In this document: positions 1-49,921 of the stretch, piece after piece | How the letters are laid out: every line of letters starts with the position of its first letter | How positions within the stretch are numbered: position 1 is the stretch's first letter | Assembly: GCA_003602635.1 (NCBI GenBank) | Contig: QQSJ01000014.1 | Location: 1 to 49,921, forward strand | Direction: 5' to 3' | DNA length: 49,921 nucleotides | Source of the DNA: Candidatus Poseidoniales archaeon | GTDB lineage: Archaea > Thermoplasmatota > Poseidoniia > Poseidoniales > Poseidoniaceae | Position numbers and translations under genes: made by a program | Notes under the pieces: model-generated | The model's input: only the letters and a program-made list of their open reading frames with translations | The model's database searches: none | What the model was told of the DNA's origin: nothing

Positions 1-157
1 ATGACATCGCTGGGGTCCATGGTGGTGGCCCGCCGTGACGGGACTTCAACGCTCCGTTGGGCGCTTCTAGGCGAATCGAGCGCAGTGGCTTGTTATGGTA
101 CCTCAGCCGGTACAGGCGACGCCCTGCCGATGCGGCAGGCCGAAGCACGGTTCCCTT

Positions 158-1024
158 TCACTGACCGGTGAAGGAGGGGATGCGCTTCTCGACGTAGGCC
201 GCGATGCCTTCCTTGGCGTCTTCGCTGAAGAAGAGGGCCGCCTGGAGTTCACGCTCAAGCGCAAGGTGGTACTCGAATGGGATCTCGGGGCCGGTCTGGC
301 AGGAGCGCTTGATGTTGCCCACGGCCTTTGCGGCCTTGTTGGGCAGGGTGAACTGAGCGCTGACCCAGTCGAGCATCATCTCGCGGAATTCGGTCGCGTT
401 GCCTTCCCAAATCTGGTTGATCAGGGTGTGGTTCTTGGCGTCTTCAAAGGACATGAGCTCGCCGGTCACCATCATCTCGAGGGCCTTGGCCTTGCCGATG
501 AGGCGGGTCAGGCGAGCGGTGCCGCCGGTTCCGGCGAGCACGCCGAGGTTGATCTCAGGCAAGCCGACCTTGCCGCTGTTCTTGCGGGCGATGCGGATGT
601 CCGCGGCCATGGCGATCTCGAGGCCGCCGCCGACAGCGTGGCCGTTGATGGCCGCGATGACGATCTTTGGCGTCTGCTCGAGGCGAGACAGGGTTTCGTT
701 GGCGTGAAGGCAGAAGTTGTACTTGAAGCCGGGCGAGACGCTGTTGAGCATCTTGATGGACGCACCTGCGGAGAAGAACTTCTCACCGGCGCCGGTGATG
801 ACGATGGCCGTGACCTTGTCGTCGAAGCGGGCGCGGATGATGGCCTCGTCGAAGTCACGGAACATGCCGTGCGTGTAGGTGTTCACCGCGGTCGCGTCGC
901 CCTGAAGGGGCTCGCCGCCGGAGTCGGAGGCGAGTTCGATGACGGCGATGCCGTTGTCGGTGGTGCCGTAGTTCACGAGATTGTTGGGCATCGCTTCGAA
1001 GGTCAGGCCGTAGAGGTCGGACAT
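158..1024 (-). CDS. enoyl-CoA hydratase/isomerase (crotonase superfamily)
   Basis: 288-aa ORF of typical family length. Crotonase-type segments ITGAGEKFFSAGASI and INGHAVGGGLEIAMAADIRIA. ATG at 1022..1024 (minus). Confidence 0.9.
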   Translation of the reverse strand: MSDLYGLTFEAMPNNLVNYGTTDNGIAVIELASDSGGEPLQGDATAVNTYTHGMFRDFDEAIIRARFDDKVTAIVITGAGEKFFSAGASIKMLNSVSPGFKYNFCLHANETLSRLEQTPKIVIAAINGHAVGGGLEIAMAADIRIARKNSGKVGLPEINLGVLAGTGGTARLTRLIGKAKALEMMVTGELMSFEDAKNHTLINQIWEGNATEFREMMLDWVSAQFTLPNKAAKAVGNIKRSCQTGPEIPFEYHLALERELQAALFFSEDAKEGIAAYVEKRIPSFTGQ

Positions 1025-1067
1025 GACCCCTCCAATGGAAGGGCGCTAATGAAGCAACCGCAGCGGC

Positions 1068-2330
1068 TCAGGCGAGCGTGGCTTCGGTTTCGTGAGCTTC
1101 CCCGTCTCGGCTTTCGAAAGAGGTGTGGCCGCCGCTGCGCCGCGCGGCCTCCCAACGGGCCTTCACGGCCAGCGCAGCCTCGCTCTGTTCCCATGCATCA
1201 CGCGGCTTGGCCGCGCGGAAGGGCAGGCGCTTCGGTTTCGTCGGCCCGCTGCCGCGTTCAAGCATGAACGGGGAGGTCGTTGCATACACGAGCCGCTTCA
1301 GCAGGCTTGGACGGAAGAGGCGGCCGATCCATCGTAGGCCGTCGCCAGACCGATCTTGGTCCTTCATCCAGCGCACGCACATGCGCTTGAACATGCGGTC
1401 GCCGACCCTGTTCATCAGCCAGCGGTTCGCCACACTGGTCTGCACGTAGGGCAAGAGTTGCCTTCGGACTTCCTTGTCGTACGATGGACCACCAAGCATC
1501 TCTTGAGCCGCCAACACGCCCGACCATACGGCCATTCGCATTCCGAACCCCCACATGAAGTCCTGAAGGCCGCCCGACTCCCCGACAAAGTGCTGACCCG
1601 TTTCAGGAACGGTGTAGAAGCCGTTGAGCGTAAAATCGCCCTTCCCACCGACGCGCTTGATCGGTTCCATGTCGATGTCTGGATAGAGCCGCTGGTAGGT
1701 GGCGATGCATTCGTTGAGGAAGCGCTCGCTCTTCTTCTGCTTGCGCCAGAGGCAGGTGCAAATGAGGCCAACGCCGTCGATGATGATGAGGTAGCTGTAC
1801 GCGCCGGGCGCGAGTTTGTCGTTCAATTGGAACGCGATGTGGTTTGGGTGACTGGTCCGGAAAATCTCGCCAAGGGCCAGGGCTGAGGTGTCCTTTGGAC
1901 CGCAGGCCACGATGTCCGCGTCCTTCTCGTCAATCCGTGACTTGTAATGCAGGGTAGCGCCGGCCTCGATGGCCATCCGCTTGAAGGCCTGGTCGATGGT
2001 GTGGTCGGACGTCCCTCGCTCGACGATGCGGTAGGCCACACCGTCGGTTTTTGCTTGCGTGACCTCGTCGTCTGGATGGATGAGGTCCACCACGGAAAAG
2101 GAGGTGGATTTGAACGAAGTGGAATCAAAGCCCCAGGTTTCGAGCTGGTCGAAGAAATCGGCATCCATGCTCCAATTTTCGAGGGCCTGGAAATCCCCGT
2201 CGAACCGCGCTCCTGAGTCCGCACGGATGTCGTGGACGTGGACTTCTCGTCCAGCTCGAGCCAGCAGCGTGGCGGCAGCGAGCCCTGAGAGCCCGGCGCC
2301 CATCACGACGATTGGACCCTCTCCGTCCAT
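1068..2330 (-). CDS. FAD-dependent oxidoreductase (geranylgeranyl-reductase/FixC-like flavoprotein)
   Basis: ORF-track entry 1068..2651 trimmed to the ATG at 2330. This places the Rossmann motif (MDGEGPIVVMGAGLSGLAAATLLARAG) at the N-terminus and avoids overlap with divergent moaE. Lies 43 nt upstream of the crotonase gene on the same strand. Confidence 0.7.
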   Translation of the reverse strand: MDGEGPIVVMGAGLSGLAAATLLARAGREVHVHDIRADSGARFDGDFQALENWSMDADFFDQLETWGFDSTSFKSTSFSVVDLIHPDDEVTQAKTDGVAYRIVERGTSDHTIDQAFKRMAIEAGATLHYKSRIDEKDADIVACGPKDTSALALGEIFRTSHPNHIAFQLNDKLAPGAYSYLIIIDGVGLICTCLWRKQKKSERFLNECIATYQRLYPDIDMEPIKRVGGKGDFTLNGFYTVPETGQHFVGESGGLQDFMWGFGMRMAVWSGVLAAQEMLGGPSYDKEVRRQLLPYVQTSVANRWLMNRVGDRMFKRMCVRWMKDQDRSGDGLRWIGRLFRPSLLKRLVYATTSPFMLERGSGPTKPKRLPFRAAKPRDAWEQSEAALAVKARWEAARRSGGHTSFESRDGEAHETEATLA

Positions 2331-2382
2331 GCTTGGACATCGGCGCGGAGGGTTTGAAGGATGCGCTGTGTGAGCATCATCC

Positions 2383-2823
2383 ATGTCCACCCCTGACTCA
2401 CCCTGCGAGGTGATTGTGGACACCCCAAACGGGCGGCTCGATCCGGACGCCTTGTTGCAACGGATGCCGGTCGATGGGGTCGGCGCAGTCGTCAGTTTCG
2501 TCGGTCTCACCCGCGGGACAGAAGGCGAGGCCAACGTCCTCCGACTGGAATTTGACGCCTGGCAAGAGGAACTTCCGAAGGTGTTGCGCAGGCTGGCCGT
2601 CGAGGCAGGAGAGGCCCACAGGCTTCGGGCCGTGGCCATCGCACACCGCATCGGAAGCGTCGAGCCCGAAGAGCCGATCGTCGCGATTCATGTGGGTTCT
2701 GCGCACCGCGGTCCGGCCTTCGATGCCTGCCGTTGGCTCATCGATGAACTCAAGCAGCAAGCCCCCCTGTGGAAGAAAGAGGTGACCGATCATGGAGCCA
2801 CGTGGAAAGCCGGACTCGGTTGA
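2383..2823 (+). CDS. moaE: molybdopterin synthase catalytic subunit MoaE
   Basis: 146 aa. MoaE-like layout (GAVVSFVGLTRG..., IAHRIGSVEPEEPIVAIHVGSAHRGPAFDACRWLIDELKQQAPLWKKE). Confidence 0.85.
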   Translation: MSTPDSPCEVIVDTPNGRLDPDALLQRMPVDGVGAVVSFVGLTRGTEGEANVLRLEFDAWQEELPKVLRRLAVEAGEAHRLRAVAIAHRIGSVEPEEPIVAIHVGSAHRGPAFDACRWLIDELKQQAPLWKKEVTDHGATWKAGLG

Positions 2824-3265
2824 AATTGAAGGCATCGTGGACATCGGTCGGAAGCCGGCCGTGGCCCGCCGTGCGGTGGCTGAAGGGTGGGTGACCCTTC
2901 GTCCAGAGACCCTCGTAGCCATCCTCGAAGGCGGTGTCCCGAAGGGCGACGTGCGCGAAGCCTCGACCATCGCAGCCATTCAGGCGGTGAAAGAGACGCC
3001 ACGTCTGATTCCCCATTGCCATCCCGTGCCCATCGAATCCTGCAAGGTACGTTGGCACGTCGACGGCGATCGCCTCGGCTGTGAAGTCGAGGTCGGCGCA
3101 CACTACCGGACCGGAATCGAGATGGAAGCCTTGGCCGGGGTCAGTGCCGGCCTTCTCTGTGCTTTTGACATGGTGAAATCAATGGAAAAGGACGAGGCGG
3201 GACAGTACCCAGTGGCCCGAATTGACGGCCTTAGGGTCATCGAGAAGCACAAGGCCAACCCGTGA
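2792..3265 (+). CDS. moaC: cyclic pyranopterin monophosphate synthase MoaC
   Basis: 157 aa. IVDIGRKPAVARRAVAEG aligns with the MVDVSAK..T.R.A.A region of MoaC. Also LIPHCHPVPI and TGIEMEALAGVSAGLLCAFDMVK. Overlaps the moaE 3' end by 32 nt. Confidence 0.9.
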   Translation: MEPRGKPDSVEIEGIVDIGRKPAVARRAVAEGWVTLRPETLVAILEGGVPKGDVREASTIAAIQAVKETPRLIPHCHPVPIESCKVRWHVDGDRLGCEVEVGAHYRTGIEMEALAGVSAGLLCAFDMVKSMEKDEAGQYPVARIDGLRVIEKHKANP

Positions 3266-3309
3266 GTTCTGTTCCGGTGTGTTCATCATCCGTCCTTCGT
3301 TCGCGGTCC

Positions 3310-4260
3310 ATGCGCGTCGGTGACGTCTGGCCCCACCTGCTCGAAGCCGTCGACATGGCGGCCTTGGCCAGTGCGGAATGGCGCGGTCTCGGTGACAAGG
3401 ACGCCGCCGACGGTGCCGCCGTTGAAGCGATGCGACGCTCGTTTGACCACGCTCCCTTTGACGGCCGCGTGGCCATCGGTGAGGGCGAGCGTGATGACGC
3501 TCCAATGCTCTACATCGGAGAACCGATCGGTGGAGAAATCGGGCGCGAAGGCGCCGTCCAACTCGACATTGCCGTCGATCCGCTGGAGTGCACCAACAAC
3601 TGCGCCGACAACCTGCCCAACTCGATTGCCGTGCTTGCCGCAGCGCCTCGCGGTGCTCTCTTGCACGCACCGGATTGCTACATGGACAAGATCGCCGCAG
3701 GCCCCGCCCTTGCGGGTCACGTGGACCTCGACGGTGACGTGGCTTGGAATTTGGAGCAAGCAGCTCATGCACTGGACCGTGAGGTCGCCGACGTTCGCGT
3801 CGTAGCGCTCGACCGTGATCGACACGCCGACCTCATCAAGGACGTTCGAGGTGCCGGCGCGCAACTCGAATTGATGTCCGACGGGGACGTCAGCGCCGCC
3901 ATTTGGGCGGCCCGTGACGATGGCCCATTTGACCTGCTCTTGGGCATCGGCGCCGCCCCTGAAGGCGTCATCACCGCCGCCGCCATCCGCGGCCTAGGCG
4001 GGGTGTTCCAAGGTCGCCTCGTCCTCCGCAACGACGAGGAAGCCGCACGGGCCGCGACCATGGTCGGCGACGATCTTGACCGTCGTTGGGAAGCCGAAGA
4101 CCTCTGCACGTCGAAAGACGCGGTCTTCATCGCCGCCGGTGTCTGCGATGGATACCTCCCAGGGGTGGTGCTCGATGAGGGGCGCTCCATCACCAGCAGC
4201 GAAGTCATCGACGTTGCGTCAGGCACACGCAGGTCGATTGTGACCGAGCGACGCCGTTGA
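3310..4260 (+). CDS. glpX: fructose-1,6-bisphosphatase class II (GlpX-type)
   Basis: WRGLGDKDAADGAAVEAMR and IGEGERDDAPMLYIGE match the GlpX N-terminus. Start set to the ATG at 3310, whose N-terminus aligns with E. coli GlpX; an upstream GTG at 3262 is possible. Confidence 0.85.
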   Translation: MRVGDVWPHLLEAVDMAALASAEWRGLGDKDAADGAAVEAMRRSFDHAPFDGRVAIGEGERDDAPMLYIGEPIGGEIGREGAVQLDIAVDPLECTNNCADNLPNSIAVLAAAPRGALLHAPDCYMDKIAAGPALAGHVDLDGDVAWNLEQAAHALDREVADVRVVALDRDRHADLIKDVRGAGAQLELMSDGDVSAAIWAARDDGPFDLLLGIGAAPEGVITAAAIRGLGGVFQGRLVLRNDEEAARAATMVGDDLDRRWEAEDLCTSKDAVFIAAGVCDGYLPGVVLDEGRSITSSEVIDVASGTRRSIVTERRR

Positions 4261-4295
4261 CAAGGGTTCTTGATTCGGAAGGCGTGCCGGTGGGC

Positions 4296-5204
4296 ATGGA
4301 CGTCGTCGTGGTCGGCAGCCTTGCCTACGATTCAATCGAAACACCTGCCGCCAAAGGCGAGCGCCTGCTTGGCGGCTCAGCGACCTACGCAGGGCTTGCC
4401 TCATCGGCCTCTGGGGCCTCCTGTGGCCTCGTGGGCGTGGTGGGCGACGACTTTCGCGAAGAGGACCGCCATCTCTTGGCCACCAGTGGTCTGCATCTGG
4501 ACGGTTTGGTGACGGCAGAGGGGCGCACTTTCCACTGGGAAGGCACCTACAGCGGCGCGATGGGCGAAGCCTCGACCCTCAACACCGAACTCAACGTCTT
4601 CGAAGCCTTTGATCCCGAAGTGCCCAACGCATGGACGGCCCCCAAGGTCCTGTTCTGCGCCAACCTCCATCCTGCCCTTCAGGCGAAGGTCTTGGACCAA
4701 TGCACCCCGACTCGTTTGCGGATGCTCGATTCGATGAACCTCTGGATCGACATCGCTCGGCCACTTCTCATCGATGTGCTCAACCGGGTGGATTTGGTGG
4801 TCCTCAACGACGGGGAAGTTCGAATGTTGGCCGATGACGCCAACCTCGTCCGAGCCGCGCAATGGCTGCACGGTGAACTTCAACCCGGATCCATCCTTGT
4901 GGTCAAGCGCGGTGAACACGGCGTCCTTGCTTTGCACCCAAGCGGTATGCTGCATGTGCCCTCCGTCCCATCGCCAGGCCTCGTGGACCCCACCGGGTGC
5001 GGCGACAGCTTTGCCGGAACTTTGGCCGCTCACCTGTCCAAAGGAGAGGGCCCCGTGAATCGTGACGAACTTCGCAGCGGTCTCGAACATGCGGCCGTGG
5101 TCGCAAGTTACACGCTTCAGGGCCTTGGTGTGACAGGCTTGGTGGCCATGGAACAAAGCGACCGAGCCGAGCGGTTGCAGGCGCTTCAGGCCTTGACCCG
5201 ATGA
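4296..5204 (+). CDS. PfkB-family carbohydrate/nucleoside kinase
   Basis: N-terminal VVVVGSLAYD and C-terminal DPTGCGDSFAG (PfkB anion-hole motif). ATG at 4296 preferred over the TTG at 4257 that overlaps the glpX stop. Confidence 0.8.
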   Translation: MDVVVVGSLAYDSIETPAAKGERLLGGSATYAGLASSASGASCGLVGVVGDDFREEDRHLLATSGLHLDGLVTAEGRTFHWEGTYSGAMGEASTLNTELNVFEAFDPEVPNAWTAPKVLFCANLHPALQAKVLDQCTPTRLRMLDSMNLWIDIARPLLIDVLNRVDLVVLNDGEVRMLADDANLVRAAQWLHGELQPGSILVVKRGEHGVLALHPSGMLHVPSVPSPGLVDPTGCGDSFAGTLAAHLSKGEGPVNRDELRSGLEHAAVVASYTLQGLGVTGLVAMEQSDRAERLQALQALTR

Positions 5205-6902
5205 TCACTGGTCCATGCGTTCGAGGTCAAAGTAAGGGCGAGATTGCCCTGCTTCTGCACCGACCTCGATCATGTCGCTGAACGAGGAAGAGATCTGTCC
5301 TTGTCGGTCCCCGTTCAGGGTTTCTTCAGACGCCGGCAAAGCAGGTGCTGAGATGTGGTTGAGCAGTTCGCGCATGGTGTCATCCACGCGTTCACCACCG
5401 CTTGACCCTGCGTGAACCCTGACATGGTCGTCGACGATGGCCTGTGAGGTGGAATCGGATCGCAGGCGCGTCCGCTGCCACGTGGTCATCGGTTCAACGT
5501 CTTCAGCAGCCACGGCCGCTCCGTCTTCGTCGCCGTACATCGCGGCGTACTCCTGTTCTTGAGGCGAAGGTGGCTGCGGGCGCAGTGCTGCGTCAAAGAG
5601 ACCGCCAAGCGCGCGTCGGCGCGTGCGACCGCTCTGTGTTCGCTGGCGGGGGATCAGGTGCCGTGGGGCCGTCGTGCCGAGTTTGGGTTGCAGGTTGACG
5701 GGTTGACCTGCAGGGGCGGTCATGGCCTCGTTGGGATGCCGTCGTGCGGTCCCGACAATGCCTCGGACAGGTGGCGCTGCCGGTTGTGGCTCAGGTTCCG
5801 CCGGGGGTGCGATGGCTGGAGCCTCATGCAGCCCAAACACAGGGAAGTGGGGGGCAGGTTCAGGCGTCGGCACGGGCCTTGAGTGCCCGCTTGGGCCAAC
5901 GAAACTCGGCAAGTACGCTTCCTCGCCTGGGTCGAACGCCGGCACGGGTGCTTCCATCCGTGGCGCAGGCAGAGCGCGCGTGTCCTGTGGGATGGGTTGC
6001 CAACCGTTTCCGGTCACGGCAAAGGGTGAACTCGCTTCGTCGCGTGCCTGCTGCGCTGCATCCCTGTCCACGGGCGTCCGTGGGTTGATGGCGTCCTGAG
6101 AAGGGGTCGGAAGTGCTTCGCGCTGTTCCACCATGTTGCGTTGCGCACGTGCGTGCAAGCCGTCCTGCACCGGTGGGGCCGGGGCAGGCACCTGGACAGG
6201 CGCCAGGTACGCATCGGATTGCATGGGAAACCGTCGGTCCTCGATGGTGATGTTCACCGCGGGTGCCGCCGTTGCAGGGTTGCTGGGCCCCATCGAGGCC
6301 TCATCGAAGAACTCCGCCAACACCGCAGCATCGGGGGTGGCTCGGGGCACGATTTCACCCTCAAGCAAGCCGGCCAGTGGGGCCGGAGCGACCAACGCTT
6401 CAGGCGTTGAACGGGGCCGGCCCACCTCATCGAGGCCTTCACGTGCTGCAGAGAGGGGCATCCCGGCCATCAGTCGCCCCATCAGGTAAGCGAGCATCAT
6501 CAGTTTCCCGTCCGCGCCCGTGATGACGTGGCACTCTCCGTTGTGCAAGTCGATGGTCAAGGTCGGCCGCCGGGTCAAGGCCCAAGCCCCAACGAGGATG
6601 CAGCCGATGGCCATGACCACGTTTCGGACAGCGACCAGTTCGATCGTCCATCCTGCCATGCCGATGAGGATCAGCCCAAACAGGTGGCTGTATGGCGGCA
6701 TCAGATGGGTCTGGTGGTGGTTGAACGTGCTGATGGAACCGAGGGGGAGGGTCGTGGTTTTGCCCTCCTTGGCACGGATGAGCAAAGCGGAAGGATCGAC
6801 CTCAACGGCCACCTTTCCTCGCATCCCAGCCAGATGCAGTCCGTCGAGGACCTCACGGTCCAACTGCATCGGGCCGGCGGACGCCGGCACGATTTCTCCC
6901 AT
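5205..6902 (-). CDS. hypothetical membrane protein with long Pro/Ala-rich C-terminal region
   Basis: ORF 5205..7103 trimmed to the ATG at 6902 to avoid overlapping the upstream gene (stop at 6992). Two hydrophobic helices (LFGLILIGMAGWTIELVAV, VVMAIGCILVGAWAL), then about 400 aa of low-complexity Pro-rich sequence. No recognised domain. Confidence 0.5.
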   Translation of the reverse strand: MGEIVPASAGPMQLDREVLDGLHLAGMRGKVAVEVDPSALLIRAKEGKTTTLPLGSISTFNHHQTHLMPPYSHLFGLILIGMAGWTIELVAVRNVVMAIGCILVGAWALTRRPTLTIDLHNGECHVITGADGKLMMLAYLMGRLMAGMPLSAAREGLDEVGRPRSTPEALVAPAPLAGLLEGEIVPRATPDAAVLAEFFDEASMGPSNPATAAPAVNITIEDRRFPMQSDAYLAPVQVPAPAPPVQDGLHARAQRNMVEQREALPTPSQDAINPRTPVDRDAAQQARDEASSPFAVTGNGWQPIPQDTRALPAPRMEAPVPAFDPGEEAYLPSFVGPSGHSRPVPTPEPAPHFPVFGLHEAPAIAPPAEPEPQPAAPPVRGIVGTARRHPNEAMTAPAGQPVNLQPKLGTTAPRHLIPRQRTQSGRTRRRALGGLFDAALRPQPPSPQEQEYAAMYGDEDGAAVAAEDVEPMTTWQRTRLRSDSTSQAIVDDHVRVHAGSSGGERVDDTMRELLNHISAPALPASEETLNGDRQGQISSSFSDMIEVGAEAGQSRPYFDLERMDQ

Positions 6903-6991
6903 CCTCGCGCACTTGGTGGAATGGGATATCAATCCTCCCTCAACGGTGCAGCCCCCCAGCGAGGTTGCAGAGGAGGTCTTCAATCGCCGAC

Positions 6992-8014
6992 CTATGCTTG
7001 CTGTTCGAGTCGCCCAGAACCAATGATGCGGGGTTTCGAATCCAGTTGAGCGATCACGGCTTGAGGCGGTGCATGCGCTCGAATCAAGGCAGGGTGGTCC
7101 CATTCAACCGTGAGCACGTTCCCTTCTGCGGCCGTCACGCGACCCACGATGAACTGGAGGTCGACGGAGAGGTGAATCACATCGCCCGTTTGCAGGGTTC
7201 GTCGCTGGAAGGGTGACGGTGTCAGGTGAACCGTTGAACGAGCATGTGGATGCATGGCCGGGGGCCGATGCGTGCCGGTGCGTGGGTCGTCCACAGGAGG
7301 GTGGACGATGAGGGTGCCACCGGAAAGATGGGCCTCCTGCGCGTTCCTAAGGGCCAAGCCAACGCGGTCACCTGCGGTTGCTGTGGGGACGTCGTCGTCC
7401 ATCACCTGCAGGGACTTGGCCGTCCCGCCACCTTCGGCGGGGAGAAGAAGGAGCTCGTCGTGTTGGTTGACGGTTCCCGCTTGGACGTAGCCGATCGCCA
7501 CGAGCCCAATGCCACGGACGTTGAAATGTTGATCCACAGGAATCACCAACGGCTGCGTTGACGCCTCTGCAAGTTCTTCGGACAGGTCGTCCATCAGGGC
7601 GTAGAACCGTTCCCTGAGATGAGGGCCGTCCTCGGCCTCGAAGGTCCACGCGCCAAGGCCAGCCTGCTGGAAGAGGCCCTTGACCTGGTCCTCGTCAACC
7701 CAACCTCCGTCCTTGGGCCGAATGACGGCAAGGCCTCGTTCAATGCCTGCACTGGCGAAGGCGACAAGCGCTTCACCGAGCGTGGCGTCGACGGCTTCCA
7801 CCTCGATCAGGCCGACACGTGCCGCGGACAAGGCGTTGAGGAGTGGGCGAAGGCGCTCAGGGTACTTCGCGGGCCGAATGATCGACAGGATGCGTGCGCC
7901 GCCGTCGCCCGATTCCTTGTGGACGTAGGTGTGCACGTCCCGCTGGTCGCTGGGCTTGGCGATCAGACGGGCGAGGTCGTCGGTGGCCACAGCGGCGATG
8001 TTGAGGACCGGCAT
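6992..8014 (-). CDS. EF-Tu/SelB-like protein with degenerate (motif-less) G domain
   Basis: The central part matches EF-Tu domain 2 (PLVIPVDQHFNVRGIGLVAIGYVQAGTV...DRVGLALRN...GTLIV). The N-terminal about 150 aa have G-domain layout but lack GxxxxGK[ST], DxxG and NKxD. Confidence 0.7.
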   Translation of the reverse strand: MPVLNIAAVATDDLARLIAKPSDQRDVHTYVHKESGDGGARILSIIRPAKYPERLRPLLNALSAARVGLIEVEAVDATLGEALVAFASAGIERGLAVIRPKDGGWVDEDQVKGLFQQAGLGAWTFEAEDGPHLRERFYALMDDLSEELAEASTQPLVIPVDQHFNVRGIGLVAIGYVQAGTVNQHDELLLLPAEGGGTAKSLQVMDDDVPTATAGDRVGLALRNAQEAHLSGGTLIVHPPVDDPRTGTHRPPAMHPHARSTVHLTPSPFQRRTLQTGDVIHLSVDLQFIVGRVTAAEGNVLTVEWDHPALIRAHAPPQAVIAQLDSKPRIIGSGRLEQQA

Positions 8015-8038
8015 GGGGGGGCCTCGTGGTGCTCCACA

Positions 8039-8548
8039 TCAAGCCTTGGACGCGGCTTTGTTGCGAAGCATGTTCGCGCGGAGTTCTTCGGCATGGGCCC
8101 ATTCCCGCTCCGCTTCGGCCCCTTCTGGGGTCAGTTGGGGGATGGGAATTGGTCGCATCATGGAGTCGATGGCGACGAAGAAAAAGTAGCCTTCACAAAT
8201 CGGCCGGCGCGCCCAATCGGATTTGCTCATCGATTGTGCGGTCACCTTGACGCATGCCGTGTGATTCGAGGTGAACACCACTTGGCCGGTCACTTCGAGG
8301 AGGTCGCCCTGACGCGCAGGTGCGATGAAGGTCAGGGTGTCGATCGAAATGGTCACGAATTCGCGGTGCGCGAACTTCGCACAAGCGATGCCTCCTGCTT
8401 TGTCCATGAGGGACAAAAGCCGGCCACCAAACAGGGTGTCGTAGGCGTTGGTGTCCTGAGGGAACACCTCCTCGATGAGGGTCACGGGTTCAACGGAAAA
8501 CGGTTGCACGGTGGATGCTCGCGACCGCCCGTCATGAAGCCTCGCCAT
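8039..8548 (-). CDS. acyl-CoA thioesterase (hotdog fold, YciA/BFIT-like)
   Basis: ORF 8039..8902 trimmed to the ATG at 8548 (169 aa). Motif PQDTNAYDTLFGGRLLSLMDKAGGIA is typical of hotdog acyl-CoA thioesterases. Confidence 0.8.
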   Translation of the reverse strand: MARLHDGRSRASTVQPFSVEPVTLIEEVFPQDTNAYDTLFGGRLLSLMDKAGGIACAKFAHREFVTISIDTLTFIAPARQGDLLEVTGQVVFTSNHTACVKVTAQSMSKSDWARRPICEGYFFFVAIDSMMRPIPIPQLTPEGAEAEREWAHAEELRANMLRNKAASKA

Positions 8549-8588
8549 CGGGGAAGGCTCTTGACGGTCCTTCTCCGCCTTGGAGCAC

Positions 8589-9251
8589 ATGGGGGCCTGC
8601 GTCGGTTTGATGTCCGGCGGCATCGATTCCCCCGTTGCTGCTGCGAGGGCCATGCGCATCGGCTGGGACCTGTACCCCTTGCACTTCAGCATGGAACCGG
8701 TGACCGGCCCCGAAGCACAAGAGCGAACGGTGGCTGGTTTGCGCCATTTTGTGAACATGCAGGGCGGCTTTGGTGAGCACATGAGCGGCCATCTTGACCG
8801 GACGCTGGTGGTCGTGCCTGTTGCGGCCGTCATGGCGAAATTTACCGAGCCTTGGTGCCATTCTGAGTATTTCATCCACATGAAGCGTGTGTTCAACACC
8901 ATCGCGACCTACCGAGCAAAGGAAGTCGGAGCGACGCATCTCCTGACCGGTGAGAACTTGGGGCAGGTGTCCAGTCAAACCCTCGGCAACCTCGGCGCTG
9001 TTGAGGAGGCCACCGATCTCGGCGTGCTTCGCCCTCTGCTTGGTTTCGACAAGTCCGCCATCACGGACATGGCACGGGCGTTGGGCACGTACGAGTTGAG
9101 CATTGGACCCGAGGTGTGCGACGCTTTGGGGCCAAAGCACACGACCACGGTGGGAAACCGTGAGTGGTTGGAACGAAGCGAAGCCCGCGTTGGAGGTCTT
9201 GAAGCCCTCGCCACGCAGGCATGGGCCTCCCGGACCACCGTGTCCCTCTGA
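8589..9251 (+). CDS. thiI: ThiI-like PP-loop sulfurtransferase (adenine-nucleotide alpha-hydrolase domain only, no THUMP)
   Basis: PP-loop SGGIDSPVAA is at the very N-terminus. Also TGENLGQVSSQTLGNL and RPLLGFDKSAITDMARALGTYELS, as in ThiI. ATG at 8589; an in-frame TTG at 8580 is possible. Confidence 0.75.
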   Translation: MGACVGLMSGGIDSPVAAARAMRIGWDLYPLHFSMEPVTGPEAQERTVAGLRHFVNMQGGFGEHMSGHLDRTLVVVPVAAVMAKFTEPWCHSEYFIHMKRVFNTIATYRAKEVGATHLLTGENLGQVSSQTLGNLGAVEEATDLGVLRPLLGFDKSAITDMARALGTYELSIGPEVCDALGPKHTTTVGNREWLERSEARVGGLEALATQAWASRTTVSL

Positions 9252-9321
9252 GACAGAGAAGAGCACCCCCACGGGGATTCTTTTAGGGAGGCTTGGCGTC
9301 GCGTAAGACGTCGGTGTCGCC

Positions 9322-12300
9322 ATGAATGCAAATGCCCCCCGTCGCCTGCCTGCCTTGCTGATGATGGCGATGCTTCTCCTGATGCCGCTCGCCTCATCCG
9401 TCAGCGTCACTTCCTTCAGCGACGGCACCGCCGAAGCCGTTGTCGATGTTCGGGACCCTGCGACGTGGATGGACCTCGATGACGCATCCGTGACGCTCCC
9501 CGCGGGCGAGACGGTGACGTCGGCTTCCATGACCGTTGGAACGGCCATGGCCGAGCATGACGCCTTCGTGAGGATCGACACCGAAACCCTCCCGAAGACC
9601 TGGAGTCCCGACGCCAACGGGCAGTTGACCTCCTTCTCCGCCAAGTCTTCGTTCCAATTCGAAGAAGGCTCCTCGGCGACGCCCGTTCGCTTGACGTCCA
9701 ACGGTTTCCTGAGTGATTTTGAAGGCACGACGAAGAACTTCACCGACGGCACTCAGCCGCCCATGAGCCCCATGGCGTGGAGCCACGGCAGCGTTTCAAC
9801 GTCGTTGGGCATCCTGCCTGCAGGCTGCAAGTCCGGAGAGATGTGCTGGGGTACCAACCCCTTCGACGACGATTACCGCGACGACAACAACGGCAACGAT
9901 TTCGACAGCAAACTCCTCTCTCCCGCCATTTTCGTGGACCCGGCCCTTGGCGGTACCACCTTCCGGTTCGCGTCCTTCCACGCGCTGAATTACCTCGAGC
10001 AAGGCATGGGTGGCGCGCAGAAGTACTACCGTGACTGCGCGTACATCGAAATTCGAGAGCGCAACGACGAATTCTTCCCACCCGACACCAGCGGCCCCAA
10101 CGGATTCGATTACATCTCCATCGATCAAGCCAACTCCAGCAACATCGGCTTCGGAAACGGCCTCTACACCAAAGGAAACAACCAGGGCCAAATCCAGAGC
10201 GGATGCCAAGGCGTTGGCAGCACCCAGTCGGCCCTTGGTGGAACCTCGGTCACGACCAACAACCCAAGCGGTTGGTCGGACATCGCCATCGATCTGTCGG
10301 ACTACGTGGGTCAGTGGGTTCAACTTCGTTTCGTGATGGAACACAACATCAACGGCGGCAACGGCAACACGCCGACGAACTACACCATGCCCGGCTGGTA
10401 CATCGACAACGTGCGCTTGGGCCAACTCCTGCCCGCGAACGGCTGGATGACGGTTCGAGGCTTCTTGCCCTCTGTGAACGGCGGTGATCCCCAACCCAAC
10501 GGCTACGGCCTGCTGAACATGGAAGCGGAAACCACGGAAACGGGGACGCTCACCGTCGACGTCTACAACACCCAAACCGGGGTGTTGGTCAACGACCTTG
10601 ACGGCCACCCGATGTCGGGCCTGACCGGGGACATCATCGAATTGTGGAACATCGATGCCAACGTCCACAAGTCGTTGGACTTCAAGTTCAACTACGACTC
10701 AGGGCCAGATCGCTTGTCCACGGCCGTCCTGCACGGCTTCAACATCGGAACCCGAATCGGCACCGGATTCAACCAGACGGACCTCTCCAATCCGGAAATC
10801 TACGGTGGCGCTTGGAATTCCATGGCTGGCCCCTACGCCTACCAACCCATGCTGATGGACACGGATTTCACACCCGCCATCGAGCGCGTCAACTTCGAGC
10901 ATCCCATCACCGCGATCAAACCGACGGTGAACCGCGATTGCACCGAATCACCCGACATCCAAATTTCCACGCCAGAAGCGGAAACCCCTGATTCCGTGGT
11001 CGTGGGGCAATGGAACGAGCTCAGTCAACCGATGTTCGGATTCGAGGCCTTGGTGGGCTTCAACTTCGATCCTGCGAACAACTTCTTTGATTGCAGGGTC
11101 TCTGAAATTTGGTTCGACCTCCGTTTCGGCCACCACGCGAACAACGTGCGCGTGGACATCGCCAACGACGGCGACATTGACTGGGCTTTCGACCAGCCAG
11201 GCTTTGGCGCCCTCGGGCGGCAGACGATGTTCTACAACGCCAAGGTCGGCGACGTGCACACCGGCGTGGACAGCAAGGTCATGACGTTGAACTTGGCTGC
11301 ACAAGCGGTCGGTGGCGGCTTTGTGTTGCCGTATGGAGCGACCGTGACGGCCGCGGACATCGTGTTCGATCAGAACACCATCTACTCGACCACCGACCAA
11401 GGCGAAGGATTCGACCTCAGCCTTGCCGTTGGTGGTTTGACCGAGGACCTCGGGCCGATGCCAAACGCGAGTCGCATCATGCTCGAAATCGGCGGCACCC
11501 CGTTGGGGCTTGCCGATGCCATCAACAGCCTGCTCTCCAACCCACAAGTGCCGTTTGCGTTCGAAGACGACTACGGCAACCAGTGGGTCTCCTTCCGCTT
11601 CGAGTTGGAAAGCCTCAACGCGTCCACAGGTTCCTCGCTGGTGGTTCGCAACCTCGACATCGTCTACGATTGGGAACGCACCTTCGACGAAAACGACGGG
11701 TTTGACCGCGAGTTGAACCAGGGCGTCGCCCTTGCACAAGGAACAGGCACGGCGGACATTCCGTTCGCGGTCCACACCAGCAACGGCGGAGCAGTCCGAT
11801 TTGCGGACCTCAGCCTCACCACCGCCGCGGGCTACGACAGCACCATGGTTGTGGCAGGCAACCCCGTGGGCCTCTACCCCTCGGGTGACATCTACGAAGT
11901 GACCACCACCCACGCCGTCGACGGAGCCACCGGTACCACCCTCGCTGAAGCGGTGCTCTTGCTCGAATCCGCCACCGGCACGGTGGAAGTGGCCTGGTCA
12001 GAAGTGACCGGCTTCGAGAAGCGGGCTGACCCCGACAACTACCTCACCCTCGAAACCTCCACGGTGGTCGACATGACCAGCCCCGTGGGCAAGGACATCA
12101 CCTGGCGCTTCCGCATCAACCCGACCTGGGAAGACGCGGAAACTGTGCGAGCGTATGCCTTCTCGGTCGGTGCCAACGGCGTTGACGGGCTCCCCGCTGC
12201 GGTCCTGTTTGACCCTGCTGAAGGCAACGCCATCGAGAACGATGCAGGCCTCCTCAGCATGCAGGTGTTGAACGCCAACGACGAGGTGCAAGACCTCGAC

Positions 12301-15162
12301 GACGCCGTGTCCACGCGGTACTTGACCATCGACCTCAGCGTCCGTCTCCAAGACCTCGACGTGGCCCCAGATCCGTCGACCTACAACTTGGTCCTCGAGC
12401 AGCAGACCGTGGACAACATCGACGGAAACATCACCCTGGGTTGGACCGAGATCGACAACATCAGCGGTCCCATTGGCGGCGACATCGCCTGGCCAATCGA
12501 CCTTGGCCTCGGCGCGGCGGGCGACGAAATCCTCCGCGTGCGAATGGTCGGATACGAGGGTGGCGACACGCTCTGCCCGAGCGCAGAGTACCGTCCGGAC
12601 GACGACTGCGCCGTGCCGTTCAACCTCTCCATCGACACCTACGAGCCGAACCTCCTCTCGATGTCCGTCTTCCTCGGTGGCGCGGATTTGCCCGAGAACT
12701 GGCGCCGCGTCTACGACGACACGTGGGTGATCCCCTCGGCGAACCAGCAGATGCGCCTTGTGGCGCAAGACCTGCCCTCGCCTCCGGAGACGATGACCAT
12801 GCACCTCTGGGTCGAATACGAGCACGACACCGACGGAGACGGCGAAGCCGATCCACAGGAGTACACCATGGTGACCCTGAACAGCGACGGCGGTGCTCCA
12901 AACGCGTCTTACATTGCACAGTTCAACGACCAAGCCAACCTCGGTCGTGATCCAGTGGGCAAAGTCAGCGTATGGATCGAAGGCTTTGACCTCGCGGGCA
13001 ACTCCATTGACGGCGGTTCGGCCGGGTTCGAGAACGATTACATCACGTACGTGTCGATGAGTTCCTCCACTCCGGTCATCAACAACGTCTACATCGAAGA
13101 CGCCGATGGTTTGCGCTTCCTCCGCTCCACCGACCCTGGCTACCAAGGCCTCCAGAACAAGACCGTCTACGCCGGCAACACCTACCACGTCATCGTTGAA
13201 GCACAGGACGGCAACGGATGGCGCGACCTCGACACCATCCGCGTCAACCTTGACGGGGCCTCCTCCGAAGACATGGTGGTGACCTACCACCCACGAAACG
13301 GCACGGCATGGACCACCTCGCCCTACCTGACCATCGTGGACGACGATGAGTTGTCGCCCAGCCTGCGTCGCATGGACGGCGGGGCCATCGTGGACCCCTT
13401 CGAGAACAACTTCTACCTGGACTTGCCCGTTCGTTTGGCGTGGGGCATTCCTGGCCACATCGGAGCCAGCACCCCGAAGGTCAGCATCCAAGACTTCGAC
13501 AACGTGGTTCAGAACTACCTCGGTTTGTCCGGACACCTCCAAGATTGGATGTACGCTGATGGCCTGCGCCTTGACTTCAGGGCTGACCTGAACGCAGGCA
13601 TCATGGAGATTCCGTACATCTCTGATATGACAGAACCCGTGACCAGCGACGTTCAGGTTGGCTTCGTTGGACCCGGGGACACCATCCGCTTCGAAGGCCG
13701 TTACGCCTACGTGTCAGGCCTGAGCAACGGCGTCTCCATTCAACCCGAGATCCCTCTCACCATGGAGATCACTCGACAAGCAGCAGCCAAGGTCAGCGAA
13801 CCCGGCAAGGACTACATCCCCTTCGCAGGCGATGTCTGGACGGAGACCTTCACCGGCGGCGTGTTCGACTTCAACATCACCGCGCCTCCCGTGACCAACG
13901 AGTTCGTCTACACCTTCCGTTTGATCGACCTGCCAACCGGCGCGAACGACGTCACCGACGCCTATTGCGGTGATTTCGACGGCTACGGCTGCGCAGAATT
14001 CACCCTCAAGGTGGACTTCAACGCCCCAAAGGTCGCCAGCAACAGCTGGGAATTGACCAAGGGGGGCACGGAAGACGCCCTCGGCGAAGAATTGCCTTCC
14101 TCGGTCCTGCACTGCGTGGACGCGGTCGTGACCATTGAGGAGCCAGAGAAGCTCCTCCAAGAGGAAGTCGAAATCCGCTGGCAGTTCTACTCCGACCCGA
14201 GCACGGGCCTGACGTGGCCGGTGTACGGCCAAGCCTTTGGCGCTGGCCCGCTCTCGACGCAGGTCAACCTGGTCAAGGGTGTGGGTGAGTACTACGCTTC
14301 CGTGGATTGCATCGACCTGTGGCCCGACCCTGTTGAGCCATCGGCCACCCAGATGGCCGGTGTCCGCATCATCTTCTGGGTCTACGGTACCGATTCCGCA
14401 GGGTCGTCCATCCTTGGTGGCGGTCCGACCTCGGAAGGCAACGTCGTCCCCATCAATGGGAACTCTGACGAGGCGACCTCACAGTACAACCTGATCAACG
14501 AGGAAGCGGTGTTTGGCATTGGAACCGTTCGCTTCGACCCGGCTCAACCTGAAGTCGGTCAGCAGATGAACCTCGAAGTGTACCTCCAAAACACGGGAAG
14601 CCTTGCTGGCACGGTGGACCTCCGCGTCATGGGCGTGTACGAAGGCGTGGCCTCCCGAGAGACCGTGCACACCTCGCAAGAGCTTGAGGTGGGTGCAACG
14701 GCATGGGAATCGATCACCCTCGAATCCTATCTGACGCCAACCACCGGCTTGTATTACCTCATCTACGACGACGTCACCGGTGAATTGCTCTACAACGGAA
14801 GCGAAACGGCAGGCGGCCTCATCAACGTCAAGGTGCAAAGCGACAGCGGCCAAGACGGCGCCATGGCGCTCCTCCTTGTGGGCTTGGTCGGCGTCGTTGC
14901 GGTGCTCGCGACCCTGGTGATGGTGCTCCTCCGTCGTGGCGGCAGCTCCGACCTCGACGACGACGAGGACGAGTACGAAGAATACGATGACCAGAAGGAA
15001 GTCGTCAGCATCCCGTCCAGCGCCCCAGCGGCGGACGTCAGCCCACAAATGGCTGAAGCGATGAAGACCTTCCCGCAATGGAACCAAGAACAAATTCAGG
15101 GCTACTTCGACCAAGGATGGGACATTCCGTCGCTCCTCGAGTGGGTCAACAGCCAGGAGTGA
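9322..15162 (+). CDS. giant (1946 aa) secreted, C-terminally membrane-anchored surface protein
   Basis: N-terminal signal peptide (RRLPALLMMAMLLLMPLASS). Jelly-roll/MAM-like segment ending in GWYIDNVRLG. Long acidic, beta-rich body. C-terminal TM helix (AMALLLVGLVGVVAVLATLVMVLL) followed by RRGG and an acidic tail (DLDDDEDEYEEYDD). Confidence 0.85.
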   Translation: MNANAPRRLPALLMMAMLLLMPLASSVSVTSFSDGTAEAVVDVRDPATWMDLDDASVTLPAGETVTSASMTVGTAMAEHDAFVRIDTETLPKTWSPDANGQLTSFSAKSSFQFEEGSSATPVRLTSNGFLSDFEGTTKNFTDGTQPPMSPMAWSHGSVSTSLGILPAGCKSGEMCWGTNPFDDDYRDDNNGNDFDSKLLSPAIFVDPALGGTTFRFASFHALNYLEQGMGGAQKYYRDCAYIEIRERNDEFFPPDTSGPNGFDYISIDQANSSNIGFGNGLYTKGNNQGQIQSGCQGVGSTQSALGGTSVTTNNPSGWSDIAIDLSDYVGQWVQLRFVMEHNINGGNGNTPTNYTMPGWYIDNVRLGQLLPANGWMTVRGFLPSVNGGDPQPNGYGLLNMEAETTETGTLTVDVYNTQTGVLVNDLDGHPMSGLTGDIIELWNIDANVHKSLDFKFNYDSGPDRLSTAVLHGFNIGTRIGTGFNQTDLSNPEIYGGAWNSMAGPYAYQPMLMDTDFTPAIERVNFEHPITAIKPTVNRDCTESPDIQISTPEAETPDSVVVGQWNELSQPMFGFEALVGFNFDPANNFFDCRVSEIWFDLRFGHHANNVRVDIANDGDIDWAFDQPGFGALGRQTMFYNAKVGDVHTGVDSKVMTLNLAAQAVGGGFVLPYGATVTAADIVFDQNTIYSTTDQGEGFDLSLAVGGLTEDLGPMPNASRIMLEIGGTPLGLADAINSLLSNPQVPFAFEDDYGNQWVSFRFELESLNASTGSSLVVRNLDIVYDWERTFDENDGFDRELNQGVALAQGTGTADIPFAVHTSNGGAVRFADLSLTTAAGYDSTMVVAGNPVGLYPSGDIYEVTTTHAVDGATGTTLAEAVLLLESATGTVEVAWSEVTGFEKRADPDNYLTLETSTVVDMTSPVGKDITWRFRINPTWEDAETVRAYAFSVGANGVDGLPAAVLFDPAEGNAIENDAGLLSMQVLNANDEVQDLDDAVSTRYLTIDLSVRLQDLDVAPDPSTYNLVLEQQTVDNIDGNITLGWTEIDNISGPIGGDIAWPIDLGLGAAGDEILRVRMVGYEGGDTLCPSAEYRPDDDCAVPFNLSIDTYEPNLLSMSVFLGGADLPENWRRVYDDTWVIPSANQQMRLVAQDLPSPPETMTMHLWVEYEHDTDGDGEADPQEYTMVTLNSDGGAPNASYIAQFNDQANLGRDPVGKVSVWIEGFDLAGNSIDGGSAGFENDYITYVSMSSSTPVINNVYIEDADGLRFLRSTDPGYQGLQNKTVYAGNTYHVIVEAQDGNGWRDLDTIRVNLDGASSEDMVVTYHPRNGTAWTTSPYLTIVDDDELSPSLRRMDGGAIVDPFENNFYLDLPVRLAWGIPGHIGASTPKVSIQDFDNVVQNYLGLSGHLQDWMYADGLRLDFRADLNAGIMEIPYISDMTEPVTSDVQVGFVGPGDTIRFEGRYAYVSGLSNGVSIQPEIPLTMEITRQAAAKVSEPGKDYIPFAGDVWTETFTGGVFDFNITAPPVTNEFVYTFRLIDLPTGANDVTDAYCGDFDGYGCAEFTLKVDFNAPKVASNSWELTKGGTEDALGEELPSSVLHCVDAVVTIEEPEKLLQEEVEIRWQFYSDPSTGLTWPVYGQAFGAGPLSTQVNLVKGVGEYYASVDCIDLWPDPVEPSATQMAGVRIIFWVYGTDSAGSSILGGGPTSEGNVVPINGNSDEATSQYNLINEEAVFGIGTVRFDPAQPEVGQQMNLEVYLQNTGSLAGTVDLRVMGVYEGVASRETVHTSQELEVGATAWESITLESYLTPTTGLYYLIYDDVTGELLYNGSETAGGLINVKVQSDSGQDGAMALLLVGLVGVVAVLATLVMVLLRRGGSSDLDDDEDEYEEYDDQKEVVSIPSSAPAADVSPQMAEAMKTFPQWNQEQIQGYFDQGWDIPSLLEWVNSQE

Positions 15163-15169
15163 AGCCGGC

Positions 15170-15964
15170 ATGGGCGGATCCCGTGGCTGGTCCACGGCCA
15201 CGTGGGAAGACCCAGACGGGGGGACCATCCTCCTGCACGGGACCTTTCCCACGGTCGTCTTGCCTCGCAGCCTCTGGCCCTCTCCAAAGGCGTGGCAAGG
15301 TCTGGCGCTGCTCGATGATGCAGGCGCCCCTGATGCATGGAAGCAAGAGGAAGAAGACGAACGAGCCTCGCCTGGCGTGAACCTCGAAGCGGCTCGCTTC
15401 GGGATCGGCCACGAAGCCCATTTGCTCGACGCCCTCACCAGCATCGAAGGGCCCTTGACCGGGCGTTTTCCCGATCCAGAACCGCTCCGCTTGTTCCGTG
15501 AAAGCCAACGCTCTGGACGTCCTGTGTTCTTCCTCGAGCCCAACCTCGACGACGAGGCGTGGTCCGATCATCTCTCGTTGGAAGCCAAAGAACGAACCGA
15601 TTGGCGACGTTTGGTGCGCAGGATTCGAAGCCGCCGTGCTTGGAAGAAGGCCCTTTCCGCTGCCGCAGAAGGCGTAACGTCAGGGCCTGAAGACGGCATG
15701 GCGGAAGTCAAGGTGGCCACACGCGCTTGGTGGAGCATGTGGGACGCAGACCTGACCTTGCCCACGCGTACTTCACGTGACGATCGTTTTGCAGCACGCG
15801 CACGCGGCGCCTTGGCGGCGGTACGAGACGGCGGGGGTACAACGCTGTTGCTCGTGTTGGTTGAACCCCGTCTTGACGCGGTTGTTGAGGCGCTTGACCG
15901 TTCCACATCATCCGAGGTCATCGTTTCATATGACGACCTCCTCGCATCATCCGAGGAGGCCTGA
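15170..15964 (+). CDS. hypothetical protein (weak TraB/GumN-like resemblance)
   Basis: 264-aa acidic ORF starting 7 nt after the giant gene. The by-eye resemblance to the TraB/PrgY family (GTILLHGT..., RDDRFAARARGAL...TTLLLVLVEPRLDAVVEAL) is weak. Confidence 0.55.
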   Translation: MGGSRGWSTATWEDPDGGTILLHGTFPTVVLPRSLWPSPKAWQGLALLDDAGAPDAWKQEEEDERASPGVNLEAARFGIGHEAHLLDALTSIEGPLTGRFPDPEPLRLFRESQRSGRPVFFLEPNLDDEAWSDHLSLEAKERTDWRRLVRRIRSRRAWKKALSAAAEGVTSGPEDGMAEVKVATRAWWSMWDADLTLPTRTSRDDRFAARARGALAAVRDGGGTTLLLVLVEPRLDAVVEALDRSTSSEVIVSYDDLLASSEEA

Positions 15965-15965
15965 C

Positions 15966-16505
15966 ATGAGCGAAGGAATCGACGTGCGCGTGGAAAACCG
16001 CCTCATTCGGTTCGTGCCCGCACGTCCCGTTGACCAAGCCCGTGTGGAAGCGGACCTTGGTGGTGTTCGCGCGGGCGACCTCGTCATTGTGGCGCTGTCT
16101 CGCCCCTCGGCAACGGTCATCGTGGACGTGGAGGGTCGCCTCATCGTGCATGGTACGCACCGCGTGGAAGCAGCTCAAGCGGCCGCCAAGGAAATTCTTC
16201 TCAGGTTGGGCGCGGAAGACGCGTCCTTGAGCATGGAATTTGGCCCCATCATCGCCTCCTTCCAATACCGCCGTGCGGTGGACATTCACCGTTTGGCCGG
16301 TGACCTTGGTGCCGGGCAAGGAGAAGTGGACGAACGGCTTGGATGCGTGTGCATCAACGACGAGCGTCACGGTTTGACCATTCATCTTTGGAGCAACGGC
16401 AAAGCGGTGGCCACCGAAGCCCGTCACCCCAACATGGTGGCGATGGCCGCGGTGCACTGGCGAACGCAGATCGAAAGCCGCCAAGCCTTCGTCAGCGGGG
16501 CCTGA
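15966..16505 (+). CDS. divergent TBP-fold (two-repeat) protein
   Basis: ATG at 15966, 1 nt after the upstream stop; 179 aa, the length of archaeal TBP. Both halves show the TBP pattern by eye: VRVEN..., ATVIVDVEGRLIVHGTHRVEAAQAAAKEILLRLG, and GLTIHLWSNGKAVATEARHPNMVAMAAVHWRTQIE, versus LLIFSSGK.V.TGAKS......A..K. Highly diverged. Confidence 0.55.
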   Translation: MSEGIDVRVENRLIRFVPARPVDQARVEADLGGVRAGDLVIVALSRPSATVIVDVEGRLIVHGTHRVEAAQAAAKEILLRLGAEDASLSMEFGPIIASFQYRRAVDIHRLAGDLGAGQGEVDERLGCVCINDERHGLTIHLWSNGKAVATEARHPNMVAMAAVHWRTQIESRQAFVSGA

Positions 16506-16507
16506 GG

Positions 16508-17386
16508 ATGTCCACCTACCAAGGTCCCGTGACGGACGACCATTTCCACCTGCGTCGTGACGGCCGTTGTTTGGATGCAGCACAGGACTTCGCCCGTGCA
16601 GGAGGCACCGATTTGGTGCTCGTGCACTGCCCCGATTTTGCCTCCCCGCCCATCGATGAAGCCGGTCATCGGGCTGCCTACGCCGACACCGTGGCGATGG
16701 CCGAAGAGGTGCGCACTGCGGTTGATCTTGGCGTCCGGGTTGTGCTCGGCCCACACCCGGCGGCGTTTGCTCACCAATTCGAAGCGTGGTCCGTTGAGGG
16801 AGAAGCCGGTCGCGCACGTGCGGTTGAGGCGTACACCTCGAGCATTGACGCAGCCGTTTCATTCATCGACGAAGGACTGGCCCACGCCGTGGGCGAAGTC
16901 GGCCGTCCTCACTGGCCTGTGAGCGATGACGTCTGGGACCTGTCAAACGAATTGTTGGCGTGGACCATGCGACGTGCAGGGCGCGAGGGATTCGCGCTGC
17001 AACTTCACGTCGAGGGCGAGCAAGCCTCGACCTATCCCGAACTCGCCGAGATGGCCGACCGTGAGGGCTGCCCCCGCGACCGCATCGTGCGTCACTATGC
17101 GCCTCCAGACGTCAGTTCGTCGGCCACGCATGGCCTCATTCCCAGCGTGCTTTGCGGAAAGGGAGCGCTTCCTGTGCTGCTCGAGACGATGTCGGAGGCA
17201 CGCCAGGGGTTCATGCTCGAGACGGATCACATGGACGATCCCGCACGCCCGGGTGCCGTTTTGGGGCCCAAAACCGTGCCAAAGCGCACACGGCAACTCA
17301 GCGAAGCCGGGGTGGACGACGAGGTGCTCTACCGGGCGCACGTGGACCTCCCTGACCGCTTGTATGGACCCTCCATCAGGGCCTGA
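16508..17386 (+). CDS. TatD-family metal-dependent hydrolase
   Basis: ATG at 16508, 2 nt after the upstream stop. DDHFHL (HxH), LQLHVEGE, VRHYAP and MLETDH match the TatD metal-ligand layout. Confidence 0.75.
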   Translation: MSTYQGPVTDDHFHLRRDGRCLDAAQDFARAGGTDLVLVHCPDFASPPIDEAGHRAAYADTVAMAEEVRTAVDLGVRVVLGPHPAAFAHQFEAWSVEGEAGRARAVEAYTSSIDAAVSFIDEGLAHAVGEVGRPHWPVSDDVWDLSNELLAWTMRRAGREGFALQLHVEGEQASTYPELAEMADREGCPRDRIVRHYAPPDVSSSATHGLIPSVLCGKGALPVLLETMSEARQGFMLETDHMDDPARPGAVLGPKTVPKRTRQLSEAGVDDEVLYRAHVDLPDRLYGPSIRA

Positions 17387-17441
17387 AGGACGGCCCTTCT
17401 GGGCGTCATCTTCATGGGAGAGCCGCGTCACCCCCGGACCG

Positions 17442-18542
17442 ATGACCCGCTCTTCCCGCGCCGTTGGGACCGTTGGGCTCCTTGTGCTCTCGCTCATGTT
17501 GGCGGCGGTTCCAAGCGCCCAAGCCCAACTTGGAATTGGGGTGCAGATTTCGTGCGACGACGATCCCGAACTCAACGTTCATCCCTCTGAAAACGCCGAC
17601 GTCGACGTCACGTGCACGGTGAAGAACACCGGTCAACTCGAATCGACCATCTCGGTGGACTACGAGTGGCAAGACGACGATCCTCGCGTGGACATGTCCC
17701 TCTCCGAGGACGAGTTCACGCTGGCCGCCGGAGCCGAAGAGAACTTCCAAGCCACCTTCTCAGGCTCCCCTCGTATCGAGGCCGATCTTTCCCTTGATTT
17801 CGACATCACCGCATCCATCAGCTCTGTGATGGTGCTCCCCGTGGACCAACTGAACCAATCCGCTACCTACTCCGGTGAAGTGACGGTCCAAACCTTCGGG
17901 ATGGTCGACCTGACCTTGACCGACCGCTCCACTCGGAACCTCGAAGCCAGCGAAGAAGTCAGCATTGGGTTCACGATGGGCAACGACGGCAACGCAGAGG
18001 ACAAGATCGAGGTCAACATCGCCAACTTGGCCGAATTGGAATCCGCAGGATTCAGTTTCCCCGAGGGCAGTTTCGTTGCGGAGACCGTCATGGTCGAGGG
18101 CACTTCGGCTGAGCGCACCATCGTGTTGCGCACCCCGTCAGACGTCGCCGAGGAAGTTCGCGTCCAGGTGGTCTTTGAAGCCACCAGCACGAACGACGCG
18201 ACGGCTGATCCGATGCAATCCACGGTCACCGTGGTCGTTCAAGCAGCAGCCTCGAATGCTGCCTTGGGTGGTGGATTGGAAGAACTCAGCCAAGACCAGA
18301 TCCAGCTCTATGGTGCCATTGGAGGCGGTGTGGTCGTCTTCTTCCTGCTCATCTTTGTCGTCGGTCGCCTCATCCGCCGCTCCGGTGGCCCTGAACTTGA
18401 GGACGTCATGGAACTGGATGAACCGGCGGTGCCCACAGCCGTTGCAGCCCCGGTTGCTGCTCCAGTGGCCCAAGCGGCGCCCGTGGACGAGTTCGATGGC
18501 ATGTTTGACGACCTCGATGACTTCGATTTTGATGGTCTTTGA
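17442..18542 (+). CDS. secreted, C-terminally membrane-anchored acidic protein
   Basis: ORF 16926..18542 trimmed to the ATG at 17442. Signal peptide (VGLLVLSLMLAAVPSAQA), beta-rich acidic body, TM helix (GGGVVVFFLLIFVVG) then RLIRR, an Ala/Pro linker and an acidic end (DDLDDFDFDGL). Confidence 0.75.
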   Translation: MTRSSRAVGTVGLLVLSLMLAAVPSAQAQLGIGVQISCDDDPELNVHPSENADVDVTCTVKNTGQLESTISVDYEWQDDDPRVDMSLSEDEFTLAAGAEENFQATFSGSPRIEADLSLDFDITASISSVMVLPVDQLNQSATYSGEVTVQTFGMVDLTLTDRSTRNLEASEEVSIGFTMGNDGNAEDKIEVNIANLAELESAGFSFPEGSFVAETVMVEGTSAERTIVLRTPSDVAEEVRVQVVFEATSTNDATADPMQSTVTVVVQAAASNAALGGGLEELSQDQIQLYGAIGGGVVVFFLLIFVVGRLIRRSGGPELEDVMELDEPAVPTAVAAPVAAPVAQAAPVDEFDGMFDDLDDFDFDGL

Positions 18543-18568
18543 CGGCCCCATCTGTTCGGGTCACGTCC

Positions 18569-18578
18569 CCGCATTTTT
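18569..18578 (+). terminator. possible archaeal oligo-T terminator
   Basis: A TTTTT run within gcatttttcac, about 30 nt after the 17442..18542 stop, in the only sizeable (about 100 nt) gap before fabI. Weak. Confidence 0.25.
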
Positions 18579-18643
18579 CACTCCCTGAGAGGGGGAATGG
18601 TCAAAGGCCGGTGTGCCCGGCTACACCGATGGAGGGTGTGCGT

Positions 18644-19435
18644 ATGCTGGACCTCAAGGGAAAGACTGCGTTCGTGTTTGGTGTGGCCAGCGAGGATTCC
18701 ATCGCTTGGGCCATCTGCCAGCAACTGGCTGCCGCGGGCTGCACGCTGTACCTCGGCTATCAGAAGCGGTTCATGAGCCGGATCTTCAAACTCAAAGACC
18801 AGCTCCCTTCCATCGGAGGCTTCTATCCGCTGGACGTGGCCGAGGACGCCTCAACGAAGGAGTTCTTCGACGCCTTTGCAGCGGAGCACCCCGGCAAGAA
18901 AGCCGACATCTTGGTGCACGCCATCGGTTTTGCTCCCCGGACCTGCTTCGACCGACCCATTCTCTTCGTCGAAGACGCCGACATCAACACCGCGATGACC
19001 ATCTCTGCAAACAGCCTGCAGCGCTGTCTGAAGCACGCCTTGCCCTACCTGTCCGAAGGATCCTCGACCATCACCCTCACCTACGCGGCTTCCACCCGAT
19101 ACGTGCCGTCCTACGGCATCATGAGCATGGCCAAGGCCGCCCTCGAGTGCTGGACGCGTGAATTGGCGTGCCATCTCGGGCCCGAGGGGCACCGTGTCAA
19201 CGCCATTTCTTCAGGCCCCATTCGGACCATTGCGGCTTCGGGCATTCCTGGCTTTGACAACATCCTCAATCACGTGGCGTCCAACGCGCCACTCCGGCGA
19301 AACGTCACGCAATCGGACGTGGCGGGGACCACCTTGTGGCTGGCCAGCCCCCTTTCAGCGGGCGTGACGGGTCAAGTCATTCACGTGGATGCAGGGTATT
19401 CGATCACGATGGTGCCGGAGACCATCATGGAGTGA
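18644..19435 (+). CDS. fabI: enoyl-[acyl-carrier-protein] reductase, SDR type (FabI)
   Basis: Aligns along its whole length with E. coli FabI by eye: LKGKTAFVFGVASEDSIAWAI, VHAIGFAP, YGIMSMAKAALE (Tyr/Lys catalytic pair), EGHRVNAISSGPIRTIAASGI, VIHVDAGYSI. ATG at 18644 is preceded by GGAGG 8 nt upstream. Confidence 0.9.
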   Translation: MLDLKGKTAFVFGVASEDSIAWAICQQLAAAGCTLYLGYQKRFMSRIFKLKDQLPSIGGFYPLDVAEDASTKEFFDAFAAEHPGKKADILVHAIGFAPRTCFDRPILFVEDADINTAMTISANSLQRCLKHALPYLSEGSSTITLTYAASTRYVPSYGIMSMAKAALECWTRELACHLGPEGHRVNAISSGPIRTIAASGIPGFDNILNHVASNAPLRRNVTQSDVAGTTLWLASPLSAGVTGQVIHVDAGYSITMVPETIME

Positions 19436-19444
19436 GGTGAGAAG

Positions 19445-22400
19445 ATGACGATCACCACAGCAGACGGAAAGGAGGTCGGCGGGACCGACCAAGGCCCCTT
19501 CGAACCCATCGCCATCATCGGATGCTCAGCACTGATGCCCGACGCCGCCGACGCATCCGCTTTCTGGCAGAACATCATCGACTCGCGCGTCAGCATCCGC
19601 GATCTCCCCGAAGGCCGCTGGCCAGGGCCTATCGAGCAGTTTTGGGCCGAGGGCGCTCCGGGGCAAGTCGAAGAGAACCGCACGTACGCCAAGATCGGTG
19701 CCTTCGTGGAGGGGTTCGAATTCAACTGGCGTCGATGGCGGCAACCTCCTGGTACGCTGCCTCAAATCGACCCTTGCCAACTCTGGGCCGTTGAAGTCGC
19801 CGCGTCCGCTCTGGAGCATGCCGGTTACGGCGACGACGGACGGGAGCTTGACCGAAGCCGCGTTGGCGTGGTGTTTGCCAATGCGCTTGGCGGCGAGAAC
19901 CGCAACGAATCCAACCAGCGCGTCTGGGCAGAACGCAACCGCGCATTGGCCGTTGAAGCCGGTTTGCCGGAGGCCTCCAGCCAAGCCTTCGTCGATTCGA
20001 TGATCGAAGGCGCTCCAAAGGTGACCGAAGACACGATGCCCGGTGAATTGGCCAACGTGGTGTCCGGTCGTGTGGCCAACTTGCTCGATCTGCAGGGGCC
20101 CAACCACGCGATGGACGCCGCCTGCGCTTCTTCGCTGGCCGCCTTGCTTGACGCGTGCCGCTTGCTGCACGCACGGCAGGTTGACGCGATGATTTGCGGC
20201 GCTTCGGACCGCACCATGGATCCTGCGACCTACGCCAAATTCAGCGCGATTGGAGCCCTTTCGCCAAGCCATTCCACGCCGTTCGACGCACGTGCCAACG
20301 GCTTCGTCATGGGCGAGGGAGCCGGTGCACTGGTGCTCAAGCGCCTCAGCGACGCCGTGCGTGACGGCGACGAAGTGTTCGCCGTCATCCGCGGCATTGG
20401 TGGTTCCTCGGACGGCCGAGGAAAAGGCATCACGGCACCGTCACAACGCGGTCAAATTCAAGCCATTGCGCGGGCCTACAACCAAGCGGGCTATGCCGCT
20501 TCATCCGTCGAATTGGTCGAGGCCCACGGGACGTCGACCAAGGTCGGCGACGCCACGGAATTGTCCACCCTCGGTACCCTTTGGACGGGACTTGAAGCAG
20601 GTGACAACGTCGCCGTTGGGTCCATCAAGAGCCAGATCGGCCACCTCAAGGCCGCGGCTGGCATGGCCGGGTTGCTCAAAGTCACCATGGCCTTGCACCA
20701 TGCCACCATCCCGCCAAGCGCAGGATTTGAGACGCCAAACCCGACCGTGGATTGGTCGGACAACCCCTTCTTCGTCCCAACCGAGCCGATGGCTTGGGCT
20801 CAGCCGGACGGCCATCCTCGCCGTGCTGGTGTCAGCGCATTCGGGTTCGGTGGAACCAACTTCCACGTGGCCCTCGAAGCCTACGACCCAGAACTTCACG
20901 CGGCCATGGGGGACACGTGGGCTTCCCGTTGGGACGCCTACGTCGGAGGGTCGGCGGCACCTGCTGCAGCCTCCATCCTCGATGCTTCCGCTTCGCCTTC
21001 TCTTGATCACGCCTCGCTCAAAGCGGTCGAAGGCGGGGTCTTGCTTCTGTCTGGCGACAGCGTCGAAGCCGTGTCCGAGCTGCTTGCAGGGCGCTCCGTT
21101 GATGGTCCGACCTTCGACGAGGACCCACGAGGCCACCGTTTGTCGGCGGTCTTCTCTGAGTGGTCTTCCTCGTTCGACTCGGGTGCAGCGGTCCGTCTCG
21201 CCGTGGTGGCGACCACTTGGGCCGAGTTCGAGAAGCGGAAGGGATTGGCCGCTTCATCGCTCTCCGATCCCTCCCGCTGGGGCTTCCTTGCAGCGCAAGG
21301 CATCATGATCACCGACAAGCCTGCGATGCCTCCGCAAGCCAAAGTCGCGCACATGTATCCCGGGCAGGGCAGCCAATACGTTGGCATGACCCACGACCTC
21401 TGGAAGCGCTTCTCCGCGGTCCAGGACGTGTGGCGTCAAGCCGATGAAACGATGGTCGAGGTGCTCGACGGCGAGTCCCTCTCCTCGTTCGTGCTTCGAA
21501 GCAACCTCTCCAAAGACGAGGCCAAAGAAGCCGAAGAGAAGCTGAAGCGCACCGAATACACCCAACCCGCGATGCTCACGGCGGATTTGGCCATCGAGCG
21601 CGCCCTCAACGATCACGGTCTCAAGCCAGACATGGTCGCCGGTCATTCCCTTGGCGAATACGCGGCCCTGATGTCCGCCGGCATCATGGACATGGACAGC
21701 GCCCTTCGTGCCGCTGCCGCGCGTGGTACCGAGATGGGTTCGGTGGAAATTGACGACCAAGGCCTGATGGCTTCGGTCAGCGCCCCACTCGCTGACGTCC
21801 AACGCATCCTCGATGCGACCGACGGTTACGTGATTGCAGCCAACAAAAACTCACCAAAGATGACGGTCATCGCCGGTGAAACTGCACCCGTCAAGGCCGC
21901 CATGTCCGCCTTTGAGGCGGAAAGCATGCCTTGCACCGTCCTCCAAACGTCCCACGCCTTCCATTCGAAGATCGTCGCTCCTGCCAACGCTCCGCTGCGT
22001 GCCTTCCTCGAGGAATTGGACCTCCAATGGCCTTCGATTCCCATCACCGCCAACGTCGACGGGGCCTTCTACGCCATGGAAGGAGAGAACGCTCAGGCCG
22101 CGGTGCTGGAGAAACTCGCACCGCAGATGGCTTCCTCGGTGGAATGGACCGCCCAAATCGAAACCATGGCGGCTGCAGGCGCAGGCGCCTTCGTCGAAGT
22201 CGGGCCAAAGCGCGCCTTGACCGTCTTTGCAACGCAGATCCTCGAGGGTCAACCGCATTTGGCGGTGATGACGAACCATCCGAAGCAAGGGGGCGTCGCC
22301 AGCTTCCTCTCGGCTTTGGGGATGCTCGCCCTCGCTGGACGGGTGCCCTCCCTTCCCGGAGGGACAAGTCCTGCGTTGACGGAAGCCTTCCGTGCTGGAC

Positions 22401-25400
22401 CTGTTGAGGCGTGGAGCACGGCCCCGCTTCAGCCCACTCGCTCCTCCAAGGAGCACGAAGACCTGCGAACCCGTTCGCGGCCCCTCCCGTCCACCGGTGC
22501 CGCTCCCGCAGCGGCCCATGCCGTGGCCGCTCCTGTGACTGTGGCTGCACCTGCTGATCCGGCCGAAGCCATCGCCGCGTACGTCGGTGACCGGCTGGCT
22601 GCCGTCTGCGGTTATCCGGCTCGGTTCTGCCGTGGAGCCGTCGACCTTCGTCTTGGCCTCGGTTTGGATGATGCCAAGGTGAACGCCGTCGTGCAACGCT
22701 TGCGCAGCGAAACATCGCTCGATGCCGAAGTGGACATCGCGGCTGCACGGACGCCCGCAGAACTGGTTCGGGCCGTTCGCGCACCCCCCTCTGGCTGGCG
22801 TCCTGCCGCCCCAGCCACGCGCCGCGTCGCACCCCAGGCCTCTGCCGGAGCTCCGGTGCACGACCCCATGTCGGACCGCCGTTCGAATCCGTACGTGATC
22901 ACGGGTGTGTCCCTCGGCTTGCCCGGCGGAGAACGTGTGTTCGACGAGGACGTCTTTGAGCGTCTGATTCGGGGGGAAACCTGCATCGAAGAGGTCTCAG
23001 ACGCGTACAAGCAAGCGCTCCTCGACCGGAACATCGTCCGGCTCGTCAAAGGGCGCGACGGTTCGGTTGACATGTCAGCGGCCGAAACCTTCGGAGACAT
23101 CCCTCAGTTGGCGGGCGTCGCCCACGCCTTCGACCTCGCGGAAGAGTTCGGTGTCGATCCCAAGGCCGTTCTGGCATGGGACATCACCACACAACTCGCC
23201 GTGGCTTCAGGCTTGCTCGCGTTGCGCGATGCAGCCATCCCACTCACTCCAGAAGAGCAAGTCGGCAAGGGCGGACTCCGCTTGATTCGCGGATGGCAGG
23301 TCCCTCAGCATCAGCGTGAGCGAACCGGTGTGGTCTTCGCTTCATGCTTCCCAGGCACCACCGCTTCCTTTGAGCACGCCATCAACAATGGAGCGGACGC
23401 AGAGGGTCGGTTCGACCGTCGCTTCCTGTTCCAAGTTCTCAACATGGGTCACGCTCAATTCGCCCAACACACCGGCATCCGTGGCCCCAACTCGACCATC
23501 AACGTCGCATGCGCTTCTTCCACGGCCGCTTTCAGCATCGCAGAGGATTGGCTGGCCAACGACCGTGCAGACCGCGTGGTGATCATCTCGTCCGACAACG
23601 TGACCAGCCCAGAACTGTGGTCCTGGATCGGTGCAGGCTTCGCGGCTTCCGGGGCAGCGTCGTCCAGCAATGTCGTCGAAGAGGCGGCTTTGCCGTTTGA
23701 TCGCCGCCGCAACGGTCTGATCCTCGGAATGGGGGCCGCAGCCTTCGTCGTTGAGCGAAACGCCGAGGCGGCCGATCGTGGCGTCCAACCCTACGCTGAA
23801 CTCTTGGGAACGCGCATGGCCAACTCCGCTTTCCATGGGACCCGTCTCGACGTTGACCACGTGGCCCAAACCGTGGACGGCTTTGTCGGTCAGATGGAGG
23901 ACACATGGGGCTTGGACCGTCATGCCATGGCGCCCAACACCGTGTTCTTCTCACACGAAACCTACACGCCCGCACGCGGTGGTTCAGCCCAATCGGAGGT
24001 CAAAGCCCTTCGGACGACGTTTGGAGAAAGCACGGACAAGATCCTCATCGCGAACACGAAGGGGTTCACGGGCCACCCAATGGGCGTCGGCATCGAAGAC
24101 GCGAGCATGATTCACGGCCTTCACCATCGCCGCTTCCCCCCTATCGCCAACCACAAGGAGGTGGACCCAGAGTTGGGCAACCTCAACCTCAGCAAAGGCG
24201 GCGCCATCGAGGGCATCGAATACGGCATCCGATTTGGGGCCGGTTTCGGTTCACAAATCGCCCTTTCTTTGGTTCGACGTTGGCCGGTTGAAGGCGAGCG
24301 TGTGAACGGTCGAGCGGTCCTGGCATGGAACCGACGGCTTGCAGGAACCAACGACGTGGTGCTTCGCGTGCTCGACAACAAGCTCGTGGCCTACGTGGAC
24401 GGCGAGAACAACCTCCACGGCGGCGTCCAAGGCGATGCTTGGGGTCCAAGCGAGCCCTTCGAAGGCCTCGAAGAAGAGCCCGGAGAGGCACCGTCGCCTC
24501 CCCCAACGCCGGCACCTGCTGCGCCTGCTGCACCCGTGGCCAAGGCGCCCACCGTGGCGCCCGCAAGCGACGATGAGGTCACTGCAGCGATGATCGAAGT
24601 GGTCGTTGAGCACACCGGTTATCCTGCTGAATTCATCGAGATGGATCAGGACCTCGAAGGTGAACTGGGCATTGACACCGTCAAGCAAGCGGAAATCATG
24701 GCTTCCCTGCGCGATCGTTTCTCGCTCCCTGTTGACGAGGATTTCGTGCTCTCCGACCATCCAACCCTCAACCACATGCTGGCGTACCTCACGCGCATGC
24801 AAGGCGGTGGCCCTGCGCCATCGCAGGAAAGACCCGTCGTGGCGCCTGCTCCTTCGGTCCAAGAGCCCGTTGAGCACGCCGATGCGCCTGCGCCTGCAGC
24901 GCCCACCGAAGCACCGGCCCCGGCCCCAATGGCCGAACCCGGAGATTTGGTGGATACCGTGGTTAGCGTCGTGGTCGAACACACCGGTTATCCTGCCGAC
25001 TTCATCGAACTGGACCAAGATCTGGAAGGAGAGCTGGGCATTGACACCGTCAAACAGGCCGAGATCATGGCGGACATCCGCGCTCGTTTCTCCCTGCCCA
25101 TCGACGAGGATTTCCTCCTCTCGGACCACCCTACCCTGAACCACATGGTGGCGTACATCCAACGGATGACCGGCGGAGGAGATGCACCGGTGGCTGCACC
25201 GACGCAAGCACCCGCTGCGGCAAGCCCAGCGCCGAGCGCAGCCCCCGCGCCTGAGGCCAAACCTGCCCCTGCTGCGCCTCCTGTCACGGAGGACGACGGA
25301 ACCATCGCTGCGCGTTTGGTCGAAGTGGTCGTCAAGCACACGGGCTATCCTGAGGATTTCATCGAACTCGATCAGGACCTTGAGGGCGAACTTGGGATTG

Positions 25401-28252
25401 ACACCGTCAAGCAAGCGGAAATCATGGCTGATGTGCGGGCCATCTTTGACCTGCCCGTGGACGAGGATTTCCTGCTCTCGGATCACCCCACGCTCAACCA
25501 TTTCGTGGGCTACGTCGCCAAATTCTCCTCAGGCGGAAGCGCCGCCGCCGCGCCACCGACCCCTCAGGCATCGGCCGGCGAAGCACCCAGCACGCCCGCG
25601 CCCACTTCTTCGGCCATCTCCGAAGGTTGCCGCCGCTGGCAGGTGGAGATCGAGCCTTGCGAAGGCGATGCATCGCCACTGAGCCTCAACGGCCGGATGT
25701 TGGTCACGGAGGACGATTGGGGGCTTTCTGCCGCCGTCGCAGAACGGCTGACCGCTCAAGGCTTCGACGTGGTTCACATCGGCCTCGAACCCGGAGCAAA
25801 GTCACACCGCGTTCAGGAAGAGGGTGATCGTTTGGTGCACCGCGTGGACCCGGGCTCCTCTGAGCAGATGGACGCCTTTGTGGCGTCCCTCGGAGAGGCA
25901 CCGTTGGCTGGCCTGATTCACCTTGCTCCACTGCGCTTGGCCAGCATGGCCTGGTCCGAAGAGTCTGGACCCAGTCAGCAAGTGATCATCGCAGGACAGG
26001 CATGGTTTGGTCTCCTCAAGGCCCTCGACCACCGCTTGGGCGAGCTTGATGCTGGCGTCGTGGCTTCGGTCAGCGCCATGGACGGACGCCACGGAAACCG
26101 CGGCGATCGCTTCAACGCGCTGCAAGCCGCGGCTGCAGGGGTGACAAAATCCTACGCGCACGAACGTCCGTCGCTGCGTTGCCGCGCATACGACCTTCAC
26201 CCGGACATGCTCTTGGAGGCTGAATCCACGGCCGCCCGGTTGGTGGACGACCTCCTTGGTGTCGGCGGTGACGTCGAAATCGGTCTGGACCGTGCCGGCG
26301 AGCGTTGGACCTTGGTCTGCTTCGCTGAAGACTTGGTCGACGAACAGAAACCCCTGGTGGAGACCGATGTTTGGCTGGTTTCCGGCGGTGGCTCTGGCGT
26401 GACTGCAGCGGCCGTCATCGGGGTTGCAGAAGCCTCCAAGGACGCAGGAGCCGCGTTCCATCTTCTCGGACGGACGCCCCTCATGGAAGTCACCGAAGGT
26501 TGGCTCGAATACGACGAAGCGTCGTTGGAAGCCGAGAAGATGGCCCTCAGGGAGCGGATGATGGAAGCCTCCTCGTCTGGAAAAGTCACCATGGTTGAGT
26601 GGAACCGTGCATGGGACCGCATGATGCGCTCTCGTGACGTCCAGCAAACCATCGCCAGCATTCAGGCCACTGGAAACTTGGCTCAGTATCATGCGGTGGA
26701 CGTGACGAACACCAAGGCCTTGACCAAGATTGGAGCCAACCTTGGCCACGCCATCACCGGCGTGGTGCACGGTGCAGGTCTCGAGGAAAGCAAACTTGTG
26801 GCCGACAAAACCCACGAGGCCTTCGATCGCGTTGTGCGCGTCAAGGTCGACGGCTGGACGGCGCTCATGAGCGCCGTGCAAGCGTCGGGTGCTCCGCATC
26901 CTGCCTTTGCAGCCTGCTTTACGTCGGTCGCCGGACGCTTTGGCAACGGCGGACAAACCGATTACGCAGCAGCAAATTCGGTCTTGGACGCTGAAATGTC
27001 CCGTCTGACGGCCAGCGGCGTCTGCCGTGCCGTGGCCATCGGATGGACCGGTTGGCGGGACGTGGGCATGGCGACACGCGGTTCGATCGAAGCGGTGTTC
27101 GAAGCCGCAGGCATCGAGACCCTCCCGGTCGACGTCGGCGTGGATTTGTTTGTCGGCGAAGCCTTGTCGGGTGGGAAGCGGCGCGTGCTTGGATGCGGCA
27201 GCCTTGGTGCCATGGACACCTATGCGGCCTTCCGTGAGGCTCCGCTGAAACTGCCTCCGGGCATGGCCGGACTGATCGCTGACCCTCAGCGCTTCCCCTT
27301 CATCGACAAGGTGGTGGCCTTTGAGGAGAACGAACGCATGGCCACACAGACCACGCTTTCTACCGCGCTTCACCCCTTCTTGGTGGACCACGCCATCGAC
27401 GGCGTGCCGTACCATCCTGGTGTGATGGCGCTGGAGATGTTTGCTCAGAGCGCCTTGTTGCTCAAACCAGAGACCGCCTTGGCTGGATTCAAGGACGTCA
27501 CGTTTGGCCTTCCGGTCAAGATCATGCGGGATTCGATGACCGTCAGGGTCGAGTCGTCCGTTTCTTCCTCAGACGATGGCCAGCATGAGGTTCATTGCCG
27601 GTTGGTTTCCGACCTGATGTCTTCGAGCGGTGAAGTGTTTGGTGAGCGAGAACACCACAGCGCTGTGGTGCGTTTGGTGGACCGCGCAGAGGATCTGAGC
27701 GCCTTCTTCGCTGGAGAACTTGGCGCCATGCCCGACACTGGCCTGGCCCCTGCCCCTGGTGATCTCATGCATCATCCGTCGTTCATCTACCTCCGCTACT
27801 TCCACGGGCCTCGCTTCCAAAGCCACGGTGGCGTGCTTCGTGGTGTTCAGCAGGGCGAGCATCTCGGCGTGGACGGGTTGGCGTTGATGCGCCATCAGTT
27901 GCCTGCGAAGGACCAGTTCGCCATCGAATCCGACGGCGATGCTGTGCTGCTGGAGGCCCTCCCCATGCTCATCGAAGCAGGCTTCCAGAACGCCGGTTTG
28001 GTCGCCATGGAATCCGAGGGCTTGAGCAGCCTCCCCGTGGGCATCGAGTGGTCCACCATGCTTCGTGTTCCGGACGAGGGCGAATCGCTCCGCATGCGTT
28101 CGCTGTGCACCGGGAAGGAAGAGGGTGGCATCACCGTCCACGACGTGGTCATCTTCGGCGAGGAAGACGATCCAGTGCTGGCCCTTCGCGGTCTGCGCCT
28201 CAAGGGCATGGCTCCGGTCCCCGAGGACTTGGCCGTCTCCATTGAGCGGTGA
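19445..28252 (+). CDS. PUFA-synthase/PKS-like type I megasynthase (KS-AT-carrier-like-KS-ACPx3-KR-DH), 2935 aa
   Basis: Uninterrupted 8.8-kb ORF starting 9 nt after the fabI stop. Domain motifs are listed in the sub-features below. The carrier repeats resemble PfaA ACPs (VVEHTGYP.(E/D)FIE.DQDLEGELGID.VK). Confidence 0.95.
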   Translation: MTITTADGKEVGGTDQGPFEPIAIIGCSALMPDAADASAFWQNIIDSRVSIRDLPEGRWPGPIEQFWAEGAPGQVEENRTYAKIGAFVEGFEFNWRRWRQPPGTLPQIDPCQLWAVEVAASALEHAGYGDDGRELDRSRVGVVFANALGGENRNESNQRVWAERNRALAVEAGLPEASSQAFVDSMIEGAPKVTEDTMPGELANVVSGRVANLLDLQGPNHAMDAACASSLAALLDACRLLHARQVDAMICGASDRTMDPATYAKFSAIGALSPSHSTPFDARANGFVMGEGAGALVLKRLSDAVRDGDEVFAVIRGIGGSSDGRGKGITAPSQRGQIQAIARAYNQAGYAASSVELVEAHGTSTKVGDATELSTLGTLWTGLEAGDNVAVGSIKSQIGHLKAAAGMAGLLKVTMALHHATIPPSAGFETPNPTVDWSDNPFFVPTEPMAWAQPDGHPRRAGVSAFGFGGTNFHVALEAYDPELHAAMGDTWASRWDAYVGGSAAPAAASILDASASPSLDHASLKAVEGGVLLLSGDSVEAVSELLAGRSVDGPTFDEDPRGHRLSAVFSEWSSSFDSGAAVRLAVVATTWAEFEKRKGLAASSLSDPSRWGFLAAQGIMITDKPAMPPQAKVAHMYPGQGSQYVGMTHDLWKRFSAVQDVWRQADETMVEVLDGESLSSFVLRSNLSKDEAKEAEEKLKRTEYTQPAMLTADLAIERALNDHGLKPDMVAGHSLGEYAALMSAGIMDMDSALRAAAARGTEMGSVEIDDQGLMASVSAPLADVQRILDATDGYVIAANKNSPKMTVIAGETAPVKAAMSAFEAESMPCTVLQTSHAFHSKIVAPANAPLRAFLEELDLQWPSIPITANVDGAFYAMEGENAQAAVLEKLAPQMASSVEWTAQIETMAAAGAGAFVEVGPKRALTVFATQILEGQPHLAVMTNHPKQGGVASFLSALGMLALAGRVPSLPGGTSPALTEAFRAGPVEAWSTAPLQPTRSSKEHEDLRTRSRPLPSTGAAPAAAHAVAAPVTVAAPADPAEAIAAYVGDRLAAVCGYPARFCRGAVDLRLGLGLDDAKVNAVVQRLRSETSLDAEVDIAAARTPAELVRAVRAPPSGWRPAAPATRRVAPQASAGAPVHDPMSDRRSNPYVITGVSLGLPGGERVFDEDVFERLIRGETCIEEVSDAYKQALLDRNIVRLVKGRDGSVDMSAAETFGDIPQLAGVAHAFDLAEEFGVDPKAVLAWDITTQLAVASGLLALRDAAIPLTPEEQVGKGGLRLIRGWQVPQHQRERTGVVFASCFPGTTASFEHAINNGADAEGRFDRRFLFQVLNMGHAQFAQHTGIRGPNSTINVACASSTAAFSIAEDWLANDRADRVVIISSDNVTSPELWSWIGAGFAASGAASSSNVVEEAALPFDRRRNGLILGMGAAAFVVERNAEAADRGVQPYAELLGTRMANSAFHGTRLDVDHVAQTVDGFVGQMEDTWGLDRHAMAPNTVFFSHETYTPARGGSAQSEVKALRTTFGESTDKILIANTKGFTGHPMGVGIEDASMIHGLHHRRFPPIANHKEVDPELGNLNLSKGGAIEGIEYGIRFGAGFGSQIALSLVRRWPVEGERVNGRAVLAWNRRLAGTNDVVLRVLDNKLVAYVDGENNLHGGVQGDAWGPSEPFEGLEEEPGEAPSPPPTPAPAAPAAPVAKAPTVAPASDDEVTAAMIEVVVEHTGYPAEFIEMDQDLEGELGIDTVKQAEIMASLRDRFSLPVDEDFVLSDHPTLNHMLAYLTRMQGGGPAPSQERPVVAPAPSVQEPVEHADAPAPAAPTEAPAPAPMAEPGDLVDTVVSVVVEHTGYPADFIELDQDLEGELGIDTVKQAEIMADIRARFSLPIDEDFLLSDHPTLNHMVAYIQRMTGGGDAPVAAPTQAPAAASPAPSAAPAPEAKPAPAAPPVTEDDGTIAARLVEVVVKHTGYPEDFIELDQDLEGELGIDTVKQAEIMADVRAIFDLPVDEDFLLSDHPTLNHFVGYVAKFSSGGSAAAAPPTPQASAGEAPSTPAPTSSAISEGCRRWQVEIEPCEGDASPLSLNGRMLVTEDDWGLSAAVAERLTAQGFDVVHIGLEPGAKSHRVQEEGDRLVHRVDPGSSEQMDAFVASLGEAPLAGLIHLAPLRLASMAWSEESGPSQQVIIAGQAWFGLLKALDHRLGELDAGVVASVSAMDGRHGNRGDRFNALQAAAAGVTKSYAHERPSLRCRAYDLHPDMLLEAESTAARLVDDLLGVGGDVEIGLDRAGERWTLVCFAEDLVDEQKPLVETDVWLVSGGGSGVTAAAVIGVAEASKDAGAAFHLLGRTPLMEVTEGWLEYDEASLEAEKMALRERMMEASSSGKVTMVEWNRAWDRMMRSRDVQQTIASIQATGNLAQYHAVDVTNTKALTKIGANLGHAITGVVHGAGLEESKLVADKTHEAFDRVVRVKVDGWTALMSAVQASGAPHPAFAACFTSVAGRFGNGGQTDYAAANSVLDAEMSRLTASGVCRAVAIGWTGWRDVGMATRGSIEAVFEAAGIETLPVDVGVDLFVGEALSGGKRRVLGCGSLGAMDTYAAFREAPLKLPPGMAGLIADPQRFPFIDKVVAFEENERMATQTTLSTALHPFLVDHAIDGVPYHPGVMALEMFAQSALLLKPETALAGFKDVTFGLPVKIMRDSMTVRVESSVSSSDDGQHEVHCRLVSDLMSSSGEVFGEREHHSAVVRLVDRAEDLSAFFAGELGAMPDTGLAPAPGDLMHHPSFIYLRYFHGPRFQSHGGVLRGVQQGEHLGVDGLALMRHQLPAKDQFAIESDGDAVLLEALPMLIEAGFQNAGLVAMESEGLSSLPVGIEWSTMLRVPDEGESLRMRSLCTGKEEGGITVHDVVIFGEEDDPVLALRGLRLKGMAPVPEDLAVSIER
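19496..20885 (+). other. megasynthase domain: ketosynthase 1 (approximate bounds)
   Basis: DAACASSLAAL (Cys codon 20123..20125), EAHGTSTKVGD, KSQIGHLKAAAG, FGFGGTNFHVALE. The full Cys-His-His triad is present. Confidence 0.9.
21340..22340 (+). other. megasynthase domain: acyltransferase (malonyl-CoA:ACP transacylase-like; approximate bounds)
   Basis: YPGQGSQYVGM, GHSLGEYAAL (Ser codon 21647..21649), SHAFHS. Confidence 0.9.
22560..22780 (+). other. megasynthase domain: degenerate carrier-protein-like segment (Asp at the Ser position)
   Basis: IAAYVGDRLAAVCGYPARF...LRLGLGLDDAKVNAVVQRL has ACP helix-I/II layout. It reads GLDD (Asp codon 22670..22672) where ACPs have GxDS. Confidence 0.5.
22885..24285 (+). 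other. megasynthase domain: ketosynthase 2 (approximate bounds)
   Basis: ITGVSLGLPGG start, NVACASSTAAF (Cys codon 23510..23512), FSHETYTP (first His), NTKGFTGHPMG (second His). The triad appears retained, so this is not a classical Cys-less chain-length factor. Confidence 0.8.
24570..25520 (+). repeat. three tandem in-frame carrier-domain (ACP) repeats, about 360-nt period
   Basis: Three copies of ...VV(V/K)(E/H)HTGYP.(E/D)FIE(M/L)DQDLEGELGIDTVKQAEIMA..R..F.LP(V/I)DEDF.LSDHPTLNH..., separated by Ala/Pro linkers. The cores are also similar at DNA level (roughly four in five positions by eye). The attachment-site codon is ACC (Thr) in all three: 24677..24679, 25046..25048, 25403..25405. Confidence 0.9.
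25625..27170 (+). other. megasynthase domain: ketoreductase (structural plus catalytic subdomains; approximate bounds)
   Basis: Rossmann motif VWLVSGGGSGVTAAA from 26369. TSVAGRFGNGGQTDYAAANSVLD with the catalytic Tyr codon at 26963..26965. Confidence 0.85.
27288..28249 (+). other. megasynthase domain: PKS-type (double-hotdog) dehydratase (approximate bounds)
   Basis: LHPFLVDHAIDGVPYHPGV fits HxxxGxxxxP (His codon 27389..27391). About 320 aa run to the C-terminus. Confidence 0.8.
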
Positions 28253-29034
28253 TGCAGATGCTCAGGGTTGAGCCGGTGTGGTCCGGCTTTGAAGCACCTC
28301 TCCACCAGGTGTCCCTCGCTGCACTCCCTGAGGTGCTTCCCGACGAAGATGCTCAACTGCCACCGTTGGTGGAAGCAAGCGAATGGTCGACCTTCAAGAC
28401 CGACAAACGCAGGAAAGAGCACCTTGGCGGGCGCCTCTTGCTGGGCGCTTCCATCGAAGCATGGTGGAATGAACGCCGCTTCGTCGGGCGAACCGACGAA
28501 CTCGATGTCGTGCGAGACGAGCACCGTGCGCCGTACCTTCGCTGGCGGCCCGGCGTATGGCGCCAAGCCCCGCTTCCTGGCGTGTCAATCGGGCACAGCG
28601 AAGGACGCGCCGTGGTGGGTCTGGTCGAGGAGGGATGGAGCATTGGCGTGGACGCGGAACCGGTCGATCGCCGCATCGCAGAAGCCGCATGGGACATGTT
28701 TGCGTCAGCAGAAGAACGGTCCACGTTTGCGGGCAATCACCCTGCTGCGTTGCGGGCTTGGGTCACCAAAGAGGCGATTCAGAAAGCGTTGGGCTTGGGC
28801 ATGCACCTCAACCCTCGTCACATTGTGACGGAAGCCTCCCGTTTTGTTCACCACGGCTCAGTGGTTCATGTCAGCCACACCGAAGTGGACGGCATGTTGG
28901 TGTGCGTTGCCCTTGCGCCAGCCCGTGCACCACCGTCAACACCCGAGGATGACGTGCTTGAAGCCACACGGGCGGCGATGGAGGCCGACCCTGAATGGGG
29001 CGTGGGATGCAAGACCACACGACAGTTGGCGTGA
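28252..29034 (+). CDS. 4'-phosphopantetheinyl transferase (Sfp type)
   Basis: IGVDAEP and WVTKEAIQKALG (W/FxxKEAxxKA) motifs. The ATG at 28252 shares its A with the megasynthase TGA (TGATG), suggesting translational coupling. Alternative in-frame starts at 28249 (GTG) and 28258. Confidence 0.85.
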   Translation: MQMLRVEPVWSGFEAPLHQVSLAALPEVLPDEDAQLPPLVEASEWSTFKTDKRRKEHLGGRLLLGASIEAWWNERRFVGRTDELDVVRDEHRAPYLRWRPGVWRQAPLPGVSIGHSEGRAVVGLVEEGWSIGVDAEPVDRRIAEAAWDMFASAEERSTFAGNHPAALRAWVTKEAIQKALGLGMHLNPRHIVTEASRFVHHGSVVHVSHTEVDGMLVCVALAPARAPPSTPEDDVLEATRAAMEADPEWGVGCKTTRQLA

Positions 29035-30456
29035 TCATCCAACGTTCCGAATTTCCGGCGTTTGGTCGGCGAAGAGGAATTCAAGCAACGCCGCCCACAT
29101 CACGAACTCGATGCTCTCCTCGAGTTTGTCTTGGCCTCCGACGACGTCGACCATGTTCTCCAAGGTGTCCGATGGCGAGTGGTAGGCGTCGTAATCGTCG
29201 TCGTATGCGCCGAGGTGGAAGATGGTCTGAGCACCGAGGTCGCGGAAGGTGACGTGATCCGAGCGGCCAAAGGTGTCCTCATGGACGTCCATGACCAAGT
29301 CAGCGTGGTCTTCCCAATGCTGGTCGCAACCGGCCCCATAGGTGCCGTCGATGCGGAGGTCCATGGGTGCCTTGAGCACGTTTCGATGCACATGGTCGAG
29401 GATGCTGGTGATGGCGACGTCCTGTTCATCGGGGTCGATGTCGGGGCCAGACCATGCGTGGTAGGGGTACGGTTCGCCGGTGGGCTTGTACGCGGGCCAT
29501 GAAATGCCCATCATGTCCATGTTGATGTAGAACCGGAGCTCCTTGTCTTGCGGAAGGCAATAGCCACAATCGTTGTTGGCGAATGCATTCGAACCGCGCA
29601 ACCCTTCTTCTTCAGACGACCAAAGCGCAAGGAAGGTGTCGCATTCCACCTCAAGCTCAGCGAGGACCCTCGCATAGAGCATCATGGACACGGTTCCAGC
29701 GGTGTTGTCGTAGGCTCCTTCGTGGGTGCCGCCGCCGGGGGGGCCGCCTGGAGGAGCGATGTCCATGTGCCCTCCCATGCCTTGCACGCAGGAGTCATCA
29801 CGGCCGTCTTTCCATGCAATGACGTTCAACGACTCGGGCTGGCTTGGGTTGAGATGGTCCGTCACGCGAAGCATGTAGGTGCGGTAACCGAGGCTTTCGA
29901 AGTGGCCTTGGAAGTAGGCTGCTCCACGCTCGTAGGCCGGGTTGCCGGCGCCCATCCATCGGTCGTTGTAGCCGCCACACTCTGCAGAGGGGCGACCGTC
30001 GACCACGGGGTCACAGGTGATGTAATCCATCTTCTCGAACCATTCTTGCCCGTTCACGATGGGCGTGCCGTTCTCAACAGGCAACTCAAACACCGTCTTG
30101 CGACCGTTTTGGTCGTAAATCGTCAATTCGACGGCCTCTGTGTAAGGCGTGGTCAGGAGGCGAATCGCCTGCCGGTCGCCGTCGACAGGTACTGAGCTGT
30201 CAAGGTCCATGGATCCGTTGACGAAGAGAAGGACGTCATCGGCCGGGGCGGAGAGGCGGAGCCCTTCACCAACCAACAGCAGGTCGTGCCATTCGCCAAG
30301 ACGCACGGCCGCTTCGGTCGCCGGCATGCCGTCGATGGTGAGCGTCGCGTCGGCGTCGATGGTCTCTTCTTCAGGGGTTCCACCGATGCATCCTGACAAG
30401 GGTGCAAGCAGCATCAGCCCCATCAGCAAGAGCGCGGAATACATCTTTGCCGCCAT
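29035..30456 (-). CDS. M28-family zinc aminopeptidase, lipobox-type signal peptide
   Basis: N-terminus MYSALLLMGLMLLAPLSGC. Metal-ligand layout GGHMD..., GAYDNTAGTVSM, WSSEEEGLRGS, NMDMMG, YHSPSDT. Confidence 0.85.
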   Translation of the reverse strand: MAAKMYSALLLMGLMLLAPLSGCIGGTPEEETIDADATLTIDGMPATEAAVRLGEWHDLLLVGEGLRLSAPADDVLLFVNGSMDLDSSVPVDGDRQAIRLLTTPYTEAVELTIYDQNGRKTVFELPVENGTPIVNGQEWFEKMDYITCDPVVDGRPSAECGGYNDRWMGAGNPAYERGAAYFQGHFESLGYRTYMLRVTDHLNPSQPESLNVIAWKDGRDDSCVQGMGGHMDIAPPGGPPGGGTHEGAYDNTAGTVSMMLYARVLAELEVECDTFLALWSSEEEGLRGSNAFANNDCGYCLPQDKELRFYINMDMMGISWPAYKPTGEPYPYHAWSGPDIDPDEQDVAITSILDHVHRNVLKAPMDLRIDGTYGAGCDQHWEDHADLVMDVHEDTFGRSDHVTFRDLGAQTIFHLGAYDDDYDAYHSPSDTLENMVDVVGGQDKLEESIEFVMWAALLEFLFADQTPEIRNVG

Positions 30457-30561
30457 GGGACCGTTTGTCGGTCTGTGGCCCGGTTCCTAAGGACTTCGCC
30501 ATGTCGCCTGCCCGGCCGATGACCTCAAGACGGGAGGTCCACACGGCGAGTCAACACGCCT

Positions 30562-30633
30562 GCGGATATGGTGAAGTGGTTATCATCTGAGGTTTCCAAC
30601 CTTATGTCGTGGGTTCGACTCCCGCTATCCGCA
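30562..30633 (+). tRNA. tRNA-Gly (anticodon UCC)
   Basis: Hand-folded cloverleaf. Acceptor GCGGATA/TATCCGC is a perfect 7 bp. D arm GTGA/TCAT. Anticodon stem TGAGG/CCTTA with loop TT-TCC-AA. 4-nt variable loop. T arm GTGGG-TTCGACT-CCCGC. Discriminator A. CCA is not encoded (followed by CCT). Confidence 0.85.
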
Positions 30634-30673
30634 CCTTCGTGCCAATCAACGGCTTTGCCTTGTGCGTGAGCCA

Positions 30674-33600
30674 TCAGGGACTGGGGGGTTGCTGCGGCAA
30701 TCCCGGGATCCCTTGAGGCGGTGGCGGCGAGGCTGACATGGGTGGTGCAGTACGGCGCCGTTCCACCAAAGCCATGGCGAGTGCTTCCCGTTCTTCCTGC
30801 CATCGTGCGCTCCGGCGTCGACCTTGGACAAGCATTCCCAACAACAGTACGATGAGCAGGACTTGGCCGAGGGCCACCTGTCCACGTTCATCATCGACCC
30901 ACCATGAGACGTCCGTCCATTCGGTTTGTGTTGGTGCGTCAACCTCCAGCAACCGGCTGTCGATGACCTCCACGCTGAGCGACACCTCGTCCATCGCGGC
31001 GTTGCTGCCGGGCTCGGTGACGGTGACGGTCAGTTGAATGGGCACGGCACGGGCCACTTCGGTCTCAAACCACAGGGAAGCATTCTCTGCTTCAGGATCG
31101 ATGACCACCGTTTGCGAACGCGACCCGCCAAAGAGGTCAGAGCCTCCGTCCCACGTGACTCGAGCGGTCACTGGGACGCTCATCGTGTGGGTCACGGTGC
31201 ATGTGAAGGCAAATTTCGGTCCCACGGCAAGGTCCACCTCGGGATTGACCAGGGCACAATCGAGCGTCGCCTCAGCCACGTTTCGAGAGGCATCTTGAGG
31301 CCAATGATCCGGAGATTCTGCCCCAATCTCGTTGTTGTCTCCGTAGCCGTCCCCGTCGCTGTCTACCTGCTGGGTGGCCAGGTCGGGGAAATCGTCCTCC
31401 ACGTCGGCCCATCCGTCGCCGTCACGGTCAGCACAGCCACGAGCGCTCGAATGAGACGACGTTCCTGCCTCGTTTGGGCAATCGTCGGACACCGTGGATC
31501 CGCTTTGATCGGCGTATCCGTCTCCGTCGCTGTCGGACCACACCCCACCGTCGACCGGCCACGGGTCGTTCAGATCGCTCTGTCCGTCTCCGTCGCTGTC
31601 TGGGCATCCAAACCGGTCCAACGTTGAGGTTCCGGCCGCACCGGGGCAGGCATCGGGTTGCTCACCTGAAGCAAGGTCGCCGTACCCGTCGTTGTCCGAG
31701 TCCCCGATTTGGGTGGGGTCGTTGGGGAACTCATCGCCTTCGTCGGAAGCTCCGTCCCCATCGGCATCAGGGCAACCAAAGCGGTCCAGAGACGAGTTTC
31801 CGGCCACCGTCGGGCACGCGTCGGCTTCCGTGCCGCTGGCGTTGTCACCGTATCCGTCACCGTCTTGGTCTGTGAATTGCGAGGAATCGTTCGGGAAGGG
31901 GTCGGCGCCATCACCGAGGGTGACTTCGCCGATGCCGTCCACGCCGGTTTGAGCCTCAGCCACGCCGTCTCCGTCGGCGTCTGGGCAACCCGTGACCGGG
32001 CTTGTGGACGTCCCAGCCAACGCAGGGCATCCATCGCTCGGATCGTCGATGCCATCACCGTCCGAGTCGGCGGTACGGGATGGGTCATTCGGGAAGGCAT
32101 CGCCGAGGTCCGACACGCCGTCGCTATCGCTGTCAGGGCAGCCGAATCGATCGACGGTGGAGGTGCCCGATTCGCCTGGGCAGGCATCAGGTTCCGGCCC
32201 CGTGGCGTTGTCACCGTATCCGTCACCGTCTTGATCGGCCCACTGCGAGGGTTGGTTGGGGAGCACGTCGATGCTGTCGTCCCAACCGTCTCCGTCGGTG
32301 TCAGGGCAACCGTAGCGGTTCGCTGCGGTGGAATTCCCTTGCACGTAGGGGCAAGCATCTGGCATGGTCCCGCCGGCGTTGTCGAAGTATCCGTCACCGT
32401 CTGTATCGACCCATTGTGTTCCGTCGTTCGGAGCTTCGTCTTCACCGTCGGACCATCCGTCGCCGTCGCCATCAGGGCAGCCCAGCGTACCGTTTTGCCA
32501 CGAGTTGCCGGCTTGCGTGGGGCAATCGTCAGCGAGCGTGCCGGTGGCGTTGTCGCCGTATCCGTCTCCGTCCTGGTCGGCCCATTGGGTCCCGTCCATC
32601 ACGAAGGCATCGGCTCCGTCGGCCACCGTCCACACGCCGTCAGGATCCGACCAACCGTCGCTGTCTCGGTCAGGGCATCCTTGTCGATCGAGGGAGGAGG
32701 TTCCCGCAGCCAGGGGGCACGCGTCATCGATGGTGTCGTCAAACCCGTCGCCATCGGTGTCCGCCCAACGCGATGCATCGCTTGGGAAGGCATCGGCGCC
32801 GTCGGTGACGGACCAACCGCTGTCCTCGTCAGAATAGCCGTCGCCGTCCCCGTCGGGGCAACCGTTGCGGTCCACGGAGGAGCTGCCGGTCACGCCTGGG
32901 CAGGCATCGCCCATGGTTCCAGAGGGATTGTCGCCGTATCCGTCACCGTCAGCGTCCACCCACTGCGTTGCATCCGTGGGCCATGCGTCGGCGCCTTGGC
33001 CAGTGGTCCAACTTGAATCTGGGTCAGAGAACCCGTCGCCGTCTGCGTCGGGGCAACCCAATCGGTCGTTGGCTGACGAACCGTACGTGGTGGGGCACCC
33101 GTCAGGTTGTGCGCCAGAGGCGTTGTCACCGTATCCGTCAAGGTCGCTGTCCACCCACTGTGATGCTTCGAAGGGGAAGGCATCGTCCACATCGGCCCAT
33201 CCATCGCCGTCGCCGTCAGGGCAACCGAGGCGGTTGGCTTCGGTTGACGTCCCGGGAACGGTTGGGCACGCATCGGGTTGGGTCCCTGTGGCGTTGTCGC
33301 CGTATCCGTCGCCGTCCTGGTCGGCCCATTGCGTGGTGTCGTTTGGGAACGCATCCGCTCCGTTGGCGACCGTGAAGCCGGTGTCAGGGTCAGAGTAGGT
33401 GTCGCTGTCAGTGTCTGGACAACCCAATCGGTCCGAGGTTGAGTCGCCAAAGAGCGTTGGGCAACCGTCTGGATCGGTGGCAGGAGCGGGGTTGTCGCCG
33501 TATCCGTCGCCGTCCGTATCCCGCCATTGGGTGTCGTCGCCAAGGAAGGCGTCGGCCCCCTCGCTGATGCTCCAAGTGCTGCCGTTGGAGGAGGAAGCAC

Positions 33601-36259
33601 CGGTTGGATCTGGGTCAGAGGCACCGTCGCCGTCTTCGTCGGCGCACCCGTTGCGGTCACGCCATGAAGGGCCTTGAATCGCGTCGCACGCATCGCCACC
33701 TTGCTCGACGGTGTAACCTACGCCGGGGTCGGACCATCCGTCGCCGTCGCTGTCGATGCAACCAAAGCGGTCTTGGGTCGAATTTCCGGCGACGGACGTG
33801 CACCCGTCTGGCTGGAATCCAGCCCCGTTGTCGCCGTATCCGTCGTAATCGCCGTCGGCCCATTGCGTGGGGTCAGCGGGGAAGGCGTCTGCACCGTTGG
33901 CGAGGGTCCAGCTTGTGTCTTGGTTCGAATACCCGTCGTTGTCGGTGTCTGGGCAACCGCTTCGGTCGATGGTGGACCGCCCGTAGGTGTTGGGGCAATC
34001 GTCGTCGTCGTCCTCGATGCCGTCCAAATCCGCGTCTTGGGTAAGGTTGGTCAGCGTCCAGTCTTCACTGAGGGTCATCGCAAACATTTGCGGCCCGCCC
34101 TGCGGCACGCTCGTTCCGATGACGTGGACTTCCCACGTACCTTGAGCCGGTGAGGTGAAGGTCAATCCGCGAAGGTTGTCGGCGTTGTTTGAGAGGTTGG
34201 TCCAGGTGCCGCTGGGGTCTTTCACGGCCAGATCGAGGTCGTTCACAAGATGGCTCGAAGCCGCTGGTGTGGAGGCGGGGTCGGTCCACGCCAACATCAC
34301 GCGGAAGTCGTCCGCTCCGCTTGGGACGTTGAAACTCCACCCGCGCTCGTCGTTGGTGCTGACGCTCTCGTTGTCCACAAAGGAGGCGTTGATGGCGGTC
34401 CACATGTCCACGCGACCCCACCCTTCGTGGCCGTTTGGTGCGGTTTCTCCGGCTCCGTTGGTGGAGGAACTGTACTGCCCTTCCATGTCCGTCGACGAAC
34501 TTGCAAGGATGGCCTTGACCAGCGCAGAGGAAGGGGACGTGTGCCCAAGGTTGTCGGACAAATGCTGGATCAACAGGGCCGTTGCTCCGGCCGTCAATGG
34601 CGTGGCCATGCTGGTGCCGCCCATGTAGGTGTAGGAGGTGTTGTACGCGCCCCAGCCCGCGCTGGTGGTGTCACGTGATTTCGTGCTCAAAATCCACGCG
34701 CCGGGTGCCGAGACATCCGGCTTCACGCGACTGTCGTCTGTGGGTCCACGGCTCGAAAACGCCGCCATGCCCTCGATGTTGTCGGCCATCTTGTCGCCGT
34801 TCACGGGATTGGACGGATAGTCGCCAGGCCACCATCCACCCCAGGTCGCGCTGACTGAGGAACGGTCGTTTTCGGTGGCACCAACGGTGATGACGTTCTT
34901 GGCGGTGCCCGGTGATGACATGCTGTCAAGGTCCACTTCACCGTCGCTGTTGCCGTCGGTGCCTTCGTTTCCTGCCGCGAAAAGGATGGCCATGTCCCAA
35001 AGGATGTGAGCGCTCGCGTCGGCTTGTGCAGAGGACGTCGTGTATTGTCCGTTCACCGCGGATCCCCACGAGTTGGTGTGCACGCGGGAACCGTTGTCGT
35101 AGGCCGGCTCAAAGAGGTCGTAGAGGTTGTTCGGAATACCGAGAAGGTAGCCGTCGGTGGTACCGCTGATGGTGGCTTCCGTCTCAATTGCTTGGAAGTA
35201 AAGGCGCGCCTCAGGCGCGGCACCTTGGATGGCTCCGTTGCTGTGGGTGCCGTCGCCAAGCACAGAACCGGCCACGTGCGTTCCGTGACCGGACCACTCG
35301 TCGGCGGCACCGTCGTTGCAGGTGGAAAGGCCGTAGAAGGAGCAGGTTCCGGACGGGACCCCAAAGGACACCACATCGACGATGTGGTCGGCAAAATCAG
35401 GGTGCATGTTGGAGTTGTTGACGCCGTTGTCCAAGCCCGTGTCGGCCACCGTCACAATGACGCCGGTCCCGTCGAGTCCCGTCCATCCGGCCGTGTTGGC
35501 CGCCATGTTGGTGCTCGAAGAGACGCCAGTGACGTTCATGATGTGGCGTGCTTCATCGTTGAAATTGACGTACCATGGCCGTGGTTCCACCCATTCAAGG
35601 GCGGGTTCGTGAAGGAGTTCTGACAATCCTTCAGCCGTCAGCAGGAAGGTGACGAAACGCCCTGAATGGCTCAAGACATCCACGCTCTGTGGCAAGGTTT
35701 CCGGCAAGCGCTCGCCGGACAGCATGGCGCTGGCCAAGACCGGGCCATCATGGTCGAAGAGGGTCTCAAGCAATCCCTCTTGCACGCGGTCGGAGGGGGC
35801 GAGGCGCTGGAGGCCACGGACGCCGAGGGCTTCGAGTTCAGCCGGTTCCATCCCACTGATGTCGCAGTGGAAGGCGGCAGGTGGGAGGAACGAGCCGCAT
35901 TCAATTCCAGCCTCGGCCAAATCGCCCTCCCACGTGGTGGGCACCGGCCACGTCGTTCCGAGCACATACCAACCGTCGAGCAGGCCCTGTTCGCCGGTCC
36001 AATCGGCCCAATCGGACGGCGCCACAAGAGCCGACGTCCGGTGAGCAAGATCGACACGTCCTGCTTCGGTTGGTGCAAACCAACCTTCAGCAAGGTCCCC
36101 TTGGGGTTTCACGCCGAAGGCGTCGAGCAGGACCGGGTCGAGGTCCGTGTCAAGGACACGCTCTGGCCCTTGGTTTGGCGTGGCGGTGGCCAACGGTGCG
36201 AGCACCTGAATAAGCATCAGCGCACTGAAGAGCAGGGCACGTGCAGCTCGGTCGGTCAT
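30674..36259 (-). CDS. surface-anchored subtilisin-like serine protease (S8) with a long thrombospondin-type-3-like Ca-binding repeat array
   Basis: ORF trimmed to the ATG at 36259, which yields the signal peptide ALLFSALMLIQVLAPLATA. S8 triad VTVADTGLD / HGTHVAGS / GGTSMATP (Ser codon 34610..34612). Then about 900 aa of DxDxDGxxDxxD repeats, a beta-rich region, a TM helix (VLLIVLLLGMLV) and a basic/Pro-rich tail. Confidence 0.9.
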   Translation of the reverse strand: MTDRAARALLFSALMLIQVLAPLATATPNQGPERVLDTDLDPVLLDAFGVKPQGDLAEGWFAPTEAGRVDLAHRTSALVAPSDWADWTGEQGLLDGWYVLGTTWPVPTTWEGDLAEAGIECGSFLPPAAFHCDISGMEPAELEALGVRGLQRLAPSDRVQEGLLETLFDHDGPVLASAMLSGERLPETLPQSVDVLSHSGRFVTFLLTAEGLSELLHEPALEWVEPRPWYVNFNDEARHIMNVTGVSSSTNMAANTAGWTGLDGTGVIVTVADTGLDNGVNNSNMHPDFADHIVDVVSFGVPSGTCSFYGLSTCNDGAADEWSGHGTHVAGSVLGDGTHSNGAIQGAAPEARLYFQAIETEATISGTTDGYLLGIPNNLYDLFEPAYDNGSRVHTNSWGSAVNGQYTTSSAQADASAHILWDMAILFAAGNEGTDGNSDGEVDLDSMSSPGTAKNVITVGATENDRSSVSATWGGWWPGDYPSNPVNGDKMADNIEGMAAFSSRGPTDDSRVKPDVSAPGAWILSTKSRDTTSAGWGAYNTSYTYMGGTSMATPLTAGATALLIQHLSDNLGHTSPSSALVKAILASSSTDMEGQYSSSTNGAGETAPNGHEGWGRVDMWTAINASFVDNESVSTNDERGWSFNVPSGADDFRVMLAWTDPASTPAASSHLVNDLDLAVKDPSGTWTNLSNNADNLRGLTFTSPAQGTWEVHVIGTSVPQGGPQMFAMTLSEDWTLTNLTQDADLDGIEDDDDDCPNTYGRSTIDRSGCPDTDNDGYSNQDTSWTLANGADAFPADPTQWADGDYDGYGDNGAGFQPDGCTSVAGNSTQDRFGCIDSDGDGWSDPGVGYTVEQGGDACDAIQGPSWRDRNGCADEDGDGASDPDPTGASSSNGSTWSISEGADAFLGDDTQWRDTDGDGYGDNPAPATDPDGCPTLFGDSTSDRLGCPDTDSDTYSDPDTGFTVANGADAFPNDTTQWADQDGDGYGDNATGTQPDACPTVPGTSTEANRLGCPDGDGDGWADVDDAFPFEASQWVDSDLDGYGDNASGAQPDGCPTTYGSSANDRLGCPDADGDGFSDPDSSWTTGQGADAWPTDATQWVDADGDGYGDNPSGTMGDACPGVTGSSSVDRNGCPDGDGDGYSDEDSGWSVTDGADAFPSDASRWADTDGDGFDDTIDDACPLAAGTSSLDRQGCPDRDSDGWSDPDGVWTVADGADAFVMDGTQWADQDGDGYGDNATGTLADDCPTQAGNSWQNGTLGCPDGDGDGWSDGEDEAPNDGTQWVDTDGDGYFDNAGGTMPDACPYVQGNSTAANRYGCPDTDGDGWDDSIDVLPNQPSQWADQDGDGYGDNATGPEPDACPGESGTSTVDRFGCPDSDSDGVSDLGDAFPNDPSRTADSDGDGIDDPSDGCPALAGTSTSPVTGCPDADGDGVAEAQTGVDGIGEVTLGDGADPFPNDSSQFTDQDGDGYGDNASGTEADACPTVAGNSSLDRFGCPDADGDGASDEGDEFPNDPTQIGDSDNDGYGDLASGEQPDACPGAAGTSTLDRFGCPDSDGDGQSDLNDPWPVDGGVWSDSDGDGYADQSGSTVSDDCPNEAGTSSHSSARGCADRDGDGWADVEDDFPDLATQQVDSDGDGYGDNNEIGAESPDHWPQDASRNVAEATLDCALVNPEVDLAVGPKFAFTCTVTHTMSVPVTARVTWDGGSDLFGGSRSQTVVIDPEAENASLWFETEVARAVPIQLTVTVTEPGSNAAMDEVSLSVEVIDSRLLEVDAPTQTEWTDVSWWVDDERGQVALGQVLLIVLLLGMLVQGRRRSARWQEEREALAMALVERRRTAPPMSASPPPPQGIPGLPQQPPSP
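31320..34040 (-). repeat. coding tandem repeats: about 29 thrombospondin type-3-like motifs in alternating units
   Basis: Alternation of (T/S)QW.D.DGDGYGDN...PD.CP...G.S..DR.GCPD.DGDG.SD.(D/E)D..P.D, counted by eye. It produces the many long spurious ORFs in the other frames here. Confidence 0.85.
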
Positions 36260-36350
36260 GTGTTCTGCTTTTGCTGAACCCTCATCAAGCATTGGTCGAA
36301 CGACGCAGCAGGAACACGAGCGTTGAAAGGCCATTCGCCGACCGCAAACC

Positions 36351-38213
36351 ATGCGACGAGGCGGCGGCGGTGGCGACATGATGTCGCCGGAGGACATCAA
36401 CGACCGGGTGGCCGTGATGGGCCGTCAATTGTGGCGTGTCGTTCCTTATGCGACCGCCTACCCGCGCCGTCTTGCGACCGGTATGCTCGCCAACGCGTGT
36501 GCCCGTGCTGCCGACCTCTTGCCGTTCATCGCCATCGGTTGGGCGGTGGATCACTTCACCTCCAACGCCATCGCTGGGCTGGGCCCTGTGGTCGACTTTG
36601 TCACGGCCTTTGACCAACCGGCCGTGGGCTACGGCGTGATCATCTTCGTTTCCTTCGTGATGCTGGCCGTGTTCCAAGGCATCTCTGAGTATTCGTGGCA
36701 AACCCTCGGCTACAAGATTCAACACGACCTTCGGATGGACGCCACCCGTTCGCTGATCGCGATGGAAGCCTCCTACTACGACTTGCGTCAAACCGGGCAG
36801 ATCATGTCCGTGCTGTCCTCGGACGTGAACCAGTTGGAGGACGTCGTTGCAGATTCCTCCACCTCGATCATCAGGATCGTGGTCACCTTCGGATTCGCGT
36901 TCCTCATTCTGCTGTCCATGTCGTGGAAGCTGGCCGCCGTGATTTTCGGACCCCTGACCCTCATCATCCCCCTCGTCTATTGGTTCTCCACGCGTGTCCA
37001 ACGCCGGTACAGGAAACAGCGGGAATCCACCGGCGGCATCACCTCGGTCCTCGAGAACCTCATCTCTGGCATCGCGGTCGTTCAGGCCTACAACGCACAA
37101 TCCTGGGAAGCAAACCGCGTCCAGCGTGAGTCCGGAGAATACCGGGACCAAGCCATCGGTGCCAGCCAAGACCGCAACCGCTTCCTTCCCGGGATTTACG
37201 CCATCGCTGGCGTGGCCTTTGGGTTGCTCACCGTGGCTGGGGGTCGCTTGGCCCAAGCCGGGGAGATCACCACAGGTGAGTTGGTGACCTTCCTGCTCAT
37301 CTCCACCCGGATGACGATGCCGCTGTTCATCTTCGGCATCCTTGTGAACCAACTCCAGCGGGGCGAAGCGGCGGCACGCCGTGTCTTCGCCGCCGTGGAC
37401 CTCGAACCGACCATCGTTGACGAGCCAGGTGCCGTGCCCCTCGAAGGTGGCATCCGTTCGGTGGAGTTCCGCAACGTCACCTTCGCCTATCCCTCCACCA
37501 CGCTTCCCGTCCTGTCCCGTATTTCCTTCAAGGTGGACGCCGGTGATTTCCTCGGCGTGATGGGTCACACCGGTGCGGGAAAAACCACCATCCTGAAGCT
37601 TCTGATGCGGTATTACACGCCAGACGAGGGTGAGGTGCTCATCAACGACCGACCGGTATCCTCGTTCACGTTGGATTCGGTTCGTGACGCCATTGGATTT
37701 GTGTCGCAGGAACCGTTCCTGTTCCACGGTACGGTGGAGGACAACGTGCGTTACAACATCAAGACCGACGCCGCCGGTGTCGAGGCTGCGCTGAAGACCG
37801 CAGGTGCATGGGATTTCGTTCAGGACCTTGAACAGGGCTTGTCCACGATGGTTGGTGACCGCGGCAGCAAATTGTCCGGGGGCCAGCGCGCTCGCGTCAG
37901 TTTGGCCCGAGCCGTGTTGAAGGAACCCAGTTTGCTCATTCTGGACGAAGCCAGCAGTGCGCTGGACGCAGAAACAGAACGCCGCATACAGGAGAACCTC
38001 CTGGCCACCAACGCCCAACGCGCGACCATCGCGGTGGCGCATCGCCTTTCCACAATCCGCAACGCCGACGAGATCCTCGCGATGGTCGACGGTGCCATCG
38101 TTGAGCGTGGAAAGCACGACGAATTGCTGGACGTGAACGGCGTGTACGCCAGCCAGTGGACCATCCAAACCGGCGATATGGGCGCTGAAGTCACGTCTGA
38201 TTCCGAAGAATGA
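36351..38213 (+). CDS. ABC exporter, fused permease/ATPase (MsbA/MdlB-like)
   Basis: Six-helix N-terminal half. Walker A GHTGAGKTT, signature LSGGQRARV, Walker B LLILDEASSALD. Start could also be the ATG at 36375. Confidence 0.9.
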   Translation: MRRGGGGGDMMSPEDINDRVAVMGRQLWRVVPYATAYPRRLATGMLANACARAADLLPFIAIGWAVDHFTSNAIAGLGPVVDFVTAFDQPAVGYGVIIFVSFVMLAVFQGISEYSWQTLGYKIQHDLRMDATRSLIAMEASYYDLRQTGQIMSVLSSDVNQLEDVVADSSTSIIRIVVTFGFAFLILLSMSWKLAAVIFGPLTLIIPLVYWFSTRVQRRYRKQRESTGGITSVLENLISGIAVVQAYNAQSWEANRVQRESGEYRDQAIGASQDRNRFLPGIYAIAGVAFGLLTVAGGRLAQAGEITTGELVTFLLISTRMTMPLFIFGILVNQLQRGEAAARRVFAAVDLEPTIVDEPGAVPLEGGIRSVEFRNVTFAYPSTTLPVLSRISFKVDAGDFLGVMGHTGAGKTTILKLLMRYYTPDEGEVLINDRPVSSFTLDSVRDAIGFVSQEPFLFHGTVEDNVRYNIKTDAAGVEAALKTAGAWDFVQDLEQGLSTMVGDRGSKLSGGQRARVSLARAVLKEPSLLILDEASSALDAETERRIQENLLATNAQRATIAVAHRLSTIRNADEILAMVDGAIVERGKHDELLDVNGVYASQWTIQTGDMGAEVTSDSEE

Positions 38214-38439
38214 TTCGATCGCCAAAGAGCGTCAAGGCGCTCAGCAAGGCGAAGATGGGCACGCCAATGACGATGGCCCAGACCGAGACGCTCATGCCCT
38301 GCCAAGACGCGTCTTCCATCGCTTCGGAGACGATGATCATGGTGATCAAATCGAGCACGGCAAGGCCACCAATGGCCGTTCGCAACGCGCTCCAAATCTC
38401 CTCTCCATCGGTCAAACGGGGTTCGCCGTCCTCCGTCAT
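38191..38439 (-). CDS. small hypothetical membrane protein (two predicted TM helices)
   Basis: 82 aa with an acidic N-terminus and two hydrophobic helices. Lies 39 nt downstream of the GT2 gene on the same strand and overlaps the ABC 3' end by 23 nt. Confidence 0.4.
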   Translation of the reverse strand: MTEDGEPRLTDGEEIWSALRTAIGGLAVLDLITMIIVSEAMEDASWQGMSVSVWAIVIGVPIFALLSALTLFGDRIILRNQT

Positions 38440-38478
38440 CAGAGGGCAGACGGTGTGGTCAAGACCAACAGGGTTGCG

Positions 38479-39741
38479 TCAAACGCTTCGTGTTCGGTCG
38501 TCAATTTGGCGCCCGACGCCTGCGGCGCCACCGGTGCGGCGAATTTCTCGCCACGCTTTGTTCACGCCTTGTCCGTAGGCCCAGTGGGCAAGGAACACGA
38601 AGAGAGGCGCAAGGGCGACCGTTCCGATGGAACGGTGAGGGCTCGTGCCCGTGGCCGCACCGAGCCAAGCGATGGCCACGTACAGGGCGGCGAGGCCCAA
38701 GGTGCCATGGAAGGCGATGCGAGGCAGGTCCCATGCACCGGCGAGGCTGAACCACAATTCTGGCGCGGCCCCGCCCAAGGCGGCTCCCGCCAGCATGGCG
38801 AGGGCCGAAGCCACGACAAGCCAAGGGAACAAACCCACCGCGGTGTGTGACCATGCAGCGATTTCCGGCCATCGTTTGTTGGCGACCATCCGGGTGTAGC
38901 CGTAATTTCGCATTTGCTTCATGTACGGCTTGAACGGGCGACGCCGTCGGTGCGGCATGACGTTGGACGGATCCATGAACAGCTTGTGGCCTGCTCGCTG
39001 AATCTTGGCGTCCAGCACCACGTCCTCTGCCCCAATGCAGCCGGATTCGAAGAAACCGACTTCCCTGAGGTTGGCCATCCGGTGAGCGCAGTTCACGCCT
39101 GGGTTGTGGCTGATGGGAACCAACTCGCCTTTCGGGCGTGCACCGTATCGGGTGCCTGCGGTCATGAAGCGCGTACAGAACGCCACGTCAGCACATTTGG
39201 CCCCGAACGGGTCGTGATCCGGAGCAAAGTTTGGGCCGCCCACGCCACCGACGTCGGGGTCGGCGAACCAGCGGACGAGGTTTTCCACCCAATCGATGGG
39301 CGGAACGGTATCGTCGTCGGTGAAGAGCACGAGGTCGTGGTCCATGGTCTGGAGGGCCTTGGTGCACGCGTCGGCACGGTTGGTTGAATCGTCATCGAAC
39401 CATGTGACGCCGTGTTTTTCGCAGACCTCACGGGTGTGGTCGTGGGATTTTGAGTCCGAGACCACGATCTCGTAGGAGGGGTAGGTTTGGCGCATCAGGC
39501 GGCCGAGCACGCCGTCCAATTCGTCGGCGTTGTTGATGGTCGGCACCAAAATGGCCACGCGGTACGGTTGACCGTCCGGCCCCGTGACCGGCTCGGCGCT
39601 TCCGATGCGGGCCTCGTCGTCGTCCACGCTTCGCCGTGGTGCTTCCCCTCTTAGAATTGCGGCCTGCTTCGCAGCACTCCGCGCCTGCGCCCGGTGATGT
39701 TCATAAGCCGTCGAAGGAGGAGGCAAAACAGGTGCTAGCAT
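38479..39741 (-). CDS. family-2 glycosyltransferase with C-terminal multi-TM domain
   Basis: GT-A signature VAILVPTINNADELDGVL...YEIVVSDSKSHD...LVLFTDDDTVPP (DxD), then several TM helices. Start uncertain: the ATG at 39741 overlaps the PCNA ATG; a GTG at 39627 would leave a 112-nt divergent intergenic region. Confidence 0.8.
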   Translation of the reverse strand: MLAPVLPPPSTAYEHHRAQARSAAKQAAILRGEAPRRSVDDDEARIGSAEPVTGPDGQPYRVAILVPTINNADELDGVLGRLMRQTYPSYEIVVSDSKSHDHTREVCEKHGVTWFDDDSTNRADACTKALQTMDHDLVLFTDDDTVPPIDWVENLVRWFADPDVGGVGGPNFAPDHDPFGAKCADVAFCTRFMTAGTRYGARPKGELVPISHNPGVNCAHRMANLREVGFFESGCIGAEDVVLDAKIQRAGHKLFMDPSNVMPHRRRRPFKPYMKQMRNYGYTRMVANKRWPEIAAWSHTAVGLFPWLVVASALAMLAGAALGGAAPELWFSLAGAWDLPRIAFHGTLGLAALYVAIAWLGAATGTSPHRSIGTVALAPLFVFLAHWAYGQGVNKAWREIRRTGGAAGVGRQIDDRTRSV

Positions 39742-40480
39742 GCTAAACGTCACTGCTCGACAAGAGCTCCTCTCCCGCATCGCCGATACCATCAGCATCG
39801 TGGTGGAAGAGGCCCGCTTCGATTTCAGCGAAAATGGCCTCAACATCCGCGTGGTGGACCCATCCCACGTGGCCATGGTCAAGCTCGACGTTGACGCCGT
39901 GGCGTTCGAGACCTGGGAAGTCGAAGACGCCATGGTGGGCCTTGAGATGAAGAAACTGAAGGAACTCATCAGCCTCGGCAGCGCCGACGACATCATTTCC
40001 ATGACCTACGATGGCAAGGGTGACGTGCTGATGAACCTCGGAAAAATCGACCGTAGTTCTCGTCCCTTGGACAACAACACCCTCAATCCCCCAAACCTCC
40101 CGAACCTCGACCTCCCCTGCAGCGTGACCATCCGTGGTTCAGAACTCGCTCAGGCTTTCCGTGCTGCGCGGCAAGTTGGCGATCTTGTGACCCTCTCCAT
40201 CGATCCGGAGAAGTTCACCATCCACGTCTCGGGACCCAACGATTCGGTGACGGTCGTCTATGGGCACGACGAACTGCAGGGCATCACGTGCGACAGCCCA
40301 GCGAAGTCGCAATACAGCCTCACCTACTTGGTGCCCCTTGGCAAGGTGTTCAACAGCATCGAAAGCGTCACCATCGCGTTTGGAGAGAACTTCCCGTTGG
40401 CGATGGACTTCACCTTCAGCGACGGCAGCGGGTCGGTCAAGTACTTCCTCGCGCCACGTGTTGAGCAAGAAGGATACTGA
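39740..40480 (+). CDS. pcn: DNA polymerase sliding clamp (PCNA)
   Basis: 246 aa. Typical archaeal PCNA N-terminus (...IVVEEARFDFSENGLNIRVVDPSHVAMVKLDV...), two-domain length, acidic composition. Confidence 0.9.
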   Translation: MLNVTARQELLSRIADTISIVVEEARFDFSENGLNIRVVDPSHVAMVKLDVDAVAFETWEVEDAMVGLEMKKLKELISLGSADDIISMTYDGKGDVLMNLGKIDRSSRPLDNNTLNPPNLPNLDLPCSVTIRGSELAQAFRAARQVGDLVTLSIDPEKFTIHVSGPNDSVTVVYGHDELQGITCDSPAKSQYSLTYLVPLGKVFNSIESVTIAFGENFPLAMDFTFSDGSGSVKYFLAPRVEQEGY

Positions 40481-40511
40481 ACCTCGATACCTTCTTGTCC
40501 GACCCGGGTGA

Positions 40512-41429
40512 ATGTTCCTTTGTGGAACGGAGCGTCACCCCATGAGCGACGCAACGTTCCTTCTCGAGGTTGGCTATTGGGTGACCCGCCCCCTCGCGCT
40601 CCTCATCGGGGTGTTGCTCATCACGATGCCCTACTTCACACGCGTGCGCGTGCATGCGCGCATGTCCGACGAGGCGTTCGCCAACGTTCACCGTGGTGCT
40701 CTTTGGGCGCAAACCGTCGGCCTCGGGGTGCTCGTCATCCTCTTCGGGTTTTTTCTCGCCGTGCTCTGGGACCTCATCCTGTACTACGGCGACGAACCTT
40801 CGCTGCTAACGCTGGCCATCGTTTTGGGGTTCATTGAGTTCCACCTCTTGGCACGTTGGCTCCAGTCCATCGCGCTCGGCTCACGTTGGCGCCGCCTCCG
40901 CCGAGGCCAACAATGGCAGCCAGCGCCAGTGACCCAGTACATCCTCGCCTATCCGGCCGTGTTCGCGCCCGGCTCAGTCCAACCCCACCCACCTCCCACC
41001 ATGATCGAGGGGCGGGGGCTGAATCCAGGATTGGATCCTTTGTCTCCGGTGCCGGCTGGAACGACCCCCGCCTCGTTCCAACAGGTGCTCGACGCCGTCC
41101 ATCGCCAGGTGTCCGAAGCGAACGCGCGCGCCGCGGCTTTGGAGGAGGAACTCTCGGAAACCCGGCGGCACGTCACTCGATTGGAACATGACCTCGTCGA
41201 ACGCCGTGCAGAAATCGTGTTGCTCGAAGCCGCACAGACCCGTTTCGAGGGGGACATGGAGCGACAGGCCTCGCGTGAAGACGGGAAGGGCTTGTCCATG
41301 CAGGATTCTGTCGTCGCCGGTGATGCTTTTGTCGGGTCAACGGTGATCGACCGTCAAATCGTCAACGACCCAGAAGCCATTGCCCGAGCGGTGCTGGATG
41401 CGTACCGTTCAGGCCGCGGTGAGTCGTGA
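40512..41429 (+). CDS. hypothetical membrane protein with C-terminal coiled-coil
   Basis: Three to four N-terminal TM helices, a Pro-rich linker, and a heptad-like segment (VSEANARAAALEEELSETRRHVTRLEHDLVERRAEIVLLEAAQ). Alternative ATG at 40542. Confidence 0.55.
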   Translation: MFLCGTERHPMSDATFLLEVGYWVTRPLALLIGVLLITMPYFTRVRVHARMSDEAFANVHRGALWAQTVGLGVLVILFGFFLAVLWDLILYYGDEPSLLTLAIVLGFIEFHLLARWLQSIALGSRWRRLRRGQQWQPAPVTQYILAYPAVFAPGSVQPHPPPTMIEGRGLNPGLDPLSPVPAGTTPASFQQVLDAVHRQVSEANARAAALEEELSETRRHVTRLEHDLVERRAEIVLLEAAQTRFEGDMERQASREDGKGLSMQDSVVAGDAFVGSTVIDRQIVNDPEAIARAVLDAYRSGRGES

Positions 41430-41783
41430 TCAGTACTCGCGCCAGCCGTGGTCGCATTCCTTGCAGGTGAGCATGCGCGTTTCCGGTTCATCGGAGGAGC
41501 GTGTTTGTTCGAGGTAGGAATACACCTCATCACAATCGCACTTTGGACAGAGGTAACTCCCCCTCGTCAGCACACCGCGCGCTTTGTCGGAATCCTTGAT
41601 CACTTCGTATTCCCGGTCAACGGCATTGGTTTTCGACTTCGCTTTGCTGAGGTCGACCTTCTTGCCGTCTGCACCTTTCACGACCAACTTTGCAGGGCCA
41701 GTGTAGCCGCACTTGTAGTTCGTGCATGCGATGTCGCCGGACGGAGAAGGGAAGGACAAGGTCCCGCACTTCGGACAGAACAT
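41430..41783 (-). CDS. tfs: transcription factor S (TFS / RNAP subunit M family)
   Basis: 117 aa. N-terminal Zn ribbon MFCPKCGT...CTNYKCGY. C-terminal Zn ribbon CPKCDCDEV...LTCKECDHGW with the acidic hairpin QTRSSDEPET. Confidence 0.9.
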   Translation of the reverse strand: MFCPKCGTLSFPSPSGDIACTNYKCGYTGPAKLVVKGADGKKVDLSKAKSKTNAVDREYEVIKDSDKARGVLTRGSYLCPKCDCDEVYSYLEQTRSSDEPETRMLTCKECDHGWREY

Positions 41784-41872
41784 GGAGAAAGCCCGACGTC
41801 CCGTCTCTTAGACACTTCGCCCTGTCAAGCAAGGGAGCGAAGGGTCTTGGCTCATGGCCTGCTCGTCGCAAC

Positions 41873-42877
41873 GTGCGCCTCTTCCACGATTGGTTCGTCG
41901 CGATCCTCGTCAACGAGGACGACGTGGAGGTCGATCGACTTCGGTGGACCGGCGGCGGTGGTGTGCAAGGGGCGGTTGAGCGGCTTGAACGCGTCACTCA
42001 AGGGCGGTTGACACCTGAAGCATCCCAGTTGCTCGAACGTTTCCCTGAAGCCACGGTCGAACCGATTGGCATGGGCATGTTGCCCGAGGTGAGTGCAGAA
42101 GACTTGGTGTTCCTCGACCAAGCGGCCATCCGGCTTGCAGAACGTGGGGTGGCCGATGCAGCCGGGGATTTGGACCGGCGGTTGGAGCACCTTCATCGCG
42201 CGATGGAAGAGGTGCGTCAATCGAGCAACGTGCGCCTCTCGCGCCTTGTTGAATGGCTTGGCCTGTTCCTCCCAGACCTCGATTTGGATCAAGACCGCCT
42301 CGGTACCGCGCGAGCGCTTGGTGAAGCGGATGATTTGGGTGGACTTGCCCGCCACCTCAACTTGAGCAACCCGCTTCACATGCCGGCGCGCTCCGAGTGG
42401 CGCAGCCTGAGGGACCACGGCGCGGCCGCGGTGGACGTTCAAGCCCGTCTCGACCGTCTGGAAGCCGCGTTACGGACCTTGGCTGAGGAGCACCTTCCGA
42501 GCCTCAGCCTCCTCGTAGGGCCAATGCTGGCGGCCCGCCTTTCCGTGGGCGCAGGCGGGCGCGATCGGTTGGCGCGGCTGCCCTCGAGCACCGTTCAGGT
42601 GCTCGGTGCGGAGAAGGCCTTCTTCGCCCACCTCAAGACCGGCTCGCCTCCGCCCAAACACGGCTTCCTGTTCGCGCATCCTTGGGTCATGCGTTCACCG
42701 CAATGGGTTCGCGGGAAGGTGGCCAGAACCTTGGCAGGCCGATGCAGCATCGCGGCCCGGCTCGACGCGTACGAAGGCACGCCGCTGACGGACGAGGACG
42801 TAGCGGAAGTGGAGGCGAAAGTCATGGCCATCAGGGCCGCCCACCCACGACCCCCATCCCGTTCCCGGGGGCGTTGA
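41873..42877 (+). CDS. nop5: C/D box snoRNP protein Nop5 (Nop56/58 family)
   Basis: Nop domain LPSSTVQVLGAEKAFFAHLKTGSPPPKHGFLFAHPWV. ORF-track start 41690 overlaps tfs, so the in-frame GTG at 41873 (VRLFHDWFVAILVNEDD...) was chosen. Confidence 0.8.
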   Translation: MRLFHDWFVAILVNEDDVEVDRLRWTGGGGVQGAVERLERVTQGRLTPEASQLLERFPEATVEPIGMGMLPEVSAEDLVFLDQAAIRLAERGVADAAGDLDRRLEHLHRAMEEVRQSSNVRLSRLVEWLGLFLPDLDLDQDRLGTARALGEADDLGGLARHLNLSNPLHMPARSEWRSLRDHGAAAVDVQARLDRLEAALRTLAEEHLPSLSLLVGPMLAARLSVGAGGRDRLARLPSSTVQVLGAEKAFFAHLKTGSPPPKHGFLFAHPWVMRSPQWVRGKVARTLAGRCSIAARLDAYEGTPLTDEDVAEVEAKVMAIRAAHPRPPSRSRGR

Positions 42878-42879
42878 GC

Positions 42880-43593
42880 ATGGGGCGTTCGTTTGGCAAG
42901 CCTCCCGGACGGAGGTTGACCGAGGCCGTGCGCATCGAACGAGCAGCGCCATGGACGTGGTCGGCGAACCCTCGTTCCTCCGTGTACGGTGAGACGCTTC
43001 GCAAGGCCAAAGACGGTGAATGGCGCCGTTGGGACCCGCGTCGTTCCAAGGTCTCCTCCGGTCTCTTGCGGACCGACGCTGCCCCCGAACGCCTCCTGCC
43101 AGCACCCGGATCGCACGTGCTCTACCTCGGCGCAGGGCACGGGACAACGGTAAGCCACATCCACGACGTTGTCTGCCACGGCCAAGCGCAAGGTCGCGTG
43201 GTGGCCGTCGACCATTCGCCCCGATGCTTGCGTGATTTAACCCGCCTTGCCCATGCACGCCCAGGCCTTGTCCCGGTGCTTGGTGACGCTCGGCGTCAAG
43301 AAGCGTGGCGCATGTGGCTGCCTCATGGGGCTTCATGGGTGTTCCAAGACGTGGCTCAAGCGCACCAAGCCTCAATTTTCACGGCCGCCTGCCAGCGCTT
43401 CCTCCTTCCCGGTGGGCGTGGGTTGCTCTCCCTGAAGGTCGAGAGCGACCGCGGCACGGATGCAGCAGCCTTGCGGGTCAAGGTCGAGGAGGAACTCGGT
43501 GCAGCAGAACTGGTGCTGGACGAAGTCATCGACCTCGAGGGCTTCGAGGACGATCATCTTCTCTTTGTCGTTGGGAGGTCAGAGCGTGCCTGA
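42880..43593 (+). CDS. flpA: fibrillarin-like rRNA/tRNA 2'-O-methyltransferase
   Basis: ATG at 42880, 2 nt after the nop5 stop. YGE..., WRRWDPRRSKVSSGL, VLYLGAGHGTTVSHIHDVV, VVAVDHSPRCLRDL, VPVLGDAR. 237 aa. Confidence 0.85.
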   Translation: MGRSFGKPPGRRLTEAVRIERAAPWTWSANPRSSVYGETLRKAKDGEWRRWDPRRSKVSSGLLRTDAAPERLLPAPGSHVLYLGAGHGTTVSHIHDVVCHGQAQGRVVAVDHSPRCLRDLTRLAHARPGLVPVLGDARRQEAWRMWLPHGASWVFQDVAQAHQASIFTAACQRFLLPGGRGLLSLKVESDRGTDAAALRVKVEEELGAAELVLDEVIDLEGFEDDHLLFVVGRSERA

Positions 43594-44515
43594 GCTTCCA
43601 GAAGTGGAGACCGTTCGTAGGGGTCTGGCAGAAGCATGGACCGGCCGACGCATTGCCTCCGTCGAACAGCGTCGGCCCGACCTCCGATTTCCTTTCCCTC
43701 CAGATCTTGAGGCGAGGCTCGAGGGCGCCACCGTCCGTGCCGTTCAACGGCGTGCCAAGCATCTGGTCGTCCACATGGACGACGGGCAAGTGATGCTCTC
43801 GCACCTTGGCATGTCAGGACGTTGGACCTTGCACCGTGCATCACAGGGAGAAACGCTCGGCGTCTATCACCGAACGGTGAACGCACCGGACGCCGAGGGT
43901 GGCTTGGGCAAGCATGACCACCTCGTCTTGCGTTTCGAAGACGGTCACGTGGCCGTGTACACCGACCCGCGTCGGTTTGGTTGGATTGAATTGCACCAAG
44001 GCATCGACGAGGTCCTCCGGGGCATGGCTCACATCGGGCCCGAACCCTTGGCCCTTGAGGGCACGATGGACGGCGCACCGCTGTGGAATCCGGAAGTGCT
44101 TGCAAAAGCGCTTGCAGGACGGCGAACGCCCCTCAAAACCGCCCTGCTTGACCAACGCATTGTCGCGGGATTGGGGAACATCTACGTTTGCGAAGCCTTG
44201 CATCGCGCCGGTCTCTCTCCGCGTCGCCAAAGCGGGACGCTTGTCCGCGGTGCCGATCAACCAACAGAACGGCTTGAAGCCCTCTGGGCGTCATGTTGTG
44301 ACGTGCTCAGTGAAGCGATTGAAGCCGGAGGGTCGACGCTCTCTGATTTCCGAGGCGTCGAAGGGGAATTGGGGTATTTCCCTCACAGTTTCCGGGTTTA
44401 CGACCGTGAAGGTCAGCCGTGCCCAGGAAGGGATGGCGTGTTCTGTGGTCAACCCGTTCAGCGCATCGTTCAATCAGGCCGTTCGACCTTCTTTTGTTCC
44501 GCTTGCCAGCGTTGA
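43586..44515 (+). CDS. mutM: formamidopyrimidine-DNA glycosylase (Fpg/MutM)
   Basis: The GTG at 43586 gives the canonical (M)PELPEVETVRRGL N-terminus and is preceded by GGGAGG 8 nt upstream. H2TH motif LLDQRIVAGLGNIYVCEALHRAGLSP. C-terminal Cys zinc finger ...FFCSACQR. Overlaps the fibrillarin 3' end by 8 nt. Confidence 0.85.
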   Translation: MPELPEVETVRRGLAEAWTGRRIASVEQRRPDLRFPFPPDLEARLEGATVRAVQRRAKHLVVHMDDGQVMLSHLGMSGRWTLHRASQGETLGVYHRTVNAPDAEGGLGKHDHLVLRFEDGHVAVYTDPRRFGWIELHQGIDEVLRGMAHIGPEPLALEGTMDGAPLWNPEVLAKALAGRRTPLKTALLDQRIVAGLGNIYVCEALHRAGLSPRRQSGTLVRGADQPTERLEALWASCCDVLSEAIEAGGSTLSDFRGVEGELGYFPHSFRVYDREGQPCPGRDGVFCGQPVQRIVQSGRSTFFCSACQR

Positions 44516-44533
44516 GCCAAAGCGTACGAAGGT

Positions 44534-44695
44534 TCATGCCTTCGCGGAGGCCAGCGTGGCGAGGTTGGCCACCATCCAGCATGACGCAGCTCCCAATTGC
44601 AACCAATCTCCTGTGGAGGACAACCCGTACACGAAGACGCTGATGATCCAGCACAAACTGGCGGCGGTTTGGCCGAGCCATTCGAAACTCATCAT
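44534..44695 (-). CDS. possible small (53 aa) two-TM membrane protein
   Basis: C-terminal part of ORF 44534..44938, from the ATG at 44695, 47 nt downstream of the oxidoreductase stop. Hydrophobic sequence (AASLCWIISVFVYGL, LGAASCWMVANLATLA). No other support. Confidence 0.25.
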   Translation of the reverse strand: MMSFEWLGQTAASLCWIISVFVYGLSSTGDWLQLGAASCWMVANLATLASAKA

Positions 44696-44742
44696 GGTCG
44701 CTTTGCGTGATCCCACGTGGCTTTCGGGGGCTTCGTTGCTGG

Positions 44743-45915
44743 TCAGCACGTCAAACACTCCTGGCCGCAACATGAGAGGTCGTCCAGGAACATGCCCCAG
44801 CCACGGTAGGCTTCGATGAATTCCTCGGTTTCCAAGCCGAGTGAGGAGGCGATGGCCGCAGCCACCACGCCAAACCGTTGCCGATATTTGTAGATGAAAC
44901 AGAAGTTTTCGTTGCCGTGACGGATGGCAGGCCCACACAGGTACATGCCGGGGTGGGTGGTGGATTCGTCCTGCTCGCTGAGTTCAGGAAAACCGTCCTG
45001 GCGCGAATCAAAGAGGTGGGACACGAAGGTGTGGCTTCCCTCAAATCCACCAGCAAACAAGGGCTGGGTTTTGGAGCGGAACACGTCGCCTTCTTCCGTG
45101 GTCAATTCGTACGTGCCGTCGGAGAAGGTCACCTGCTTGACGCCGGTGTTGGGGTGCAGGCTCACGTGTTCAGCGAAGCATGCATGCCGCGTGCGCTCGA
45201 TGGTGTAGGTCGCCAAGGCGATGCTTGGGTTTGAACTTCCTTCTCCCCAAGGGTCGCCTCGGTCAAAGACGTGGACGTTTTTCCCGTTGTCAGCAAGATG
45301 GTATGCTGCATCAACGCCGCTCTCGTACCCTCCGATGATCAGCACGTCGTCACCTTCCAATTCAGCGTAGGACGGCACGGTGGCCGTGTGGCGGCAAAGC
45401 TCGACGCCATCGAAGGCCGTGGTTTTGGGGTACTGGAATTCACCTGCAGCCCAAATGACGTTCTTGGCCATGAAACTCCCTTCATCAAAGTGCAAATGGA
45501 ACAGGTCACCGCTCTTTTCGATGGCGTTGACGTTTGTATGCTCCAGAATTGGAATCTCGAAGAAGGTCGAGATGTTGCGCAAATGTTGGGCGTATTGCTG
45601 ACCCGTCGGGTGCTCGACCTTCATGCTGAAGGCAGGAGAAACACCAACGGCGATGGAATTCAGGTCGAGCATACCGATCGAGTTGCTCGGGAAGGAGGGG
45701 GTGATGAAGCGGGTTTCAGCCGGCCACTTGTCGAAGGACGCACCGACGGTGTCGCGATCAACCACGAAGAACTTCTCCACACCGGCATGCATCAGCGCGA
45801 TGGCCGCGCCAATGCCTGCAGCGCCTGCTCCAACGACGATGGTGTCGTATTCCTGCGAGGGGTCGAGCGGGATGATTTCCTCAATCACTTCGGTGGATTC
45901 GTTGGCCATGACCAT
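44743..45915 (-). CDS. FAD/NAD(P)-binding oxidoreductase (flavin monooxygenase / pyridine nucleotide-disulfide oxidoreductase-like)
   Basis: Two dinucleotide-binding motifs: YDTIVVGAGAAGIGAAIAL and VLIIGGYESGVDAAYHLA. 390 aa with a Cys-rich C-terminus (CCGQECLTC). Confidence 0.8.
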   Translation of the reverse strand: MVMANESTEVIEEIIPLDPSQEYDTIVVGAGAAGIGAAIALMHAGVEKFFVVDRDTVGASFDKWPAETRFITPSFPSNSIGMLDLNSIAVGVSPAFSMKVEHPTGQQYAQHLRNISTFFEIPILEHTNVNAIEKSGDLFHLHFDEGSFMAKNVIWAAGEFQYPKTTAFDGVELCRHTATVPSYAELEGDDVLIIGGYESGVDAAYHLADNGKNVHVFDRGDPWGEGSSNPSIALATYTIERTRHACFAEHVSLHPNTGVKQVTFSDGTYELTTEEGDVFRSKTQPLFAGGFEGSHTFVSHLFDSRQDGFPELSEQDESTTHPGMYLCGPAIRHGNENFCFIYKYRQRFGVVAAAIASSLGLETEEFIEAYRGWGMFLDDLSCCGQECLTC

Positions 45916-45928
45916 GGCCCGCGGCCTG

Positions 45929-45957
45929 CTAATAAGAATTTAACAGATTCTATTAAT
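45929..45957 (-). promoter_or_regulatory. AT-rich island; candidate TATA/BRE promoter for a (near-)leaderless oxidoreductase mRNA
   Basis: One of the most AT-rich stretches I noticed (ctaataagaatttaacagattctattaat), 14 to 43 nt upstream of the minus-strand ATG at 45915. On the minus strand TTAAAT lies about 23 to 28 nt upstream of the ATG, with no SD-like element. Confidence 0.35.
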
Positions 45958-45976
45958 CCCGAGAAAGGCCAACGTC

Positions 45977-46606
45977 CTACACAAGGAACACGTGGCCCAG
46001 CGTCCAGAGGGCCAATCCTGCCAACGCCACCGCAAGCCCTCGGTTCAAAGCCACGCCTCGCCGCTCCAAGACGTCTTCAAGCCGTTTGCTGGAGAGGAAC
46101 ACCGCCACCAGCACGTACCAGGTGGTGTCGATCACCATGCCCAAGGCGCCGATGGCCGCTTTGGTCCACAAGGTCATCCCCGGTTCCAGCACTTGCGAGA
46201 GCACGGCGAGCATGAACACCGCAATCTTCGGGTTGAGGAAGGCGATGGTGGCTCCTTCGGCAAAACCGCTCTTGCTTGAAACCGCAGCGTCCGGTTCCGT
46301 CTCCAGATGGCCGTTGGCGTTGGACCACGTCAACCAGGCAAACACCAGCAGCATGGCCGCGCCCAACACGCGCAGCACGGGCAAGGCTTGCTCCGCCGCT
46401 TCGAGCACAGCGATCAAGCTGAACACCGCGATCATGGCGTAGGCTCCGAAGCCGAGGCCGTGTCCAAGCGCGCAGGCCACGCCGCGCCGTCGCCCACCGG
46501 CCAAGGTGTTCCTTAGCACCACGGCAAGGCTTGGCCCGGGGCTGATGGCGCCGATGACGAAGACCGTTCCAGCGCCCAACAGCGCTGGGAAGAGGACGCT
46601 GGACAC
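45977..46606 (-). CDS. LysE/RhtB-family amino-acid exporter
   Basis: 209 aa, six hydrophobic segments. N-terminal ISPGPSLAVVL and central FLNPKIAVFMLAVL are typical of LysE/RhtB. GTG start. Confidence 0.85.
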   Translation of the reverse strand: MSSVLFPALLGAGTVFVIGAISPGPSLAVVLRNTLAGGRRRGVACALGHGLGFGAYAMIAVFSLIAVLEAAEQALPVLRVLGAAMLLVFAWLTWSNANGHLETEPDAAVSSKSGFAEGATIAFLNPKIAVFMLAVLSQVLEPGMTLWTKAAIGALGMVIDTTWYVLVAVFLSSKRLEDVLERRGVALNRGLAVALAGLALWTLGHVFLV

Positions 46607-46838
46607 ACACCTCGATTGGTGCCCCGGGCTTCACGCTGTCGGGTCACTCGGTGTACAACCGGTCCCATGCTTGTTGCGCTCGCAGCACGCGGGGGCGATC
46701 TGCGACCGCCGTGGCCATGGCTCGAGCCAAAGGTGTCGTCGCTCCTTCGAGGAGGTGCATGAGCAGGGCCGTTTGTGGGTCGCGTTGCGCCATGAGGTGA
46801 AATCACCGTATTCACTCTTGAATGTTCGCAATATTGCA

Positions 46839-48077
46839 TCAAGCGCGCATCATCTTTCTGAAAATCGTCGGATTCGCGACCTTTGCCTCCGATTTTCGGC
46901 GAATGACGCGGTAGTTCTCAGGTGGAGGGAGGACGGGATGCGTTCGTTCAGGAGGGCGCCCCGGGCCGAGCAGGATGCGATGCTGCTGAGCGGCTTGACG
47001 CTGACTCAACACCGGCGCCTGAGGCCGCAAGGGGGAGGTCGCCGCCCGGAGCCGACGCCAGGTCGTCGGAGGGAGTTCGTTGGCTGCGATGGCCGCTTGG
47101 GATTCAGCCCATGAACGGCACGACCCGTCACGAGGAAGGACCAACCCTGCCACCGTGGCGTACCCGCTCGAGCGGGGTCGAACCCGGCGGTCTCGTTTGG
47201 ATTCAAGCGTGCGAAGGCCGACGAAATCACTCACCGGGGCCTCACGACGTTCGGGGGCGTCAAACCATCGCTCGGAGCGAAGGGTGCGCTGACGCTCGAT
47301 GCGCATGGAACGAAGGTTCACCGATGCGAGGCCAGGATCGACGTGGTTGTACGCTCCCACGTCCATGGCAAGCCATGACGGCCTTCCATCCGGAAGACGC
47401 ACGTGGCTGAACGCCACGTCGCCCGGCCGTGAACCGAATTTTGTGGTCGTCGAGTGACCAAAGACGACCGTTCTGCGTGGGTCCAAGGGTGCATCATGAC
47501 GGTAGAACCGCCGTCTGATCCAGAGCAACTCGTGTTCGGTTTGCGCCTCCAACGGTTTGCGAGGGTCGTATCCTGCGTGCACCAATCTGACGTCGTCCAG
47601 CACGATTTCCGTTGGGAGTGCATCCATCCAGAGGAGGTCGTCGGCGAACGTATGCTTCGCCACATGCAGGTCTCCTTCTGCGCGGACGATGTAGGACCCC
47701 CACGTGGCCCCACCACCACGTTGCATCCACGGGGGCCAAAGCTCGATGCGGCCGTCGTCTTGCAGGCATTTTGTGGCCATCCGCTCATGGTTTCCAAGGA
47801 GGGTCAACAGGCGGGGGTCGTTGCGAATCAGCGCCACAACCCCAGCAGCGTCTGGGCCGCGATCGATGGCGTCCCCCAAGAGAACAAGGCGGTCCTCTTC
47901 ACCGAGTTTGAGGCGGTGAATCAAGGCGCGAAGCGTGGCAAGATGGCCGTGGACGTCTCCAACAGCAAAGACGCGGTGCCCGGCATCAAGCCTCCCCTGA
48001 AGGTCGGCTTCCAACGCGTGATCCCTCCGACCAAGGTACGAAGGGAGTTGTTTTTTGCACGACAAGGCTGCATTCAC
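46839..48077 (-). CDS. calcineurin-like metallophosphoesterase (PrpA/ApaH-like Ser/Thr phosphatase) with atypical basic C-terminal extension
   Basis: VFAVGDVHGH, LVLLGDAIDRGPD, LLGNHE, VHAG, FGHS. The domain ends near aa 255 to 260. The remaining about 155 aa are Arg/Pro-rich and may not be genuine coding sequence. GTG start at 48077 is uncertain. Confidence 0.7.
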   Translation of the reverse strand: MNAALSCKKQLPSYLGRRDHALEADLQGRLDAGHRVFAVGDVHGHLATLRALIHRLKLGEEDRLVLLGDAIDRGPDAAGVVALIRNDPRLLTLLGNHERMATKCLQDDGRIELWPPWMQRGGGATWGSYIVRAEGDLHVAKHTFADDLLWMDALPTEIVLDDVRLVHAGYDPRKPLEAQTEHELLWIRRRFYRHDAPLDPRRTVVFGHSTTTKFGSRPGDVAFSHVRLPDGRPSWLAMDVGAYNHVDPGLASVNLRSMRIERQRTLRSERWFDAPERREAPVSDFVGLRTLESKRDRRVRPRSSGYATVAGLVLPRDGSCRSWAESQAAIAANELPPTTWRRLRAATSPLRPQAPVLSQRQAAQQHRILLGPGRPPERTHPVLPPPENYRVIRRKSEAKVANPTIFRKMMRA

Positions 48078-48175
48078 CAGGGCGAAGATTCTCCCTGACC
48101 CATGCTTCTTCGTGAGGTTATAGTGGCTTCCTCAATACGATGTTGCTTGGAGGCCGATTTTGCGACCTTTGCCCC

Positions 48176-49585
48176 TCATGCAAACAATTGCGACGGGGGT
48201 GCAGAGTGGGACGAGGAGGCGCGTCGGCCTTCCGTGGCCATCTTGCGGGACCCCACGACATCGGTCACGGCGGCCTCGACGTCAAGGACTTCGATGGACG
48301 TCGAACCTCGCTGCCGGGAGCGGATGAAGGCCGACTTGACCACTTCGTTGAGGTAGGCGCCCGTCAGGCCTTCCGTCTCGCGGACCAACCAACGCATGTC
48401 GAGGTCCTCGGGTCGGCCACCGAAGGTGTCGAGTTGGCGCGTGAGCATGCTGCGTCGCACGTCGGAGGCCGGCGCCTCGACGGCAATCACGCGGTCAAAG
48501 CGGCCCGGCCGAGAGCGGATGGCGCCGTCGAGCAGGTTCAGGTTGTTCGTGGTGGCCACGGCGATGACGCCCGAATTTCCGTCGGTGCCGTCCATGGCGA
48601 CGAGCAACTCACCGAGGATGGGGTGCTGCGCGATGTCACGGGAGATGGCTCCGACGTTGTCGATGTCTTCCAACACAACCATGCACGGCGACATGCGGCG
48701 TGCGTGCTGGAAGATGCGTCGGATGGAACCGCGTCCAAGCTCATCGGGGGTGACCACGATGATGCTCAACTCGGCCAGGCTTCGGATGATGTGCTTGACG
48801 ATCATCGTCTTCCCCGTTCCAGGTTCGCCGACGAGAAGCACGCCACGGGAGGAGGGGATGCCGATGCTTTCGAGTTCGGCCATGAGCGGGACGTACTGAA
48901 TCACTTCGCGGTCGATGGCGTCCTCGATGTCCTTGGACAAGGTCAGCCGTTCGTCGTGGTAAGCCGAGCGGTCGAGCACGCGGTAGGTGCTCGTCATCAC
49001 CAGACCCTTGAGCAGGGTGGAGAAGACGCCCTCCTCAAGTTCCTCGAAGAAACGGTCGGCTTCGAGGCGTTGCGACTTCGGGACACCGAAGTGGAAACGA
49101 CGGTCGCCGTCGCCGTCGTGGGTCATGTAGAGCACCGCGCCGTGGGTCCCCATGTCGAGGTGGACCTCAGCGTCGAGGGCCACCTCATAGACGCCGCGGG
49201 AACCAAGGTTCACACGGGAGTAGGACGGGAGACGCTCCATCGTGGAGTCGTCCTTGTGGAATTCACGAATCAGCGTCCATGGGTGGTTTTCGTCCTTGCA
49301 ACGTTCTTGCAAGAGGACCATCATCAGGTCGCCAAGATGGGAGGGGAAAAATCGGGAGTGGTTGTGGATGTCCTCTCCCTTCATCAGTTCCTTGCGCGCG
49401 CGGAGGCACGGGGTGGTCGAGGCTCGGCGAAGCGCTGACAGAGCGCCTTTGTTGGTTCGGTGGAACGCGAAAAGGTCCACGCTGACCTGGGTGTTGCCCA
49501 GATCAAAGGTCGCGTTGAAGTCCTCCGTCTCAAGTTCAAAGTCGTCTTCGTTGCCCCGCGCATGCTCGTCCGTCAATCCGTCCAT
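48176..49585 (-). CDS. AAA+ ATPase (classic AAA clade) with uncharacterised N-terminal domain
   Basis: Walker A LLVGEPGTGKT, Walker B MVVLEDID, second region of homology ATTNNLNLLDGAIRSRPGRFD. The N-terminal about 220 aa have no recognisable motif. Confidence 0.85.
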   Translation of the reverse strand: MDGLTDEHARGNEDDFELETEDFNATFDLGNTQVSVDLFAFHRTNKGALSALRRASTTPCLRARKELMKGEDIHNHSRFFPSHLGDLMMVLLQERCKDENHPWTLIREFHKDDSTMERLPSYSRVNLGSRGVYEVALDAEVHLDMGTHGAVLYMTHDGDGDRRFHFGVPKSQRLEADRFFEELEEGVFSTLLKGLVMTSTYRVLDRSAYHDERLTLSKDIEDAIDREVIQYVPLMAELESIGIPSSRGVLLVGEPGTGKTMIVKHIIRSLAELSIIVVTPDELGRGSIRRIFQHARRMSPCMVVLEDIDNVGAISRDIAQHPILGELLVAMDGTDGNSGVIAVATTNNLNLLDGAIRSRPGRFDRVIAVEAPASDVRRSMLTRQLDTFGGRPEDLDMRWLVRETEGLTGAYLNEVVKSAFIRSRQRGSTSIEVLDVEAAVTDVVGSRKMATEGRRASSSHSAPPSQLFA

Positions 49586-49599
49586 GTGGAGGATTTTTC

Positions 49600-49618
49600 T
49601 TTGAGAACATATGAAGGT
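49600..49618 (-). promoter_or_regulatory. candidate TATA-like element for a leaderless AAA+ ATPase mRNA
   Basis: On the minus strand TTCATATGTT lies about 22 to 31 nt upstream of the ATG at 49585, followed by an A-rich tract. No SD-like element. Weak. Confidence 0.25.
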
Positions 49619-49627
49619 CGGAACTGG

Positions 49628-49921
49628 TCACATGTTGCGACGGTACTGGCCGCCGACCTCGAACAGGGCGTTAGAGATCTGACCGAGGCTCGCGACTTTG
49701 ACGGTCTCCATCAATTCCTCAAACACGTTCCCGCCGGAGCGCGCCACGCCTTGCAGGCGGGTCAGCGCTTCGTTGGTCGCGTCCAGATCGCGGCTCTGAA
49801 GGGCGGTGGTTCGCTCGAGGCACGCGGCCTTTTCCTCGGGCGTGGCGCGCGCCAATTCCATGTCGAAGGCGTCGGCTGAGGACTCGTCGAAAGCCTCGGC
49901 GTTGGGGTTCTGGAAGGTGTT
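49628..49921 (-). CDS. methylmalonyl-CoA mutase, large (catalytic) subunit, C-terminal fragment (5' end outside the window)
   Basis: The frame is open to the window edge. The C-terminus ...ALQSRDLDATNEALTRLQGVARSGGNVFEELMETVKVASLGQISNALFEVGGQYRRNM matches the conserved end of the MCM barrel domain (...NL.P.I.EAV....TLGEI...L..V.G.Y). Confidence 0.65.
   Translation of the reverse strand, partial: NTFQNPNAEAFDESSADAFDMELARATPEEKAACLERTTALQSRDLDATNEALTRLQGVARSGGNVFEELMETVKVASLGQISNALFEVGGQYRRNM

What the first reader, a model, noticed from the sequence alone, without database searches (positions are those of the whole stretch)
18644..29034. fabI - 2935-aa PUFA-synthase/PKS-like megasynthase - PPTase operon in an archaeal genomic context
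Seen in sequence: three co-directional genes are packed with a 9-nt gap (fabI to megasynthase) and a 1-nt TGATG overlap (megasynthase to PPTase). The megasynthase carries clear KS, AT, KS, three tandem PfaA-type carrier, KR and PKS-type DH motifs. The same contig encodes archaeal hallmark genes: PCNA at 39740, TFS at 41430, and Nop5/fibrillarin at 41873 to 43593. Established knowledge: most archaea are reported to lack ACP, ACP-dependent FAS/PKS and the holo-ACP synthase machinery. Tandem ACP arrays are a hallmark of PfaA-type polyunsaturated-fatty-acid or secondary-lipid synthases of bacteria and protists. Inference: the locus has condensation, acyl transfer, carrier, keto-reduction, dehydration, trans enoyl reduction and carrier activation. 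It is therefore a self-contained ACP-dependent acyl-lipid or polyketide synthase in an archaeon. No thioesterase, acyltransferase or PfaD/FabK-type ER is adjacent, so the product and its release route are unknown. This may bear on the debated ability of marine Euryarchaeota to make fatty-acid-based lipids.
Basis: partly seen in the sequence, partly recalled or inferred. Interest (0 to 1): 0.85.

Follow-up and report, generated by a model that had tools for sequence, protein, structure and literature searches.

The report
Bacterial-type fatty-acid megasynthase in marine archaea
[quoted passage not shown] Its carrier domains have a threonine where every known carrier has the essential serine.

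Summary
fabI (18644-19435), a 2935-aa megasynthase (19445-28252) and an Sfp-type PPTase (28252-29034) sit with a 9-nt gap and a 1-nt TGATG overlap. Every catalytic motif is intact.

The contig is not a chimera:
- Archaeal markers flank the operon (TBP 2 kb upstream; PCNA, TFS, Nop5 and fibrillarin downstream).
- Composition is uniform.
- The same operon and upstream synteny recur in more than 35 Poseidoniales species genomes, MGIIa and MGIIb, on contigs up to 2 Mb.

The megasynthase is KS1-MAT-KS2-carrier x3-KR-DH. This is not a canonical PUFA synthase. It matches the "Type R" secondary-lipid synthase of Shulse & Allen (2011), known only from bacteria and with unknown product. At least 575 GTDB species carry the family.

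The enoyl-reductase slot is filled by different enzymes in different lineages: FabI, an acyl-CoA-dehydrogenase-like protein, a PfaD-like protein, or a fused NMO domain. That argues for a fully reducing, FAS-like cycle.

Two new points emerged. KS2, previously labelled "CLF", keeps its Cys-His-His-Lys residues. All carriers read LGIDTVK, with Thr at the phosphopantetheine-Ser position, across nearly the whole family.

Product, release route and Thr modification are untested. I found no paper describing any of this in archaea.

The parts
18570..18643 (+). Upstream leader/promoter region of fabI. It holds a box conserved in MGIIa (GGnAAYAGTCAAAGG), a GGTGT/ACACC inverted repeat, and a Shine-Dalgarno-like GGAGGGTG.
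   Evidence: Alignments. The hairpin is 80% paired but has no covariation support. RNAalifold predicted no structure.
18644..19435 (+). fabI: SDR-type enoyl-ACP reductase (263 aa), the proposed trans-acting ER of the megasynthase.
   Evidence: Pfam adh_short_C2 237 bits. All top NCBIfam hits are FabI models, but below the equivalog cut-offs. Matches 1ULU FabI at 1e-57. Tyr157-x6-Lys164 present. Lies immediately upstream of the megasynthase in every Poseidoniales locus with flank, and in Elusimicrobiota L082.
19445..28252 (+). 2935-aa Type R PfaA-like megasynthase: KS1-MAT-KS2-carrier x3-KR-DH.
   Evidence: Hundreds of full-length homologues at 65-96% identity are named Poseidoniales or Poseidoniaceae.
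19502..20896 (+). KS1: PKS-type ketosynthase (aa 20-484) with Cys227, His361 and His400.
   Evidence: Pfam ketoacyl-synt, Ketoacyl-synt_C and KAsynt_C_assoc. Best PDB matches are type I PKS KS-AT didomains 7ZMA and CurL. Residues.
21353..22312 (+). Malonyl-type acyltransferase (aa 637-956): GHS735LGE, Arg760, H837AFH.
   Evidence: Pfam Acyl_transf_1 118.9 bits. TIGR00128 fabD 199 bits. Motifs.
22577..22789 (+). Degenerate carrier-like stretch in the MAT-KS2 linker (aa ~1045-1115; CGYP...LGLGLDDAKV, Asp1076 at the attachment position).
   Evidence: Read from the sequence. The motif is found only in the closest relatives. No Pfam hit. Weak evidence.
23087..24589 (+). KS2: FabF-like second ketosynthase (aa ~1215-1715). 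Cys1356, His1504, Lys1539 and His1544 are retained. Signature motifs are FxSHETYTPARGGS and NTKGFTGHPMG.
   Evidence: PDB FabF hits at 3e-23, with the catalytic residues aligned. Pfam ketoacyl-synt 44.8 bits. The residues are invariant across the family.
24563..24838 (+). Carrier domain 1; Thr1745 (ACC at 24677) at the phosphopantetheine position.
   Evidence: Pfam PP-binding. Aligned to the Ppant Ser of PigH, S. coelicolor ACP and AcpM..
24932..25207 (+). Carrier domain 2; Thr1868 (ACC at 25046).
25289..25564 (+). Carrier domain 3; Thr1987 (ACC at 25403).
26384..27061 (+). Ketoreductase: GGGSGVT from aa 2314, with Lys2467, Ser2494 and Tyr2507 (YAAAN).
   Evidence: Pfam KR 85-89 bits. Residues.
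27296..28249 (+). PKS-type double-hotdog dehydratase (aa 2618-2935): H2649xxxGxxxxP and E2844xxxQ.
   Evidence: PKS_DH_N 35.8-38.4 bits and weak PS-DH, 15.7 bits. His and ExxxQ are conserved across the family. Residues.
28252..29034 (+). Sfp-type (two-domain) 4'-phosphopantetheinyl transferase, 260 aa: GxD134xE136 and W170xxK173E174AxxK178.
   Evidence: Pfam ACPS. Homologues carry 4PPT_N plus ACPS. AF2 pLDDT 90.4. Foldseek top hits are Sfp 4MRT, AASDHPPT and PptT, probability 1.0. Invariant residues.
15777..16505 (+). Context: TATA-binding protein, an archaeal marker 2 kb upstream and part of the conserved upstream synteny.
   Evidence: Pfam TBP 27.5 bits, two repeats. The same gene sits upstream in L001 and L002.
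39740..40480 (+). Context: PCNA, an archaeal marker downstream.
   Evidence: Pfam PCNA_N and PCNA_C.
41430..41783 (-). Context: TFS/RpoM-like zinc-ribbon transcription factor.
   Evidence: Pfam Zn_ribbon_TFIIS 52.8 bits.

Best explanation
The locus is an authentic, vertically inherited operon of Ca. Poseidoniales; the window comes from a Poseidoniaceae/MGIIa genome. It was acquired from bacteria before MGIIa and MGIIb split. It encodes a 'Type R' PfaA-like iterative type I synthase together with its two helper enzymes.

Proposed mechanism:
1. Inferred: the Sfp-type PPTase loads phosphopantetheine onto the three tandem carriers, on Thr1745, Thr1868 and Thr1987.
2. Inferred from motifs: the malonyl-specific MAT loads malonyl units.
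3. Inferred: two catalytically competent ketosynthases, PKS-type KS1 and FabF-type KS2, carry out priming and elongation. They probably divide the work by chain length, as KS-A and KS-C do in PUFA synthases.
4. Inferred: KR reduces, the PKS-type DH dehydrates, and the separately encoded FabI reduces the trans-2-enoyl intermediate. Each cycle is therefore fully reducing.
5. The product is most likely a saturated, or only sparsely functionalised, medium-to-long fatty acyl chain. It is not a PUFA, because no FabA-type dehydratase/isomerase is present.
6. Unknown: how the chain is released. It may be handed to lipid-building acyltransferases encoded elsewhere.

What is shown: gene order, domain content, intact catalytic residues, purifying selection, order-wide conservation, bacterial affinity, and the variable occupant of the ER slot.

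What is inferred: every enzymatic step, Thr as the attachment site, and the product.
For: Domains and motifs.

PPTase fold and catalytic motifs.

Conservation:
- More than 7900 hits, the best 120 all full-length at 65-96% identity and, where named, Poseidoniales.
- fabI-PKS-PPTase plus the upstream genes (1946-aa protein, 264-aa protein, TBP, TatD) are kept in L001 (2.04 Mb contig), L002, L003-L038 including the MGIIb loci L033-L036, and L083 (3.0 Mb contig).
- dN/dS is 0.03-0.08 in every domain; dS of about 1.4 makes this approximate.

Native composition: GC is 0.60-0.65 throughout. Tetranucleotide correlation is 0.95-0.96 between operon and flanks, against 0.76-0.85 with three bacterial loci (L039, L068, L082) and 0.20 with the low-GC Anaerolineaceae locus L057.

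Family:
- KS2 plus LGIDTVK carriers occur in 612 50%-identity clusters at E<1e-30 and in at least 575 GTDB species.
- The Polyangiaceae-like protein P0189 has the identical architecture.
- Architecture and gene order match the published Type R description.

ER requirement. The slot next to the megasynthase holds:
- FabI in MGII and Elusimicrobiota L082.
- An ACAD-like gene in about 30 bacterial loci, often with a multidomain acetyl-CoA carboxylase.
- A PfaD-like NMO protein in 5 Chloroflexi loci.
- An NMO domain fused N-terminally in P0212.

The linked acetyl-CoA carboxylase points to de novo fatty-acid synthesis. In an NJ tree of KS2, Poseidoniales are monophyletic and nested among bacteria.
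Against: - There is no biochemical, transcript or lipid evidence.
- The carriers lack the canonical Ser. E. coli ACP S36T is reported not to be modified by AcpS (my recollection, not checked).
- No thioesterase or acyltransferase is in the operon, and no acetyl-CoA carboxylase is in the window.
- An ACAD-like neighbour in bacteria could be a desaturase rather than a reductase. Ten bacterial loci showed no recognisable ER within the flanks.
- The NJ tree is a single-domain distance tree without support values.
- Published environmental lipid work has not tied fatty-acid lipids to MGII; I found only genomic suggestions (PMC6962369).
Confidence: 0.6

Rival explanations
1. The operon makes a specialised 'secondary' lipid or partly reduced polyketide rather than bulk membrane fatty acids. 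Examples would be a very-long-chain hydroxy, keto or diol lipid, a hydrocarbon precursor, or a protective envelope lipid. The characterised relatives of PfaA-like synthases behave this way: heterocyst glycolipids and Azotobacter cyst alkylresorcinols.
For: Shulse & Allen file Type R with secondary-lipid synthases whose products may differ between hosts. Tandem carriers and two KS domains are typical of high-flux specialised lipid synthases. No release enzyme or glycerolipid acyltransferase is linked. MGII also encode a full archaeal ether-lipid pathway (PMC6461757), so they may not need fatty-acid membranes.
Against: The operon is conserved order-wide in a housekeeping-type neighbourhood, not in a variable island. 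Bacterial relatives link it to acetyl-CoA carboxylase and always to some ER candidate. No tailoring genes (glycosyltransferase, type III PKS, reductase domain) are adjacent.
Confidence: 0.27
2. The synthase supplies a short acyl-carrier intermediate, such as octanoyl-carrier for lipoate synthesis, as mitochondrial type II FAS does, rather than lipid chains.
For: This is by analogy only. MGII are aerobic heterotrophs (PMC6336850), and I am assuming they need lipoylated enzymes; I did not check that. Archaea otherwise lack ACP-dependent FAS (established knowledge, not tested here).
Against: A 2935-aa enzyme with three carriers and two KS domains is a heavy solution for a cofactor precursor. No lipB, lipM or lipA is in the window. 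Bacterial hosts of the family already possess type II FAS (my knowledge).
Confidence: 0.04
3. It is a canonical PUFA (EPA/DHA-type) synthase fragment.
For: The best NCBIfam model is TIGR02813 omega_3_PfaA, 866 bits. Tandem carriers are followed by KR-DH.
Against: The score is below the family cut-off of 1010. No PfaB, PfaC (KS-CLF plus FabA-type DH x2) or PfaD lies within 10 kb on either side in any Poseidoniales locus. An extra KS2 sits between MAT and the carriers. FabI would remove the double bonds.
Confidence: 0.03
4. The carriers are dead (Thr cannot be pantetheinylated) and the locus is a non-functional relic or has a non-synthase role.
For: Ser is invariant at this position in the solved ACPs matched by the carrier query; it is visible in the five printed alignments.
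Against: Thr is conserved in essentially the whole family across many phyla: 386 Thr against 25 Ser motif hits in an unbiased set, and 376 of 377 in the MGII homologues. All catalytic residues are invariant. A PPTase is linked or fused. dN/dS is about 0.05. Occasional Ser variants lie inside the same clades (P0188, P0216). No other conserved Ser exists in the carrier (consensus).
Confidence: 0.04
5. It is an assembly or binning artefact: a bacterial PKS contig joined to archaeal DNA.
For: The family is overwhelmingly bacterial.
Against: Archaeal markers lie on both sides, 2 kb and 10 kb away. GC and tetranucleotide profiles are uniform. The junctions are identical in more than 35 independent assemblies, including 1.5-3.0 Mb long-read contigs.
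Confidence: 0.01

Closest known systems
'Type R' FAS/PKS secondary-lipid synthase gene cluster (Shulse & Allen 2011, PLoS One 6:e20146; Koribacter, Solibacter, Elusimicrobium, Roseiflexus)
   Same: A single pfaA homologue with KS-MAT-(second KS-like domain)-ACP(3-6)-KR, followed by a PPTase gene. There is no pfaB or pfaC. In Koribacter an acetyl-CoA carboxylase gene sits between the pfaA and pfaE homologues. My bacterial relatives come from the same phyla: Acidobacteriota including Bryobacteraceae, Elusimicrobiota and Chloroflexia.
   Different: Type R was described only in bacteria and its product is unknown. The second KS was labelled 'CLF', but here and family-wide it keeps Cys-His-His-Lys. 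The C-terminal DH and the Thr carriers were not described there. The MGII version pairs with FabI rather than an ACAD-like or PfaD-like protein.
PfaA subunit of marine PUFA synthases (pfaABCDE; Metz et al. 2001)
   Same: The order KS-MAT-tandem carriers-KR-DH, a dedicated Sfp-type PPTase (PfaE-like), and a trans-acting ER.
   Different: No PfaB, PfaC or PfaD. An extra FabF-like KS2 is present. The carrier motif is LGIDTVK, whereas I recall LGIDSIK for PfaA (from memory, not checked here). The ER is an SDR FabI rather than an NMO/FabK type. TIGR02813 scores below its cut-off. A saturated rather than polyunsaturated product is expected.
Enediyne iterative PKS (PKSE: KS-AT-ACP-KR-DH-PPTase)
   Same: An iterative type I enzyme related to PfaA. 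The Heimdallarchaeota homologue P0201 carries a C-terminal fused PPTase, as PKSE does.
   Different: As I recall, PKSE has one carrier, no second KS and no ER partner, and needs an adjacent hot-dog thioesterase. None of that applies here.
Bacterial type II FAS enoyl-ACP reductase FabI (e.g. Thermus thermophilus 1ULU)
   Same: SDR fold, a Tyr-x6-Lys catalytic pair, and full-length alignment at 1e-57.
   Different: It scores below the NCBIfam FabI equivalog cut-offs (227 against 391). It is encoded as the partner of a type I megasynthase, not within a fab gene set.
ACP-independent fatty-acid synthesis proposed for Archaea (Lombard et al. 2012; Dibrova et al. 2014; cited in PMC7852524)
   Same: Both address how archaea could make fatty acids.
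   Different: That pathway uses CoA thioesters and thiolase-type enzymes with no carrier protein. This operon depends on a carrier and a PPTase and is bacterial in origin.

Membership tests
Type R secondary-lipid synthase cluster (Shulse & Allen 2011) | One pfaA homologue with KS-MAT-second KS-like ('CLF')-ACP(3-6)-KR | tested here: met
   Pfam and segment scans give KS 20-484, MAT 637-956, KS2 ~1215-1715, three PP-binding domains, KR, and also DH.
Type R secondary-lipid synthase cluster (Shulse & Allen 2011) | PPTase gene immediately downstream | tested here: met
   28252-29034 overlaps the megasynthase stop by 1 nt. Sfp-type fold.
Type R secondary-lipid synthase cluster (Shulse & Allen 2011) | KS groups phylogenetically with the Type R reference strains | tested here: inconclusive
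   The nearest non-archaeal relatives (40-47% identity) come from the Type R phyla.
Type R secondary-lipid synthase cluster (Shulse & Allen 2011) | No pfaB or pfaC partner genes | tested here: met
   None found within 10 kb on either side in the window or in the Poseidoniales loci.
Canonical Pfa PUFA synthase | PfaC with KS-CLF and two FabA-type DH/isomerase domains | tested here: not met
   No such gene in the window or in the flanks of related loci.
Canonical Pfa PUFA synthase | PfaD (NMO/FabK-type) enoyl reductase | tested here: not met
   tblastn with two NMO-type ER queries finds nothing in the window or the MGII loci. FabI is present instead.
Canonical Pfa PUFA synthase | PfaA model TIGR02813 at or above its curated cut-off | tested here: not met
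   865.6 bits against a cut-off of 1010.1; only residues 21-941 match well.
Acyl carrier protein / PP-binding domain | Four-helix carrier fold and profile match | tested here: met
   PF00550 95 bits over three copies. Aligns to solved ACPs. The fold itself was not modelled.
Acyl carrier protein / PP-binding domain | Conserved Ser (GxDS) that receives phosphopantetheine | tested here: not met
   Thr1745, Thr1868 and Thr1987 (ACC codons) align with the Ser of PigH, S. coelicolor ACP and AcpM. This holds family-wide.
Acyl carrier protein / PP-binding domain | Actual 4'-phosphopantetheinylation | not testable with these tools
   Needs mass spectrometry of the carrier co-expressed with the PPTase.
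Sfp-type (group II) PPTase | Two-domain pseudo-dimer fold with GxDxE and WxxKExxxK motifs | tested here: met
   Foldseek matches Sfp, AASDHPPT and PptT at probability 1.0, TM 0.5-0.65. D134, E136, W170, K173, E174 and K178 are invariant.
FabI enoyl-ACP reductase | SDR fold with Tyr-x6-Lys and a FabI-specific profile match | tested here: met
   adh_short_C2 237 bits. The 12 best NCBIfam hits are all FabI models, but all below their equivalog cut-offs. Matches 1ULU at 1e-57 with Tyr157/Lys164.
Chain-length factor (KS-beta) of type II PKS / PfaC | Loss of the active-site Cys | tested here: not met
   KS2 keeps Cys1356, His1504 and His1544, invariant in 24 diverse family members. KS2 is therefore a ketosynthase, not a CLF.

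The most novel reading that the evidence does not exclude
The whole Type R family, including the order-wide MGII operon, uses carrier domains pantetheinylated on threonine by a co-evolved Sfp-type PPTase. That post-translational linkage was not found in the accessible literature. In Poseidoniales the enzyme is the missing de novo source of fatty acyl chains. Together with their G3P dehydrogenase and PlsC-like acyltransferases, it would give these abundant archaea ester-linked or mixed 'bacterial-type' membrane lipids, making them a natural exception to the lipid divide.
Probability: 0.25. Interest if true: 0.92.

Novelty: new variant of a known kind. Interest (0 to 1): 0.78.

Why it matters
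Marine Group II archaea are among the most abundant planktonic archaea, yet remain uncultured, and their membrane lipids are unresolved. Waters dominated by MGII lack the expected intact GDGTs (PMC6962369). Their genomes lack G1P dehydrogenase but encode G3P dehydrogenase (PMC6461757).

A conserved, carrier-dependent, fully reducing synthase with its own reductase and PPTase is a concrete three-gene candidate for archaeal fatty-acid production. It can be expressed heterologously, which turns the "mixed membrane" debate into an experiment.

The finding also shows that the textbook statement "archaea lack ACP, holo-ACP synthase and type I FAS/PKS" has at least two exceptions: Poseidoniales and a Heimdallarchaeota MAG.

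Separately, a family present in at least 575 prokaryotic species carries Thr instead of the supposedly invariant Ser on its carriers. If that Thr is modified, it matters for PKS/FAS enzymology, for PPTase specificity and for genome-mining rules.

Tried and rejected
Chimera hypothesis: rejected.

Canonical PUFA synthase: rejected.

KS2 as a chain-length factor: rejected because the catalytic residues are present.

Literature:
- All ten searches found no paper on an MGII or archaeal pfaA-like megasynthase, or on threonine phosphopantetheinylation.
- Villanueva et al. 2017 and Dibrova et al. 2014 could not be opened. I cannot say whether Villanueva's "putative fatty-acid pathway" in MGII includes this gene.

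Searches that failed or found nothing:
- The PDB sequence search with the PPTase found nothing; the fold search resolved it.
Named Type R reference strains therefore could not be fetched.
- Tandem Repeats Finder found no DNA-level repeat across the carrier region, so assembly collapse is not a concern.

fabI leader: RNAalifold predicted no structure. A hand-drawn hairpin is 80% paired but shows no covariation beyond shuffles, so I make no claim of a regulatory RNA.

Degenerate carrier motif in the MAT-KS2 linker: it is not conserved beyond the closest relatives.

N-terminal extensions of the nearest delta-proteobacterial and Myxococcota homologues: no Pfam match. Their ER partner remains unidentified.
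Full report
**1. The observation**

fabI starts at the ATG at 18644, preceded by GGAGGGTG, and ends at 19435. Nine nucleotides separate it from the ATG at 19445 of a 2935-codon ORF ending with TGA at 28250-28252. The A of that stop is the first base of the ATG of the third gene, 28252-29034.

Pfam and NCBIfam confirm every domain call:
- KS at aa 20-484, a malonyl-type acyltransferase at 637-956, and a second ketosynthase.
- Three PP-binding domains, a KR, and a PKS-type dehydratase.

By direct reading the catalytic residues are all present:

| Domain | Residues |
|---|---|
| KS1 | Cys227, His361, His400 |
| MAT | Ser735, Arg760, His837 (HAFH) |
| KS2 | Cys1356, His1504, Lys1539, His1544 |
| KR | Lys2467, Ser2494, Tyr2507 |
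| DH | His2649 (HxxxGxxxxP), Glu2844 (ExxxQ) |
| FabI | Tyr157, Lys164 |

The FabI protein aligns end to end with Thermus FabI 1ULU at 1e-57.

The third protein had no sequence match in the PDB. Its AlphaFold model, built from 32 homologues (pLDDT 90.4), matches Sfp, human AASDHPPT and mycobacterial PptT with probability 1.0. The GxDxE and WxxKEAxxK motifs are invariant.

**2. An archaeal gene, not a chimera**

- Archaeal hallmark genes lie on both sides. A TBP is at 15777-16505, 2 kb upstream. Downstream are PCNA at 39740-40480, TFS at 41430-41783 (minus strand), Nop5 and fibrillarin.
- GC is flat at 0.60-0.65.
- The operon's tetranucleotide profile correlates 0.95-0.96 with both flanks. The flanks correlate 0.98 with each other. 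Against homologous bacterial loci the values are 0.76-0.85 for three loci and 0.20 for the low-GC Anaerolineaceae locus.
- The megasynthase has hundreds of full-length homologues at 65-96% identity. Sources that name them call them Ca. Poseidoniales, Poseidoniaceae or Poseidonia, on contigs up to 2.04 Mb.
- In two such contigs, in 36 species-representative genomes and in a 3.0-Mb contig, the order fabI-megasynthase-PPTase is kept. So is the upstream block: a ~1950-aa protein, a 264-aa protein, TBP and TatD.
- That set includes Thalassarchaeaceae/MGIIb at 54-57% identity.
- Against a 91%-identical relative, dN/dS is 0.055 overall and 0.03-0.08 per domain. dS of about 1.4 is near saturation, so this is approximate.

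The operon was therefore present before MGIIa and MGIIb diverged, and it is under purifying selection.

**3. What it is**

The enzyme is not a PUFA synthase.
- The best curated model, TIGR02813 PfaA, scores 866 bits against a cut-off of 1010.
- No PfaB, PfaC (FabA-type dehydratases) or PfaD is nearby in any Poseidoniales locus.

The distinctive part is the second ketosynthase between MAT and the carriers.
- It resembles FabF (3e-23) and its catalytic residues align.
- An exhaustive search with this domain found 612 clusters at 50% identity with E<1e-30. Most are 2800-4000-aa proteins with the domain at about position 1200-1700.
- A Polyangiaceae-like member has exactly the same architecture.
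- A Heimdallarchaeota member (MBD3189419.1) adds a fused C-terminal PPTase.
- A third member adds an N-terminal NMO-type enoyl reductase.

A scan of one genome per GTDB species with the family signatures LGIDTVKQ and FxSHETYTP gave at least 575 confirmed loci.
- Besides Poseidoniales, they come from Acidobacteriota (many), Chloroflexia/Anaerolineae and Myxococcota/Deltaproteobacteria.
- Others come from Gemmatimonadales, Rhodothermales, Calditrichota, Elusimicrobiota, Verrucomicrobiia and Actinomycetota.
- The best bacterial match is 47% identical.

In a neighbour-joining tree of KS2, Poseidoniales form one clade nested among bacteria. The Heimdall sequence sits elsewhere.

This architecture and gene order match the "Type R" cluster of Shulse & Allen (2011). 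That cluster is a pfaA homologue KS-MAT-CLF-ACP(3-6)-KR followed by a PPTase gene. It occurs in Koribacter, Solibacter, Elusimicrobium and Roseiflexus. Koribacter has an intervening acetyl-CoA carboxylase gene, and the product is unknown. That paper mentions no archaea.

**4. How it probably works**

The context of the bacterial relatives is informative.

| Lineage | ER candidate | Position |
|---|---|---|
| About 30 of 44 bacterial loci | Acyl-CoA-dehydrogenase-like gene | Immediately upstream |
| Five Chloroflexi loci | PfaD-like NMO reductase | Just downstream |
| One lineage (P0212) | NMO domain | Fused N-terminally |
| One Elusimicrobiota locus (L082) and all Poseidoniales | FabI | Upstream slot |

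In about 22 of the loci with an acyl-CoA-dehydrogenase-like gene, a eukaryote-like multidomain acetyl-CoA carboxylase sits between the megasynthase and the PPTase.

A position that is always occupied, but by unrelated reductase families, indicates the system needs an enoyl reductase. FabI fills that role in MGII. With KR, a PKS-type DH and an ER, and with no FabA-type isomerase, each cycle should be fully reducing. The linked carboxylase in bacteria points to de novo fatty-acid synthesis.

I therefore propose an iterative, carrier-dependent, FAS-like synthase making a saturated or sparsely functionalised acyl chain.
- Both KS domains are catalytically competent. The published label "CLF" for KS2 does not fit.
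- How the two KS domains divide the work is unknown.
- Priming, chain length and release are also unknown.
- The operon encodes no thioesterase or acyltransferase. The nearest candidate is a 4HBT hot-dog protein 10 kb upstream on the other strand, and I could not test whether it is linked.

**5. The unexpected feature**

All three carriers read LGIDTVKQAEIM. The Thr (ACC codons at 24677, 25046 and 25403) aligns with the phosphopantetheinylated Ser in the printed alignments to PigH, S. coelicolor ACP and AcpM.

This is not local.
- 376 of 377 carrier motifs in the 120 closest homologues are GIDTVK.
- In the unbiased set of family representatives, Thr outnumbers Ser 386 to 25.
- Thr is nearly invariant in an alignment of 24 diverse members.
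- Rare Ser variants occur inside the same clades: P0188 in the MGIIb branch, and P0216.
- No other Ser is conserved in the domain (consensus).

A PPTase is always linked or fused, and purifying selection is strong. The simplest reading is that Thr is the attachment site. My literature searches found no description of this. Nothing in the PPTase's catalytic motifs looks unusual, so whether it is specialised for Thr is open.

**6. Known or new**

The genes are present in public annotation as generic "beta-ketoacyl synthase N-terminal-like" or "acyltransferase domain-containing" proteins.

Reviews cite Villanueva et al. [quoted passage not shown] I could not open that paper. The two large comparative MGII studies discuss only fatty-acid degradation and ether lipids. 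Ten full-text searches found no report of a PfaA-like megasynthase, an ACP or a PPTase in MGII.

I therefore rate it as a new variant of a known kind, on three grounds:
- It is an archaeal, FabI-partnered branch of the bacterial Type R family.
- KS2 is reinterpreted as a catalytically competent ketosynthase rather than a CLF.
- The Thr carriers appear undescribed, to the extent I could check.

**7. Verdict**

Confidence is 0.6 in the fully reducing FAS-like mechanism and 0.27 in a specialised secondary lipid. The remainder is spread over minor rivals.

Interest is 0.78. The finding gives a three-gene, directly testable handle on whether one of the ocean's most abundant archaeal groups makes fatty acids. 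It also exposes a family-wide departure from the invariant carrier serine.

Noticed in passing
L084 1-8605 (NCBI GCA_014730365.1, WJIK01000017.1; protein P0201 = MBD3189419.1): A Candidatus Heimdallarchaeota MAG encodes the same KS-MAT-KS2-Thr-carrier x3-KR-DH synthase, with the PPTase fused to its C-terminus. The contig also carries Pcc1 and an archaeal-type ribosomal protein S15, so it looks truly archaeal. In the KS2 tree it does not group with Poseidoniales, which suggests a separate transfer.
   Followed up: partly
L068 4843-6519 and 15468-21119; L047, L050, L059, L063-L078 likewise: In many Acidobacteriota, Myxococcota and other bacteria the Type R megasynthase is flanked by two genes. 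One is an acyl-CoA-dehydrogenase-like gene of ~560-600 aa. The other is a single-polypeptide, eukaryote-like acetyl-CoA carboxylase (BC-BCCP-ACC_central-CT, ~1750-1880 aa). The PPTase follows.
   Followed up: partly
window 18570-18643, and the equivalent regions of L001-L038: The fabI leader holds a box conserved across MGIIa (GGnAAYAGTCAAAGG). It is followed by GGTGT...ACACC...GGTGT-type repeats that could form alternative hairpins overlapping the Shine-Dalgarno-like GGAGGTG. Pairing is 80% but there is no covariation support, and there is no Rfam hit.
   Followed up: partly
window 8039-8902 (-): A 287-aa protein with a 4HBT hot-dog thioesterase domain lies 10 kb upstream of the operon on the opposite strand. 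It is a possible chain-release enzyme. Its linkage in other genomes could not be checked because the fetched flanks stop short of it.
   Followed up: no
window 22577-22789 (aa ~1045-1115 of the megasynthase): The MAT-KS2 linker contains a carrier-like stretch (CGYP...DLRLGLGLDDAKVNAV) with Asp at the attachment position. The motif is seen only in the closest relatives.
   Followed up: partly
P0233, P0248, P0203, P0207, P0213, P0214, P0223-P0226 (family representatives): Some family members carry extra LGIDTVK carriers upstream of KS2, or reach 3400-4000 aa. The family therefore has several architectural sub-types.
   Followed up: no
window 16343-17386 and 16926-18542 (+): The TatD-like ORF and the next ORF overlap by 460 nt in different frames. 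Relatives have either two genes (295 + 382 aa, L002) or one 680-aa fusion (L001). The 382-aa part has only a weak DUF7154 (Pfam domain of unknown function) hit and is missing in MGIIb.
   Followed up: partly
window 9322-15162 (+) and 30674-36400 (-): Two giant genes flank the region. One encodes a 1946-aa protein with no Pfam match and is syntenic with the operon across Poseidoniales. The other encodes a 1908-aa subtilase (S8) with a PPC domain.
   Followed up: no
L001 25207-25860 (-): In a 2.04-Mb MGIIa contig, a CarS-like CDP-archaeol synthase gene lies about 6 kb downstream of the operon. Archaeal ether-lipid genes and the bacterial-type synthase therefore sit close together there.
   Followed up: no
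window 30562-30635 (+): tRNA-Gly(TCC), the only RNA gene detected in the window (ARAGORN and Rfam).
   Followed up: yes

What the first reader, a model, noticed from the sequence alone, without database searches (positions are those of the whole stretch)
24570..25520. All three tandem carrier domains have Thr instead of the invariant phosphopantetheine-accepting Ser
Seen in sequence: each PfaA-like carrier repeat reads LEGELGID-T-VKQAEIM. The codon is ACC at 24677..24679, 25046..25048 and 25403..25405, exactly where ACP/PCP domains have the D-S motif (PfaA ACPs read LGIDSIKRVEIL). The fourth, degenerate carrier-like segment (22560..22780) has Asp at this position (GLGLDD), so the megasynthase contains no canonical DS(L/I) attachment site. 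A dedicated Sfp-type PPTase is nevertheless translationally coupled downstream. Established knowledge: the attachment Ser is essentially invariant in carrier proteins, and to my recollection Ser-to-Thr variants of E. coli ACP are poorly modified or not modified. Inference: there are four possible explanations. The partner PPTase may phosphopantetheinylate Thr. Another residue may be used, for example the conserved Ser in the LSDHPT motif found in all three repeats. The domains may act without a prosthetic group. Or the system may be inactive, which seems unlikely given three conserved copies under apparent purifying selection.
Basis: partly seen in the sequence, partly recalled or inferred. 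Interest (0 to 1): 0.75.

Follow-up and report, generated by a model that had tools for sequence, protein, structure and literature searches.

The report
Carrier domains using threonine, not serine
The three acyl-carrier domains of this marine archaeal lipid/polyketide synthase carry threonine where all textbook carrier proteins carry the cofactor-bearing serine. This turns out to be the conserved hallmark of a very large, uncharacterised synthase family, which points to a natural threonine-linked phosphopantetheine.

Summary
All three carriers read LEGELGIDTVKQAEIM, with ACC at 24677, 25046 and 25403. The Thr aligns with the attachment Ser of solved ACPs and is the first residue of helix II in a confident model.

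It is neither an error nor a local oddity.
- A DNA scan neutral between Ser and Thr codons found 304 Thr against 3 Ser in 120 species genomes from more than 10 phyla. All four Thr codons are used.
- The trait tracks one architecture, KS-AT-KS2-ACPn-KR-DH plus a PPTase. This is the "Type R secondary lipid synthase" of Shulse & Allen 2011, whose product is unknown.
- PfaA-like relatives have Ser.
- Only Ser or Thr ever occupies the column in true carriers.
- Two separate Poseidoniales lineages carry Ser instead of Thr.
- One Heimdallarchaeal protein carries Ser, Thr and Ser carriers fused to its own PPTase.
- All catalytic motifs are intact, and the PPTase has canonical Sfp-type residues.

Best explanation: Thr is the phosphopantetheine acceptor of a dedicated PPTase (inferred, about 0.78). 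I found no paper describing this. E. coli ACP S36T is reported as unmodifiable. Mass spectrometry is needed.

The parts
18539..19435 (+). FabI-type enoyl-ACP reductase gene directly upstream of the synthase. It would act in trans as the ER.
   Evidence: Pfam adh_short_C2 at 2.9e-70. NCBIfam FabI models score up to 227 bits, below their equivalog cut-offs. An ER gene sits upstream of the synthase in most Poseidoniales loci.
19445..28252 (+). 2935-aa iterative type I synthase with the order KS1-AT-pseudoACP-KS2-ACP(Thr)x3-KR-DH. This is the Type R secondary lipid synthase architecture.
   Evidence: ORF list, Pfam domains, architecture comparison. Active-site motifs are present: DAACASS, EAHGTST, IGHLKAA, GHSLGE, AFHS, YAAAN and HPFLVDHAI..GVPYHPG.
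19502..20896 (+). KS1, a PfaA-like ketosynthase (aa 20-484).
   Evidence: Pfam ketoacyl-synt, Ketoacyl-synt_C and KAsynt_C_assoc. TIGR02813 PfaA matches aa 21-941.
21353..22312 (+). Malonyl-type acyltransferase (aa 637-956).
   Evidence: Pfam Acyl_transf_1 at 4.1e-34. GHSLGE at aa 733 and AFHS at aa 838.
22559..22780 (+). Degenerate carrier-like segment (pseudo-ACP). Asp occupies the attachment column (GLGLDD, GAT at 22670).
   Evidence: Translation. The same GLGLDDAKV segment was recovered in Poseidoniales loci L151 and L242 by the carrier HMM. phmmer finds it only in the marine-archaeal architecture.
22982..24439 (+). KS2, a second ketosynthase. The 2011 literature labels it "CLF", but it keeps Cys-His-His-Lys.
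   Evidence: The VACASS Cys, SHETYT His, FTGHPMG His and the Lys are conserved in 104-105 of 105 loci.
24584..24811 (+). Carrier domain 1. The attachment-column Thr1745 is codon ACC at 24677..24679.
24956..25177 (+). Carrier domain 2. The attachment-column Thr1868 is codon ACC at 25046..25048.
25313..25531 (+). Carrier domain 3. The attachment-column Thr1987 is codon ACC at 25403..25405.
26627..27061 (+). Ketoreductase catalytic core (aa 2395-2539).
   Evidence: Pfam KR at 5.6e-24. YAAAN at aa 2507.
27296..28249 (+). PKS-type dehydratase (aa 2618-2935).
   Evidence: Pfam PKS_DH_N. The HxxxGxxxxP motif lies at aa 2643-2659.
28249..29034 (+). Dedicated Sfp-type 4'-phosphopantetheinyl transferase. 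Its start overlaps the synthase stop codon.
   Evidence: Pfam ACPS, 36.8 bits against a cut-off of 25. Invariant D135, E137, W171, K174, E175 and K179. A family profile matches Sfp 1qr0/4mrt at about 2e-9 and aligns these residues with Sfp D107, E109, E151 and K155. The junction reads GTGATG. 75 of 76 marine loci with room downstream carry this gene.

Best explanation
What the locus is. The window comes from a Marine Group II archaeon (Ca. Poseidoniales). It encodes a self-contained, ACP-dependent iterative type I synthase of the uncharacterised "Type R secondary lipid synthase" family. The genes are a FabI-type ER, then KS1-AT-pseudoACP-KS2-ACPx3-KR-DH, then a translationally coupled Sfp-type PPTase.

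What the Thr does. In this family the phosphopantetheine acceptor at the N-terminus of carrier helix II is normally Thr, in the motif LG(I/V)DTVKQAE. The co-encoded PPTase transfers 4'-phosphopantetheine from CoA to the Thr hydroxyl using the ordinary Asp/Glu/Mg2+ machinery. The resulting holo-carriers then serve the KS, AT, KR, DH and ER exactly as Ser-linked ACPs do, and build a long acyl chain.

Shown here: the Thr column assignment, its family-wide conservation, the restriction of that column to Ser or Thr, the link to this architecture and PPTase, and the intact catalytic motifs.

Inferred: the actual transfer to Thr, and the product.

Speculative rationale: a secondary-alcohol linkage would insulate these carriers from housekeeping AcpS-type enzymes. 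That would explain why every cluster carries or is fused to its own PPTase, and it may also make the linkage more stable.
For: 1. Position. The Thr aligns with the D-S Ser of solved ACPs. It is the first residue of helix II in a model with pLDDT 90.7 and an ACP fold.

2. Conservation.
- A Ser/Thr-neutral degenerate DNA scan of GTDB species genomes gave 304 Thr (ACC 150, ACG 123, ACT 17, ACA 14) against 3 Ser in 120 loci. The phyla include Acidobacteriota, Actinomycetota, Chloroflexota, Myxococcota, Elusimicrobiota, Gemmatimonadota, Rhodothermales, Heimdallarchaeota and Poseidoniales.
- The 3 Ser loci have a different architecture.

3. Hydroxyl-only column. An HMM scan of every carrier in 243 loci gave 577 Thr, 42 Ser, 2 Asp (both in the pseudo-ACP) and nothing else.

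4. Ser and Thr interchange between orthologues.
- Of 120 marine-archaeal loci, 101 are all-Thr and 19 are all-Ser.
- The Ser loci form two clades, each with 100% bootstrap support. They were never monophyletic together in 100 replicates and are interleaved with Thr lineages on a KS2 tree.
- Ca. Heimdallarchaeum aukensis has Ser, Thr and Ser carriers in one polypeptide that ends in a PPTase domain.

5. An unbiased HMMER scan of 1.84 billion representatives.
- The scan gave 5164 hits at E<=1e-3.
- Of the 145 best newly fetched hits, 86 are all-Thr and 56 all-Ser.
- Among those of at least 1800 aa, the Thr proteins mostly have the KS2-containing architecture and the Ser proteins mostly have the PfaA-like one.

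6. PPTase linkage. The PPTase lies immediately downstream in 75 of 76 marine loci and is fused in at least 6 proteins. Its Sfp catalytic residues are canonical.

7. All KS1, KS2, AT, KR and DH active-site motifs are intact, and no other carrier exists in the locus.

8. The +1 residue covaries. Thr is followed by Val in 915 of 931 cases and Ser by Ile in 284 of 311. This is a methyl swap.
Against: - There is no chemical evidence. No mass spectrometry or expression data exist for any member.
- E. coli ACP S36T is reported as not modifiable with 4'-phosphopantetheine and as non-functional (PMC3340395). Thr is therefore not generally accepted by PPTases.
- The PPTase sequence shows no obvious active-site novelty.
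- The Ser/Thr restriction could in principle reflect a helix N-cap requirement rather than a modification.
- The covariations (the +1 residue, PPTase column 172) are partly confounded with phylogeny.
- My literature search covers only open-access text, so earlier documentation cannot be excluded.
Confidence: 0.78

Rival explanations
1. The carriers are never phosphopantetheinylated. Either they act as structural or docking domains, or the synthase is inactive, or it uses free CoA or an ACP supplied in trans. The Plasmodium mitochondrial ACP, which lost its Ser, is a precedent.
For: E. coli ACP S36T is not modified (PMC3340395). A Ppant-free divergent ACP exists in Plasmodium (abstract of PMC8547962, listed). 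The synthase already contains one clearly degenerate carrier, GLGLDD.
Against: - The column admits only Ser or Thr in 619 true carriers, whereas the real pseudo-ACP has drifted to Asp.
- 2 to 6 tandem copies are maintained across more than 10 phyla.
- A PPTase is adjacent or fused almost everywhere.
- All catalytic motifs are intact.
- There is no other carrier in the locus.
- Most archaea lack any other ACP or PPTase (bioRxiv 10.1101/2024.07.05.601840).
Confidence: 0.08
2. Phosphopantetheine is attached, but to another hydroxyl residue. Candidates are the Ser of LSDHPT, or the conserved Thr of the TGYP or (Y/H)PTL motifs.
For: The Thr of TGYP is conserved in 283 of 289 carriers and the Thr of PTL in 280 of 289. 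The LSDHPT Ser is present in all three window repeats.
Against: - The LSDHPT Ser is Arg in 210 of 289 homologues and Ser in only 22.
- In the model, the TGYP Thr (T16) lies at the end of helix I and the PTL Thr (T66) just before helix IV. Neither is at the PPTase-facing N-terminus of helix II.
- From my own knowledge, not tested here: TGYP is also present in Ser-type PfaA ACPs, where the DS Ser is the proven site.
- Only the canonical column switches between Ser and Thr.
Confidence: 0.03
3. The Thr is modified, but differently from normal carriers. Either a different prosthetic group is used, or the Thr is a deliberately poor acceptor, so that only a small regulated fraction becomes holo.
For: Nothing direct. 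A secondary alcohol is a poorer nucleophile, and the number of tandem copies might compensate for low occupancy (inference).
Against: The only modifying enzyme encoded is an ordinary Sfp-type PPTase. No CitX/CitG-type genes lie near the synthase. Ser-bearing orthologues keep the same copy number and architecture.
Confidence: 0.06
4. The ACC codons are a sequencing or assembly error for AGC or TCN.
For: None.
Against: There are three independent codons in this window. There are also hundreds of independent assemblies carrying ACC, ACG, ACA and ACT. Four contigs with 96% identical KS2 domains are all Thr type.
Confidence: 0.005

Closest known systems
Type R secondary lipid synthase clusters (Shulse & Allen 2011, PMC3098273): Koribacter, Solibacter, Elusimicrobium, Roseiflexus
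   Same: One pfaA homologue with the order KS-MAT-"CLF"-ACP(3-6)-KR, followed by a PPTase gene. An ACC gene is sometimes inserted, as in locus L001. The phyla match (Acidobacteria, Elusimicrobia, Chloroflexi). The PPTase has the P1b' hShxH motif, VSIGH here.
   Different: - The host is archaeal (Poseidoniales).
- A FabI-type ER gene and a pseudo-ACP are added.
- The "CLF" is a full Cys-His-His KS.
- The paper does not contain the words "threonine" or "serine".
- The named strains themselves were not examined here.
PfaA of bacterial PUFA synthases (pfaABCDE)
   Same: An N-terminal KS-AT, tandem ACPs with a related motif (LGIDSIKRVEI against LGIDTVKQAEI), KR-DH, and a dedicated PPTase. TIGR02813 is the best NCBIfam hit.
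   Different: - The score of 865.6 is below the 1010.1 cut-off.
- An extra KS2 sits before the carriers.
- No pfaB, pfaC or pfaD genes are present.
- PfaA-like relatives have Ser at the attachment column; this family has Thr.
Sfp-type (group II) phosphopantetheinyl transferases (Sfp, PfaE, AASDHPPT)
   Same: The size is similar (261 aa). The GxDxE and W-x-x-K-E-x-x-x-K motifs align with Sfp D107, E109, E151 and K155.
   Different: - It is too divergent for a single-sequence PDB hit.
- Its presumed acceptor is Thr.
- The window clade has a C-terminal extension, TPEDxLLEATRxAMxxxPxWGVGCKTxR.
- The position equivalent to Sfp Ser162 is His, Asn, Gly, Lys or Arg in Thr-type loci. It is Ser in both independent Ser-type archaeal lineages.
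Iterative PKSs with a built-in or adjacent PPTase: Rhodococcus RerA/RerB (PMC11563203), and enediyne PKSE (from memory)
   Same: KS-AT-ACP(n)-KR-DH with a dedicated PPTase. The PPTase is fused in some Type R members.
   Different: Those systems make polyenes and have no KS2. I did not examine their carrier sequences. The MGII locus adds an ER, which suggests a reduced chain.
E. coli AcpP S36T mutant
   Same: The same Ser-to-Thr substitution at the attachment site.
   Different: It is reported as not modified by 4'-phosphopantetheine and as non-functional in E. coli (PMC3340395). Here the Thr is the conserved native state and has its own PPTase.

Membership tests
Carrier protein / PP-binding domain (PF00550) | Match to the family profile above the curated cut-off | tested here: met
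   95.4 bits against a cut-off of 20.8, with three stretches.
Carrier protein / PP-binding domain (PF00550) | ACP-type helical bundle with the attachment residue at the N-terminus of helix II | tested here: met
   AF2 pLDDT 90.7, with T37 opening helix 37-50. Foldseek TM 0.80-0.84 to ACPs.
Carrier protein / PP-binding domain (PF00550) | Ser in the (D/H)S(L/I) motif as the phosphopantetheine acceptor | tested here: not met
   Thr in all three domains. It is also Thr in about 93% of the family's carriers.
Carrier protein / PP-binding domain (PF00550) | Covalent 4'-phosphopantetheine on the domain | not testable with these tools
   This needs mass spectrometry of the carrier co-expressed with the PPTase.
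Type R secondary lipid synthase (Shulse & Allen 2011) | A single pfaA homologue with the order KS-MAT-CLF(KS2)-ACP(3-6)-KR | tested here: met
   KS1-AT-psACP-KS2-ACPx3-KR-DH. Definition taken from PMC3098273.
Type R secondary lipid synthase (Shulse & Allen 2011) | A PPTase gene immediately downstream, of the P1b' (hShxH) type | tested here: met
   ORF 28249..29034. VSIGH motif. Motif definition from the paper.
Type R secondary lipid synthase (Shulse & Allen 2011) | KS phylogeny grouping with the named Type R strains (Koribacter, Solibacter, Elusimicrobium, Roseiflexus) | not tested
   The named genomes were not among the fetched loci. Only MAGs of the same phyla with the same architecture were seen.
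PfaA, PUFA synthase subunit A (TIGR02813) | Score above the NCBIfam cut-off | tested here: not met
   865.6 bits, below 1010.1.
PfaA, PUFA synthase subunit A (TIGR02813) | Partner genes pfaB (AT), pfaC (KS-CLF-DH2) and pfaD (ER) in the cluster | tested here: not met
   The neighbours are a FabI-type ER, a choice-of-anchor T protein, peptidases and a PPTase. No pfaB, pfaC or pfaD is present.
Sfp-type (group II) PPTase | ACPS superfamily profile match | tested here: met
   PF01648, 36.8 bits against a cut-off of 25. A family profile matches Sfp at about 2e-9.
Sfp-type (group II) PPTase | Mg2+/CoA catalytic residues (GxDxE; (W/F)xxKExxxK) | tested here: met
   D135, E137, W171, K174, E175 and K179 are invariant in 19 sequences. 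They align with the Sfp motifs.
Sfp-type (group II) PPTase | Transfers Ppant to the carrier's conserved Ser | not testable with these tools
   The acceptor column here is Thr. Activity has not been measured.

The most novel reading that the evidence does not exclude
O-(4'-phosphopantetheinyl)-threonine is the native prosthetic linkage of a whole clade of carrier proteins: thousands of Type R synthases in more than 10 bacterial phyla, in Poseidoniales and in Heimdallarchaeota. It is installed by co-evolved, cluster-encoded Sfp-type PPTases and works as a carrier/PPTase pair insulated from housekeeping AcpS. A corollary is that abundant marine archaea and some Asgard archaea own a complete ACP-dependent fatty-acid/polyketide synthase. 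Archaea are generally said to lack ACP and ACP synthase.
Probability: 0.6. Interest if true: 0.8.

Novelty: new variant of a known kind. Interest (0 to 1): 0.75.

Why it matters
- The Ser acceptor of carrier proteins is treated as invariant in textbooks, in PROSITE/UniProt annotation rules and in genome-mining tools. Ser-to-Thr is even used as a "dead" control for E. coli ACP.
- A large natural family with Thr would add a new form of a universal post-translational modification.
- It would also define PPTases with relaxed or shifted acceptor specificity. Such enzymes could be useful as orthogonal labelling or activation pairs.
- It would flag thousands of synthases that current rules may score as lacking an active carrier.
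- It puts a complete ACP-dependent synthase, with its own PPTase and ER, into Marine Group II and Heimdall archaea. That bears on the question of archaeal fatty-acid synthesis and the "lipid divide".

Tried and rejected
- Sequencing error. Rejected.
- LSDHPT Ser as an alternative site. Rejected: it is Arg in most homologues.
- Bias from the word-indexed protein search. Controlled in three ways: a codon-neutral DNA scan, an HMM rescan of all carriers in the loci and an index-free HMMER scan.
- The MGII PPTase C-terminal extension as a Thr-specificity element. Rejected: clade-2 Thr-type loci lack it as well.
- Gln178 of the PPTase (KEAxQK) as a determinant. Rejected: it is not conserved in bacterial or Heimdall Thr-type PPTases.
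- Single-sequence PDB search with the PPTase gave nothing. A family profile was needed.
- The viral contig scan found no matches.
- Literature. Motif strings, "phosphopantetheinylated threonine" and variants, "Thr instead of Ser" with carrier protein, and "tandem ACP" with threonine returned nothing relevant. The Poseidoniales and archaeal-FAS papers I opened do not describe this synthase.
- A first neighbour-joining attempt timed out and was redone.
- PF27202 (Flk_N), listed on many hits, is only a faint overlap and is absent from the local Pfam copy.
Full report
OBSERVATION

ORF 19445..28252 (+) encodes a 2935-aa protein. Pfam finds KS (aa 20-484), AT (637-956), three PP-binding stretches, KR and a PKS-type DH. 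The next ORF, 28249..29034, is an ACPS-superfamily PPTase. Its GTG/ATG start overlaps the synthase stop codon in the sequence GTGATG.

Each carrier reads LEGELGIDTVKQAEIM. The three repeats are 68-74% identical at the protein level.

A fourth, degenerate carrier-like segment at 22559..22780 reads GLGLDD. No DS motif in a carrier context exists in the synthase or anywhere else in the 50-kb window.

COLUMN ASSIGNMENT

- phmmer against all PDB chains aligns the Thr with the D-S Ser of the PigH ACP doublet, the S. coelicolor FAS ACP and AcpM.
- An AlphaFold2 model of carrier 1, built on a 28-sequence alignment, has mean pLDDT 90.7 and helices at 2-16, 37-50 and 67-77. Thr37 is the first residue of helix II, which is the canonical acceptor position.
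- Foldseek returns only ACPs, at TM 0.80-0.84.

NOT AN ERROR, AND NOT LOCAL

A first protein search with two carriers gave 386 hits. In the best 120 I counted 199 Thr against 4 Ser. That search relies on shared 5-mers, so I removed the bias in three ways.

(a) A degenerate DNA pattern for LG[IV]D-WSN-[IVM]KQAE was used, where WSN matches Thr (ACN) and Ser (TCN, AGY) alike.
- It gave 304 Thr (ACC 150, ACG 123, ACT 17, ACA 14) and 3 Ser.
- The hosts include Acidobacteriota, Actinomycetota, Chloroflexota, Myxococcota, Elusimicrobiota, Gemmatimonadota, Rhodothermales, Heimdallarchaeota and Poseidoniales. They usually carry 2-6 tandem copies.

(b) An HMM built from these domains and run over every ORF of all 243 loci held gave 577 Thr, 42 Ser, 2 Asp and no other residue. 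Both Asp cases are the pseudo-ACP.

(c) An index-free HMMER scan of 1.84 billion cluster representatives with one carrier gave 5164 hits at E<=1e-3 and 2631 at E<=1e-10. Among the 145 newly fetched best proteins, 86 are all-Thr, 56 are all-Ser and 3 are mixed.

WHAT THE THR GOES WITH

Domain mapping of those proteins and of the loci shows a clean split.
- Thr carriers sit in the architecture KS1-AT-KS2-ACPn-KR-DH, often followed by or fused to a PPTase.
- Ser carriers (motifs DSIKRVEI and DSIKKAQL) sit in the PfaA-like architecture KS-AT-ACPn-KR.
- The three Ser loci from the genome scan have yet another layout.

The Thr architecture is what Shulse & Allen (2011, PMC3098273) called the Type R secondary lipid synthase. 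[quoted passage not shown] A GC-rich locus, L001, shows exactly that ACC insertion. That paper does not contain the words "threonine" or "serine".

The "CLF" is in fact a full KS. Its Cys, both His and the Lys are present in 104-105 of 105 loci.

The window protein is not a PfaA. TIGR02813 scores 865.6, below its cut-off of 1010.1. No pfaB, pfaC or pfaD genes are nearby.

HOST

- The locus is syntenic with a Ca. Poseidoniales MAG (L002). The shared genes are ER, synthase, PPTase, an M28 peptidase and an S8 peptidase, and that MAG locus also has CarS-like genes nearby.
- Relatives with 96% identical KS2 domains come from marine metagenomes.
- A closely related full-length protein is annotated "hypothetical protein [Euryarchaeota archaeon]".
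- The window also encodes a Nop56/58-type protein.
- Marine loci consistently have a FabI-type ER gene upstream and the pseudo-ACP. The set KS/AT/ACP/KR/DH/ER is therefore complete for a fully reducing cycle.

EVIDENCE THAT THE THR IS THE FUNCTIONAL ACCEPTOR

1. Only Ser or Thr ever occupies the column in true carriers. The one real pseudo-carrier drifted to Asp.

2. Third-codon positions are saturated, while the first two positions change only by A to T, that is Thr to Ser.

3. Ser and Thr interchange between orthologues.
- A marine-archaeon-specific scan (EGELG[IV]D-WSN-...) gave 101 all-Thr and 19 all-Ser loci, none mixed.
- On a KS2 neighbour-joining tree the Ser loci form two clades, each with 100/100 bootstrap support. 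They were never monophyletic together (0/100).
- The smallest clade holding both Ser groups also holds 10 Thr loci.
- At least two independent switches therefore occurred.

4. Ca. Heimdallarchaeum aukensis encodes one 2344-aa protein, AT-KS2-ACP-ACP-ACP-KR-DH-PPTase. Its carriers read DSIKAAE, DTVKQAE and DSIKIAE. One built-in PPTase thus faces both acceptor types.

5. The PPTase is immediately downstream in 75 of 76 marine loci that have room for it. It is fused to the synthase in at least six proteins.

6. All active-site motifs of KS1, KS2, AT, KR and DH are intact. A synthase like this needs a thiol arm.

8. The residue after the acceptor covaries. Thr-Val occurs in 915 of 931 cases and Ser-Ile in 284 of 311. 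The extra methyl of Thr is offset by one methyl fewer at +1, which suggests a sterically tight site. This is partly confounded with phylogeny. One marine Ser lineage changed both residues (DSI) and the other changed only the acceptor (DSV).

THE PPTASE

- A single-sequence search finds no PDB relative.
- A 19-sequence alignment used as a profile matches Sfp (1qr0, 4mrt) at about 2e-9 and human AASDHPPT.
- The invariant D135, E137, W171, K174, E175 and K179 align with Sfp D107, E109, W147, K150, E151 and K155. The catalytic machinery is therefore ordinary.
- Comparing PPTases from Ser-type and Thr-type marine loci, one column stands out: HMM column 172, which is window His186 and Sfp Ser162.
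- That column is Ser in all 9 PPTases from the two Ser lineages. Those two lineages are only 25% identical to each other.
- It is never Ser in 71 Thr-type PPTases, which have His 40, Asn 16, Gly 6, Lys 4 and Arg 3.
- With only two events this is a lead, not a result. Human AASDHPPT, a Ser modifier, has Gly there.
- The C-terminal extension of the window-clade PPTases does not track the Thr state.

WHAT IS KNOWN

- Recent work on PUFA-like synthases still confirms "the conserved Ser" in each ACP (PMC13291983).
- Archaea are described as nearly all lacking ACP and ACP synthase (bioRxiv 10.1101/2024.07.05.601840).
- Full-text searches for the motif, for phosphopantetheinylated threonine and for related phrasings found nothing.
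- The library is open-access only, so absence of a report is not proven.
- From memory, not checked: UniProt's PTM vocabulary lists only the serine ester.

CONCLUSION

The best explanation is that Thr is the native phosphopantetheine acceptor in Type R synthases, served by their own Sfp-type PPTases (confidence about 0.78). The window shows the Poseidoniales version of this system.

Why Thr? A plausible but untested reason is insulation from housekeeping AcpS, or a more robust phosphodiester. This would fit the near-obligatory co-transfer of a PPTase with the synthase, including into archaea.

Rivals:
- Unmodified or inactive carriers: about 0.08.
- Another residue as the attachment site: about 0.03.
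- A different or substoichiometric modification: about 0.06.
- Artefact: below 0.01.

The decisive test is mass spectrometry of a carrier co-expressed with the PPTase, with T-to-A and T-to-S controls. A cheaper first look is a re-search of marine metaproteomes for the Ppant-bearing tryptic peptide.

The product of the synthase remains unknown. With the trans ER, a saturated or partly reduced long acyl chain is the most likely guess.

Noticed in passing
window 22982..24439 (KS2, synthase aa about 1180-1665): The domain that the 2011 literature labels "CLF" in Type R synthases keeps the Cys-His-His-Lys active site in 104-105 of 105 loci. These synthases therefore have two competent ketosynthases, not a KS/CLF pair.
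   Followed up: partly
window 22559..22780: A pseudo-ACP (GLGLDDAKV, with Asp at the acceptor column) lies between the AT and KS2. It is conserved in the marine archaeal loci and was not detected in bacterial Type R proteins. It may be a structural or docking remnant.
   Followed up: partly
window 28249..29034, C-terminal ~40 aa of the PPTase: A conserved C-terminal extension, TPEDxLLEATRxAMxxxPxWGVGCKTxR, with an invariant Gly and a conserved Cys. It is present only in the window's Poseidoniales clade. It is absent from the second Poseidoniales clade (both Thr and Ser types) and from bacterial and Heimdall PPTases. Its function is unknown.
   Followed up: partly
L017 504..7538 (Ca. Heimdallarchaeum aukensis CP084166.1); L052 151..5442; protein P0319: Asgard (Heimdall) archaea encode single-chain AT-KS2-ACPn-KR-DH-PPTase synthases. 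L017 mixes Ser, Thr and Ser carriers. P0319 is all-Ser and L052 is all-Thr. This is an ACP-dependent synthase with a built-in PPTase in Asgard archaea.
   Followed up: partly
window PPTase His186 (nt 28804..28806); PPTases of loci L163, L198, L229, L240 and L166, L167, L183, L190, L227: The PPTase position equivalent to Sfp Ser162 is Ser in both independent Ser-carrier lineages and never Ser in 71 Thr-carrier loci. The neighbouring Leu also becomes Ile. This is a candidate acceptor-specificity determinant, but it rests on only two evolutionary events.
   Followed up: partly
L001 13409..18991 (ERZ25039464 contig_9245): In a GC-rich, split-gene version of the cluster, an 1860-aa single-chain acyl-CoA carboxylase (BC-BCCP-CT) sits between the synthase genes and the PPTase. 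This echoes the ACC insertion reported for Koribacter.
   Followed up: no
window 18539..19435 and 16926..18542: A FabI-type enoyl reductase gene sits directly upstream of the synthase, and its start overlaps the stop of the preceding ORF. That preceding ORF matches NCBIfam "choice-of-anchor T family protein" (90.9 bits against a cut-off of 70). Its link to the synthase is unknown.
   Followed up: no
window 8039..8902 (-): A 287-aa ORF with a 4HBT hotdog-thioesterase domain lies about 10 kb upstream of a synthase that has no release domain. It is a possible but untested chain-release candidate.
   Followed up: no
window 9322..15162 (+) and 30674..36400 (-): Two very large ORFs (1946 and 1908 aa) flank the cluster. 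The second is an S8 subtilase with a PPC domain, and an M28 peptidase gene lies next to it (29035..30456). The same peptidase genes flank the cluster in the Poseidoniales MAG L002.
   Followed up: no
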